From Macrostomum lignano (lineage: Eukaryota): DNA of 64,000 nucleotides. Below, piece by piece: positions 1 to 64,000 of this stretch; the stretch's first letter is position 1; every line of letters starts with the position of its first letter. Both the position numbers and the translations under genes were made by a program. The notes beneath the pieces were generated by a model. That model was not told the DNA's origin. It saw only the letters and a list, made by a program, of their open reading frames with translations, and ran no database searches. The stretch lies in NCBI GenBank assembly GCA_002269645.1, contig NIVC01000735.1, positions 62,001 to 126,000 on the forward strand, read 5' to 3'.

Positions 1-40
1 TGATTGGCAGCTAGGGCCAGTGATCTCATGGAAGCTACTG

Positions 41-1140
41 GAACATCTAGGAAAGTTCTGCAACATCAGGCCAAGTTCTGCAACATCAGGCAAAGTTCTG
101 CAACATCAGGCAAAGTTCTGCAACATCAGGCAAAGTTCTGCAACATCAGGCAAGTTACTGGAACACCAGGGAAGCTACTGGAACACCAGGGAAGCTACTG
201 GCACACCAGGGAAGCTACTGGAACACCAGGGAAGCTACTGGAACACCAGGGAAGCTACTGGAACACCAGGGAAGCTACTGAAACACCAGGGAAGCTACTG
301 AAACACCAGGGAAGCTACTGGAACACCAGGGAAGCTACTGGAACACCAGGCAAGCTACTGGAACACCAGGGAAGCTACTGGAACACCAGGGAAGCTACTA
401 CTGGCACACCAGGGAAGCTACTGGAACACCAGGGAAGCTACTGGAACACCAGGGAAGCTACTGGAACACCAGGCAAGCTACTGGAACACCAGGGAAGCTA
501 CTGGAACACCAGGGAAGCTACTACTGGCACACCAGGGAAGCTACTGGAACACCAGGGAAGCTACTGGAACACCAGGGAAGCTACTGGAACACCAGGCAAG
601 CTACTGGAACACCAGGGAAGCTACTGGAACACCAGGGAAGCTACTGAAACACCAGGGAAGCTACTGGAACACCAGGGAAGCTACTGGAACACCAGGCAAG
701 CTACTGGAACACCAGGGAAGCTACTGGAACACCAGGCAAGCTACTGGAACACCAGGGAAGCTATTGGAACACCAGGGAAGCTACTGGAACACCAGGGAAG
801 CTACTGGAACACCAGGGAAGCTACTACTGGCACACCAGGGAAGCTACTGGAACACCAGGGAAGCTACAGGAACACCAGGGAAGCTACTGAAACACCAGGC
901 AAGCTACTGGAACACCAGGGAAGCTACTGGAACACCAGGGAAGCTACTGGAACACCAGGGAAGCTACTAGAACACCAGGGAAGCTACTACTGGAACACCA
1001 GGGAAGCTACTGGAACACCAGGGAAGCTACTACTGGAACACCAGGGAAGCTACTGGAACACCAGGGAAGCTACTACTGGAACACCAGGGAAGCTACTACT
1101 GGAACACCAGGGAAGCTACTGGAACACCAGGGAAGCTACT
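41..1140. repeat. 20-bp minisatellite (gaacaccagggaagctactg), preceded by a related unit caacatcaggcaaagttctg; lies in a TRPM intron
   Basis: Directly visible tandem units with occasional cta insertions; it accounts for ORFs 4..1377, 20..301 and 764..970. Confidence 0.95.
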
Positions 1141-1301
1141 GGAAGATCAGAGAAGCTACCGGAGCAGCAGAGAATATACTGCAACATCAGGGAGATTCTG
1201 AAGCATGAGGATGGATGCTGCAATTCGGTCCCTGAGTCAGAAAAGATTCTGTCAGCACCCATGAGCGCAGCGATCCCGGGGCATGGCTGCAAAAGTCTCA
1301 C

Positions 1302-3434
1302 CGGTTCCGCTTGCCGTCGTCCACCAGCAGGTAGTGCGTGTGGTTGGCGTTCAGCGACACCGGCTGGCCCTTGCTGATCACGTTGCTGATTTTGTATTCG
1401 ACGTCGAGGCTCAATTCGCCTGTCTTCGGGTCTCGTTTGTTGATGAGGTGGTCCCGGTTTAGTACGTAGCCCCAGGGCGCCACCCCGATGCACCTGGATG
1501 TTTGGGAAGGCGAGCGACTGCAGGCTCTGCTCATATTAGTGCTTTTCTTTCGTTACTATGCTCTTGTCACCCTTTCCTGGCACTCTTTGCCCATATGCTG
1601 TCCTCTCTTGGCATGCTTCTCTCTCCTCCTGTCAGTCTATCTCGGCACTCTCTATCCCCAGACATTCTATCTGGGCACTCTCTGTCCCCAGACATTCTAT
1701 CTTGGCACTCTCTATCCCCAGGAATTCTATCTTGGCACTCTCTATCCCCAGGAATTCTATTTGGGCACTCTCTGTCCCCAGACATTCTATCTTGGCACTC
1801 TCTATCCCCAGAAATTCTATCTGGGCACTCTCTATCCCAGGAATTCTATCTGGGCACTCTCTATCCCAAGGAATTCTATCTGGGCACTCTCTATTCCCAG
1901 GCATTCTATCTCGGCACTCTCTATCCTCAGGCATTCTATCTCGGCACTCTCTATCCTCAGGCATTCTATCTCGGCACTCTATCCGATCCGATTCCATTAC
2001 AGTACTTATATGCCTAACTGTGTATATCTCAAACGCGCTCACCTCAGCTTTGAGGACCTGCTGGACTTCTCCCAGTGGGAGGCGCGGCCCTCCTCCAGTG
2101 CGTTGCCGACCACGCGGGTGATGCCCAGATTCAGGCCGGAGGTGATGATCCAAGCGTTGGTGGTCTGGGCCGCCCTGATCAGGCCGTGATGGAAGACCTC
2201 CTTTTTTCGGCCCTCCAACTTGAAGTTCTTGGCTCCGCCGATCACGGAGATGCAGAGCGACGGCTTTTGGGGATCGGCCAGCTGCCAGTGGGTCTTCATC
2301 AACTCTGGGAGGTTCCAAAAATGGAGCACAGTTAGAACATCATGAAAGCATTATCGAGAAGCCACGAAAATGTTTCAACGACCATTCTCATTCTGCTTTA
2401 ACAAACGTCCTTTGTTTAGCTGGAACCCCAATGCTCCTCGGTCGCTAAGCTGGCTTCCTAACCCAGCACCTGAGATGTACACTCAGGCAGCTCACCCAGC
2501 ATTTTGTCCATGCTGTCCTCGTCGCAGACACGGGCAAAGTGGATCGGGTCCCGGTTGTCGAAGCCTTCATTCTTCAGCGTGATCCTGCCGTAGGCGTTGG
2601 TCACGCTGCGTCTCATGTGTGTTGCTTCGTTCCACTTCTCCTGCGAGCGATTGAGAGATTGGAGCAATACAAGAGGATGGCTTGCCATACTCCGTTAATC
2701 ACGAGTGCTCAGTGCGCTACCCTAAGTGCTCAGAGCGCTACCCTGAGTACTCGTGCGCTATCCTGAGTGCTCAGTGCTCTACTCTCTAACAATCTACTCC
2801 AAAGAGCTATATGGGAGTCAATATGATTTCAGTATGAGATATGGGATAATGGGATTTCAATATGGGATAAGGGATTTCATTATGCTCCAAATTCCTATGG
2901 AGGGCCCAAAAGCTGTTATAGAATAAAAGTTCTGGGAACTCAGGATGGTCGTAGCTACTGCTTAAAAGGGAAAATTCTCACCTCTGGACCAGCGGGCAAA
3001 AGGCCGTCGTGTTTTTCCCTCACTTCCCCGCAGGCGCATTTTTTGCCGTCCTTCGCCTCGAACAGGCAGCACTCCTTGCGCTGGAAATTTGCCAGAATGA
3101 ACTGCCGGAGGCTGCGCTGCTGCTCGACCAGCTGCTCCTGCAATTGGCGTCGGTGCGAAAATTCTGTCTCTACCGATCTCACCTGGTCAAACTGATTTCA
3201 GTTATTCAATTTATCTCTACTTGCCTCTCTCTTTCTTTGCGACCGCGCACGGCTGAACCGGGCCGTTCCGATCTCCTCGTTGGCTGCACCGTCCACCTCC
3301 TCGGAGCGGGCCGTGTCATAGGCCGGGTTTGTGTAGCTGTTGAGGCTGCTGCGCAGGTCAGATCTGCTGCGTCCTGCAGCACTCTGCCCGGGCGGCTGCA
3401 GACTCTCGGATGGCAACACGCCAACTCGAGACAT
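1302..3434 (-). CDS. TRPM: TRPM-family cation channel, N-terminal MHR/SLOG region; gene continues left of exon 1493-1302
   Basis: Exons 3434-3225, 3182-2982, 2640-2496, 2304-2043 and 1493-1302 have matching phases. Family motifs: FILANFQRKECCLF...CACG, TNAYGRI, PSLCISVIGGAKNF...GLIRAAQTTNAWIITSG, CIGVAPWG...LNANHTHYLLVDDG. Subfamily not assignable. Confidence 0.92.
1626..1985. repeat. About 30-bp minisatellite (attctatctgggcactctctatcccagg-like) in a TRPM intron
   Basis: Visible tandem units; source of the FYLGTLYPQ ORFs. Confidence 0.93.
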
Positions 3435-4257
3435 TGAGCAGTTTCTGTTACAATTTAAATAACAGCAATGGTTGCCTTTTAAAACAACTAGATTTAGGAG
3501 TTATTTTTTTCCGAAATCAACTCATTATTTATGCAGCTTTAATAATATAAAGAAGTAGCAAGACACAAAAACATCTTTTCTAACCAAACGAAGAAGCCTA
3601 CCTAAATCATCTCTGCCAAATTTATAGCTGATGATTTTGATAACTTCGTTAAACTGACCATCAGTATACACATAAATACGACAAAGGCATGTCCTATTAG
3701 GCCATCAAGCTATTTAAAATAAAGAAAGCGTATAAAAATTGTAGCATTTTTAGTAGATTTTCCAGGTGCGAACAACTAATATCCGTCTAGCTAGAGAGAT
3801 TGAATTTTTAATGCGAATTCTCAGCATATCAAAACAATTCTGATCCTTAGGAAAAATACTTTAAACTTACCAATTAATCGCTTTAATTTATAATTTACTG
3901 ATAATAAAATGGAGCATGTTTACATCAAAGGAAAATATTTTTATACAACTTCTTGTTACGGATCTACTGGGGTGAAACTCGATAATTAAATATGCTAATG
4001 CAAAGAATTTGAAAGAGACATGTGTTCATCAGTGAAAAATAATATTAAAATATTTGCAAATAAAAAGTAAACAAAGTACTATTTTAGCTCTTTTATATTT
4101 ATTCCATATATATTGTGATCTTTAATTTATTAAATAAAATATTCGTAAGTTGTTTTTGTTATAGCTTACTTAAAAGTATTTAAAATTTAAACTGATTTTA
4201 ACCGTCTACATTTTAATAATTTAATAATAATATTAATTTTAATAATACCTTAATAAT

Positions 4258-4990
4258 TTTACAAATATCGTAACTCGCATCGTAACTCGTGTAAAAATTT
4301 AACCTTTTGAACAAATTTAACCTTTTGAACTTAATCGTAATTAAACAACTAATGCTAAAATAACTTAAATACACAGAAATATACTGGCCAAACAGGCTTC
4401 TTGCCTGAGCCAACTTACTACTACTACTACTACTATTTATACAAATATCGATTTATAGTCTACTTAATACAAATATCGTGTAGTAATCGTTTTCAGCGAT
4501 CGTGTAAAATTTAACCTTTTGAATAAATACTAAATAAATCGAATCATACTGGCATAACAGGCTCCTTAAGCCTGAGCCAAATTTACTACTACTTTTTACT
4601 TTTGATTTAATTATTTTTAATTTATTATATATTTAAATTATTTAAAATATTATTTAAATAATTATTTAAATTATTTTATTTAACTAACTATATTTAATTA
4701 GTCGGGTTGTATGTAAGTTGTTAAGTCGTTTGAAAAAAACCGTAAAAATAAATCCAGACAATCTTTCAAATACCTTACTTAAGGAAGTTAAGCTACCTGG
4801 TGTGCCAGTAGTAGCTTCCCTGGTGTGCCAGTAGTAGCTTCCCTGGTGTGCCAGTAGTCGCTTACTCATGTAAAAGTAATCAACCTTTTGAGAAAATATT
4901 AAATACATAGAATCATATTGGCAAAACAGGCTCCTCCCCTGGGCCAAATTACCCTATTGCCCTATAATATATTGGCCAAACAGGCTACTT
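4258..4990. repeat. Degenerate AT-rich repeat, 3-4 copies of a block ending in ggc(c/a)aaacaggct...ctgagccaa
   Basis: Shared motifs tcgtgtaaaa(a)tttaaccttttgaa and atactggcNaaacaggctNNNNNcctgagccaa near 4290-4415, 4500-4580, 4870-4945 and, partially, 4970-4995. Confidence 0.7.
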
Positions 4991-5320
4991 GCCAGTTGCC
5001 ATTAGAAAACAGGTTCTGGTGCCAGAATTCTAGCCATTACCATTTGAAATACTAATAGTTTATAGATTAATTTCTTGGAATCAAATATATGTCATTATCA
5101 TATGCCTAACACCCAGCTGACTTAGCTAATTCAGCCAGGTAGCAAAAGGTCTAGCTACTATACTCCCAAAGATGCTATTTTGTGGGGAAAATTCTTGCAT
5201 GCAACTAGGTCCCAGGCAGTCTAGTACCACATGCACTGTGTTTAGCAAGGAGTCACAAAAAGTTTTTTGGTATGCTTTGTGCAAACAGTGCCATGTTTAA
5301 ATTAAAGTTATATTCTTGGG

Positions 5321-5581
5321 AGGCAATGACTAGAGTTCCGGCATTAAAACCCGTTTTCTAACGGCTAGGGATCTGGCAGTGCCATATAGAAGCATATAAA
5401 GACTGCTAAGAACATATCTTAAGAAGTCTGAATATTAGAAGCATCTCGTCCCAAATCTTACCATATTGTCTTAAATTTTAATCTAAAACAAAATATAATG
5501 TTCCATCTATATTATAATGGCACTGCCGGATCCATAGCCGTTAGAAAATGGGTTCTGGTGCCGGAACTTTAGCCATTGCCT
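5321..5581. mobile_element. MITE-like element with about 65-bp inverted repeats
   Basis: 5321-5385 is the reverse complement of 5516-5581 with about 9 mismatches; a third partial copy lies at about 5001-5041. Confidence 0.7.
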
Positions 5582-5599
5582 TCTTGGGACTATGGTCTG

Positions 5600-7250
5600 G
5601 TCTGGTTAAGGTAAGTTATAAAAATGCCAACCCCAAAAAATTAATAAAAAACGGAAGGAAAAAAGACAAGAGAAGATAGAAAACAAAAGGCAGAGAAAAA
5701 ACCAAAAGAAATGAAAAGAAAAGAAAAAAATAGAGACCCCATTAAAACCAGAATAGAGGCAACTAAGTCATCTAGTATAGTTTAAACCTTGGTTATAATA
5801 GAGACCAAAGGCAATTAAGTTGCAACTAAAGGCAACTAAGTAGCAATTTTTAGAAAAGCTAATTCATATTGGCCAAGTAAAACTTCAAAGTTAGATATAT
5901 AATAGAGTCTAAATAATTTAATGAACAAAACTTGACAATTGCCTAAATTATATGCCAAACAAAGCTAGCTTTCTTTCTTTGTTGCAGAAATACTTAAAGC
6001 CTTAGTTAATGATATTTACCAATTATTTTTTAGACTATTTATTTGTATAATAATGGTTAGAATTGCATTTATCTTATTTTTTGCCTTTATTATTCAAACT
6101 ATGTAATATATATACTGGTAATTATAGAAAATCTCTAGTCTATTCCCTAGGCAGTAGGCCTTTTGTGTTAAAAGTGAAGGCATTTATCCTAGGCCATCTT
6201 AGCCCCTATTAACAAAACTACATAATGCCTATACCAGTCTCAAAGATATTAGATGCACACTAGAACAAAGTGGCTTTGAGAAAACTATATGCTTAAATAT
6301 ACATTTTTTGCCAAAGAGTTGCAAAAGTAAACTATGTTATTTAATATTTAACTTATTTACTAATTTAGGCCTATTTTTTAAATGCAACTATAGATTAATT
6401 TTTTGCAAGTGTTTTTTGACATTATATGAATAACTTTTAACTAACAAGAAACAATCTGTAAACATTATAATTATACTAATATATACTAAATTATCACTCA
6501 ATTATTGCATTCAAAATTCTAACATTGATAGATGCATTATAATAATCAATATATCAATATATGCCAAGCCCTACTTGTAAATCTATTATGTATACTAAGA
6601 ATTCTAGTATATAGCCATAGGCCATCTTTGAGACTATAAGGGTTGTTAAGTCCCTGACCCCAAAGACCTAAGAGCTCCCTCACAAAAGCTTTAAAACTAG
6701 CAATATTTATTTATTTTATGGCTAATCTTAGGTTTATCTATTTATAATAAACAACTAAAATTGTATATATTGCTTGACTTCTCTTCTGGCTATAGTAGCT
6801 ACAGAGTAAATCTAATTGATGATACTAATTAGACTTTTTGAACCTTAACAATATCTGACAACCACAAAATCATGTTATATAACGTATTTTAAATTTTGAC
6901 ATACAGATAGATATATTAGGTATTACCTCCTTAACTTTGCTATTTATATTAACAAAGGCAATTTCATCTATAAAAATAACCTTAGTAGAGGAACTATTGG
7001 ACTATATAAGCATAGTTGTTTAGAAGGTTAGTAATTTAATTTTTTTAGCTAAAATATTCTAGTTATTTCATTCTTGCAATAGAACAATAACACAAGCTTA
7101 GCTTAACACAAGTGTATATTTACCTTAAACTAATTACTTCATTGCTTTCTACTTTCATTGCTGCTTCCAATGATGCAATTAACTTTCGTTCTACTGAATG
7201 AAAACATGAAGAAACAATTTTCAACTGAAATTTGCTGGTCTTTTGTGCAA
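5600..7250. mobile_element. Heavily decayed, CpG-free AT-rich segment; probable ancient transposon of unidentifiable family
   Basis: One CpG (about 6883) found by eye between 5653 and 7186; abundant TA/CTAG; no open frame. TE origin is inference. Confidence 0.4.
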
Positions 7251-7343
7251 TCTAATATTATAATGCCTACTTAATAAAACTGTCAAGCTGTAGAAATGTC
7301 TCACTGCACTGCATGTAACTTGCAGCCCTGCTCTCATCCTGCC

Positions 7344-8870
7344 ATGAATGACTTTGCCTCTGACAACTTGGAGGGAAGCAGAAACTACCAGAGCTTCCAG
7401 GCTGACGGCTTGCCCAGGCCGTATCCGCCAATCTGCCAGACGCAGCCGCAATTCGGCCAGCCAAATTCTGACAGAGTTGAATCCGGGTTTCAGCCTCACA
7501 ACCTGGCCTGGATTCCCAATGCCCCATCTGGCGGCTTCTCGCAGAATCCTGCGAGCTTTGGCTCAGCGGCCGCTGGCGCCAGCGCTAATTCTCGCGGCCG
7601 AGGCAGAGGCGCTGGTCGAGGCGCCAGTCGTGGCGCCACTCGAGGCGCCAGCCGTAGCGCCACTCGAGGTGGCTTCCAGCGTGAAAATTCTAATAAGCCT
7701 CCGCAGCAGCAGCAGCAGTTCCAACAACGCCAACAGCAGTTTCAGCAGCCTGAGCTGCAGTTTCAGCAGCCTCAACAGCAGTTTCAGCAGCCTGAGCTGC
7801 AGTTTCAGCAGCCTCAGCTGCAGTTTCAGCAGCCTCAGCTGCAGTTTCAGCAACCTCAAAAGCAGTTTCAGCAACCTCAGCTGCAGTTTCAGCAACCTCA
7901 GCTGCAGTTTCAGCAACCTCGGCTGCAGTTTCAGCAACCTCAACAGCCCCAACAGCAGTTTCAGCCACAGAAGCAGAAAAAGCAATTTCAACACTCAAAG
8001 CAGCGCCAATTCCCGCAGCCACAGCATCAGAATCTGCGGCCGCAGAATTCTCAGAATTCGTTCGGGTCCAGTCGGCCCTGGCAAGTCCAGAGGGGCGGCA
8101 GCAATGGCGCCAGCAAGCGACCTTGGCCGTCATCCTCGGGCTCCAAGGCTTCGAAAATTGCGCGCGTTAATCCGGCAAAAGCGGCCTCGCCCGCCGTCAG
8201 TCGGCGCGACTTCGTGCTGCCCGACGATGCGCCGCACAATTTCAAGCAGCTGGTTGAGAACCAGTGGTGCAGCCTGTGCCTGGCCGGCGTCAATTCCATC
8301 GTCACGGCCGAGGTTCACTACAATGGCAAGACGCACCAGAGGCAGCTGCGCGAGAACGGCCTGCCGGCGGGCGAGTACTACTCAGGCGTGCTCAACACGG
8401 GCAACTCGCAGACGCCCGAGCTGCCAGAGGGCTTGGACACGCAGTACTGCAAACTGTGCGACGTCACCTTCACCAACACGGTGCAGATGTTCCAGCACTA
8501 CTCGGGCAGGAAGCATCGCTCCAACGCTCAGGATCGGACCCTTGTAGAGAAGAAGCAGAGCGCCGAGACCAAAATTTTTCGCTGCGACGTGTGCGGAATC
8601 TTCACGAACACGCAGGACTCGCTGGACTGCCACCTGGGCGGCATGAAGCACAAGGCTATGCTGGAGGCGCGCAACCAGCCCAAGAAAGATGAGGGGGTCG
8701 GCCAATTAGCTGATGAGAAGGGCTCGGCAGCCCAGAAACCGGCGGAGATGTCAACTCACATGGAGTCTAGCGAGCACAAGGACCAGCTGTCAGCCAACAA
8801 GGCCGCCATGGTTGCATCGGACTCGCCTGCGTCCGGCTCTGCCAGCGTGTCCAGCGGCAAGAAGTTCTGA
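7344..8870 (+). CDS. Intronless protein with an RG-rich segment, (QQPQLQF)n repeat and three matrin/U1-type C2H2 zinc fingers (ZNF385/ZMAT/ZNF346-like dsRNA-binding family)
   Basis: Fingers CSLC...HYNGKTH, CKLC...HYSGRKH and CDVC...HLGGMKH. ATG 7344 (gccATG) follows a ttgcag acceptor-like site; the upstream in-frame ATG at 7296 is an alternative start. Confidence 0.88.
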   Translation: MNDFASDNLEGSRNYQSFQADGLPRPYPPICQTQPQFGQPNSDRVESGFQPHNLAWIPNAPSGGFSQNPASFGSAAAGASANSRGRGRGAGRGASRGATRGASRSATRGGFQRENSNKPPQQQQQFQQRQQQFQQPELQFQQPQQQFQQPELQFQQPQLQFQQPQLQFQQPQKQFQQPQLQFQQPQLQFQQPRLQFQQPQQPQQQFQPQKQKKQFQHSKQRQFPQPQHQNLRPQNSQNSFGSSRPWQVQRGGSNGASKRPWPSSSGSKASKIARVNPAKAASPAVSRRDFVLPDDAPHNFKQLVENQWCSLCLAGVNSIVTAEVHYNGKTHQRQLRENGLPAGEYYSGVLNTGNSQTPELPEGLDTQYCKLCDVTFTNTVQMFQHYSGRKHRSNAQDRTLVEKKQSAETKIFRCDVCGIFTNTQDSLDCHLGGMKHKAMLEARNQPKKDEGVGQLADEKGSAAQKPAEMSTHMESSEHKDQLSANKAAMVASDSPASGSASVSSGKKF

Positions 8871-10057
8871 ACTTGAGCTGCTCTGTGTTGTCAGATCCGC
8901 TATCAGCATTTCTTTATTGAGTAACCGCTGTAGCGGTTGCCGTGTGTAACCCTATATTCAATACGAGAGGTGCTACATGAATTTTGGGACTGTGAACGAC
9001 AGGAGTGTCCAGTGAGCCACAACTCCTCGCACATCTGGTCTGTTGAATAGTACAACTGCAGAAACAGCCGAAGTGCTGAGCAAAACTTATTGAGTTTTAA
9101 AGATAAGGAAGATGATGAATGCAGTGTAGGCGAGGCACAGTTGCACTTTAAAGCTGCTTTGCGAACAGAGCAGGTGTGCGAGGAGTTGTGACTAAAATTA
9201 CAGCTCATCTGGAGTCTGGGCATTACTGTCGCTTTGAGTAAAGACAGTCCGAAAACTTCTGCAATACCTCTTGTATTTTGTCACCCCGCCCGGTTCATAG
9301 CGCTGAACTGTCAGAACAAAACACTGTGCATTCAGTATTCGCACTTCTGGCTTTACGGTAATTATCATTAAAATTTGATCTGCAATAAATGCTAAGTTGT
9401 TATTAAAGCATAATTAGTACTTTTTGAGTACTATTGATGGTAAACGTCCTGTTACCGCTGATATCGATGACAAACACAATTGTTGAAAGAAATCTTTTGT
9501 TCATCTGCTCAGGCTGCAGATTTCGTGCAATGAATGGCAACTTCACACTAATGCTTTCATAGTTCGACTATTTATTAAATACCTGTGGCTGGTTCATTGG
9601 AAATCATGCAATCAAGGTGTGCAGTTCGAATTGTCCAGCAATTGTTCGGTGTAGGCGACATCGTGCAGACAGATGCCACTGAGCCTGGGGGGGGGGGGGC
9701 AGTGGGAAATCCACTTCGTATGTCCTTAATGCGCAAACTTCCTATTGCTTACAATAATACGAGCAAAGTGCACACGGTAAAACAGTCTTCGGAGAACAGG
9801 CAGGATTAAGAATGCAAACGATCGAGTTGGGAATAAACAGGGGTCGCGAGGAGTAAAATTCCTAAGGCCAACTAAACATCTGCGCAGCGGCTTGCATGAA
9901 AACTCGATGAATAAAAATTTAAGGGATGGCCAGCAAAAGTAAACATTTCAATTGGAATTTGAACGTATGCGACAAGTAATGCAATGTAGAAAGCAAAACT
10001 ATGTACTATTATATACTCTTATTTATACATATTTGCGCTTATTGTGGTTTCATATAA

Positions 10058-11807
10058 TCATAGATTGTCCAGGGAGAAGGAGGGCGATACACTGGCTGCG
10101 GTCTGCGGCGGCTGCTGCTGGTCGGGGGTGGCGCCTGCGCCCTCTTGCAGGCGGGCACGCACGGTGTGCATGACAAGTTGCAGGCTCTCCTGGTCCAGCA
10201 GCCGGATGAGGCGCAGCACGGCTGTACGAACTTCCGTCATGGCGTAGCGAGGCAGCGGCGCGACAACACCTGCAGCCGCCGCTGTACTCGGGCGGCTGGC
10301 TGGCGACATCGAATTCGCTGCCGCCGACGATTCAGAAATTACGACAGGTGTGTCGGCGCTGGTCGTCGGCGCTGGTGTTGGTTTTGACGGCTCTGCAGAC
10401 GAAGCTTCGGCGTCCCCGGTCCCAGCGGCACTCTCAGCAGCCTTGCTTCGCAAGGCCGGTTCCTCTGGAGGCGACACGGCGGCCTCGTTCAGCTTCACGT
10501 CCTCGGCTGGCCGCATTTGCTCAGCAAGGTTCAGAAGCAGAGGAGGCTCGCTGGCTACCGCCGGCTCAACTGCAGTCGGCCGCGCTGGCGGCTGCTCGAA
10601 CAGCAGGCCGTCGGATTCGCTGCGTGCCCGCTCCTCTGGGCTGATTTCTGTGAGGGAAAAACCGCAGCGAAATTTATAAATAGCTCTCCATAAAGACTGG
10701 CGGTCATTGTGTGTCCATTGTGAATGCATATTCACTTACCCATGTCATCGAGTTTTAGTAGTTGCTCAAGATTCCTTACAATAGTGCAGCGGTACTTCGG
10801 ATTCTTGGTGCATGGATTGCCAGCTAGCCAAAGAACTTGAAGATTTGGTAGATCTTTTAGATAGAATATTTCTTGCAATTCTTCAATGCAGTTGCTTCTC
10901 AAAAATAGCTCCCTGAGGTTGGGGCACTGGCCAAATGGCTCAAGACTCGAAATCTTATTAGCACTAAAAGAAAAAACAATTTTTGATGATGCTATGTACA
11001 GAAAATATGAATCAATCAAGTCATTTAAAATTATATTGACTCACTTCATAGATGCAACCTCAAGTTCAGGTATTTCTGTAACAATACTGCAGTCTGTGAT
11101 CTTCTGTCCCCTAAAATAGCAAAACAGGTAGGTTAAAAGCATGTTTTCAAACAAAATCTGCTATAGTTAAACCATTCTGGTTTTCCATTAAAGAATAACC
11201 CAGAAAAATCAGCTTTCGATTAAATTTCTGATTAATTTTCACTTTTTAATATTAAATTAAAATATACTCAGGAACATTGAAAAGTCGCCAACCTTTGCCC
11301 CAGTGAGCAGTGTCTTTGATCAGCGTCTACACATCACCTAACTATTTTGATATTTAAAAAATGCTTGAAAAAAATTAAAACCAGGCGAAAGCTTCAATCC
11401 GTCCAATCTTCGCCCTCCACTCCTCCCGATCCCTCCACACCTAGCCCAATTCGCGTGGCGCAAGTTGTGTCACTCAAAAGTCAATACTGAGCTAGAATTT
11501 GCTGCGCACTCTCAAAGGTGGCGACTTGTTAATGTTGTTGAGTATACATTCACAAATGGAAGAGAAATTTCCCCACCAAAGCTATGTGTTTCTATAAAAG
11601 ATCAAAGAAACAAAAAATAACATACCATACAACGATCTTTTTAATTTCAATGAGACTCCCTCCTTTAGACTTCGACAACACAAGATCTTTAGTCAGCTTC
11701 TTTCCAACAGGGAGCTGTTCACTTTTAATTGGTGGAGTAAAGCTCGGAGACGAATTTGGTGCAGTACCTCCTGGGCTTGAACTGTTTGATGCTCCGCTTG
11801 ATTCCAT
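10058..11807 (-). CDS. CFAP410: Cilia- and flagella-associated LRR protein 410 (C21orf2 homolog)
   Basis: Exons 11807-11626, 11110-11045, 10963-10740 and 10647-10058 are phase-consistent. Reads KLTKDLVLSKSK...IKKIVVWGQKITDCSI...NANKISSLEPFGQCPNLRELFLRSN...LQVLWLAGNPC, with the C-terminal helix VRTAVLRLIRLLDQESLQLVMHTVRARL typical of the family. Confidence 0.9.
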
Positions 11808-12293
11808 TTAGTGAAATTATATGATTAGGGTTTAATATTAAAAAATCTATTGTTGAAAACTTTACCCGAATCATAGGAATGAACGTTAAATCAATTTCCT
11901 CGAGGTCATTCAAAACTTGCCGTCATTGTACACAAAATTCAATTTTTGAAAAGAAATACTTTCTAATATTTAGCATTTTTCAACCATTATCTATCATTCT
12001 AAGCTGATGCTAAATTCTGACTAGGCAATGTAAAACACGCTTCTTTATTCTTTGTTAAAAATGCAAAGATGACTTCTAAATGTAGTTGATTTAGTTCCTG
12101 AAACAAAAAAAAATAGACAGTAAATCTAATAAAATGAAAAATAAAGCAATTTATTTTTAGCAACGCTATAAAAGGCACCATTTTTGAGTATTTGTTTTTC
12201 TGAGTTTTTTCTATGTTTTTAATCATAGATCATTAGAATACAGAGAATATATATCGAGCGTTATTCTCTGTTTGAATAAAGATCTATGTGTCG

Positions 12294-12565
12294 GACACTG
12301 AGCCTTTTCATATTACCAATTCCAGAACCAGAATCGGTTCGGAATTCCAAGAAAAACAGCAGTATAACTATTAAACTCTGTTAATATTTGACTGCCTTAA
12401 CAACCTAACTTAGCACAATTTTTCACTTTCTTCTTGGCCATTGTCATTCAATAATAAAAACTATATAGTACGTATCTCTGTCTAGTTATGGAGACAAAAA
12501 GTTATACTTCACAAATTGGTTCTGGTTCTGGAACCAGAACAAGCAATATGAAAAGGCCCACTGTC
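12294..12565. mobile_element. MITE-like element with about 50-bp imperfect TIRs
   Basis: gacactgagccttttcatatt...ccagaaccagaa on the left matches the reverse complement of ttctggttctgg...aatatgaaaaggcccactgtc on the right. Confidence 0.7.
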
Positions 12566-12958
12566 GATCGATCGTCGAGTCAGTTAACTTTATTCTATTA
12601 TCTATTCATACATTAATAACCAAAGTTCTATGTGTCTTCTGATTCTAAAATAGATAAAATCTAGATCATATCAAAAAATTTTATGGCAATTTTTATTTGT
12701 GCGTTTTAAATAATTGCAAGGCAGAGAATATCGAGCGCTATACATAGAATGCCAACCGCTAAAGGAATGCATAAGGCAAAAGTAAAGCCAATTTCACCAC
12801 AAAGCCGGTCATTTCTCTTTTGGCCTTAGACAAATTAGGCCAAATTATTTTCGTTAATTATATAGGCCAAATAATTTCATTAAGTTCATTATTTTTGCTA
12901 ATGCGACTTGTTAATAGCAAATACATATGTAACAATTCTCTTAATAATCTATTTTGAG

Positions 12959-13118
12959 CAGTGGCACAAAAACAAAAAGGCGGGGGACCGAAAAAAAATC
13001 AAAGGGGGGACCAAGCGAATTTTCGCCAAAAACAGCCACCCCTCCACCGCCCCCCCCCCTCCTGGGACTTTACCCTCAGAATCCGCCCCCCCTTGAAAAA
13101 TTTCTGGTTGCGCTACTG
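12959..13118. mobile_element. 160-bp non-autonomous hAT-type element (MITE)
   Basis: Ends cagtggcaca... and ...tgcgctactg are imperfect TIRs. Perfect 8-bp TSD attttgag at 12951-12958 and 13119-13126; 8-bp TSDs are typical of hAT. Confidence 0.85.
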
Positions 13119-13249
13119 ATTTTGAGCTTAGTAATATGGCACTGCTTCCAGCAATTATTCATTAGATTACCATTTCTGGCCCAAAGGCAAATGCCCAGAT
13201 AAAAATATTGCACGCAAAAATCAGCTTCACTTTCTTATTGCTTGTTGGC

Positions 13250-13965
13250 ATTCTATGTATAGCACTTGATAGGCCTATTCTCTGTCGCAAGGTGACCTTC
13301 CATCACTTCTTGACTTAGCTGCAGGGGGTTCCGTGTGTCCAGAGACAGCAAGGTGGCGTTGCCACATACTTTGCTAGCCTCTGGCAACCATGGGCAGCTA
13401 GTGCTGCAGTGTCACGCAAGGAGTTCTAGTGGTACCAGTGTCCACAGTGTGGTTCCCCTCTGGAGAATCCAGGAGGTAGATTGTTGCTTGCCTGGTAGCC
13501 CTTAGGTAATGGATAAACTGGCAGAGATTCTTGGGCCTGAAAATGTTGGAGAGGTCTAGGTTTAGGCTAAAGTAGGTGAGCTTGTCATGAGTAAAGAGGG
13601 GGTATTCACAGATGAAGTGCTCCACATTCTCAACACCAGAGTGACAAAAGGGCATTCCTCACTGTGGATTTTCCCCTAGAGGTGACGATGCCTCGCAAAG
13701 CAGCCATGACCCAAGAGGGCCATGGTCATTATCTTGATGTCCTTGCAATTGAGTCTAAGCAGGGCCCTGCGCAAGGCAGAGAAAGGACAGGGGATAGCTG
13801 CACAGGATTGCTGGCAGTTGTGGGTATTAGCCCATCTCTCTTTGTGCTTAGAAGTCACCCACTGCTACTGGTTGATACAAGTGGTGACAACGGCGATAGG
13901 GATAAAGGCCATAGGCAGGGGACCTTCCATCACACATTAACCATAATGATTGAAGGCGAATGACA
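13250..13965 (-). mobile_element. 5'-truncated LINE 3' end (I/LOA/R1-like ORF2 C-terminus with CCHC zinc knuckle)
   Basis: Reads ...[54 protein letters not shown]...FIHYLRATR; internal TAG stops. Confidence 0.8.
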
Positions 13966-14559
13966 TTCCATAACTTATAGGCAATAATGCTATTGTAATG
14001 ATGTTTATCATACAATGCAATCAGTGAGAAACTTTTAATAACCTTTTCTCTACTAATTTTTCTATATTACTAGTTGATTTTATATAGTCAATTCTTTATT
14101 AACTTTTTATTTAACCAATTTCTATGCCCAATGGCAATATGTTTTTAGCTTTTTAAATTCATTTTATCTATTTTTCAAATTGTTGTATTGATAAAAATAA
14201 ATCACAAACAACAAGAGTCATCAAAACATTTGTAACAGTACTTGGAAGTCAGTTAAGATTGTATACCAGTATACACTGGAATAAAAAATTGCTTCCCTAA
14301 CTTATGTATACCAATGGACTTTTTATTGTATATAAAAAAATGGCAAAAAAAGTTTACATATTATGACCAATATTTAATGCTTTTAAATTTTTTAAGGTTA
14401 GATTTTTAAAGATTAAAAGATAACAAGTAAAAAAGATTTTTTTTATTGAATTGTTAAAAAAACTAGGCCTAGTTTCTTTTAACTATTTTTTATTTAATTT
14501 TAATTTCTTAAAAAGTAAGTAATAGTTTTTTTTAAATTAGTTTTCCATTTTTAGAAGAA

Positions 14560-15560
14560 CCAGTAAGCTCTAACTCTAACTATCAATGTTGGGTACTAGC
14601 CATAGTTTGGATTGTATATTAGTGTATATTAGATTTAATGCTAGAAAAATGATGAGACCTCATTTATATGTTGGGTTTGTATGCCAATACCAAAAAATTG
14701 TCATTTGACTCAATGTATCGACTGTCATGTACGCTAGGATATATCCTGATGTATGTTAAAAAATAGTAAGACCCATGTTGTATGCTAAGAAATCTCAGCA
14801 TATATGTCACCTTCTGAACTTTGGGGTACCAATCTTTTAATAAATGTTAATTAGTTAATTGGCATTAATAACAGTGTTTTGCTGTAGCTACAGCTATAGC
14901 TATGGGATCTTATGGCAAATATTGTAAAATAGGTGCTTATAACAACTATGGATATGCCTACAATAGAGAGCTGCTCTTACAGCTAAGACTATAGAACTAT
15001 AGTAGTTGCTGTCATATTCTATAGATTCCTATAGCCATAGTTATAAATTAAAAAAAAATTGAAACAGGTAGAGTAAAACAAAAATACCTTTGTAAACTGC
15101 ATCATAGATTTAAAAACAAAAAATTATACCTAATAAATAATCAATTTGGTCCAAATGCTTGTGAGCCAATGGCAAACTCTTGCCTTCTCACAACCACCTA
15201 AGGGTTGTTGCGCACCGCTGGAATGTCAGCGTCTATACTGGTAATTTTCAGTTGCTTTTCCAGAGCTCTTCTCAAATCTGATAACCAACTGGAACTGTTC
15301 CTTCAATTGCTGTTGCTTTTTCTGCAATGTCAACAAAGGGTTCGTCTCAATTGCATTAAGTAGCAGTTGGACCTGTGTAACAACTTGCCTTGGTGATTGC
15401 CACCTTTCACAGGCAACCTATGCCAGAAGTGGTTTCAACATGCTAATGGATGCTGTAAACCATCTTTCTTCTATATTCAGCAACCTTGCAATATCCTTTG
15501 GGTGTTCACCTCTGTTGAGTGCTTTGATCACAAGCCAGTGGCATACATTTGACAACATAG
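14560..15560 (-). mobile_element. Decayed Tc1/IS630-like DNA transposase (N-terminal HTH region recognisable)
   Basis: MLSNVCHWLVIKALNRGEHPKDIARLLNI, then after frameshifts VYSI..., LLNAIETNPLLTLQKKQQQLKEQF and PAVRNNP*VVVRRQEFA; many stops. Catalytic DDE residues not confidently recovered. Confidence 0.6.
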
Positions 15561-15699
15561 CATGGTTAACATAACAAAGTTGATTTGCTAAAACAGTTGG
15601 AATTTTGTAAAAAATTCAAGTTTATCTTTTTAATCTTAGAACATTTAATTATTTCAAAAAGTATAGAAGCACTTAGATTTAGCTAATGCCTGTTTTTTA

Positions 15700-16170
15700 A
15701 TGCACACAAATTTGCCAACAGAGATTTAATATAGACAAATTGGCAAAAGCAAATTTGGCAACAAATCTTTTATATTATAATTCCATATACTAAAAATGAG
15801 TTATAGTTAAAGTTAAAGAAAATTACATATAATAAGGTTTTTTAAAATGCTTGTGAAAGTTCCATTTTTCTGAAATTTGGCTATGCATTTCTGTCTGCTT
15901 CCTTAAAGCCATTGGCATTGTAAAGTGCTTTCACCCAGATGCAATGACAAGTCAAAATGCATATTATCTTATCTGATTGTCAATTTGAAAAAAAAACTAA
16001 AGAGGAAAAGCTAATATGCAATGACTAATACCATTGTCCAAAAAAATAATAAGATTATACTCAATTATTCTTCCTTAATTTTTGTCACCAAATTCAACTA
16101 GATTGTTGCCAAATTTGTCCATAGTGAATTTCTGTTACCAAATTGCTACATTTGTTTGTGGCCAAATTGG
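15700..16170. mobile_element. Foldback/MITE-like element with degenerate inverted repeats (caaatttggcaac modules)
   Basis: About 15700-15770 matches the reverse complement of about 16095-16165. Confidence 0.55.
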
Positions 16171-16599
16171 TCAGCACCCATTTTTAGCCCCTCCAAATAG
16201 AATTCTTTAATCTACCTATATTAATTTTTACATGTATTTCTTATATGGATTTTCTATTCTTATGTCCTAACCTTTGCCATATTTAGGAAGGAAAGAAGGA
16301 AGTTAGTAATTTCAATTTGAACCATTTAGGTTTGAAGTATTTTTTGGCTTTTAATCCCTAAAAACTATACATTAGTAATTTTGAGTTATAACTAAAATTT
16401 TATTTTTGTTTACAATCAAAATAAATTGTAATATTAAAAAATGATATACTTTAAGAGATGGATTTTTTAAGAAACATACTTGCAAAGTAAAATGACATTT
16501 TTAGCGTTTAGGAGGAATTTTAGCATCTAGTACTGCAAGACACCCCATATGCAACATTGCCCTTGGGAGCAGCAGCAGCCAATTGGGAATTATTGTTTA

Positions 16600-16990
16600 G
16601 CAGATTACATAGAGCACCACCTGGCAAGTGATCAACGACCTCATGGTGGAAGAGAACCAGCATGTGCACTGCAGCAACCTATACAAATGGTAGGGCAGGT
16701 GGGTAGTGAGTGGGTCACAGTTTTCAATTTCATTCAATCGCACATAGTTGGTTGTACTATTCTTGTAGTTCCCCTACCTGTAGAGCCTAGCCAAAAAAGT
16801 CATTAACAAGTCCAGCTCTGAGACATCAGAGATGAGGGCTGCCCATATGGCCTTGGCATCCTTTAGTGCTAGTATGGCATTAGAAAGGTTGGGGAAAGAC
16901 CCACTGATAACAAAGTTGATGCCTCAGACACATTTACTGCTGAGATACTTTGCACCACTTTGATGACTGATGCCAATGGCATTATAAGTT
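16600..16990 (+). pseudogene. Possible decayed coding fragments of unknown origin
   Basis: STTWQVINDLMVEENQHVHCSNLYKW followed by gtagg, and DIRDEGCPYGLGIL*C*YGIRKVGERPTDNKVDASDTFTAEILCTTL; TAG stops, CpG-poor. No family recognised. Confidence 0.3.
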
Positions 16991-17341
16991 TATGGTTTGC
17001 ATTCAAAATTTGAGACCCAGATACTAAACAAAGGAATTAATTAAAATTTTAGATTTAAGATTTTAGATTTTTAGATTTTAGATTCTAAAAAATAGATTTT
17101 ATTCCTTATTATTGGAATAAGTAACCAGATTTTTCACAAATTCCAACTATACAAAAATTTGTAAAATCAATTTTGATAATAGCCTGCTTTCCTACTCAAG
17201 GGTGAGAGTATGCTTTAAAGTTCTTTAGAACTCAGGATGCCATAGTGGAATGTGAAATGTCTTAAATTTAAATAACTTTACAATACTATGATTGACATAT
17301 CACATCATTCCTCTACTTGCAGTTCAAACCCAATAGCAATC

Positions 17342-20300
17342 ATGGATGTTGATGTAGAATCGCTGGACTTTATGGAGTCAGATGTGGCTGAAGAAGTTGT
17401 TGTTGGCAATGCTGCCGAGTCCTCCGCCTTTGCTTCTGCGCAGCTTCGAGAAAGCTCTGGCGGCCAGCTCAAGCGGGAGCCCACAACTACTAGGGTTGAA
17501 GAGTCGCCCGGCGGCGAAGCCAGACAGCCAACTGTCATTCAGGTATGTGAGAAGCAGGGCTTTAATGGGTATGTCACTGACTGGTGTCGATAAGGTATGC
17601 CGCTAACTGGTGTCGATAGGTATGTCGCTATCTGTTGTCAATAGGTATGTTGCTAAGTGGTGTCGATAAGGTATGTCGGTAAGTGGTGTCGATAGGTATT
17701 TCGGTAAATGGTGTCGATAAGGTATGCCGCTAACTGGTGTTGATAGGTCTGTCGCTATCTGTTGTCGATAGGTATGTCGCTATCTGTTGTCAATAGGTAT
17801 GTTGCTAAGTGGTGTCGATAAGGTATGTCGGTAAGTGGTGTCGATAGGTATGTCGGTAAGTGGTGTCGATAGGTATTTCGGTAAGTGGTGTCGATAGGTA
17901 TGTCGCTAACTGGTGTCGATAAGATATGTCACTAACTGATGTCGATAGGTATGTTGCTAAGTGGTGTCGATCGTTGCCAAGTGTCCTCAATTTGACCTTT
18001 CTCTGACCCCGCCAACTGCCCTACCTGCTAGGTTCATCCATCGGCGGCCGCGTCGCAGCCCCGCGTTATCCGCATTCAGACAACGGCCGGATCGGCCGGG
18101 CACTCGGTCGCCATGGCGGCTCCAACCGTCAGCAGTGCCGGCGCTGGCGGCGTCGGAGACGGCAGCGGCAAGCCGGTGCGGGTGATTCGCCTGCCGGTGC
18201 AGAAGCTGGCAGCGGGGAGCCAGCAGTCCGGCACAGGCAGTATCAAGATCATCACGCTGCCGCCGCGGTCTCAGCAGCAGCAGCAGCAGCAGATTGTCCG
18301 GCAGGTCGGCCCGGGGGGAATGCAGCAGCAGGGCGGCCAGACTCTGCGCGTCATCACCGCTGCCGGGGCGCAGCGGATCATTCAGGTTGGACTGAATTCA
18401 CTTTTAGCTGAGTAACTTTTACATAATAATTCATTTCGTTCGAAAAATATAAAAAATATAAATAGACTTTCGACTTATAATTTTCGCGCCACTCTTTATA
18501 CTTTCTACTTATCAGTAGGCGCAAGCTGACAGTAGTGTAAAACTGCAAATCTTGTAAAATCACCGGCACTATCGTTGTCTTATCAATTCTAACAAATATC
18601 ATGTATTACAGGTCTAATTTTTACTGTTATTGTCAACGGTCTGTCAATATCTCCTGATTGATTTGACTTTGCATTGCAGGTGCGCAGCCTCCCGATGCAG
18701 CAACAGCAGCAGCAACAGCGGAAGCTCGGCAGTGGCGCCGTCCAGGCGCGCGGCTTCCTGCCCGACCCCAAGCTGAAGGCCGTCACGCCGACCTCCGTGC
18801 GCGGCGGCGCCGGCTTCGGCCTGGGCTTCGCGCCGCGCGCCCGCGGCTCCGCCGGCCCGGCTGGCGCCGAGGACTGGATGGACGACGACGACTACGCGGG
18901 CTCGGGGGCCCGCGGCGGCTCCGGCCTGCGCAAGTACGCCGGCGCAGTGGTTGAGAAGCTGCAGAACAAGACCATCACCTCCTACTATGAGGTGGCCGAC
19001 GAGCTCGTGCACGAATTCGCGGCTGAGCACCCGCTGATGCCGCAGGACCAGCTCATCTACCATCAGAAGAACATCCGCCGCAGGGCCTACGACACTCTGA
19101 ACGTCCTGCTGGCCATGGGCGTCATTCGCCGGGACAACAAGGAGATCACCTGGGTCGGCATGCCGCTCAACGCCATCGTGCAGTGCCGCAAGCTGCAGGA
19201 GGAGCGGGAGGAGCGGCTCAAGCGGATTCGGGAGAAGGCCAACGAGATCTCCGAGAAGGTTGGTTGGCCTGACATCTGCTGGGTGCTGACTGGGTGCCTT
19301 CCCTTGTGTTTAATCCCTCCGCGTGACCTCAGCCTGATTGTTGGTGGGATCTGTGCTCCCACTGCATCCTGACTGTTGGTGGATCTGTGCTCCCACTGCA
19401 GCCGGACTTTTGATCCCACCATGGGATCTGTGCTCCCACTGCATCCTGACTGTTGGTGGGATCTCTGCCCCCACTGCATCCTGACTGTTGATCCCACCAT
19501 GGGATCTGTGCTCCCACTGCATCCTGACTGTTGGTGGGATATGTGCTCCCACTGCATCCTGACTGTTGATCCCACCATGGGATCTGTGCTCCCACTGCAT
19601 CCTGACTGTTGGTGGGATCTGTGCCCCCACTGCAGCCTGACTTTTGATCCCACCATGGGATCTGTGCCCCCACTGCAGCCTGACTGTTGATCCCACCATG
19701 GGATCTGTGCCCCCACTGCAGCCTGACTGTTGATCCCACCATGGGATCTGTGCCCCCACTGCAGCCAGACTGTTGATCGCACCATGGGATCTGTGCCCCC
19801 ACTGCAGCCAGACTGTTGATCCCACCATGGGATCTGTGCCCCCACTGCAGCCTGACTGTTGATCCCTTCATGGGATCTGTGCTCCCACTGCAGCCTGACT
19901 GTTGATCCCACCATGGGATCTGTGCTCCCACTGCAGCCTGACTGTTGATCCCACCATGGGATCTGTGCCCCCACTGCAGCCTGACTGTTGATCCCTCCTG
20001 TCTCCCTCAGGTGTGCCAGCTCATCGCCTTCAAGCAGCTGGTCAAGCGGAACCGGGAGAATGAGCAGATGTACGGCCAGGCGCCCAAGGCCTCACTGCTG
20101 CACCTGCCGTTCCTGGTGATCTCCTGCCCGCCCAACACTGTCACCGACTGCAACATCACCAAGGACAAGCTGGAGTACCTGTTCACCTTCGACCACACCT
20201 TCGAGATCTCGGACGACACGGCCGTGCTGCGCTCGCTGGGCTACCAGCTGGCCACCAACAACGAGCCGGTCGACGACATCATCGAGTCCGTGCCGCCCTC

Positions 20301-20571
20301 GCTGCGATTCTTCGTCAACGCGCTGTACGAGCGGCGCGAGGCCGTCGTCCCCGACTTCGAGTCGGTGCACGCCCAGCGCAAGCTGGAGGCCGCCGCTGCC
20401 GGGGCCGCCGCAGCCGCTGGCGCCGGCATGCCGCAGATCATCCAGGCCATCCCGTCCGCCGTGGTGGGCGGCATCGGCCACCACCACCCGCACAGCCAGA
20501 TGGTGCCGCTGTCCGACTCGGAGATCGAGGAGGAGGAGGGCTCCGACATCGAGGTTGAGGTTGGCGCCTGA
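17342..20571 (+). CDS. TFDP: Divergent transcription factor DP (E2F dimerisation partner) with a long Q/G-rich N-terminus
   Basis: Exons 17342-17542, 18032-18385, 18680-19258 and 20011-20571, all phase 0. Winged-helix GLRKYA...TSYYEVADELV...QKNIRRRAYDTLNVLLAMGVI; DP domain QLIAFKQLVKRN...LHLPFLVI...YLFTFDHTFEISDDTAVL; acidic tail. Confidence 0.92.
17580..17972. repeat. About 25-bp minisatellite (ggtgtcgataggtatgtcgctaact) in DP intron 1
   Basis: Visible tandem units. Confidence 0.92.
19322..19995. repeat. About 43-bp minisatellite (cctgactgttgatcccaccatgggatctgtgcccccactgcag) in DP intron 3
   Basis: Visible tandem units with an internal palindrome gatccca-cca-tgggatc. Confidence 0.93.
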
Positions 20572-21383
20572 AGCTTCCTTAGCCGCTACCACGGTGCTCT
20601 CGGCGTCCTCGCCTCGTGTCTCTCATTATCTGCATCAGCTCCGCCGACCTGTTCTGTCGTGTAATCCCATTGGCTACTTAAAAACTCCTTTATTTCTATG
20701 CGGCATTTTTTCAACGCAATGTCTGCCTGGGTGTCACTCATTGATTCAGGCAGAATGGGCAGCTCCCTGTACTATACTAATGTACTATAATTATAATGCT
20801 ATTTATATCCGCATTTCAGTGTTGTGCTTAGCGGTTACCGACTGCCTTGACTCGTTATCAGTTTGCTTGGCCTGTCTGACTGCATATTGCGACAAACTTC
20901 AATAATTAAGCTAATCAATTTGTATCATCCCCCGAAATTAACTTGTTTGACTCTTCCTCCTCTCATCTTTTTTGCGTCACTCTTTTCTAGTAAACTCTGT
21001 TATTTTAGCCGGTGTAATTCTCTGCCCTAGCTACTGTTAGTAGGCACTCGATAGGCTTTTTTTATGCAACTATGCGATGCTAAATAAATGTAAATATACC
21101 TGTCTGTGCGCTGTTTGCTAAGTGCAGAGCGCTTCCGTTTAGGGAAAATAAACTCTTTGTTTTGGTCTTTGTTGGTGACTTTCATTAAGCCAAGGTGACT
21201 TGCGCGGATAGTCAGGTGCTCAGCTCCTGTTTGTGAAATTTTAGATTCTTGTCTCAACAGAAGAAACTGTCAACCACTCCTTCAATTGTCCGTAGCCTGC
21301 TTTAATCCTGTCTTAATCCGCGCCTAAAAGTGCAAACCAGTATCCACACGCAAGTACGCATCTTAAGCTTGCTCAATCTTCAG

Positions 21384-23412
21384 CACGGGTCAGCTGACTC
21401 CTTCGTCCAGGTCGGCGAGCTGGCTTTCGGCTCCGGAGTCGCCGTCGGCAGCCGCGGTCGCGCCGTTGCGACTTTCGAGCTGCCCGCAGGCGACGCTGGC
21501 CAGCGGCGCGCCAGGCGTCGGGCGGCGCAGTTCGCCAGGCGGGAGACGGTGCGGTTCGCGCTGTGCCGGGTCGGGCCGGAGCTGGTAAGGCGGCGGGCGG
21601 GTCGCTACGGCCCCTGAGTTCGATTCCGTGCGGGGCCAAAATTTGGGTAGTCGTGCGTTCGCTCTCATGAGACTCTCGCGGATAGTGTTGAAAGCGTTAG
21701 CATTAGGACTCAGTACTCTTATTGACTCGAGCCATACTGAATGTGAGCTGCCATGTCTTATCTCTCCGAATATCGCTTACGGATATGTTGTTAAACCTTC
21801 AGTGCAGAATTAGCAATCTAGTGCCCCCTTCGTGAATCATATTTGCCTTGACATCTCAGCGCAATTCCCCCAGTGAGCCTTGACGTCTCAGCAATTCCCC
21901 CAGTGAGCCTTGACGTCTCAGCAATTCCCCCAGTGAGCCTTGACGTCTCAGCCCTGTAACGCCACCAGAATCGCTCTGTAGCGCATCTCCGCGCCCAAAC
22001 CGCAGAGCCAGCCGAGGCTGAACCACGCCTACGCCGTGGTGCTGCTCAGCCGGGTGTACATCGGTAACTTGGCTGCCCGCGTCACCGACGCGCAGCTCAC
22101 CGACCTGCTGTCCGAGTTCGGACCGGTGACCCTCCTGGCCCATCGGCATCGGCCCGGCGGCATCAACAGGGGCTTCGCTTTTGCCAATTTCCTGCTGCCC
22201 GAGGCCGCCCTGTTGGCCATTGAGAGCCTCAACACAGTGTCGCTGCGTGAGTGTCTTGGGTTGACTTGAATGGTCACTCTGGTGCCTCACTCGCTGAGCT
22301 CATCAGCTGTCACTCTGGTGCCTCACTCGCTCAGCTCATCAGCTGTCACTCTGGTGCCTCACTCGCTCAGCTCATCAGCTGTCACTCTGGTGCCTCACTC
22401 GCTCAGCTCATCAGCTGTCACTCTGGTGCCTCACTCGCTCAGCTCATCAGCTGTCACTCTGATTCTTCACTCTCTCAGCTCATCAGCTGTCACTCTGGTG
22501 CCTCACTCGCTCAGCTCATCAGCTCTCACTCTGGTGCCTCACTCGCTCAGCTCATCAGCTCTCACTCTAGTGCCTCACTCTCTCAGCTCATCAGCTGTCA
22601 CTCTGATTCTTCACTCTCTCAGCTCATCAGCTGTCACTCTGATTCTTCACTCGCTCAGCTCATCAGCTGTCACTCTGATTCTTCACTCGCTCAGCTCATC
22701 AGCTGTCACTCTGATTCTTCACTCGCTCAGCTCATCAGCTGTCAATCTGATTCTTCACTCGCTCAGCTCATCAGCTGTCACTCTGATGCCTCACTCGCTC
22801 AGCTCATCAGCTGTCACTCTGATGATTCACTCGCTCAGCTCATCAGCTGTCACTCTGGTGCCTCACTCGCTCAGTCGGGAAGCGCCTGTGCGTCAGCCGG
22901 CCGGCCAACCAGCCCGGCGCGGACCCGCTGCTGCGAGAGCTGGTCCGCGAGTGCCCGGACTGTCGGCGCCGGCTCTACCTGGCCAACGCGCCTTCAGAGG
23001 CCACCGAGGCGGAGCTGCGCCAGTCGACCTCTGGCTGGTGCGGCCAGCCCAGGGCAAGCCGGCGTTTGGCTTCGTGACCTTTGCCAAGCCTGCCGACGCC
23101 GACGCCGCTCTGCAGGCCGCCGAAGACGCGGCCCTCGGCACCGTGAAAGCCCAGGAGGCTTCAACGTTGCAGCACCTGCGCCTCGGCCGGGTCGTCGTAC
23201 CACCCGACGTCGCCTGCGGCCTCCTGCTGCCGCGCTTTGGCGCCAGCGAATGTGAGGGCGAGGGCGACGATGTTGAGCAAGAAGACGCCGGCGCCTCCGA
23301 TTCGGCATCGGTTCCATTGGCTTGTTCTTCCGGTGCCACTTCCCCGGCCCCCTCAGGGCTCTCGTACTCCACCGTCAGCGAAGTCGGCAACAGCGAGGGC
23401 GCGGAGGCCTAG
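21384..23412 (+). pseudogene. Divergent PUF60/half-pint-like tandem-RRM gene; frameshifted in RRM2, no UHM domain, no start codon found
   Basis: Exons 21384-21584, 21982-22246 and 22875-23412. SRVYIGNL...RGFAFANF..PEAALLAIESLNTVSLLGKRLCVSRPAN...RRLYLAN and QHLRLGRVVVPP parallel PUF60 RVYVG...PEAAQLALEQMN...GRNIKVGRPSN and QYLRVGKAVTPP. Frame break at about 23021-23023. Confidence 0.75.
22271..22874. repeat. 36-bp minisatellite (cactctggtgcctcactcgctcagctcatcagctgt) filling the RRM1-RRM2 intron
   Basis: About 17 visible units; the last unit supplies the acceptor AG. Confidence 0.95.
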
Positions 23413-23729
23413 GAGCGGGTCCGGGGCGCCGGGCGTGGGGCTTCTTTAAGCCGTTTAAAAAATTGTGTACTTTGGCTTAGATTCGAGCGGATTCTTTTCA
23501 ATACGGCTCTTTCACTGTTTTATCCGTTACATGTCTGCTTTTGCTCTGCCTGCTCAGCTCTGCCCAATGCTTTGTGCATTATTGCCAGCTGAGCTGAGGT
23601 CTCTTGCTCTCTGTTTGTTCTCCTGCGTTTTCAATGCGCGATAGGCAGGTTTTTCTCTGCCTCATCTGTGCCTCCCTGTCTCTCACCTGTGTCTCTTGAC
23701 CTGAGTTAGTTAGGGCTCCCTAACCTTGC

Positions 23730-24035
23730 AACCCCTCTCCCCTCACCCCTCTTCCTCACCCCTCTCCCTCACCCCTCTTCCTCACCCCTCTCCCTCACCC
23801 CTCTCCCTCACCCCTCTCCCTCACCCCTCTCCCTCACCCCTCTCCCTCACCCCTCTTCCTCACCCCTCTTCCTCACCCCTCTTCCTCACCCTCTCCCTCA
23901 CCCCTCTTCCTCACCCCTCTCCCTCACCCCTCTCCCTCACCCCTCTTCCTCACCCCTCTCACTTACCCCTCTTCCTCACCCCTCTCACTTACCCCTCTTC
24001 CTCACCCCTCTCACTTACCCCTCTTCCTCACCCTT
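23730..24035. repeat. Pyrimidine-rich about 13-bp repeat (cctcacccctctc)
   Basis: Visible tandem units. Confidence 0.9.
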
Positions 24036-24879
24036 CCGTAGCCTGGGGAATCACCCCTCCCTCACGACCGCTCCCGCAACCCAACTTTCAAGCCTCGCCC
24101 AAGATCTCCTGCCATTCACTCCGCGCAGCCGGTTCGCAGACCCCCGAATAGCAGCGAGCACCGAATCCGTATTTTACATGCTGAATTTTTGTTTTTATGC
24201 ACGGACCGGCCGCCATTTTTCCGGCGGTCTTTTAACCTGCGCGTTTTCCGTTTCGAAAATGTGTTTGTGCAAAAATAAAGAGGAAATAATTTTAACAGAC
24301 CTTTCCCAGCAGGTGTCTGGCTGAGTTTACAGAGCTGTAGCTGTGCACCATGCGCGCCAGCTCTTTTCTGGCTCAATAACAAATTTGCTGAATTTTCAAT
24401 TCACGGCATTCGCTACAGTCATAATACGGCTTGCTTCTTCTGCTACTAGGGGAAAGAGGCTTTTTACTGCTGCACTCAGATTGTACCCAATTTGTAGCCT
24501 GCCTGGGACTTCAGGTATTTTTATTAGCACATCAGCTCAGCGCCCGGTTGCCTCCGCATGCTGTTGGGATCCAGTGATCGATTCCAACAGAAGCTCGTAT
24601 CGATGCTTTTAGCTTGCTTTTGGGCCAAGAAGCTCGCTTAATTACCGGTAGAAGTAGCTGACATTCAATATTGCCCATGCAGTTTGAATACGGGCTTTCT
24701 ATATTGGTAATTTGAGCGCCTTTGCTGAGAAACTGTACATTTACAGATTCATGAATATTGAACAGGTGAAGGTTGCACGTGGAAGTCAAAATGTGGCTCA
24801 GCTTTGGGTTGAGGGCTTTGCGAGAAAATGTACATGCGAGTACGTGTGGCTTTAATCAGTTCAACAGTTGCCTACCCAG

Positions 24880-25530
24880 ACCCTCCAACTGGACAGCCAC
24901 CCTCCCAGATCCTCAAACTGAGCAGCCACCCTCCCAGATCCTCAAACTGAGCAGCATGCTCCCTCCCAGATCCTCAAACTGAGCAGCATGCTCCCTCCCA
25001 GATCCTCAAACTGAGCAGCATGCTCCCTCCCAGATCCTCAAACTGAGCAGCATGCTCCCTCCCAGATCCTCAAACTGAGCAGCAAGCTCCCTCCCAGATC
25101 CTCAAACTGAGCAGCCGCCCTCCCAGACCATCAAATTGAGCAGCCACCCTCCCAGACCATCAAACTGAGCAGCCACCCTCCCAGACCATCAAATTAAGCA
25201 GCCACCCTCCCAGACCATCAAATTGAGCAGCCACCCTCCCAGATCCTCAAACTGAGCAGCATGCTCCCTTCCAGATCCTCAAACTGAGCAGCATGCTCCC
25301 TCCCAGATCCTCAAACTGAGCAGCAAGCTCCCTCCCAGATCCTCAAACTGAGCAGCATGCACCCTCCTAGATGCTCAAACTCCTAGTTCCTCAAACTGAG
25401 CAGCCACCCTCCCAGACCATCAAATTGAGCAGCCACCCTCCCAGACCCTCAAACTGAGCAGCCACCCTCCCAGACCCTCAAACTGAGCAGCCACCCTCCC
25501 AGACAATCTAACTGGGCAGCAGCCGACCTC
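24880..25530. repeat. About 30-bp minisatellite (cagccaccctcccagatcctcaaactgag)
   Basis: Visible tandem units. Confidence 0.92.
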
Positions 25531-26494
25531 CCAGACCAGAAAAATGGTTTGTCTCTATAGCTGTCTGTGATTGATTTCAGAAAATTAAGCTAAAATAGCA
25601 GCACCGAGGAATGCGGGATCTGCTCACTGCTCGGCCATGGGCGAGGAATCCGCCAGGGTTATCCGGGGTGACTCGCACGGGGTTTGCTAAATGAGTTGCT
25701 TGAGTGACTTGTTGAACGAGCTCAGCCCTGCGGGAAGTGGCCAGCCATGCGGCCTCCAAACTGGCCGGGCCGGCGATGATGGAGATAAATTGAGCTTGGC
25801 CAGCATCCTCCCTCTGGACTGGGGATTTCTGCGCGAGGAATTCGTGGCAATCTGGACAGCCCCCCCCCCTGCGCCAGGGATTGCCCGCAGATCTGCAAAT
25901 CGATATAAAAAGCAAAGTTGTTTCACTTCCCGTCTGCCTGCTGCAACTCCGGGTAAATCCCATTTTTGGAATTCCGCAGCCGCGCTTTCCCTTTCGGCTC
26001 CTCCGTGTGCTGCCTCCGGTCGGTGCTGCTTGCTGCCTGCGTTTCAATTCAGTTTTGATACAAAAAAGCAAAACATTGTTTATGACCTCTGTCATCTGCT
26101 TCTGTGTTTAGAAAATTCTTTAGCAGTGAGTCAGCCGGTTAGAGAAAACTCTGGCCGTGGGAGCCGCAGTTCTGAGTTGGGAGCGGCCCGGCCTCGGCTC
26201 TGCTCAGTGAGTTTCAGTGGGTAAATGAAGGCAGCAGCTCAGCGAAAGCACTCGCGCCCTGAGCAGGAGCAGAAGGACAGTTTAAAAGAAAGAGCAAAAG
26301 GAGCAACTGACGTTCAAGAGCCTCTGATCGGTGCGTGAGCACCTCGGCTTGGTCAGCTCACGCGGATGCCCCTCCCCGGCTGAGCTGCTCCAGTCGGCCA
26401 CCCCCCTCTCCGTTCCCCTCTCGCCCTCGCCTAATTACCGCGAGGTCAAAACGAAATGGAAATGCAGCTTTCTTTTAAAAAAAGTGCAGCAGCT

Positions 26495-26741
26495 TGACTG
26501 ACTGACTGACTGACTGACTGACTGACTGACTGACTGACTGACTGACTGACTGACTGACTGACTGACTGACTGACTGACTGACTGACTGACTGACTGACTG
26601 ACTGACTGACTGACTGACTGACTGACTGACTGACTGACTGACTGACTGATTGACTGACTGACTGACTGACTGACTGACTGACTGACTGACTGACTGACTG
26701 ACTGACTGACTGACTGACTGACTGACTGACTGACTGACTGA
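26495..26741. repeat. (GACT)n microsatellite
   Basis: Direct. Confidence 0.98.
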
Positions 26742-27110
26742 CAGGACTCAAAAATGGGTTCTTGGCCAAATGACTCAAGTCGATCTAGCTGTTGAGTATG
26801 CTATACCAATCATACTCAGATCCGTCAAAGCCAAGAAAACTATGCACAGGTTGGCTGATGCATTTATGCACTTGAAAGCGGTGGCAACAGAAAATATTAC
26901 TTGCAGTACTTTTGAAAAGCGAAATATGGAAATAGCGGGATCTGCTTGTGCGGTGCGCGAGCTGCTCAGTAAAGTTGATCGACTGTGAAAGTCGGCAGGT
27001 GCTCAGGTGCAGGGGCGCTTGGCTGCTGGGTGGTGACTAGTATGTGGTATGAGGGGAGGCAAGGAGGCTGGGAACGGGCAGATGAAGAGCTTTGCCGGAC
27101 TCCGAGATGG

Positions 27111-28429
27111 TCAGGGCAGGCGCTGCTGGCGGCCCCAGGTGGCGCCGCCGAGCCGCACAACCTCGCCAACCAGACGGTCTATTTCGTCAGCCACTGGGTC
27201 GTAGTAGACTGCCGCTCCGCCACGCTGCGCGCCGTCTGGCAGGTTCTGGTGGCTGTTCCGGTGACAGCGGGGCGGCAGCGGGGGCGGCGGCAGCGGCAAG
27301 GTCCGGTACTCGCCGTTCCTGCCGCCCGTCCACCGGGTTGCTCGGCTCGGCCCGGGCGAGGAAGCCGCCGCGAAAAAGGCCGACACGTCCAGCTCGACCA
27401 GGTCGAAGTCGTCATCGTCGCCGACTTGGATGGCGGAGCTGGCAGCGCCGAGGTCGGCGGCAGCGGCATTGGGTGGCCGTCGGAGCAGCAGGTAGTCGAT
27501 GTCCTCCTCGCGGGTCACCCAGTGCTGCGAGGCCGCCGCTGCCGCTGCAACTGCCGCAGCCGCCTCCGGCGGGGTGTCCCGGTCGGAGCTGTAGCCGCTC
27601 GAGACGGAGCCGCCGGGAGGCAGCGGCAGGCAGGGGAAGGCGGAAGTCAGGTAGGGACTCACCTGGCAATGCAGAGCAGGGGACAGAATGATTGGCAAGT
27701 GACCTCAAATAGCTTTGACCTTTGCTGTACCACTGCTCTATCCCAGCTGGCCCCGAGTTCTCAAAGGCCTCACCAAGGTGGAGTCCTGGTCGGAGCCGGA
27801 CGAGTCGTAGGGGCAGCGGAAGCGGACCATCCTGGCGCTCGCGCTCTTCGTCATCGCCGAGCCGCCGCCGTTCGCCCTCGACAATCGTCGACCGGACGAT
27901 GATGGCAGCGCGGATGTTGCCTCGGCAGCTCGCGGCATCACAGCCGCGGCTTCGCCGATGCTGGAGGTGGCAAAACCGGTGGAAGCGTCGGCGGCAGCCG
28001 CGGCAGGGCTTCGCAGGGGATCGTGCGACAGCGAACGCTCCGGGGAGCCGCGCCAGCGTCGGTGGAAGACCCAGCGCGTGTACACATAGTCCTGCAGTTC
28101 TGAGCAGCTTTCCGACTCCGCCTCAGCCATCGTCGTCGCAGCGTCTGAGGCCGACTGCCGTCTCCGCGGCCGCATCAGGAAGTTGCGCAGCCGGCGGCCC
28201 AGCGATTCTGACGGTCGGCGCTGGCGTCTCGGCCGCCACTGCTGCTGCTGCTTCCAGCCTCCGGCGGCTTCATCGTCCAGCTCATCTGCTCCCTTCCTCG
28301 CCTCTTCGGCCTCGTCGTCGAACCCGCCGGCTCCGATGCGCTGGAGGAAGGCCGCCGCGTCCGCGAATGCGGAGGGAGTCGGCGGCTGCTGCCTGAGCTG
28401 ACTGCGGCCTCTTGGGCGGCTGCGGTGGT
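27111..28429 (-). CDS. Last two exons of an uncharacterised low-complexity, probably disordered protein
   Basis: Exons 28429-27774 and 27662-27111 join in phase 0 with canonical sites and GC-rich codons. Tyr motifs DYVY, DYLL, EYRTL and VYYDPV. No domain or 5' exon identified. Confidence 0.55.
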
Positions 28430-28431
28430 CT

Positions 28432-28720
28432 GCAGGTGTGTGGGTTCGGGCACAGGTGTGTGGGTTCGGGCACAGGTGTCTGGGTTCGGGCACAGGTGTG
28501 TGGGTTCGGGCACATGTGTGTGGGTTCGGGCACAGGTGTGTGGGTTCGGGCACAGGTGTGTGGGTTCGGGCACATGTGTGTGGGTTCGGGCACAGGTGTG
28601 TGGGTTCGGGCACAGGTGTGTGGGTTCGGGCACAGGTGTGTGGGTTCGGGCACAAGTGTGTGGGTTCGGGCACAGGTGTGTGGGTTCGGGCACAGGTGTG
28701 TGGGTTCGGGCACAAGTGTG
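28432..28720. repeat. 20-bp minisatellite (cacaggtgtgtgggttcggg) abutting the acceptor of the - strand gene
   Basis: Direct. Confidence 0.95.
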
Positions 28721-29348
28721 CTGGTTTTAGCTTTTAAGTCACAGTTTAGCCAAGGACCACTAGGAAGGTAGATCAATAAGTCCTTGGGCCTAGCGCTTTT
28801 TCAGCTTCACAGGGGCGGGAGTTGACGCCTTATTGCGCAGGTCTGTGAAGAAAGGTCAGCCATTGTTATTCCGAGCTGGGCCGCTGCTCACAGGCTCAGT
28901 TTCCCGCTACTCCGCTGCGTCATGCAGTGAGTTGCTCACCTCAGTAGGTGCCGGTTTTGCAGTCCCGGCGCCTCCCCAGACCCCCCACGCCATTGCGTGA
29001 GCCGCCAAACACGCGAACCGGTTGTTAAAAGCGACCCGTGTCGAATTTAGTGGCAAGCAGAGGAAACTGCGGCTGTAAAATGGGCCGCAAATTCACTGCC
29101 GTCTCCGCCAGCCTCTGAGCCGGGCAGCTCCTCATCTGCCCCAGACTCTCCGTCGCCATCTTTCTCACTTAAGCGGCTCTCACGGTTGAGAATATTCCAC
29201 TTGCGGTGAATTACACTGCCATATCTCGGGTTTCATGCTATCGCATGATTATTAATTATGAATGGGATCGGTTTTGGGGATTTGCAGCTGCGTTTCCGGG
29301 CCGAGCTTTGGGAAATACTGCGCTTTTCTAGGAAAGCTGATATTGAAA

Positions 29349-29517
<169 letters not shown>

Positions 29518-30316
29518 GCAGTGGAATAAGCGAAGCATGGGCAGCCAGTGGGAAAGCGGGTGTGGATTATTATAATTAGCGGACAAAGAGTAACAACAGA
29601 GAAGGCGGCAGCTGGCAGGCGGGAGGCTGAGCTTCCCCTCCTCTCTCTTTTCTCTCTTCACCCCCAGCCGTGGCAGCCGCGCATAGCTGATGAGCTTGCG
29701 GCACTCAGCCGCCCCGCCCAGCAGGAATTTCAGCCCTCGCCCGCCGCCCCGGTGCGACGCCACTTCAAGCCGGCCGGCCAGTCCGCATGGCGGGCGGGGA
29801 AGTGGCCAGCCGGATCCCTAAGCGGGATCTGCACCCTGGACGGCTAGAGTAGAGATGGAGCGCTTAGATGAGGCTGGATTGATGAGGAATAAATTGGGAC
29901 AATAGAGGGAAACTGTCAGACCCATTTTGAGCTCTCTGTCTTCCACTCCCATTTTCCCCTTTTGTCACGGCGGCCCCCGCGCCAGGAAATTCCTTTGTGC
30001 CGCTGCTTGCGCATTCCGTTTTCGCCCCCCGGCCCGGCTGATTCATGCGGGCAGGCGGCGGGGAGGCTGGGCGGCGGCGGTGATGAAGCTTAGAGAGGCC
30101 GGAGCTGGGGGCATACTGAGTGATTGTTGACTAACAAAGCCGGCAGACAGTTTGGTTGGCCTGAAAGCATGCGAGTCCTCTGTGTGACCTTATCTAAAGC
30201 TTATTGTCGGTGGCCTTCGCTGCATGAAGGAAGATTCGCCTGCAAATTCTCTCTGAAGAAGATCCCTTCGGCAGGATTTTTCAGGTGGGATTTTTCTAAT
30301 TGGTGGGAATTCTCAG

Positions 30317-31410
30317 GGTGTGGGAAATCTCTTGTGGTGTGGGAAATCTCTTGTGGTGTGGGAAATCTCTTGTGGTGTGGGAAATCTCTTGTGGTGTGGG
30401 AAATCTCTTGTGGTGTGGGAAATCTCTTGTGGTGTGGGAAATCTCTTGTGGTGTGGGAAATCTCTTGTGGTGTGGGAAATCTCTTGTGGTGTGGGAAATC
30501 TCTTGTGGTGTGGGAAATCTCTTGTGGTGTGGGAAATCTCTTGTGGTGTGGGAAATCTCTTGTGGTGTGGGAAATCTCTTGTGGTGTGGGAAATCTCTTG
30601 TGGTGTGGGAAATCTCTTGCGGTGTGGGAAATCTCTTGTGGTGTGGGAAATCTCTTGTGGTGTGGGATATATCTCGTGGTGTGGGAAATCTCTTGTGGTG
30701 TGGGAAATCTCTTGTGGTGTGGGAAATCTCTTGTGGTGTGGGAAATCTCTTGTGGTGTGGGAAATCTCTTGTGGTGTGGGAAATCTCTTGTGGTGTGGGA
30801 AATCTCTTGTGGTGTGGGAAATCTCTTGTGGTGTGGGAAATCTCTTGTGGTGTGGGAAATCTCTTGTGGTGTGGGAAATCTCTTGTGGTGTGGGAAATCT
30901 CTTGTGGTGTGGGAAATCTCTTGTGGTGTGGGAAATCTCTTGTGGTGTGGGAAATCTCTTGTGGTGTGGGAAATCTCTTGTGGTGTGGGAAATCTCTTGT
31001 GGTGTGGGATATATCTCGTGGTGTGGGAAATCTCTTGTGGTGTGGGAAATCTCTTGTGGTGTGGGATATATCTCGTGGTGTGGGAAATCTCTTGTGGTGT
31101 GGGAAATCTCTCGGGTGTGGGAAATCTCTTGTGTGTGGGAAATCTCTCGAGTGTGGGAAATCTCCTGTGGTGTGGGAAATCTCTCGGGTGTGGGAAATCT
31201 CTTGGGTGTGGGAAATCTCTTGGGTGTGGGAAATCTCTTGGGTGTGGGAAATCTCTTGGGTGTGGGAAATCTCAGTTGTAGGAAATTTCTCCGGTGTGGG
31301 AAATCTCTCCGGTGTGGGAAATCTCTCGGGTGTGGGAAATCTTGGGGTTTGGGAAATCTCTCGATATGTGGGAAATCTCTCGGGTGTGGGAAATCTCTCT
31401 GAATGTGGGA
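30317..31410. repeat. 19-bp minisatellite (tgggaaatctcttgtggtg), degenerating toward the right
   Basis: Direct; source of five overlapping repeat ORFs. Confidence 0.96.
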
Positions 31411-32768
31411 AACTTTTAAGACGGACATCCCTCAGATGTGATGCTTCTATCGCTTCAGATAAATGGAAGCGCAGGTAAACAATAGCAGTAATTACTCGAA
31501 CAGCACCCAGGCAGCCCTGTTCTGCACCCATGCCCGGACAAGCATTTGGAGCCAGGATCAGTTCCAAGGAAGTTTGCGGCCGGGGAGTCCCGTTGTGAAG
31601 GCCAAAGCGGGAGGGGCCGGCCGCGCCTGATGAGGCGCACGGAACGAACAAGGGGATTCGGAATCGCAGACCGATTAGGAAGCTGGAGCCGCCAATCACG
31701 GCGCGTCCAAATCAGGCCGGCCGGATGAATGGGGAGCAAAAACAGGGCCGACTAATTTCTCCCCTTATTTTCCCGGCGCAGAGGAGAAGTGACTCAGCGT
31801 CCCCAGCGCGATTCTTTCGCCACCGCTGCTGCTGCTCAACAAAATCGGAAAATTGCGGGGGGAAATCCGCCTACAAGCCAAGGGGGCCGGCATGGCTAAT
31901 CCAAAGTAATAAGCATTGCGCAGCGGGGGGTCCCACAAGGCCTTTCTCGAGCGCGTATCGTCCCCGCCACCGACTCAGCGCTGCTCTCTGACAAGCTGCT
32001 GCCCTGCTCGGCTGCGGGAAGAATTCCCCTCCCAGTCTGTCTTCCCCTCTCCAGCTCCGGTTTCCCGCCCGCTCGCTAATCTCGCCGCTAATCCGATCGG
32101 GGCCGAGCCGGCAGCGCCGCGCTGGTGCCTCCTCCCTCCTTCCGTCTCCCCGATCTCCGCTCGACCGCGCTGATGAGGGGGAGAAGAGGAAGATCAAGGA
32201 TGCTGGAGGGGGGGGCGCCAGCCTCAGTTGCTTGAGAAGCTGCGCAACTTTTTGCACGGGGCGCAGAAGGAAATCTGATCGGACCCCGACTTTGGGGGCT
32301 TCAACTCTTGCTTTGTGATGGGGATTTAGCGAGGGATAACAGCTAAGGGAGGGCGTCAGGCCAGATCCCGTGAGACCCGAGCCACCTGACACGCCAGCCT
32401 GTGCGCTGGGACTTTGACGCGATCTTTGCTCCCCCGACCCCAAGGAAGCCAGCCTCATTCAGCCGGCCAGTGGAAATCCTTGGAGTTTGCCTGCGCCCAG
32501 CTTCCTTCCGCTCTTCTTTCTCCATCACCCAACTTTGCCTGCCGCACTGCTCAAGACGGCCCTGCGGTGTAGGCGGGGCTGCTCGGCACTTCAGCTCAGT
32601 CGGGCCCTTCCTCTTCTTTATCCTCATCTTCCCCTGGCCTTGAAGCCCTGCCGGTCGGTCCAGAGGATTAGTTGGGGGCTCTCAAGTGGCCAGGGGTTTG
32701 GGGGATGATTGCGGCTGGGAACAGCGGTTGGTGATGGCGGGAGCGAAGCTGGAGCCGAGAACCAGGCG

Positions 32769-32782
32769 GCTGCCATGGCAAC
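32769..32782. promoter_or_regulatory. Candidate RFX X-box (gctgccatggcaac)
   Basis: Matches the degenerate X-box consensus RYYNYYWWRSNRAC; target gene unknown. Confidence 0.3.
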
Positions 32783-33256
32783 CTAGTAAGCCTGCCTAAA
32801 ATTCCAATCTTAAGAAGCGCAGGAGTTCACCAAAAATGCCACAACTAATGGGGGTATTTTTCATGCCTGTCCCGCAGCCGCTTCCCGTTCCGCTCCCAGC
32901 CGAGAATGGACGGCGGAAGGCTTCCCAGGAGTGTCTCTGATCCCGCTGGACAGCCCTGGCAACAGCTGACACGCAAGAGTCAAGGACGGACAGCCCGGGG
33001 TCCCAGCTCCACTTCCGCTGCTTGCAGCCGGCGGCGGGGGGTTCGGGAGGAGCGGCCGGCGGCACTAAACTTTACAGTTTTGCCCACAAGAAGCGCGTGA
33101 AACACCGAATGGCTTCGTTGAATTGGGAGACTGGAGATGCACGCTGGGATAGCGGATGTCTTTGGGGAGCATTGAATGCGTTGGAGGCCTGCGTCTCCTG
33201 GCAGATCTGGACAAATCTGATGCCCCTGTGTCCGGCTATAATATTCAGGTTTCAGC

Positions 33257-33670
33257 CTACGATATCCCGGTGTCAGACACTCTCACCCCGGTGTCAGACA
33301 CTCTCACCCCGGTGTCAGACACTCTCACCCCGGTGTCAGACAGTCTCATCCCGGTGTCAGACACTCTCATCCCGGTGTCAGACACTCACCTCGGTGTCAG
33401 ACACTCTCACCCCGGTGTCAGACAGTCTCACCCCGGTGTCAGACAGTCTCACCCCGGTGTCAGACACTCTCACCCCAGTGTCAGACACTCTCACCCCGGT
33501 TTCAGACACTCTCACCCCGGTGTCAGACAGTCTCACCCCGGTGTCAGACACTCTCAGCCCGGTTTCAGACACTCTCACCCCGGTGTCAGACAGTCTCACC
33601 CCGGTATCAGACACTCTCACCCCGGTATCAGACACTCTCACCCCGGTGTCAGACAGTCTCACCCCGGTGA
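33257..33670. repeat. 21-bp minisatellite (cccggtgtcagacactctcac)
   Basis: Direct. Confidence 0.95.
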
Positions 33671-34284
33671 CGGACCGACACTCACCTGTCATGTGTCAAA
33701 CTCTGCGGCTGCTGACCAGAGTGATCCAGCAGGAGCTCCGGTGGGATCGAATCTCGCCGATTTTCCGCTTCGAGTCGGGCCAGCCAGTCGCGATGGAGGC
33801 CAAAAAGGACAGCTCTGCTCTGCTTTCTCCCGTCTGTCAGCCGTGGCACGGAGCTCCAAGTTCTCACCTGCTCTCTCGCTCGTTGGCCGGGTCTTCTGCT
33901 TCGTCAGATTTCGCTTGCCAGACGTTTTTGAGGAAACCCGGGGCCGGCTGCTGGCCAGGCGCTCCGCTGGTTGGCTGGCCGGAGCTGGCCAATCAGAAGA
34001 GTTCAAGCAGGCCTGCCGTCTGTCTTGGAATCAGGGTGTCAGGTAGGGGTGCACTGGTTCGGGTGCAGATTAGAAGTAAATTGGCAAATACACAGCAAGT
34101 ATGAGTTGCATTATCTGCTTTTGCAATCAGCGAATTTGGCTGTCGCAGACTCTCTTTTTTATATTTTTGCTACATTTAGCTTTGAGTCTCACTCCGATGC
34201 ATCCAGTGCACCTCACCTCATCTAGGGAGAGTAAAGGGCTCTGCAGGTTGTTTAAGGATATCCGGTCTCTCCTGTCCTTGCCGT

Positions 34285-34950
34285 CTTACCCTCTCTATTA
34301 CCCTCTATATCACCCTCTCTATCATCCTCTCTCACCCTCTCTATCACCCTCTCTATCACCCTCCCTATCACCCTCTCTATCACCCTCTCTATCACCCTCC
34401 CTATCACCCTCTCTATCACCCTCTCTCACCCTCTCTCTCACCCTCCCTATCACCCTCTACATCACCCTCTCTCACCCTCTCTCTCACCCTCCCTATCACC
34501 CTCTCTATCACCCTCTCTCACCCTCTCTCTCACCCTCTCTCTCACCCTCTCTATCACCCTCTCTATCACCCTCCCTATCACCCTCTCTATCACCCTCTCT
34601 ATCACCCTCCCTATCACCCTCTCTATCACCCTCTCTCACCCTCTCTCTCACCCTCCCTATCACCCTCTCTATCACCCTCCCTATCACCCTCTCTATCACC
34701 CTCTCTCACCCTCTCTCTCACCCTCCCTATCACCCTCTACATCACCCTCTCTCACCCTCTCTCTCACCCTCCCTATCACCCTCTCTATCACCCTCTCTCA
34801 CCCTCTCTCTCACCCTCTCTCTCACCCTCTCTATCACCCTCTCTATCACCCTCCCTATCACCCTCTCTATCACCCTCCCTATCACCCTCTCTATCACCCT
34901 CTCTCACCCTCTCTCTCACCCTCCCTATCACCCTCTACATCACCCTCTTC
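34285..34950. repeat. 12-bp pyrimidine-rich repeat (ctctctatcacc)
   Basis: Direct. Confidence 0.93.
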
Positions 34951-36089
34951 CATAGATTTTTTACCGACTTTCAACTCCAGCTCGGTGAAGCCCAATCTGC
35001 CAAGTGCTCAAACTCTCCAGTGCAAGTTTCCCCAATCAAGAGCCTCATTGAGCAGAGGCGGCGGTGAGCTGAGCAGCCCTTGAGTGACGCCCCTTCCCAC
35101 AGGCAGGTGGAACTTTAAGGAGTCCGGATAGTGGAGCAAAGCAGAGCGAGCCGAGGCAGCGGGAAAGGACGGCAGAGCCAGCAGCCCACGCACTGATTAG
35201 GAAGGCCAATCTCTGACAAAAATCAGTCCTTTGTGCTGAGCTGTTGACACTGGGCTGGGGACTCAAAATCTGATCTGCTTTGCTCCCGGCTCTCCAGCTC
35301 TGATTCCAGTAGTGAATCGATTGAATTCAGCGGGATCAGTTCGCGCAATTGAAGGGGTTTGAGGATCAACTTGAGACGGCCTAGCGGGGCCTCTCAGTCC
35401 GCGCTGTGTGCTCAGACGCGGGGAATTTCTCCCATTCCACGGCACCGCTGCTGTGCTGGCTTTGAAACCCGCGAATAGGGAAGACTGACAGCTGCCGGGA
35501 AATCCTAGCCTTAAGCCGCTCTTTAGGGCGGACGGAGACCCCCCTGCCCACCTCCAGAGGCACTGAAAGACAGGCAGACAGGCAGCAACAATCAGGCAAT
35601 CTGTGCTCCCCAGTTTCCTGCATTGTTTTGCTTGCTTCGGGCCTGAGATTCGAATCTGGTCCGCCCCGACCAGCGTGGGCTGCTGTGTTTTCTCAGTGAC
35701 TCACCCACTCAGCCTCCCTCCATCCGGACTGGGTGCTGGGAGATTATGCTAATCAGCTGTGGGATAAAAATCAGTGGGGAGCCTCTTCAGTCGCGATCCT
35801 GTGGCAACAGTTCCCTGGGGGGGCAAATCATCGCGCTTATTCGATGTGCCTGGTTGTCAGGCCGGTTGTTAGGCTGTTGCCATGCGAGAGAAGGCAAAGC
35901 TTGAACCCCCCCCCCCTGGGGGAGTCAGACCTCTCCTGTCGAGTGATTTTTGAAATAGATAAAATAAATGCAGTTTGAATGCCTCCAGTTGAATCCGGAG
36001 GCATTTCAATATTGATGATGTAATCATATTTTTAGGTTGCTAAATTTGGGCTTGGGAGTTTGAGGGTTGTGAGGTTTGCCGATTTTTGA

Positions 36090-36415
36090 GGTTTGTTGTT
36101 TGTGAGGTGGTTTGTTCTTTGTGAGGTGGTTTGTTGTTTGTGAGGTTTTGTTCTTTGTGAGGAAAGTTTGTTTGTGAGGTTTGTTGGTTGTGAGGTTAGT
36201 TTTTTGTGAGGTTTGTTGATTGTGAGGTTTGTTGATTGTGAGGTTAGTTTTTTGTGAGGTTTGTTGATTGTGAGGTTTGTTGATTGTGAGGTTTGTTGTT
36301 TGTGAGGTTTGGTGTTTGTGAGGTTTGTTGATTGTGAGGTTTGTTGTTTGTGAGGTTTGTTTGTGAGGTTTGTCGGTTCTAAATTTTGTTGTTTTAGGGC
36401 TTGTTGGTTGTGAGG
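36090..36415. repeat. About 16-bp GT-rich repeat (tgtgaggtttgttg..)
   Basis: Direct. Confidence 0.88.
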
Positions 36416-37352
36416 TTCATGAACAGTAAAGCTTTAAGTCCCTGGCTAAACCCAGTTGTTGCCAGGCACTCGCAGATGCAGAGCAGCGCACTGGCAGGGC
36501 ACAGGATGGCCAAAATTGACTCAAGACTCCTCCCGAGTGACTGCGGCGCCCAGCCCGGCCTTGGCAATTTAAATTAAAAAAGGCAGAGCCTTGCAGCCTT
36601 GCACTTGCCATGTGGCAGCCAGCCATGAGAAAATTAATTCCACCTTCCCGGCAGTCTCTCTCTCTCTCCATCACAGCTCAGCTCAGACTTTATTTTGCTC
36701 ATTTTGTGTGGCTGCTCAACTGCTGAGGCCGCCCCGCCCCCACGCAGCTGGAAGTCGGGCAGCGTAGCCGCGACTGTTGAGCTTCGCCCTCCAGCGCCTC
36801 TCGACTCGGGTGGGTCGCGTCAAGGTGGGTCTCAGGTGTGCGCCAGTGCTAATAACAGTCTTGAAACTGTGTAATTTTCTCTCCGCTGGACTCTGCTGAG
36901 CTGAGCGTGAGCTGCATCTCTGGGGTCTGGCTGCCATCTGCCTGCATGCAGGGTTGCAGCAAATTAATGATGGAGCGGGGCTGAGGCTGGGTAAGATAAA
37001 CAAAAGCAGGGTCCCTCCCGAGATAAGCTGGTGTTTATTACCCTATGCATTTGCCAGCCTGCCTACTGGCCTCTGCGGCCCGGCAGTAGGCAGAGATGCA
37101 TCCGCTATGCACTCGGCTGGCTGGATCTTGCAACAAGAAAAGCAAAAAAATTCTAGGGTTGTAAAGTAGGCCCATAAATACAGGGATTAACGATTGGAAA
37201 GATTTTCCGCAAGTTTAACCGAAGTTAAAGTTAAAAGGCTCTGGGTGTCATTTGACTTTTTGGTCGGAAATTCTGATAATTTGAAACTGGCTGCGCATGA
37301 AATTCTGCAAAACAATAATTAGAACGTTATAGCATATTGAGCCTGTTTCACA

Positions 37353-37915
37353 CCAGTAACTCAATGGGTCCAGGTCTCACATTGAAAAGAGACTCAATCG
37401 GTGCAGGTCTCACAATGAAAAGAGACTCAATGGGTCCAGGTCTCACATTGAAAAGAGACTCAATGGGTCTAGGTCTCACATTGAAGAGTGACTCAATGGG
37501 TGCAGGTCTCACAATGAAAAGAGACTTAATGGGTCCAGGTCTCACAATGAAAAGAGACTCAATGGGTGCAGGTCTCACAATGAAAAGAGACTCAATGGGT
37601 CTAGGTCTCACATTGAAGAGTGACTCAATGGGTGCAGGTCTCACAATGAAAAGAGACTTAATGGGTCCAGGTCTCACAATGAAAAGAGACTCAATGGGTG
37701 CAGGTCTCACAATGAAAAGAGACTCAATGGGTGCAGGTCTCACAATGAAAAGAGACTCAATGGGTCCAGGTCTCACAATGAAAAGAGACTCAATGGGTCC
37801 AGGTGTCACAATGAAAAGAGACTCAATGGGTCCAGGTCTCACATTGAAGAGTGACTCAATGGGTGCAGGTCTCACATTGAAGAGTGATGACTCAATGGGT
37901 CAAGGTCTTAGAAGA
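37353..37915. repeat. 33-bp minisatellite (gactcaatgggtccaggtctcacaatgaaaaga)
   Basis: Direct. Confidence 0.95.
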
Positions 37916-38229
37916 GTTGATGGGTTTCGGCCTTTTCGGCCCCTTTCGGGAAGCCTTCGGGCCTCAGGTCTCAGAAATAAATCAATTGGAGTCCTGCCCC
38001 CCCCCACTCCTGTCAGATGGTCAGCCCCATGATAGCTTGATCGTGTGGCGAGCAGTCTAGGTCCTATAGCTAAGAGAGGGACAGCGAGAGACAAGCAGGG
38101 AGAATTTTGAAGGTAGAGATCAGCTAATCCGCAAATTAGCTAACCCGCTGCCACCAGCCCGTGCGTCCTGGCTCACCAAACCGGAACTTTCGAAATCGGG
38201 CTTCCGACTAGAGGGGGCTTAGCACTTAC

Positions 38230-38520
38230 CTGCCAACTAGTGTCTTTTTGCTGTCAATCTCGAAGTCGTAGCCGATGTTAAGGGACACTGCTGGGACTAG
38301 ATCACATTGGCCATGCAGGTACAGAGGGGACTTGTGCAGGGGATTCTTGCAGTGGCGAGACTATGGGGTAGCTACATGTACTATTACATTGCTAAATACG
38401 AGGAATTGTACTTTTGGCCTTCAACGCGCCAACTAGCCTCTGGTAGCGCTGATGATAGACTAACTCGAACATCGGAGACCGCATGATTCATTACCCGAGC
38501 CGCTTGGCGAACCTAGAGTG
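38230..38520 (-). pseudogene. Possible decayed exon with multiple TAG/TGA stops, ending at a GTAAGT donor
   Basis: ...RPKVQFLVFSNVIVHVATP*SRHCKNPLHKSPLYLHGQCDLVPAVSLNIGYDFEIDSKKTLVG followed by gtaagt. No family recognised. Confidence 0.3.
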
Positions 38521-39184
38521 CACAGAGTACATCTCTAGCGCCGATTTTGCACTATTGGCAATTTTGCTCACTGACTTGATAGATTGATCGACTGAGAACG
38601 GCCTTGCCATTGGTCCACTGTGACCGGCGCCTACTAGCTTAGCCACTCATCTGAGCCACCGGCGAACAAAGAAATAAAACTGATAAAAATAACTGTCAGA
38701 TTTAACCTTCTCTTCGAATCACTTCACACCTCAGATTAAATTGGAGCTTCAGACTACTAGCAGTATTATTGAATGATTTCTGCCTCAATAACAGCACTAC
38801 TGAACAAATTGAGCAAAAGTGTGCGCATAATCCAGCTACTGAAACAGGGGACATATAAGGAATCATCCAATCAAGTCTAGGTAGCCTCTCACCCAACCAA
38901 TCAGAAACTCAACAGCCGGAGACCAGGTAATCCACAGTGACCGAATCGGCTTAGTGCTTCGCAGCTGTAGACCCGAGATGATGCTGATGTCACAACCTTC
39001 GCAGATAGCTAGCAGGTGATGCTCTTAACTTTGATGTTCACTGCTGATGACCGGGGGTAATTCGTCCTTGATGATGATGGGGGAGGTCGCAATCCGGGGA
39101 TCAAGAAACGACGGTCGGGCCAGGGAGAGAGCAAGTTCCTGGCCGGTCTCCAGAAAGGATTAGTCCGAGCGGGCCAAAAACACC

Positions 39185-39320
39185 GGTTTAAATAGCCGCC
39201 AACTGGACCGCAGTTTGTTATAATGGAACACGTCGATTCTGATTGGCTGAGCCGGTTTGTTAAAATAAGCGTCGAATTTTCTGATTGGCTGAGCTTGTTG
39301 CCACCCAAAGTCACGTGACC
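39185..39320 (-). promoter_or_regulatory. Pol II promoter-like module: gtcacgtgac E-box, two CCAAT boxes, TATA-like element
   Basis: gtcacgtgac 39310-39319; gattggctga at 39241 and 39283, inside a duplicated cgtcga..ttctgattggctgagc; tttaaata at about 39188. The order implies leftward transcription. Confidence 0.5.
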
Positions 39321-39929
39321 GGGAGATCCTATCAGTTCCCTCGGGGTCGTAAAAATATGTCAGGTGCGGCCATAAATCAATCAAAATCGCAAAAAAATTA
39401 TTTATGACTTTTCGCGTAGAATTGACAAAAATTAATGAAAAAATACATTATAAAGCTCTTATTAAATAGAAAGTGAAGATAATGAAGAGAAATCGCTAAT
39501 CGCTACGAGCGTAATCCCAACGTACTTTTAGGGGTAAAACGCATAGCTGTCAAAGCTGTCACACGCTTGAGTGAACACGAACAATAGGCCCTTACCTCAT
39601 AAATCTTGATGGCCTGTCAAAATGATGAGAAAAAGGCTACCATCCGCATCCTCTCAGACCATCTGGCGCCAGCCTGAGCATTGAGTGAGGCGCAGGTGGC
39701 TGTCAGACCAGCTCAGACGCAATGATTTATGACCCAAAAGCAGCAAAAAACCGCGCCTATGTTATTATAACTACAAGTATGGCAGATAATTATAGCTACA
39801 AAAGTCCCACTAGTATGAATTCTAGAAAAATTACAAAAGAAGGAGAAAATCGCCCATAGCCTGTGCTGTTAGTAGGCTAGCAAGTTTGGAACCCACGTGC
39901 GAGCGTGAAATTTGGAAAAAAGTGTGATG

Positions 39930-40296
39930 GTTCCAGGTCTCCCTTAGAAGAGTGATGACTCAATGGGTCCAGGTCTCCCTTAGAAGAGTGATGACTCAAT
40001 GGGTCCAGGTCTCACTTAGAAGGGTGATGACTCAATGGGTCCAGGTCTCACTTAGAAGGGTGATGACTCAATGGGTCCAGGTCTCACTTAGAAGGGTGAT
40101 GACTCAATGGGTCCAGGTCTCACTTAGAAGAGTGATGACTCAATGGGTCCAGGTCTCCCTTAGAAGAGTGATGACTCAATGGGTCCAGGTCACACTTAGA
40201 AGGGTGATGACTCAATGGGTCCAGGTCTCCCTTAGAAGAGTGATGACTCAATGGGTCCAGGTCTCACTTAGAAGAGTGATGACTCAATGGGTCCGG
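39930..40296. repeat. 36-bp minisatellite (gatgactcaatgggtccaggtctcacttagaagagt), same family as 37353-37915
   Basis: Direct; shared core gactcaatgggtccaggtctcac. Confidence 0.95.
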
Positions 40297-40717
40297 GTTT
40301 GAACTGAAATGCCTCATTTCGTGTGGCCTCATTAGTTGATTAAAATATTTTCGCTAAGTTTTTTCTTCTCATTTTTATTTTTTCAAGCGCTCCCCGCCTA
40401 CTAATAGTAGGGCTGATAAAAAGTAATAAAGAGTATGAAGATGAAAATAAAATGAAAGACAATTCAGTCTTTCGAGTGAATATTGATATTTAATTGCGAT
40501 AATTGGCTTCAAGGACCAACTCCACCTGCTCCATTGAGCTGATTTTTAAATCGCACGAAAAATGGAAAATCTGAAAATATTTTCCTTTTGACTTTCAAGT
40601 ATTTTTTCTTTTAATTTGATTTGATTTCATTGAAATCCGCTGGCAGGTTCAGTCAGCCACTCCTTTAATGAGCGGCTTCTGTTTCACCCTGATGCCAAAA
40701 ATCTGCAATATTTTTCT

Positions 40718-40731
40718 GTTTCCATGGTGAC
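40718..40731. promoter_or_regulatory. Candidate RFX X-box (gtttccatggtgac) about 190 bp upstream of the giant lectin gene ATG
   Basis: Consensus match only. Confidence 0.35.
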
Positions 40732-40917
40732 AGCGATAAGCACAGGTGCGCCAGTGTGGCAGGAAATAAATGCCAGTGATATTGGCCGCCCGAGTAAGCT
40801 GCCGCAGATCCCACCCTGAAATTCCCAACTGAATTTCAAATCTGAAGATAGAATTTATTTGCCAAAACTTGCAATTTCCAAAGCAAGGCTAAGGTCAGAC
40901 TGGTTTCCATAGAGACA

Positions 40918-43900
40918 ATGGCTATCTGTCTCATTACCTGCCTTCTGAGCCTGGGGGCCTGGCAACTATCGGCTGCTCAGAACATCGGTGAGTAGCTTAC
41001 GGCTTTCTGATAGCACTGGTTTGGTACATGTGTGAGACAGGTAGTGTGAGACAGGTGGTGTGAGACAGGTACTGTGAGACAGGTGGTGTGAGACAGGTGG
41101 TGTGAGACAGGTGGTGTGAGACAGGTAGTGTGAGACAGGTGGTGTGAGACAGGTAGTGTGAGACAGGTAGTGTGAGACAGGTAGTGTGAGACAGGTAGTG
41201 TGAGACAGGTAGTGTGAGACAGGTGGTGTGAGACAGGTAGTGTGAGACAGGTGGTGTGAGACAGGTAGTGTGAGACAGGTAGTGTGAGACAGGTAGTGTG
41301 AGACAGGTAGTGTGAGACAGGTGGTGTGAGACAGGTAGCGTGAGACAGGTAGTGTGAGACAGGTGGTGTGAGACAGGTGGTGTGAGACAGGTAGTGTGAG
41401 ACAGGTAGTGTGAGACAGGTAGTGTGAGACAGGTAGTGTGAGACAGGTAGTATGAGACAGGTAGTGTGAGACAGGTAGTGTGAGACAGGTAGTGTGAGAC
41501 AGGTAGTGTGAGACAGGTAGTGTGAGACAGGTAGTGTGAGACAGGTAGTGTGAGACAGGTAGTGTGAGACAGGTAGTGTGAGACAGGTAGTGTGAGACAG
41601 GTAGTGTGAGACAGGTAGTGTGAGACAGGTAGTGTGAGACAGGTAGTGTGAGACAGGTAGTGTGAGACAGGTAGTGCGAGACAGGTAGTGCGAGACAGGT
41701 AGTGTGAGACAGGTAGTATGAGACAGGTAGTATGAGACAGGTAGTATGAGACAGGTAGTGTGAGACAGGTGGTGTGAGACAGGTGGTCTGAGACAGGTGG
41801 TCTGAGACAGGTGGTCTGAGACAGGTGGTCTGAGACAAGTGGTCTGAGACAGGTGGTGTGAGACAGGTAGTGTGAGACAGGTAGTGTGAGACAGGTAGTG
41901 TGAGACAGGTAGTGTGAGACAGGTAGTGTTAGACAGGTAGTGTGAGACAGGTAGTGTGAGACAGGTAGTGTGAGACAGGTGGTCTGAGACAGGTAGTGTG
42001 AGACAGGTAGTGTGAGACAGGTAGTGTGAGACAGGTGGTCTGAGACAGGTAGTGTGAGACAGGTAGTGTGAGACAGGTAGTGTGAGACAGGTAGTGTGAG
42101 ACAGGTAGTGTGATGCAAGTAGTGTGAGACAGGTAGTGTGAGACAGGTAGTGTGAGACAGGTAGTGTGAGACAGGTAGTGTGAGACAGGTAGTGTGAGAC
42201 AGGTAGTGTGAGACAGGTAGTGTGATGCAGGTAGTGTGAGACAGGTAGTGTGAGACAGGTAGTGTGAGACAGGTAGTGTGATGCAGGTAGTGTGAGACAG
42301 GTAGTGTGAGACAGGTAGTGTGAGACAGGTAGTCTGGGGTAGCTGAGCCGGAGCCCCAGTCTGTGGAACCCCTGCCAGGTGTGCAGCAGATGTCGCGGCT
42401 GAGCACAGTGCAAGCCGGCCTGGGCAAGGTGATGCCGCTGGCCTGGGTTGACCTGAGCAAGCACAAGGCCAACCGGGGCCCGCTGTCGATGAGCTTCAAG
42501 ACCGTTCCTGGCGGGCCAATCATTCAATGCACGACCTTGACATTGAGCCCCTACTATGTCCGGGTGTACTTCCCCTTCAACTTCACGATCACCGGCTTTG
42601 TGCTGTTCGGCAATGTCAGCTTTTCGCGATCACCCGAACTCGACCGAGGTCGAATCAGCATGTTTTACGCTGAGGCCGAGCCGAGCAACTCGCTGGTCCT
42701 GTCCAACCCGATCTACTTCGTTCCGTTCCCTGTAAGGACAGGCTGCTGTTTAAGTGGCTTCGTCACCGAATTCTGCGCACACATGTCAGCCTATACCCCT
42801 GTCTGCTAAATTGCTATTTTAGTCGGTTGTTTCCGTGTCGTACTCCAGCGATTCGTCTTCGACGCAAGTGCAACTGAGCAGCTCGCTGGAGACACGGCTG
42901 CTGCATTTTGTTCCAATACAGCCCTACATAACGTACACTTTCCAGATGGACATCGTGGGCTATCCCAGTCCAGATGGTAAGGGACAAATCCAGATCCCGA
43001 TCCCAGATCCCGATCCCAGATCCCGATCCCAGATCCCGATCCCAGATCCCGATCCCAGATCCCGATCCCAGATCCCGATCCCAGATCCCGATCCCAGATC
43101 CCGATCCCAGATCCCGATCCCAGATCCCGATCCCAGATCCCGATCCCAGATCCCGATCCCAGATCCCGATCCCAGATCCCGATCCCAGATCCCGATCCCA
43201 GATCCCGATCCCAGATCCCGATCCCAGATCCCGATCCCAGATCCCGATCCCAGATCCCGATCCCAGATCCCGATCCCAGATCCCGATCCCAGATCCCGAT
43301 CCCAGATCCCGATCCCAGATCCCGATCCCAGATCCCGATCCCAGATCCCGATCCCAGATCCCGATCCCAGATCCCGATCCCAGATCCCGATCCCAGATCC
43401 CGATCCCAGATCCCGATCCCAGATCCCGATCCCAGATCCCGATCCCAGATCCCGATCCCAGATCCCGATCCCAGATCCCGATCCCAGATCCCGATCCCAG
43501 ATCCCGATCCCAGATCCCGATCCCAGATCCCGATCCCAGATCCCGATCCCAGATCCCGATCCCAGATCCCGATCCCAGATCCCGATCCCAGATCCCGATC
43601 CCAGATCCCGATCCCAGATCCCGATCCCAGATCCCGATCCCAGATCCCGATCCCAGATCCCGATCCCAGATCCCGATCCCAGATCCCGATCCCAGATCCC
43701 GATCCCAGATCCCGATCCCAGATCCCGATCCCAGATCCCGATCCCAGATCCCGATCCCAGATCCCGATCCCAGATCCCGATCCCAGATCCCGATCCCAGA
43801 TCCCGATCCCAGATCCCGATCCCAGATCCCGATCCCAGATCCCGATCCCAGATCCCGATCCCAGATCCCGATCCCAGATCCCGATCCCAGATCCCGATCC

Positions 43901-46900
43901 CAGATCCCGATCCCAGATCCCGATCCCAGATCCCGATCCCAGATCCCGATCCCAGATCCCGATCCCAGATCCCGATCCCAGATCCCGATCCCAGATCCCG
44001 ATCCCAGATCCCGATCCCAGATCCCGATCCCAGATCCCGATCCCAGATCCCGATCCCAGATCCCGATCCCAGATCCCGATCCCAGATCCCGATCCCAGAT
44101 CCCGATCCCAGATCCCGATCCCAGATCCCGATCCCAGATCCCGATCCCAGATCCCGATCCCAGATCCCGATCCCAGATCCCGATCCCAGATCCCGATCCC
44201 AGATCCCGATCCCAGATCCCGATCCCAGATCCCGATCCCAGATCCCGATCCCAGATCCCGATCCCAGATCCCGATCCCAGATCCCGATCCCAGATCCCGA
44301 TCCCAGATCCCGATCCCAGATCCCGATCCCAGATCCCGATCCCAGATCCCGATCCCAGATCCCGATCCCAGATCCCGATCCCAGATCCCGATCCCAGATC
44401 CCGATCCCAGATCCCGATCCCAGATCCCGATCCCAGATCCCGATCCCAGATCCCGATCCCAGATCCCGATCCCAGATCCCGATCCCAGATCCCGATCCCA
44501 GATCCCGATCCCAGATCCCGATCCCAGATCCCGATCCCAGATCCCGATCCCAGATCCCGATCCCAGATCCCGATCCCAGATCCCGATCCCAGATCCCGAT
44601 CCCAGATCCCGATCCCAGATCCCGATCCCAGATCCCGATCCCAGATCCCGATCCCAGATCCCGATCCCAGATCCCGATCCCAGATCCCGATCCCAGATCC
44701 CGATCCCAGATCCCGATCCCAGATCCCGATCCCAGATCCCGATCCCAGATCCCGATCCCAGATCCCGATCCCAGATCCCGATCCCAGATCCCGATCCCAG
44801 ATCCCGATCCCAGATCCCGATCCCAGATCCCGATCCCAGATCCCGATCCCAGATCCCGATCCCAGATCCCGATCCCAGATCCCGATCCCAGATCCTGATC
44901 CTAGATGCTTCTGGATTCCCGGATTTGGTTCAACTGCAATCGCAAAATTTGCAGCCTGCCCGCCGATTCCCGCTGAGAAGTACTCAGTTTCAGTTGCCAA
45001 GCTGGCACACGAAACTGTTGTGACCGTGAGCTTCTCCCGAATCAGCTACCTGACCAGCTTCGTGCTCAGCAACCTGCCTTTAGCCAGCAGTTTCTGGATG
45101 TCATTCAAGAAAGTTGGCAACGTCACGGAGAACCTCGTGCACCCGTGGACAAACGCATTGTGGCTGGTGAGTCCACAGTCTTGTGTCCGAACAGTGCACC
45201 TTCTCACAGGTTGTCAACCCCTTCTCTGCTGCAGTTTCAGGTGACATACACCGTCGAGAAGTTCATTGTGCCGTTTGTCCTCGCTCCGCTCGAGATCCAG
45301 CTTCATTTTGGAGCCTCATCCACTGTCAACTCGGTGGACTCAATTCGGGGCTGTCCTGTTAAACGTGAGTTGGGTTGAGCTGGGTTGAGTTGTGTTGAGC
45401 TGGGATGAGTTGTGTTGAGTTGGGTTGAGCTGGGTTGAGTTGTGTTGAGTTGGGTTGAGTTGGGTTGAGTTGGGTCGAGTTGGATTGAGCTAAGTTGCTG
45501 CGAGACTTATAAAAACGCCACCGTAATGTACATTCTCGTACAATACTCAAGGCACTAGAGCTGGAATCAAAGCACGAGAACTGGAATCCAGGCACTGGAA
45601 CATAACATAGAAATAAATGTCTACGTTTGCTATTTGTGAGTAATAAAAACAAATTTTTATCAGCCGCATCAAACCGCACCGCAGCTTGCCCGCCAGGCTG
45701 GGTCAGCTCGGCCAGCGTCTGCTGGCACATCGAGGACACCGCGACAACCTGGGCAGTTGCCAGCCAGATCTGCGCTGAGCAGAGCTGGGGTGGCGTCGCC
45801 GCCAGCCTGCTGAACGCCAAGACTGTGCTGGAGAGAAACTTCCTCATCCTGTTTCCTGGGTATGCCAGCCCGCTTCCCCAGCAGTGCTTTGCCCGTGCAC
45901 TGCACAGACATCTCCGCTTCTGAACTTTGCAGATTCAACGATAGAGACATCGGCCCGTTCCTGGTCGGCCTGCGGAGGAACTCCACCAACCAATGGGAGT
46001 GGAGCGACGGCAGCGAGCCGGAGCCCGGCACCTTCTACATGGGCCGGCCGCCCTCGAACTGCGCCGCCCTGGACGCCCACTTGGCCCTGGTGATTGACGT
46101 TGACTGCTCCCAGCAGCTGCCGTTCGTCTGCGAAGTGAAAAAGTATCCAGGTAGGCGGCGTCAAACCGGGTTTGTAGATGGGCAAGCAGGAGGGTGAGGC
46201 AAGCAGGAAGGTTGAGGCAAGCAGGCCAGCTGTGGTGGGGCAAGCAGGAGGGTGAGGAAGCAGGAAGGTTGAGGCAAGCAGGCCAGCTGTGGTGGGGCAA
46301 GCAGGAGGGTGAGGCAAGCAGGAGGGTGGGGCAAGCAGGCCAGCTGTGGTGGGGCAAGCAGGAGGGTGAGGCAAGCAGGAGGGTGGGGCAAGCAGGCCAG
46401 CTGTGGTGGGGCAAGCAGTATAAGCAAGAATCTTGAATCCTTCAGATGCAGGTGCGCAGTCGGAGGAGCTGGTGCTGGTCAGGAACCAGGCTTGTGCTTG
46501 GACCAATGCTCAGAATTTCTACAGGCCTATGAACTACTGGCAGGTCCTGAAGCTTCAGAACCAGGATCCGAACGTCACTGACCAGTTCGAGACATCAATG
46601 GACACCGAAAAGCATATGTATTTAAGAGATTACTCAACGGGAACGTGCAACGGTTATGCACTAACAAATCAAGTGGTGTACTATCGCTTCTCGACTACGA
46701 AAGGTAAGCGACTTATCAGCTGATTCTGCAAGTCACACTTGCTTATGTTGCCCGAAAACCCGCAAGTGACATTTGACCAGCTCTATCGACGATTTATATT
46801 AGGATTTGGGCTTGGAGTGAGTGAGGTCCACGCTTGCTGGCCGTAAAAGGTGGCCTCTGTTTGATCAATCAAATGACAGGTGGCAGTCAAACGTCACTGG

Positions 46901-49900
46901 CAGTCAAAATGTCACTGGGAGTCAAAATGTCACTGGGAGTCAAATGTCACTGGCAATCAAAATGTCACTGGCAATCAAAATGTCACTGGCAATCAAAATG
47001 TCACTGGCAGCCAAAATGTCACTGGCAGTCAAAATGTCATTGGCAATCAAAATGTCACTGGCAGTCAAAAATGTCACTTGGAGTCAAAATGTCATTGGCA
47101 ATCAAAATGTCACTGGGAGTCAAAATGTCACTGGCAGTCAAAATGTTACTGGCAGTCAAATGTCACTGGCAGTCAAAAATGTCACTTGGAGTCAAAATGT
47201 CATTGGCAATCAAAATGTCACTGGGAGTCAAAATGTCACTGGCAGTCAAAATGTCACTGGCAATCAAAATGTCATTGGCAATCAAAATGTCACTGGGAGT
47301 CAAAATGTCACTGGCAGTCAAAATGTCACTGGCAATCAAAATGTCATTGGCAATCAAAATGTCACTGGGAGTCAAAATGTCACTGGCAGTCAAAATGTCA
47401 CTGGCAGTCAAAATGTCACTGGCAGTCAAAATGTCATTGGCAATCAAAATGTCACTGGGAGTCAAAATGTCACTGGCAGTCAAAATGTCACTGGCAGTCA
47501 AATGTCACTGGCAGTCAAAATGTCATTGGCAATCAAAATGTCACTGGGAGTCAAAATGTCACTGGCAGTCAAAATGTCACTGGCAGTCAAATGTCACTGG
47601 CAGTCAAAATGTCATTGGCAATCAAAATGTCACTGGGAGTCAAAATGTCACTGGCAGTCAAATGTCACTGGCATTTAAAATGTCACTGGCAATCAAAATG
47701 TCACTGGCAGTCAAAATGTCACTGGGAGTCAAAATGTCACTGGCAATCAAAATGTCACTGGGAGTCAAAATGTCACTGGCAGTCAAAATGTCACTGGCAG
47801 TCAAAATGTCACTGGCAGTCAAAATGTCACTGGCAATCAAAATGTCACTGGCAGTCAAAATGTCATTGGCAATCAAAATGTCACTGGGAGTCAAAATGTC
47901 ACTGGCAGTCAAATGTCACTGGCATTTAAAATGTCACTGGCAGTCAAAATTTCACTGGCAGTCAAATGGAAAGTAACAAACGAGAAATTTCGTGCCCCAA
48001 ATCGCAGGCTGCATGAAGCCGCTGTTCGGCGGAATTCCCGGAGAAGTGTCTGTCAGTTTTCAGGCGTCAAGTAGTCACTACAGGCGGCATGTGAACTACT
48101 CAGTAGCCGGCACAACCATCAGATACGCAGGTGAGTACTTATTCCCCTTCTTGACTACTAAGAGTAACTTTATTTGACAATAACCCCATTTGAATCCTCT
48201 GCAGACCACGTGAAGTGCGTCATGATTTCTAACGATCACCAGTTCTTCGACTTTGGCATCGGCATGGCCGCCAGCGGCAACGCCTGCTTGACCCAGAGCA
48301 CCTGCCGGACCTCTTTCAACAACCTTCCATCGACATACAACCAGTGCAGCTCATGTTAGTTACTTCCAAGGCTTTCAAGCTCACTTTTCGATACCCAATC
48401 GCTGATTAAAAAACGTTTCCTGAAATATTTCAGCATTCGGCAGCGGGAGTTTCAATTGCTGCACAGCCTCAGGAAACGAGCAGTGCTTCAATCAGAATAG
48501 CGGAGGCTTTCGCTGCGGTAGGCCTTCGGCATTTTCCATATTCGGATGGAGGTGCCGGGCTGCGGTAAATTCTACTCTGAATTTCGAATTCCGCCGCACT
48601 TTCAGTGCCGAATTACCTGGCTGACAATGAAGACATAACCGATATTTACTCTGTGGGCTACCAGAAAGCCTACCACTTCAATGGCATCAGAATGGCAGCT
48701 CCGAACTACACAAGCGATTTTGCAGCCATCCTCAACACGCAGAAAGTTACAGCAGCAACCCCGGAACACTTTTGGCGGCTGTTGGTTGATCTGAAATCTA
48801 CGCACTGCTTCGGTTTTGCTGTCATCAACTTTGGTAATATGCCTTCTTGATCAAGTGTCTGAGCAGGCAGATTCCTTCTTGATCAAGTGTCTGAGCAGGC
48901 AGATGCCTTCTTGATCAAGTGTCTGAGCAGGCAGATTCCTTCTTGATCAAGTGTCTGAGCAGGCAGATGCCTTCTTGATCAAGTGTCTGAGCAGGCAGAT
49001 TCCTTCTTGATCAAGTGTCTGAGCAGGCAGATTCCTTCTTGATCAAGTAGTGTCTTAGCAGGCAGATGCCTTCTTGATCAAGTAGTGTCTGAGCAGGCAG
49101 ATGCCTTCTTGATCAAGTGTCTGAGCAGGCAGATGCCTTCTTGATCAAGTAGTGTCTGAGCAGGCAGATGCCTTCTTGATCAAGTGTCTGAGCAGGCAGA
49201 TTCCTTCTTGATCAAGTGTCTGAGCAGGCAGATGCCTTCTTGATCAAGTAGTGTCTGAGCAGGCAGATGCATTCTTGATCAAGTGTCTGAGCAGGCAGAT
49301 GCATTCTTGATCAAGTGTCTGAGCAGGCAGATGCATTCTTGATCAAGTAGTGTCTTAGCAGGCAGATGCCTTCTTGATCAAGTGTCTGAGCAGGCAGATT
49401 CCTTCTTGATCAAGTGTCTGAGCAGGCAGATGCCTTCTTGATCAAGTAGTGTCTGAGCAGGCAGATGCCTTCTTGATCAAGTGTCTGAGCAGGCAGATGC
49501 CTTCTTGATCAAGTAGTGTCTGAGCAGGCAGATGCCTTCTTGATCAAGTAGTGTCTGAGCAGGCAGATGCCTTCTTGATCAAGTGTCTGAGCAGGCAGAT
49601 GCCTTCTTGATCAAGTAGTGTCTGAGCAGGCAGATGCCTTCTTGATCAAGTAGTGTCTGAGCAGGCAGATGCCTTCTTGATCAAGTAGTGTCTTAGCAGG
49701 CAGATGCCTTCTTGATCAAGTGTCTTAGCAGGCAGATGGCTTCTTGATCAAGTAGTGTCTGAGCAGGCAGATGCCTTCCTGATCAAGTGTCTGAGCAGGC
49801 AGATGCCTTCTTGATCAAGTAGTGACTGAGCAGGCAGATGCCTTCCTGATCAAGTGTCTGAGCAGGCAGGTGCCTTCCTGATCAAGTGACTGAGCAGGCA

Positions 49901-52900
49901 GGTGCCTTCCTGATCAAGTTTCTGAGCAGGCAGACATGTCCGGTGCCTAACGCTCCAAAAACTCCGTCAATTCAGCTGGCCAGCTCAACAACTTCACTGT
50001 CCGAGTGGGCCACACCTGGCAATCGAGCCTGTCGGACCTGGCGTTCGAATCGTGGCCCGTCTGCTACCGCTTCAACCTGCCCGAGGATGCCGCTTCGCCT
50101 CTGAACGCGAACTGCGGCGCCTCCGTGTGCGGTCGCTATGCAGTTTTTCTTCAAGGTGCCGGTGTTGGACAGCTGTCCATATCGCGCCTGCAGATTGTGG
50201 CGGAGGAGGGTGAGTTGGCTGCGTGAGTACAGGATGTAGCATCAGAGGTGAGCTGCAGTAGACCAGACAATCTGTGTGATCAGTTGGTTTGAGTAATGTT
50301 GGTGGGTTTGAGTCGGAGTTTATTATCAGTGGTAAAACACTAGAAGCGTATATTTCTGCTCAAACGGAGCTCATTCTAATTGAAAAAAAATTCTAGAAAA
50401 GCTCGAGGACTTGACTGCTCACTCGGTCATCATTCGCCGGGTTCCTGAAGACCTCATGCGTAATGCCAGACAGACAAATAGCCTGCTGTTTCATACCAGA
50501 CTCAGACTGAGTGGCCTGAAGCTGTGGTTTACCAGTTTCTACACACATCAGGACATCCTTAATGGGGTGAGCCAAGACTAACCTGAACACAAATAGGCAC
50601 CCTGTGTGAGTGTGGGTGAGTGAATGTGTGAGTGTGGGTGAGTGAATGTGTGAGTGTGGGTGAGTGAATGTGTGAGTGTGGGTCAGTGAATGTGTGAGTG
50701 AGTAAATGAATGTATGAGTGTGGGTGAGTGAATGTGTGAGTGTGAGTAAATGAATTTGTGAGTGTGGGTGAGTGAATGTGTGAGTGTGGGTCAGTGAATG
50801 TGTGAGTGAGTAAATGAATGTGCGAGTGTGGGTGAGTGAATGTGTGAGTGTGGGTGAGTGAATGTGTGAGTGTGGGTGAGTGAATGTGCGAGTGTGGGTG
50901 AGTGAAGGTGTGAGTGTGGGTCAGTGAATGTGTGAGTGTGGGTGAGTGAATGTGCGAGTGTGGGTGAGTGAAGGTGTGAGTGTGGGTCAGTGAATGTGTG
51001 AGTGTGAGTAAATGAATGTGTTAGTGTGGGCGAGTGAATGTGTGAGTGTAGGTGAGTGAATGTGTGAGTGTGGGTGAGTGAATGTGTGAGTGTGGGTGAG
51101 TGAAGGTGTGAGTGTGGGTGAGTGAAGGTGTGAGTGTGGGTGAGTGAATGTGTGAGTGTGGGTGAGTGAATGTGTGAGTGTGGGTCAGTGAATGTGTGAG
51201 TGTGGGTGAGTGAATGTGTGAGTATGGGTGAGTGAAGGTGTGAGTGTGGGTGAGTGAAGGTGTGAGTGTGAGTGAGTGAAGGTGTGAGTGTGGGTGAGTG
51301 AATGTGTGAGTGTGGGTGAGTGAATGTGTGAGTGTGAGTGAGTGAATGTGTGAGTGTGGGTCAGTGATTGTGTGAGTGTACTCGCCTCCTCACCGGCTGC
51401 AGGACGGCTGCCATCAGTGCTCACAACCCCCCCCCCTGCAAGCCAACCAATGACAAATCCCACTTCCTTGCACTCAACACAGACCCGCTGGGAAGTTGTC
51501 ATCGGTGGCAATGGATCTCATGTGTCAGCTCTGGAGTATTTTGTCCGATCAGGATACTCTGCCAGCCTTGCCACGCTGTCTGTAATGTCACTGCTGGCAG
51601 GGAGCTCTGTGACAGCAGATACAGACGACTTTCAGCCCGTCAAACTGTCATGGACAACAAGAAGTCTCAACCTCAGTGTCCGGGAGTCTCTGCTAGCCAG
51701 CCTTGAAGTTGGCAATGAGTTACACGCGCTGGACATTCAAAACATAGGGTACACTGTCTTCGGCAGCGACGCGGACAACTATAGGGCTCATGTCATGTTC
51801 GATTTGCCCAGTAAGTTCTGCGATTGTTGTGTGTTAGACTCAACAAGTTTTATGACCGACGAAAGCTAACCAGGAAAAAATTGAAATGCTTTCAGATGAC
51901 CGGCAGTTGGGATTCTGGGCTCCGGCTCTCAGATTCTCCACTTGCGACTTTGCGGAGTACAAGCAGGTACTTTTGTGTGCTTTCGCCTGGAGATTAACTA
52001 ACCGTTCTGATGATTACCACTTTGATTTAATTTGCTAAGTATATAGAAATACTTTTCTCTTAGTGAAATCATTGCTGCGGGCCAGATGAGAAAGAAAGAG
52101 GGAATAGAGGAGAGAGTAGAGGAAAGAGGAGATGAGAGATGATAGAAGAGATGAGAGGCGAGATAAGAGATAAGAGATACGATGATAGAAGAGATGAGAG
52201 AGAAGATAAGAGGAGAGATGAGAGGAGAGAAGAAAGCAGAGGAGAGGAAGAGAGGAGACAGATGAGAGGAGAGGAGAAAATAGAGAAAATAGAGAAGAGG
52301 GGAGAGAGGAGAAGAGCGAGCGGTTTTAAAGGACCCGGGCCGGACAGAGAGGCTTCGAGGGCCGCAGGTGGACCTAAACGATCACTATACCAGCTAGCAG
52401 CTACGAGTATAAACTAAAATTTGTGTTTCAGGCCACGTTCTCCAGCTCCGTCACAGTCTTTGTGGTGGCAATGCAAGGCGCCTCGGATCGTGTCTTGATT
52501 CGGTATAGTAAAGAAAATCGCTTGAGATTCGCCTTCTCCCATTCGGTGGACAAAGTCTCTTTCGCTCATTATCCTCTGGTGAGTGAATCTGCGGCTCAGC
52601 TTAAAGGATGAACGACTCGGAGAGCCGAAAGGGTAGGGGGTAGGGGTAGAGGTACATGTAGGGGTTGGGGTGGGGGTTGGGGTGGGGGTTGTGGTAAGGG
52701 TTGGGGTAGGGGTTGGGATTGGGGTAGGGGTAGGGGGTAAGGAGGGGATTGGGGTAGGGGCTAGGGTAGGGGTTGGGGTAGGGGTAGAGGTTGGGGTAGG
52801 GGTTGGGTATGGATAGGGGTACGGGTTGGGAAAGGGATTAGGTAGGGGTAGGGGTTGGGGTACGGATTGGGAAAGGGGTAGGAATGGGGATTGGGGTGGG

Positions 52901-55900
52901 GCTTTCAGAGCGAAAGGCTCCCAGCCACAGGCTTAGGTCGTAAATAACTTGCAAGCAAAATTATGCCACTGCCCCAGAGCAGCCTGGAAAGAAAAACAAG
53001 CAAGCAGGGGCCAGCGAGCCAGAAGCGGCAAAGCCATTAGAAACGCCCAAAGGGGTACAAGTAAAGGTGCGAGAGTCGACACAACCGGCCCCATCCAATT
53101 GCACTGCGCACAAACAAAAACACGCAGGTTTTTCACGGGCCGGCTCAAATGACGACAACAGTGTTTGTTGGCCTGTTCCCCGAGGTGACAGGCCTGGCGT
53201 TTCGCCTCTACGGCATTCCTACAATATATGCCAGGCGCTTTGAGTCTCGCTGGATGCTCTATGGCTGCAAGTCAGGTGAGTCTGGCCTCTGAGTTTATAT
53301 GGAGTCATCCAGCGATGGAGCATAGTCATTAACGATCAAATTTATCTTTAGAAGCAGGCAGCTCCACCGTCATTTTCACCGCCTTTGCAGACGCCGCACC
53401 GTTCAGGCCGGCCGCCGTGCCGATCCACTTCCGCCAGCTGGTGGCGGGCAGCTCAGCGGTGAATGAGAACATCATTGACGGCTGGAGGGACTCATTTAGT
53501 ATACCCAGTGTCCCTTTCGAGGCCTCGGGCTCTGCAGCCGGCCCACCGTGGGTTGCCATAAACTTTTTGACGCCGAGACAGATTGAGTTCGTGCTCATTT
53601 GGGGATTTACAAAGTTCTATCGCGGTGAGAAATGCACCCTACATGTAGTTTTGGCCTTTGAGTCCACGGACTCTCCTGCCGCAAAACAGCATAAATTTGT
53701 CTTCTAAACGCAATTTCCAGCTAAGTACAGGGACCCGAATGAGTTCACGGCGGTCTTCGTGTCAAATCACTCGACCTACAGGCAGTCAGCAGATGCCGTT
53801 CTTGTCGATCAGAACCTGGCTACCTTCATGCCGAACCCGTGGCGAGTGGCGATCCGTCAGGTGCTTTACTTTTATAAAATGAATACAAATGGAGCTCAAG
53901 GGTTTGGTTAAAATAATGTTCTAGACAGGGCAGCATTCCTAAACTTTCCAGGTAGCCAGCTTGGTTGGCCTGGCAGGCTTACACAACTCGTCAACTATCA
54001 AAATTATGGAACTGGAGGTGTTTGGCAACCCTCTTGGTAAGCTGAAGAACAAATCAACATCGAGCCGAGCACCAATTCTCATTTACACTCTTCTGCTTTT
54101 TTGATTTTTGCTTTCAACCTGTCATGAGCGAACTCAAAAAAGAGCCATCTAGTTATAAACTATGCACAAAACCGTTTGGATCTTCACCATTTTTAGAAAT
54201 CAGCGATACGGAGTCCCCGAGAGCTTACGAAACTGCAGTTGGCCTCGGCACCAGATTTCCGTCAACTGGAATTCAACACGAAGGCGTTGACAGCGGCGGC
54301 GACTTCGCCGGAGATATGTACTCCCTGCCGTTGCACTTTGCCGGCGACGAAAGCTTTCACCACGCCATGCGGCCGGAGAATCAGAAGCTGCTGATATTCC
54401 TGCCGCAGGTGTTCAGGCTGACAGGCCTGCTAATGCAGGGCGGTCACGGGCACTACGGTAGCGGCCTCTACGGCGTTGTCAGGACTTTCAAGATTCAGTA
54501 CGCGCCCAGCGGAGACAGCGATCAGCTGCGGTACATCACAAGTCCGAACAGTGGCGACCAGGTAAACTTAGAGTGAAGCCGCAAAGCGGTCAGTCCGTTC
54601 TGAAGCTTTAGAGATTTTTCTTTCAAAGCAATTTTGCTCACTTTCAGAGCCTCTACTACGGACCCAAAAACGCAATAGAGGTGGCCCGGGTCTACTTTAA
54701 CGGCTCCATCTCAGCGAAGCTGCTTAAGCTTGAACTGCTCAATTATTGTAGGATGGTGCAGCTGAAGCTGGACCTGCTGGGCCACCCTCGTGACCCAGGT
54801 ACGTGCCAAGACATGAGCAGCAATCTGCGCAAAGGTAGCAACGATTTTGCGATATTGTTCATCAACAACTGTGCCGGCATGCATTTCAGACTCGGCCTCG
54901 ATATCAGACGCGCTTGTCGCACAGACTGAACCGGGCACGCTGTCCGTCAGCTTCGGGACCGTTCACCACCTCAACAGCATAGTTATCAACCGGACCAGCT
55001 CCGAGTACCTCTGTTTCGTCGTGTCCTTTACAGAAGTCGCTGGAGAGCCGTCCCAAATGGTGAAGGTCCATGACAGCGATTGGCTGGTGAGTAATTTGCA
55101 GTTTTAAATTTTTATCCGTATTGCAGGGGATTTTAGCCTAGTGGTTAGAGCGTCGGACTTACGACTTGAAGGTCGGGGGTTCCATGTTCGATCCCACTGA
55201 AACAATTTGTCCTTGAGCAAGACGCTTAAATCTGCATTGTTTCAGTTCACCCGGTGTAAAATGGGTGCCAACAGCCGTATTCAGATGCGCCGTCCTTGGA
55301 CTGAATACGCAGCCTTCAGATGCGCCGCCCAATAGCTGCGGCTGAGCTGTCGGTTGCACATCTGGCCCAATTGGGGCAGGTGTAATCAATCATCATTATT
55401 ATATTATTACTATTATCGATTAATTATATTCATATATTAAATCCACCGTTGAATTACATAGTTAAGAATTGACCACACTGAATGGGCAAAGCAAACACTG
55501 AACCAACCGCAGTTCGAGAGCACCCGATCGCAACAGACTTTGGAGCTGCCCATCCTGATGGCTCCGATCTCCCTCAGTGTCCAGCTGATCAGCGGCTCCC
55601 TGAGTCCGCTGGAGCTGTCATTCACTGGAAAGCGGCCGACTTCCTGCCCGCCGGGCTTCGCGCCTCACGGTGACCTGTGCTACCACCTCTCGCCCGTGAA
55701 AGCTCTCTGGGCTTCAGCCCAGGCCATGTGCCAGTCATTCCACTGGGCCGGGGGGAGGGGCAGCCTGCTGATGGTGAAGGATGCAGCGATACTGAGCCTG
55801 CTCGCCAGATGGTGAGTCGCAGTCTGCTTTTGCTCCGAGGTCACTTCCTTCATCAGCGGATCCTGCCGCACCCCCAGGACTGACTTCGAGCTGCACGTTG

Positions 55901-58900
55901 GCATGACGAGGAACCGGACAGGCTGGCACTGGCTTGACGGAAGCCCCGTGGCTGCATCTCTGTGGAAATTCCATCAGCCATCTGAGCTCCATGGCGTGTG
56001 GAGCACCCAGCAGGCTGGATTGGTGGCGGCCGCAAGCGGGCAGAAGGAGATGTTCGCGTGTCAGGTGCCCCAGGCTCTTGGTGAGGCTTTGGGCGATCTG
56101 CTAGCGCTGCGCAAATCACAATGTTTCATAACAAGCCATTGTAATTCTTCAAGGCAGCGGCAAGCGGCTTCGTGTGAGCCACGCAGCCTTCGTGAAATAC
56201 TCTGGCAACTTTAGCGACCAGCCGGAGCTGTTTGCTGTCAGGCAGCCCGATCCAGGCACCCGCCCGACGCTTCAACTGCTGTACAACCGGCTGCATCTGC
56301 TGGACGAGAGGCTGAGCAAGTTCTCATTGGGACATCTGCAAACTTCGGACGATGAAATTTTCGCTACCAGCTCGGCGGCTGACCTGCTAGACGGGCTGCC
56401 GGATGAGAACTCGAGAATTGTTGATGTTGTTGATGGAGACAAAGGTGATCTGCCTAATATGGTATTATTTGCCTCATGAGGAAGATTATCCCAGCACATG
56501 TGAAAGCTCCAAACCGATTCAGACTCGCTGCAGCCGCTGCTGCTGGGCCAGGCAGGAGCAGAATTGTCGGGCCATCCGTTCGCAGCTTCCTACTTTGACG
56601 CGTCAGGGAGTGTCCTTGGCAGCAGCATCCGAATGAAACGTAATGAATTTTGAATAAATTTGCAACTTTAAATTGGTTGTAGACTTCATATTGTAACCCT
56701 TCGGTGAAAAAATTGACACTTTCAGATAACTGCCTGCTCGTGCTCGGAGACTCCGACAACTTCATCTACCCAGTGAACATTACTGCAGGAGGCAAAGCAT
56801 GCTTGCAAAACCTTTGGCCTTCAGATGCTCCCCAGACGAGGGACTTCAACAACTACTGTATCAGCCGTAAGTACGACTCGTACTTAAGTAAGGCGAATTT
56901 TCTTCTTTAAAATTCTGCTCCATCAATTTTCCATAAGAATTTGGACGAATTTCAGCAAACGGGACAAGCGCTCCGCACTGCTATGTCGACAGCTCTACCA
57001 TGGAGGCGTGCATCCGGCACAGCTGCTGTAAGACTCGATTTTCTCTGAGAAATGGCTGGTCTGCATTTGAGCTTGTTTCAGTTTTTGCATTAGCCAAACT
57101 GGCCCCATTGCAGTGCACGATTATTCGCCTTGGAATGGGAAGCTGTGGTCCCACAACCTGGCCTACTTCAAGTCGGTGTACTTTAATGGCCAGAAGCTGA
57201 GCCCCAGTCGCGATGAGCTCGGCTTCCTGCTCGTGTCTACTCAGTTACTAACGGCCCAAGCGGCGACTGAGATGCACAGCCTCTTGCTGGACCTCAAGAG
57301 TCCCCATCTGCTGAACGGAGTGGAAATCATTGGAGGTGAGTCAGACCTGCCGCTTTGATAATGCGATGTCCGGAAAGTCGAGCTCGCAGTCGGGCTGGCA
57401 TTGCAGGGAGCGGCCAGTTCGGGATTCGGCTGCTCACCGGATCCGCCTGGAACCGGTCACTGGGCGAGTCCGCATTCAGGGACTGGCAGCAGTGCGGCGC
57501 TGTTGAAGTGCCCCAGACAGGCACTAATTATTCCATTCCGTGCACCGGCAGCCCTCCCTCCCGGTTTCTGGCCATTGTGAAGAGAGTCGAACTCGGCCTC
57601 CTCAACATCACTAGTCTGATTGTGTACGGCAAAGAAAGTGAGCTTAAGTTTTCTAACGATAAATAAATAAACAAACCCTAATTTTCAAGAGCATTTCCAA
57701 TGCACTGCATCAACATTCTAGACTACACTATTGACGAGCACATCCAGGTGAGGTTGGAGTGGATGCCTGACTCGGTGATCGCGGCAGCGTTGACTCGTCA
57801 GCTTGTCAGTTTCTACGGGAGGCTTCAGCAGCAGGGGCTGAAGGTCTGGCTCACGGACCAGTTTGGCTACGACGCGGCTGTTCAGAATGTAACTGAGGAG
57901 GATTTGCAGTTTTAATCCTTCGGGTCTTTGAAATCGCTAAATTTCACAAACCGATTCCAAACAAATTTCAGAGACGCTATATAATTGCATTGAGCGGAAA
58001 CGGGAGTCACGTGAAGTTCTCCGGCTGCAGCGTGGAGCACAAAGACTACGGACACGCGGACTTTCACCTCGCCGACCTGCCGGCCAACGGAACAGCCGCC
58101 GTCGCATTCGATTCCGATGACTTTGCGAGCATCAGCGTTGGCTGGCAGCAGCTCCCAGCTCTCACAGTGCTGACCGTGTCAGCCGAGGGCCAGGAGCTGG
58201 CCCGGTGCTGGGACAGCGCGTTCGGAATCGCGGTGAACAAGATCGGCTACTCAGGCTTCGTGCAGCTCAGCAAGAGAAAGAAGCGCAGCTTCACTGTCGA
58301 GACGGACTCATACACAGCGGCGAGCATGGCGCCCCACGTGTACTTTGAAGTGCCGGACAACAGCAGCATGGCGGCTTTTTCGCCTGGAATTCTCTCCAGC
58401 ATGACTCCGGACGCCATGCGCAGTGACATCTACGTGCAGGTGAATCCTCAATACTTTCTAGTTTTTTTTCTAATTCCATATAAAGCCAGGAATAATCAAG
58501 CGAATACTTTGTCATTTTCGCAGGCGATATTCAACTATCAAACGCGAATATTTGCCCTGGCTCTGAGCGGCGGTGCAGACGTTACCCAAGTGGCTGAGTC
58601 ATCGACCTACGTGACCAGCTTCAGGTTAGCAGTAAGCGACGATGGCAGGTACTGGATGATGCATCGAAACGGCAGGGTGAGTGGATGATGGTAAAATTGC
58701 AGTCGGTTATCAATTTCAAAGGTGGATGATGGTAAAATTGCAGTCGGTTATCAATTTCAAAGGTGGATGATGGTAAAATTGCAGTCGGTTATCAATTTCA
58801 AAGGTGGATGATGGTAAAATTGCAGTCGGTTATCAATTTCAAAGGTGGATGATGGTAAAATTGCAGTCGGTTATCAATTTCAAAGGTGGATGATGGTAAA

Positions 58901-60745
58901 ATTGCAGTCGGTTATCAATTTCAAAGGTGGATGAAGGTAAAATTGCAGTCGGTTATCAATTTCAAAGGTGGATGAAGGTAAAATTGCAGTCGGTTATCAA
59001 TTTCAAAGACAGCGTGGCAGCTCCTCCTCCTGCAGGAGTTCAGCGGCGTCTTTTTGGCCAAGCACGTGACTCGCCATCGCCTGCTGCCGGAGCCGCTGGT
59101 CCGAGGGCTTCGACTGTTTCCAGTGAAATGGGTTCGCAAGCTGGAGCTCAAGTGGCAGCTGTACGGCTGTCAAGTTGCTTCAAGTAAGTAGATGGGGCAG
59201 AGCCAAGGCCAAGTTGATTGCAGTGGGTTGACATGCAATCGCCGCAATTGCAGACTCGACAAGTCAGGCCATCCACCCGATCCTCCTGTCCCGAAACCGA
59301 CCCACGGACACGAACGCCGGCAGCAACTCTGGCCTTGCGGTTGACGGTAATTTTGCGAACCTCGCTTTATCTGGCCGATGTTTCCAGTCGGACGGCGGCA
59401 GCAAGGATCTGCCGATTTATTGGCTGGTTGATCTGCAGGCGCTTCACCGAGTTGTGTTCATCTTCATTATCGACATGGTTGAGCCGATCAGTAAGTCGAA
59501 AGATTGAAAATTTATCTGTATTACTACAGGGAGTAGCCGATTGGTTAGAGCGTCGGAATCACAACTGAAAGATCGGGGTTCGATTCTGGACCCACTCGGA
59601 ACAATTTGTGTCCTTGAGCAAGATATTACTCAACTCTGCATTGCTTCAGTTCAACCCTGCTGTAAAATGGGTGCCAGCATTAGCTGGGGTAATTGAGTGT
59701 GTGTGTGGTGACCCCCAGTCTTTGGACTGAGCAGCCGCACGCAGCCTTCAGATGCGCCGCGCAATAGCCGCGGCTGAGCTGTCGGCTGCAATCTGCCCGT
59801 TAGGGCAGGTTCAATCAATTAATTAATATTACGAGCTATTATTACTGTACTTCTTAAAAGCGGTAATTTCTTAATTTCAGAAGCGGTCCAAAACCTGAAC
59901 GAAGAAATGCAGGGCGTCAGCGTCTTCATCAGCAACAGCACAGACGTGTCCTCCTCGGACGTCGTGACGTTGGAAACTTGGACTGGCGGATTCATGAAGA
60001 GCCACATGTGGACTGTTCAAGTGAATTCGGTAAGCAGCCGAGCCCGGCCTCTCTTACTTTTCAGTGTGTAATAAATGTGCTAGGCTTGAGTAAGACAGCA
60101 GGCGTTTCATCTCTCCAGATTGCATCCGTAGCGGGACTGCAAGCGAACTCTTTCGCCGGAAACTTCTCCGTGTGCGAGTTCGAGGTCTACGGCTATCCGC
60201 TGATTGGTAAGCTGCATGGACTCGTAAAACTTCTGAGCTGTGATTTCCCTAGAAAACCACCAAGCAATTTTTTCCAACAGACCCCTTGTCTCTGGATTAC
60301 ATCAACTCGGACATTGGCCTTGAGGACGGTCGGGTGCAGCTGACTCAGCTGACAGTGGGCCAGGAGCCGACAACAAGTCCTGCCAGCAGCTTCCACTATC
60401 CTGCGCCGTGGATGGCGGGGCTGAACAGGCATCAGATTAGCGGCCTCCCGCCAGCACTTCTCTTCCCGTCAGGTGACACTTGGGCAAAGAAAAAACTTGG
60501 TGCAATGGATAACCAATGATCGGGATTGATTTCTTCTCCTTTGAATTTCAGCTGGAGCCAGCAGTTTTCTGAAAATCTGGTTGGACGTTCGTCACGTGAT
60601 CACGGGGTTCGTCTGGCAAGGCAGTGGCATCAGCGACTCGGGTTCAAGCAGCTTCGGTGCCTACATAACTCAACTGGAGGTTTCCTATGGCGACACAGAG
60701 CTGGGCATGCACAGCCTCATCGATGGAGCAGTTGGTTCGAATCAG
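40918..60745 (+). CDS. Giant secreted or surface mosaic lectin-like protein: signal peptide, multiple discoidin (F5/8C)-like, two C-type lectin, about 3 F-type lectin-like and one kringle-like domain; 3' end not seen
   Basis: Signal exon 40918-40987 ([23 protein letters not shown]). About 39 further phase-consistent exons, e.g. 42379-42731, 42823-42976, 44955-45166, 45664-45859 and 45933-46150 (CTLD1), 49976-50209, 53128-53275, 54197-54561, 55513-55811 and 55878-56080 (CTLD2), 56726-56866 and 56956-57027 (kringle-like), 58524-58676 ([16 protein letters not shown]), 59036-59183 (RLFPVKW...LYGC), 59254-59490 (AVDGN...WLVDL), 60119-60206 (VCEFEVYG), 60552-60745. About 7.7 kb coding by hand sum; exon start near 51403 uncertain. 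Confidence 0.82.
41030..42335. repeat. 14-bp minisatellite (gtagtgtgagacag) filling intron 1 of the giant gene
   Basis: Direct. Confidence 0.97.
42989..44895. repeat. Essentially perfect 13-bp array (cagatcccgatcc), about 146 copies, intron 3 of the giant gene
   Basis: Direct; no variant units seen until the last few bases. Confidence 0.98.
45367..45492. repeat. 10-bp repeat (gagttgggtt-like)
   Basis: Direct; starts at the donor site. Confidence 0.88.
46185..46420. repeat. Purine-rich minisatellite (gcaagcaggagggtgag / ggccagctgtggtggg)
   Basis: Direct. Confidence 0.88.
46880..47965. repeat. 18-bp minisatellite (gtcaaaatgtcactggca)
   Basis: Direct. Confidence 0.96.
48838..49930. repeat. 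32/35-bp minisatellite (gatcaagtgtctgagcaggcagatgccttctt) containing the palindrome cttgatcaag
   Basis: Direct. Confidence 0.96.
50604..51378. repeat. 22-bp minisatellite (gtgtgagtgtgggtgagtgaat)
   Basis: Direct. Confidence 0.95.
52630..52900 (+). repeat. G-tract repeat (ggggta/ggggtt)n with G-quadruplex potential
   Basis: Direct. Confidence 0.85.
55126..55405 (+). mobile_element. tRNA-derived SINE, copy 1 (intronic)
   Basis: Box A tagcctagtggttagagcg, box B gttcgatccc, central tgtccttgagcaaga...tgtaaaatgggtgcca, tail of att repeats; homologous to copy 2. Confidence 0.8.
58680..59008. repeat. 41-bp minisatellite (ggtggatgatggtaaaattgcagtcggttatcaatttcaaa)
   Basis: About 8 units starting immediately after the donor. 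Confidence 0.96.
59529..59835 (+). mobile_element. tRNA-derived SINE, copy 2 (intronic)
   Basis: tagccgattggttagagcgtcgg...ggttcgattc...tgtccttgagcaaga...tgtaaaatgggtgcca...gcagccttcagatgcgccgc...cggctgagctgtcgg shared with copy 1. Confidence 0.8.
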
Positions 60746-60814
60746 GTAAGCCAGAGGTCGGAAAATGCTTTTACCTTGTTGTATATGCACCCTAAGTGCA
60801 TATTGTACGAGCTA

Positions 60815-62330
60815 TATTTCTATAGTCTAGCAATCGTGGTGATCTTTCTGCTCTTCTCGAGCTCCATCTCCTGCAAGTAGTCGTCAGATAGGTCGAGAGT
60901 GGCAAAGTCAGTCATTTCGGCGATGTCCGAGAAGATCGTCTCGACGGTTGGCATGAAGTAGGTGTCTCTGCACTCCTGATGCTTCACCCTCGACATGTAG
61001 TCGGCGCAAATTCTGACATTGCCATTAGGTTTTAGAACGCAGACGATCGGGGATGCCCACTCGTTGCCGCCTTCCGTCACCGGCTCAATGATGCGCTACA
61101 CTGCGAGACGCTTCAACTCCTGATTGACGCGGTCTGCTGCGCAGCGGCACCTTCGATCAGCTCAATCCCGGCCTGAAAGCCCTTCAGACAATTGAGGCGT
61201 TGCACTACGGAACCTTGAGCACTGGCTGCCTGTCCTTCGTAGTTCCGATCCAGATGGTTAAGACCCAGCAGTCCATGTGACTTGCCAGCCTCTGTGACCA
61301 CCAAGTCGACTGCGTGGAACTTTTCTCGGTCATCCCACGTGGCAGTGAACTCTTCCCAGGGTTCTTATGATCGATCCACCAAACTGTCTCAGAATTCGTC
61401 TGGATTTCCTGAGTGCTGGGCATCCAAGTGCCTCCCAGTGGCCCCTTTGGGATGAGGCTCACGTCTACCTGCATTTGCAGTGCCTTGCCATTGATTTTGA
61501 CTTGCCGGAAGATGCTGTTCCGCTCTCTGCGCTGCAGTCTGATGACAAATCGTTTTACCTCGGCGCCATCGTTTTCCCAAGTCTCCAAATGCACGGTGCG
61601 GGACCTGCACACAGCTGCAAAGTGGTTCTTCTTGTTGCAGAAGGTACACCGCTTGCCGAACGCAGGGTATGCGCCTTGCAGGTGCGAACCACCGCAATAT
61701 TGGCACTTTGCCTTGCTCGTGTTCCTCGGTGGTCTGGTGTCCGGTGCTGGCTGTGAGGGCGTACCGAGCCGCCCTGCATAGGTGATGCTGGCCTCGGTGG
61801 TGGCAACAGCCCCAGTGCTGGTGTTTTAGCAGCGGATTTGCTCTAGTTGCTAAGTGTTTGCAACACATCATCCAGCAGCATGTCGGTAGCTTGCATTCTC
61901 TCCAACAGAGAGAATGCTATACAGAGAGTTGCTATGCTTGTGGTCCACAGAGGCCAGTCCGTTCACGAACGACATGGCGATGAGCTCGTCCTCGCTGGAC
62001 TGTTTCGCCTCTAGCTTCTCAAAGCTGCATGCTGCTGCTAGGAGTCAATGGTAGTAGGGGGCGACACTTTCGCTTGGGTCCTTCGTAAGAGCGAGAAATT
62101 TTGCTCGCTTCGGCAATATCGAGGCACTTTTTGGACCGAATTGCCGCATCGATGATGTCTCGATGTTCTCAGTGTTCTCAGTGCCTTGAGACCTGCCCTG
62201 GCTGTTATTCTCCGTGTCCGTCAGTTTCTTGGTTCGTGCGGCGGCCGCAAAGCTGAGCAGCCAGGCTTCAGCTGTGTCTGGGTCATCCAAGTTTAGCTCG
62301 GAGCTGCTTGCTTGCTTGCGACGCCATTGT
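60815..62330 (-). mobile_element. Ty3/gypsy LTR-retrotransposon fragment (gag, zinc knuckle, protease, N-terminal RT), frameshifted and truncated in RT
   Basis: DPDTAEAWLLSF (gag), RCTFCNKKNHFAAVC (CCHC), NGKALQMQVD-VSLIP and GLLGLNHL (protease, lacking the TG of DTG), EWASPIVCVLKPNGNVRICADY...TLDLSDDYLQ (RT). Confidence 0.88.
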
Positions 62331-62533
62331 CAAGTCGCGCCCAGTAAACAAAGACAAGGCTTGGTATGAGTCAGGTGCGAAATCGTATATTTGAGGTTTC
62401 GTATATTATCTAGGCTTAAAAGTTAGACAAATAATAAGGCTTAAAACTTTGAGTTGCTCGCTACTGAAAATCTTTATGCTAAGGGGGAGAAAGAGAATGT
62501 ACACAGGCGGCCGCGTACATTGGTGTATACAAG

Positions 62534-63582
62534 CTAAGCTAACTTAGAGTCAGCTGAATTCAGATGAATCAGAAAGCGGTGCGGTACATCAACACATGCC
62601 CGGAATTTCATATAGTTCGGCAATTTTGTCTTAAGTTCGGTTAGTTCCAGGCTGCCAAGCTGGATCTCTCGGAGTGTCATGCTGCCGTTTCTTTTCCAAG
62701 TGGCCACGTCAAAGTACTCGATATTGCCTCGGGAGGTGCAGTGATTCATGCGCGCGTACTTTCTGGTGCTCCATTTTTAATGCGCTCCGTGTCGATGGTG
62801 CACCAGCTCTGGTCGGAGAGGGTGATCTTCAAGTCCTCAACGTCAGTTGAGCAGCAGTGGTTGTTTCTCAGGACTACCATGCTGGCCAGCTTAGCCGGGC
62901 GCTCCAGTCGGTAGCGCACCGAAGAGCCGGCCGGGATGGTGGCGAAAGTGGCGGATTTCCTGTCGGTTGTGCGCTTGCACACCTCGCTACCGGCTTGCAG
63001 TCCAGCTTCACTCTTTCTGAAGTAGTTATTTTTTGTTTGGTTCTCTCTTGCAAACGAATGTTCACGGATATTCTGAGACATTTTTATAGGGATTCCAAGG
63101 ACCTGAAATAGACTTTCGAAAAGAGGTAAATTCTAAAATAGACATTCTAAACAGTAAAATAGAAATTCTAAATGGTTTTCTAAATGAACAATGTCCCTAC
63201 TTGGAAGAGACAGGTAATCATTTTTTAGGGGAGTCGGTTTCTAGGAGGGGGTCATGGCCCTCCTCTTGCCTACACCAGATATAGATTAAATTAGATACAT
63301 TGGACTCACTGAGGCAAGCGTGGCTGTTCTCAGTGGTGGCCCCGCCTGGGCACCAGTCGCATCTGGTCAGGCCCTTCTTTCTTGCCAGGGCGAAGTTCAA
63401 GTCGGAGTTCCGGCGGATTTCGAGTTCAGACCTGGCGGACAGGGCCGGCAGTGTGGGTAGTGCGAGTTGCTTGAGTTCAGGTAGTTGCCAGGCAAGCACT
63501 CGGGCGCTCGCCCATCTGCTTGAGCACAGATTCCTACTAGAAGCACTGCAGCTGCAACAGTTTGAGCTCTCATAGTTACCAC
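62534..63582 (-). pseudogene. Two-exon secreted-protein gene: signal peptide, Cys-rich TNFR/GCC-like repeat, F-type lectin-like domain; about 3 frameshifts
   Basis: MRAQTVAAAVLLVGICAQA; CLPGNY...CRPCPPG...CDWCPGG..TENSHAC; intron 63309-63017; MVVLRNNHCCSTDVEDLKI...MTLREIQL. Frame breaks near 63410, 62995 and 62778. Confidence 0.6.
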
Positions 63583-63799
63583 CAGATTCTATAAAAACTT
63601 TTTAGCGGGTCGTTTTTTTATCTTCGTATGCTTTAACTGAAAGCCTTCGCTGTTATCCTGACAAGTACCAATTCTTTTTTAAAGTGTTGTAACGTTATAT
63701 GCACGTATGTGCTTATTTTACGAGCTATAGTCTATGGTATTAAATTACGTAGACACAGACACACTTAAAGTGCTAGATAGAGAATCTAGTGCGTGGCGG

Positions 63800-64000
63800 G
63801 ACAGAGGAGGGGAGAGAGGAGAGGGAGAGGGAGAGGAGAGAAGAAGGAGAGGGAAGGAGAGGAGAGGAGAGAAGAGAGAGAGAGAGAGAGAAGAGAGGAG
63901 AGAGAGAGGAGAGAAGAGAGAGGAGAGGAGAGAAGAGAGAGGAGAGAGGAGAGGAGAGAGAGAGAGAGAGAGGAGAGGGAGAGGAGAGGAGAGGAGAGGA
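63800..64000. repeat. GA-rich low-complexity tract (a similar tract lies at 52080-52320)
   Basis: Direct. Confidence 0.9.

What the first reader, a model, noticed from the sequence alone, without database searches (positions are those of the whole stretch)
5000..7250. RIP-like C->T hypermutation of repeats in an animal genome (island 1)
Seen: only one CpG between 5653 and 7186, while the adjacent zinc-finger exon is CpG-rich, and TA/CTAG words are abundant. Aligning three copies of the 65-bp inverted repeat by eye (5001-5041, 5321-5385, 5516-5581) gives about 16 differences. All but one or two are C:G<->T:A transitions, and they fall in CpG but also CpA/TpG, CpT and CpC contexts. Established: CpG methylation alone converts CG to TG/CA and does not produce a CA->TA excess; fungal RIP does. 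Inference: a repeat-targeted cytosine mutator, or dense non-CpG methylation, acts here. I know of no described RIP system in animals, but could not search the literature.
Basis: partly seen in the sequence, partly recalled or inferred. Interest (0 to 1): 0.82.

Follow-up and report, generated by a model that had tools for sequence, protein, structure and literature searches.

The report
CpG-free transposon spacer in a flatworm
This is an AT-rich, transposon-filled spacer between two genes of the flatworm Macrostomum lignano that has lost nearly all its CpG sites; that looks like ordinary DNA-methylation decay rather than a fungal-type repeat mutator, but two short transposon-like patches nearby carry an unexplained excess of C-to-T changes outside CpG.

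Summary
The window is Macrostomum lignano (assembly GCA_002269645.1, contig NIVC01000735.1). The CpG desert is real. Positions 4861-7186, leaving out a young MITE, hold 2 CpG against 44 expected. The other compositional claims fail: TpA is at expectation (214 vs 201±9), CpA and TpG are not depleted, and 0 of 211 windows pass standard RIP indices. CTAG is no more enriched than TGCA or AGCT.

Two further assembled copies of the locus let me measure substitutions directly. In the bulk of the island, transitions equal transversions (about 1:1), as in the flanks. Sixteen tandem arrays, including 147 near-identical CpG-bearing units, and the triplicated coding sequence show no C→T hypermutation. That rules out a duplication-triggered, RIP-type mutator.

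Best explanation: CpG decay driven by germline methylation of transposon-derived spacer DNA, on top of a genome-wide GC→AT bias. Reviews report that M. lignano keeps DNMT1 and DNMT3.

The five MITE arms differ by 18 transitions and 1 transversion, about half of them outside CpG. Segment 4998-5321 shows 25 transitions to 5 transversions. A 1-kb transposon-like patch at 12890-13900 shows 21-22 C:G→T:A against 0-1 reverse transitions and 2 transversions, spread over all three copies (scan permutation p≈1e-5), mostly at CpA and CpT. That residue is unexplained and needs a genome-wide test.

The parts
3435..4860 (.). AT-rich but CpG-normal part of the spacer between the TRPM-like gene (minus strand, start near 3434) and the zinc-finger gene. 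It contains dispersed short repeats (4287-4993) and a 23-bp x3 minisatellite (4796-4863).
   Evidence: Segment 4000-4997 has 17 CpG, o/e 0.95, at 27% GC. Repeat families D1-D4. Gene calls. It shows that AT-richness here does not require CpG loss.
4861..7186 (.). CpG-depleted domain ('island 1')
   Evidence: 2 CpG against 44.4 expected and 80 GpC, excluding MITE B; Poisson P = 5e-17. The orthologous L001 segments are equally depleted, o/e 0.05-0.23.
4998..5041 (+). Remnant (right terminal inverted repeat only) of MITE copy A. The full element survives in the homeolog at L001 7234-7528.
   Evidence: Copy A predates the split of the copies and has lost nearly all its CpGs: the whole 295-bp element in L001 keeps 2 (o/e 0.23) and the window remnant none.
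4998..5321 (.). Transition-rich segment: the MITE A remnant plus 280 bp of unidentified CpG-free DNA
   Evidence: Against L001: 25 transitions and 5 transversions, with 8 transitions at extant or inferred CpG. The flanks 2703-7295 give 70:67, Fisher p = 0.001.
5313..5321 (+). Left target-site duplication TTCTTGGGA of MITE B
   Evidence: Read directly. The empty site TACTTGGGA is at L001 7801-7809.
5322..5580 (.). MITE copy B: 259 bp, about 64-nt terminal inverted repeats (5322-5385 and 5517-5580), no ORF. It inserted after the window/L003 lineage split from L001.
   Evidence: Inverted repeat I1 is 88% complementary. The element is absent from L001 and present in L003. It still holds 7 CpG, o/e 0.69.
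5581..5589 (+). Right target-site duplication TTCTTGGGA of MITE B
5591..7186 (.). CpG-free, 28% GC DNA of unknown origin reaching to about 130 bp upstream of the zinc-finger gene. No second copy was found in the 107 kb in hand.
   Evidence: 2 CpG, o/e 0.07, GpC o/e 1.82. Only colinear homeolog matches. Homeolog differences are about 1:1 transitions to transversions.
7296..8870 (+). Single-exon zinc-finger gene (zf-met / U1 / JAZ-type fingers, Q-rich 21-bp coding repeat) that bounds the island
   Evidence: Pfam zf-met 1.6e-17. 100% match to the annotated M. lignano protein P0001. CpG o/e 0.79.
12890..13900 (.). Outside the given coordinates: a C:G→T:A hypermutation patch in transposon-like DNA inside the second CpG-depleted domain (13001-17250)
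   Evidence: 21 C>T-class, 1 T>C and 2 transversions across the three copies. The single T>C is better read as a CpG G>A using a paralogous copy as outgroup. Scan-permutation p = 1e-5.

Best explanation
Island 1 is the divergent intergenic spacer between a TRPM-like gene and a zinc-finger gene of Macrostomum lignano. It is built largely of transposon debris, including two copies of one MITE family.

Its CpG-free state is most simply the footprint of cytosine methylation in the germ line, or in the stem cells that make it, directed at particular spacer or transposon segments and not at exons. Methylated CpG deaminates to TpG/CpA far faster than other sites mutate, so old segments have no CpG left, while a recently inserted MITE still has most of its CpGs.

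The AT-richness is a separate and general property of non-coding DNA in this genome. It comes from a genome-wide GC→AT mutation bias and is also found in neighbouring DNA that keeps its CpGs.

The process is not triggered by sequence duplication, so it is not RIP.

Shown here: the depletion, its sharp borders, its dependence on element age, the mutation spectra, and the absence of a RIP signature. Inferred: that methylation is the cause, and that it is aimed at transposon-derived DNA.

Left open: why two or three still GC-rich transposon-like patches also accumulate C→T at CpA and CpT.
For: Organism and locus.

CpG depletion is domain-like with sharp borders, and it is shared by the homeologs.

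Age series within one MITE family:
- Copy B is post-split, with a perfect 9-bp TSD and an empty site in L001. It keeps 7 CpG.
- Copy A is pre-split. It keeps 2 CpG in the whole element in L001 and none in the window remnant.
- CpG columns show CG, TG and CA in different arms.

The (CpA+TpG)/(ApC+GpT) ratio is higher in the CpG-free DNA (1.13-1.47) than in the CpG-normal AT-rich neighbour (0.81). This is the direction expected from CpG→TpG/CpA and the opposite of RIP.

AT-richness without CpG loss is seen at 4000-4860 (27% GC, CpG o/e 0.95-1.22).

Genome-wide GC→AT bias: non-CpG C>T 0.0196 per site against T>C 0.0068 in 8871-17046.

No duplication-triggered mutator:
- 16 tandem arrays (about 13 kb) have transitions:transversions of about 0.95 and CpG>T 2.1%, equal to CpH>T 2.1%.
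- The 147-copy 13-bp array is 99% identical with its CpG intact.
- The triplicated zinc-finger CDS differs by 9 transitions and 16 transversions.

Literature: M. lignano retains DNMT1 and DNMT3 and has low-level 5mC, with the genomic pattern not described (PMC11292947, PMC9246332, PMC10658182, all citing Wasik et al. 2015, which I could not read).
Against: No methylation data were available, so methylation of these particular sequences is an inference from CpG loss.

The CpG-free stretch 5591-7186 has no second copy in the 107 kb examined, so its transposon origin is unproven.

A CpG-only model does not explain three things:
- the nine non-CpG transition columns among the MITE arms;
- the 17 non-CpG transitions against 5 transversions in 4998-5321;
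- the 17 non-CpG C>T against 2 transversions in 12890-13900.

Non-CpG C>T per site is also somewhat higher in CpG-poor than in CpG-normal windows (40/1534 vs 19/1198), though not significantly (p = 0.08).
Confidence: 0.62

Rival explanations
1. A transposon-targeted cytosine mutator with broad context. Dense methylation covers CpA and CpT as well as CpG (a DNMT3-type activity, possibly guided by small RNAs), or a DNA deaminase acts in situ on transposon-derived DNA in the germ line. Either would convert C to T until the element is burnt out into AT-rich, CpG-free DNA. This would be a functional analogue of RIP that recognises element identity rather than duplication.
For: Patch 12890-13900: 21-22 C:G>T:A, 0-1 reverse transitions and 2 transversions, arising independently in all three copies (window 12, L001 5, L003 4) and on both strands (12 G>A, 9 C>T). 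Fisher p = 1.5e-7 against the rest; scan-permutation p = 1e-5, or 7e-5 with CpG events removed.

Per-site rates there are CpG 10%, CpT 5.4%, CpA 4.4% and CpC 1.4%, against about 1.5% for every context in the background. T>C and transversions are not raised.

4998-5321 shows 25:5.

Among the MITE arms, the non-CpG changes that can be polarised by majority are all C:G>T:A.
Against: The numbers are small: about 20 to 30 events per segment, and the segments were picked after looking at the data.

Long-term composition does not show the expected CpA or CpT depletion or TpA excess in any CpG-free segment.

The AT-rich bulk of the island and the 14-16.5 kb domain have about 1:1 transitions to transversions.

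The context preference rests on 17 events; CpC against CpA+CpT is only about p = 0.07 by my estimate.

The transposon identity of 13270-13960 rests on a motif I recognised from memory. Pfam found nothing.
Confidence: 0.2
2. True RIP-like system: a homology search detects duplicated DNA and mutates C to T, chiefly at CpA, in all copies.
For: Only the transition-dominated differences among MITE arms and the AT-rich, CpG-poor look of the island.
Against: 0 of 211 windows pass the RIP indices; the island composite index is -0.09 to 0.06 (thresholds from PMC6963459).

TpA, CpA and TpG are at expectation.

Tandem arrays up to 1.9 kb at 85-99% identity are unmutated and keep their CpGs.

The whole region exists in three copies at 95-99% identity, yet exons have CpG o/e about 1 and transitions:transversions of 9:16.

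There is no CpA preference in the background or in CpG-poor windows: CpA 0.028, CpC 0.027, CpT 0.023.
Confidence: 0.02
3. No targeted process at all. The CpG-free DNA is simply old transposon or spacer DNA whose composition was inherited or reached by context-dependent mutation without methylation. The transition-rich patches are chance, or imports by ectopic gene conversion from diverged family members.
For: The relationships among the three copies are mosaic, which shows that conversion or recombination happens here.

Two arms (window B-left and L001 A-right) share the same G→A pair at columns 42-43. That fits subfamily variants or conversion.

The 16501-17046 block in L003 has equal C>T and T>C, as an imported tract would.
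Against: Conversion from other copies should bring changes in both directions, plus transversions. The 12890-13900 patch has essentially one direction, in three lineages.

CpG loss with sharp borders next to equally AT-rich CpG-normal DNA, and graded by element age, is hard to obtain without a CpG-specific process.

Permutation p = 1e-5 argues against chance.
Confidence: 0.12

Closest known systems
Methylation-driven CpG decay of transposons and intergenic DNA (DNMT1/DNMT3 systems of vertebrates, plants and some invertebrates)
   Same: There is a strong, domain-wise CpG deficit with GpC unaffected. The deficit grows with element age. CpG columns split into TG and CA. The TpG+CpA surplus is relative to neighbouring DNA. 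The host is reported to have DNMT1 and DNMT3.
   Different: In most invertebrates the methylated, CpG-poor compartment is the gene body. Here the exons are CpG-normal and the spacer and transposon DNA is depleted. The methylation pattern of any free-living flatworm was called unknown in a 2022 review (PMC9246332). Extra C→T at CpA and CpT in some patches is not part of the classical picture in animals.
Fungal repeat-induced point mutation (RIP; RID/DIM-2 dependent)
   Same: In the patches, the changes are C:G→T:A only, fall on both strands, are confined to a roughly 1-kb stretch, and leave CpC the least affected.
   Different: There is no dependence on duplication and no CpA→TpA compositional signature. 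The RIP indices are negative. The density is far lighter, about 1-3% of C/G per lineage. The organism is an animal, and no RID-like gene was examined.
AID/APOBEC editing footprints in animal germline genomes (APOBEC3 on mammalian retroelements and endogenous retroviruses; PMC6955324, PMC4864454)
   Same: It is an animal precedent for clustered C→T / G→A hypermutation of mobile elements that becomes fixed in the genome.
   Different: APOBEC footprints are strand-coordinated, depend on the 5' neighbour (TC or CC), and arise on single-stranded replication intermediates before integration. Here the changes arose after integration, independently in three orthologous copies. Both strands are mixed and there is no clear 5' preference: ApC 5.2%, CpC 4.9%, TpC 5.7%, GpC 2.1%.
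MITEs (non-autonomous DNA transposons)
   Same: The element is 259 bp with about 64-nt terminal inverted repeats, a perfect 9-bp target-site duplication and no ORF. It is present or absent between homeologous copies, with a clean empty site.
   Different: The superfamily is not assigned. No autonomous partner and no further copies were available in the data.

Membership tests
Fungal RIP | Mutations are C:G→T:A transitions almost exclusively | tested here: inconclusive
   Met in the patch 12890-13900 (21-22 of 24) and among the MITE arms. Not met in the bulk of the island, 5805-7290, where transitions:transversions are 28:27.
Fungal RIP | Dinucleotide bias (CpA→TpA) leaves high TpA/ApT and low (CpA+TpG)/(ApC+GpT). 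RIPper criteria: product >1.1, substrate ≤0.75, composite >0. | tested here: not met
   0 of 211 1-kb windows pass. The island gives product 1.14-1.20, substrate 1.13-1.23 and composite -0.09 to 0.06 (thresholds from PMC6963459). TpA z = 1.4, CpA z = -0.7.
Fungal RIP | Triggered by duplication; all copies of any repeat above a few hundred bp are hit, tandem repeats included | tested here: not met
   16 tandem arrays show transitions:transversions of 0.95 with CpG retained. The triplicated CDS gives 9:16. The threshold length is from my own knowledge of Neurospora.
Fungal RIP | Depends on a RID/Masc1-type or DIM-2 cytosine methyltransferase acting before meiosis | not testable with these tools
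Methylation-driven CpG decay | CpG deficit not explained by base composition, with GpC normal | tested here: met
   2 CpG against 44 expected and 80 GpC; in the second domain 25 against 133 expected and 189 GpC.
Methylation-driven CpG decay | CpG transitions are faster than other substitutions in the affected DNA, and decay products are TpG/CpA | tested here: met
   MITE age series and CG/TG/CA columns. TG-vs-CA pairs between homeologs. CpG>T is 4/40 in the patch against 9/518 in the background. Counts are small.
Methylation-driven CpG decay | The host encodes maintenance and de novo DNA methyltransferases | not tested
   Taken from the literature only: DNMT1 and DNMT3 are reported for M. lignano (PMC11292947, PMC9246332).
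Methylation-driven CpG decay | 5-methylcytosine is actually present on these sequences in the germ line | not testable with these tools
   This needs bisulfite or nanopore data.
MITE | Short, non-coding, with terminal inverted repeats and a target-site duplication, and an empty site in a related sequence | tested here: met
AID/APOBEC editing | Strand-coordinated clusters with a 5' TC/CC (or WRC) preference | tested here: not met
   12 G>A and 9 C>T are interleaved on the plus strand, and 5' neighbour rates are nearly flat.
DNMT3-type non-CpG methylation footprint | C→T enriched at CpA (then CpT) and least at CpC, symmetric between strands, confined to targeted elements | tested here: inconclusive
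   CpA 7/159, CpT 8/147 and CpC 2/142 in the patch; flat in pooled CpG-poor windows. There are too few events.

The most novel reading that the evidence does not exclude
Macrostomum lignano has a transposon-directed cytosine-to-thymine mutation process that works in situ on integrated elements in the germ line, in CpG, CpA and CpT contexts. It recognises element identity, for example through small-RNA-guided DNMT3 or a recruited deaminase, rather than duplication. It gradually burns elements down to the AT-rich, CpG-free islands seen between genes. That would be an animal counterpart of RIP/MIP-type genome defence.
Probability: 0.15. Interest if true: 0.8.

Novelty: new member of a known kind. 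Interest (0 to 1): 0.42.

Why it matters
Flatworms are usually cited as animals that lost DNA methylation. M. lignano is the exception that keeps DNMT1 and DNMT3, and reviews state that its methylation pattern is unknown.

The sequence footprint here makes a testable prediction. Methylation, past or present, sits on spacer and transposon DNA and not on gene bodies. That is the reverse of the usual invertebrate pattern and closer to the genome-defence use of methylation.

If the extra C→T at CpA and CpT in transposon-like patches holds genome-wide, it would show a mutagenic arm of transposon control in an animal. It would also help explain the sharp AT-rich/GC-rich mosaic of this very repeat-rich genome.

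If it does not hold, the finding is an ordinary case of CpG decay.

Tried and rejected
1. More copies of the MITE family. Only two elements (five arms) exist in the window plus two homeologous loci, 107 kb in all. The public DNA collections offered are prokaryotic, viral or metagenomic, so no genome-wide scan was possible.

2. A transposon protein as a handle on many M. lignano loci. The degraded retroelement tail at 13.3-13.9 kb found no homologue and no Pfam family.

3. A spliced TRPM fragment, to fetch the upstream homeologs and paralogous triplets. It returned only other species.

4. The 23-bp x142 array in the L003-specific 5.3-kb insertion, as an independent polarised test in CpG-poor DNA. 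Its variants are a mix of transitions and transversions that spread by array turnover, so it is not informative.

5. CpG-poor against CpG-normal windows, pooled. Non-CpG C>T is 1.66-fold higher but not significantly so (p = 0.08-0.17).

6. GC content as the explanation for high transition:transversion ratios. The background rates predict only about 1.5-1.75 at 40-49% GC (computed), not 5-11.

7. Rfam and tRNA scans of 1-20 kb, looking for an RNA gene or SINE origin of the patch. Nothing was found.

8. The primary paper on M. lignano methylation (Wasik et al. 2015) is not held in the library.
Full report
IDENTITY OF THE SEQUENCE

The 524-aa ORF at 7296-8870 is 100% identical to an annotated protein of Macrostomum lignano, and 94% identical to a second one. 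Exact look-up places the window on contig NIVC01000735.1 of assembly GCA_002269645.1. Window position 1 is contig position 62001, derived.

Two more assembled copies of the locus exist:
- L001 on NIVC01001143.1;
- L003 on NIVC01002755.1.

ANATOMY

Island 1 is the spacer between a TRPM-like gene on the minus strand (start near 3434) and the zinc-finger gene. From left to right it contains:
- AT-rich DNA that keeps its CpGs (4000-4997: 17 CpG, o/e 0.95, 27% GC), with short dispersed repeats and a 23-bp x3 minisatellite.
- The right arm only of a MITE ('copy A', 4998-5041). The complete copy sits at L001 7234-7528.
- About 280 bp of unidentified CpG-free DNA.
- A complete MITE ('copy B', 5322-5580) with about 64-nt inverted ends and a perfect 9-bp duplication TTCTTGGGA on both sides. 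It is present in L003, while L001 has a clean empty site.
- 1.6 kb of CpG-free, 28% GC DNA that runs to about 130 bp before the zinc-finger gene and has no second copy in the 107 kb available.

THE OBSERVATION

The CpG claim holds and is stronger than stated. Positions 4861-7186 without copy B hold 2 CpG, against 44 expected and 80 GpC. A second depleted domain lies at 13001-17250, with 25 CpG against 133 expected.

The other compositional claims do not hold:
- TpA is 214 against 201±9.
- CpA and TpG are at expectation.
- The CpG-normal neighbour has the same TpA level.
- CTAG is enriched about 2.4-fold over base composition. So are TGCA and AGCT, and a second-order Markov model predicts 14.6 against 15 observed.

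The transition-only pattern among the inverted-repeat arms is real: 18 transition columns and 1 transversion column among five arms. Half of these sit at four or five CpG sites, including columns that read TG in some arms and CA in others. Those are the two products of one lost CpG.

IS IT RIP?

Three defining features were tested and failed.

Composition. With the published RIPper thresholds (product >1.1, substrate ≤0.75, composite >0; PMC6963459), none of 211 windows in the window and both homeologs qualifies. The highest composite value belongs to the CpG-normal segment, not to the island. The substrate ratio (CpA+TpG)/(ApC+GpT) is higher in CpG-free DNA (1.13-1.47) than in the CpG-normal neighbour (0.81). 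That is what CpG→TpG/CpA produces, and the opposite of RIP.

Spectrum. The bulk of the island (5805-7290) differs from L001 by 28 transitions and 27 transversions, like its flanks.

Trigger. This genome offers ideal RIP substrates in the same window. There are sixteen tandem arrays totalling about 13 kb, one of them with 147 copies of a CpG-containing 13-mer at 99% identity. The whole locus is also present in three copies at 95-99% identity. The arrays show transitions:transversions of about 0.95, and CpG sites mutate no faster than other cytosines. The triplicated coding sequence differs by 9 transitions and 16 transversions and has normal CpG content.

WHAT EXPLAINS THE CpG DESERT?

The pattern is a mosaic. 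Equally AT-rich segments lie side by side, one with normal CpG and one with none, and the borders are sharp.

Within one MITE family the loss scales with age. The copy that inserted after the copies split keeps 7 CpGs. The copy that predates the split keeps 2 in the whole element in L001, and none in the window remnant. This is the behaviour of methylated CpG.

Reviews state that M. lignano, unlike planarians and parasitic flatworms, keeps DNMT1 and DNMT3 and has low-level 5mC. They also say the genomic pattern is undescribed (PMC11292947, PMC9246332, PMC10658182). I could not read the primary paper.

AT-richness is a separate matter. It occurs with or without CpG loss. The polarised three-copy spectrum outside the island shows a general GC→AT bias: non-CpG C>T 0.0196 per site, T>C 0.0068.

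My best explanation is therefore methylation-driven CpG decay of spacer and transposon DNA on top of a genome-wide AT-biased mutation pressure. The step from CpG loss to methylation is an inference.

WHAT IS LEFT OVER

First, 4998-5321 differs from L001 by 25 transitions and 5 transversions. Only 8 of the transitions are at extant or inferred CpGs. The flanks give 70:67 (p = 0.001).

Second, and outside the given coordinates, a 1-kb stretch at 12890-13900 carries 21 C>T-class changes, 1 T>C and 2 transversions when the three copies are compared.
- The stretch has 48% GC and CpG o/e 0.31.
- Part of it is repeated elsewhere.
- Part of it reads, with a frameshift, like the C-terminal cysteine-histidine motif of a non-LTR retrotransposon ORF2. 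That reading is my own recognition; Pfam found nothing.
- The single T>C is better read as a CpG G>A, using a paralogous copy as outgroup.
- The changes arose independently in all three copies (12, 5 and 4) and on both strands (12 G>A, 9 C>T).
- Per-site rates are CpG 10%, CpT 5.4%, CpA 4.4% and CpC 1.4%, against about 1.5% for every context elsewhere. T>C and transversions are not raised.
- A permutation test that allows for scanning gives p = 1e-5, or 7e-5 without the CpG events.

GC content cannot account for this, because the background rates predict transitions:transversions of only about 1.5-1.75. Ectopic conversion should import changes in both directions, so it does not fit either.

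Against reading too much into it:
- There are few events, and the segments were chosen after looking.
- The long-term composition of CpG-free DNA shows no CpA or CpT depletion.
- The pooled contrast between CpG-poor and CpG-normal windows is not significant (p = 0.08).
- The AT-rich parts of both depleted domains have an ordinary spectrum.

I leave this as an unexplained residue. It fits broader-context methylation of young transposon DNA better than a deaminase of the APOBEC type, because strands are mixed and there is no 5' preference.

COMPARISON WITH KNOWN SYSTEMS AND NOVELTY

The closest known system is methylation-driven CpG decay of transposons. The unusual points are the host, a flatworm whose methylation pattern is undescribed, and the compartment: spacer and transposon DNA are depleted while exons are spared, the reverse of typical invertebrate gene-body methylation.

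The locus resembles RIP only in the purity of C→T within the patches. It is not a member of that family.

Animal precedents for fixed C→T hypermutation of mobile elements do exist (APOBEC3 footprints; PMC6955324, PMC4864454), but they differ in strand pattern, context and timing.

I rate this a new member of a known kind, of moderate interest. I give about a 15% chance that a genuinely new, transposon-directed, broad-context cytosine mutator lies behind the patches.

LIMITS

All substitution counts come from one locus in three copies. No methylation data and no genome-wide repeat set could be reached.

Noticed in passing
window 12890-13900: A 1-kb transposon-like patch where the three homeologous copies differ almost only by C:G→T:A transitions: 21-22 against 0-1 reverse and 2 transversions. 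They arose independently in each copy, mostly at CpA and CpT. Scan-permutation p = 1e-5.
   Followed up: yes
window 12300-12559: A roughly 260-bp element with 40-nt imperfect inverted ends (12294-12333 / 12526-12565). It is present only in the window copy and absent from both L001 and L003. This looks like a very recent MITE insertion, so MITEs seem to be currently or recently mobile in this genome.
   Followed up: partly
L003 4418-9741 (between window 6964 and 7058): A 5.3-kb insertion specific to the third copy, mostly a degenerate 23-bp minisatellite (TTTAATGTTTGACATGGTGGCTC, about 142 units, 78% matches). It has CpG o/e 0.2-0.5 and raised CpA/TpG, which is a classical CpG-decay composition.
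   Followed up: partly
window 2500-17050 vs L001 and L003: The relationships among the three copies are mosaic. The window and L003 are about 99.8% identical over 2557-6500 and L001 is 4-9% away. From about 7000 onward all three are 1-2% apart, and L003 becomes the odd one out at 16500-17046. This points to recombination or gene conversion between homeologous or allelic copies.
   Followed up: partly
window 30-1193, 30317-31398, 41030-42333, 42990-44906, 46881-47966, 48839-49934 and about 25 more: There is an extraordinary density of minisatellites, with periods of 12-43 bp and arrays up to 1.9 kb, inside and between genes. The 13-bp array CCAGATCCCGATC has 147 copies at 99% identity. The 20-bp unit of the 30-1193 array recurs as a 23-bp x3 mini-array at 4796-4863.
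   Followed up: partly
window 7710-7942: A 21-bp tandem repeat lies inside the zinc-finger coding sequence and encodes a (QFQQPQL)n tract. Its copy number differs between the homeologs: the proteins are 517, 499 and 515 aa.
   Followed up: no
window 52631-52882: A degenerate hexamer array GGGTAG (about 42 units, 70% matches), G-rich and telomere-like but not the canonical TTAGGG.
   Followed up: no
window 53000-64000: A uniform 51% GC stretch with many short ORF pieces that I judged by eye to resemble discoidin and C-type lectin domains; I ran no domain search on them. This is probably one long multi-exon gene. A 41-bp x8 perfect tandem repeat sits at 58681-59008.
   Followed up: no
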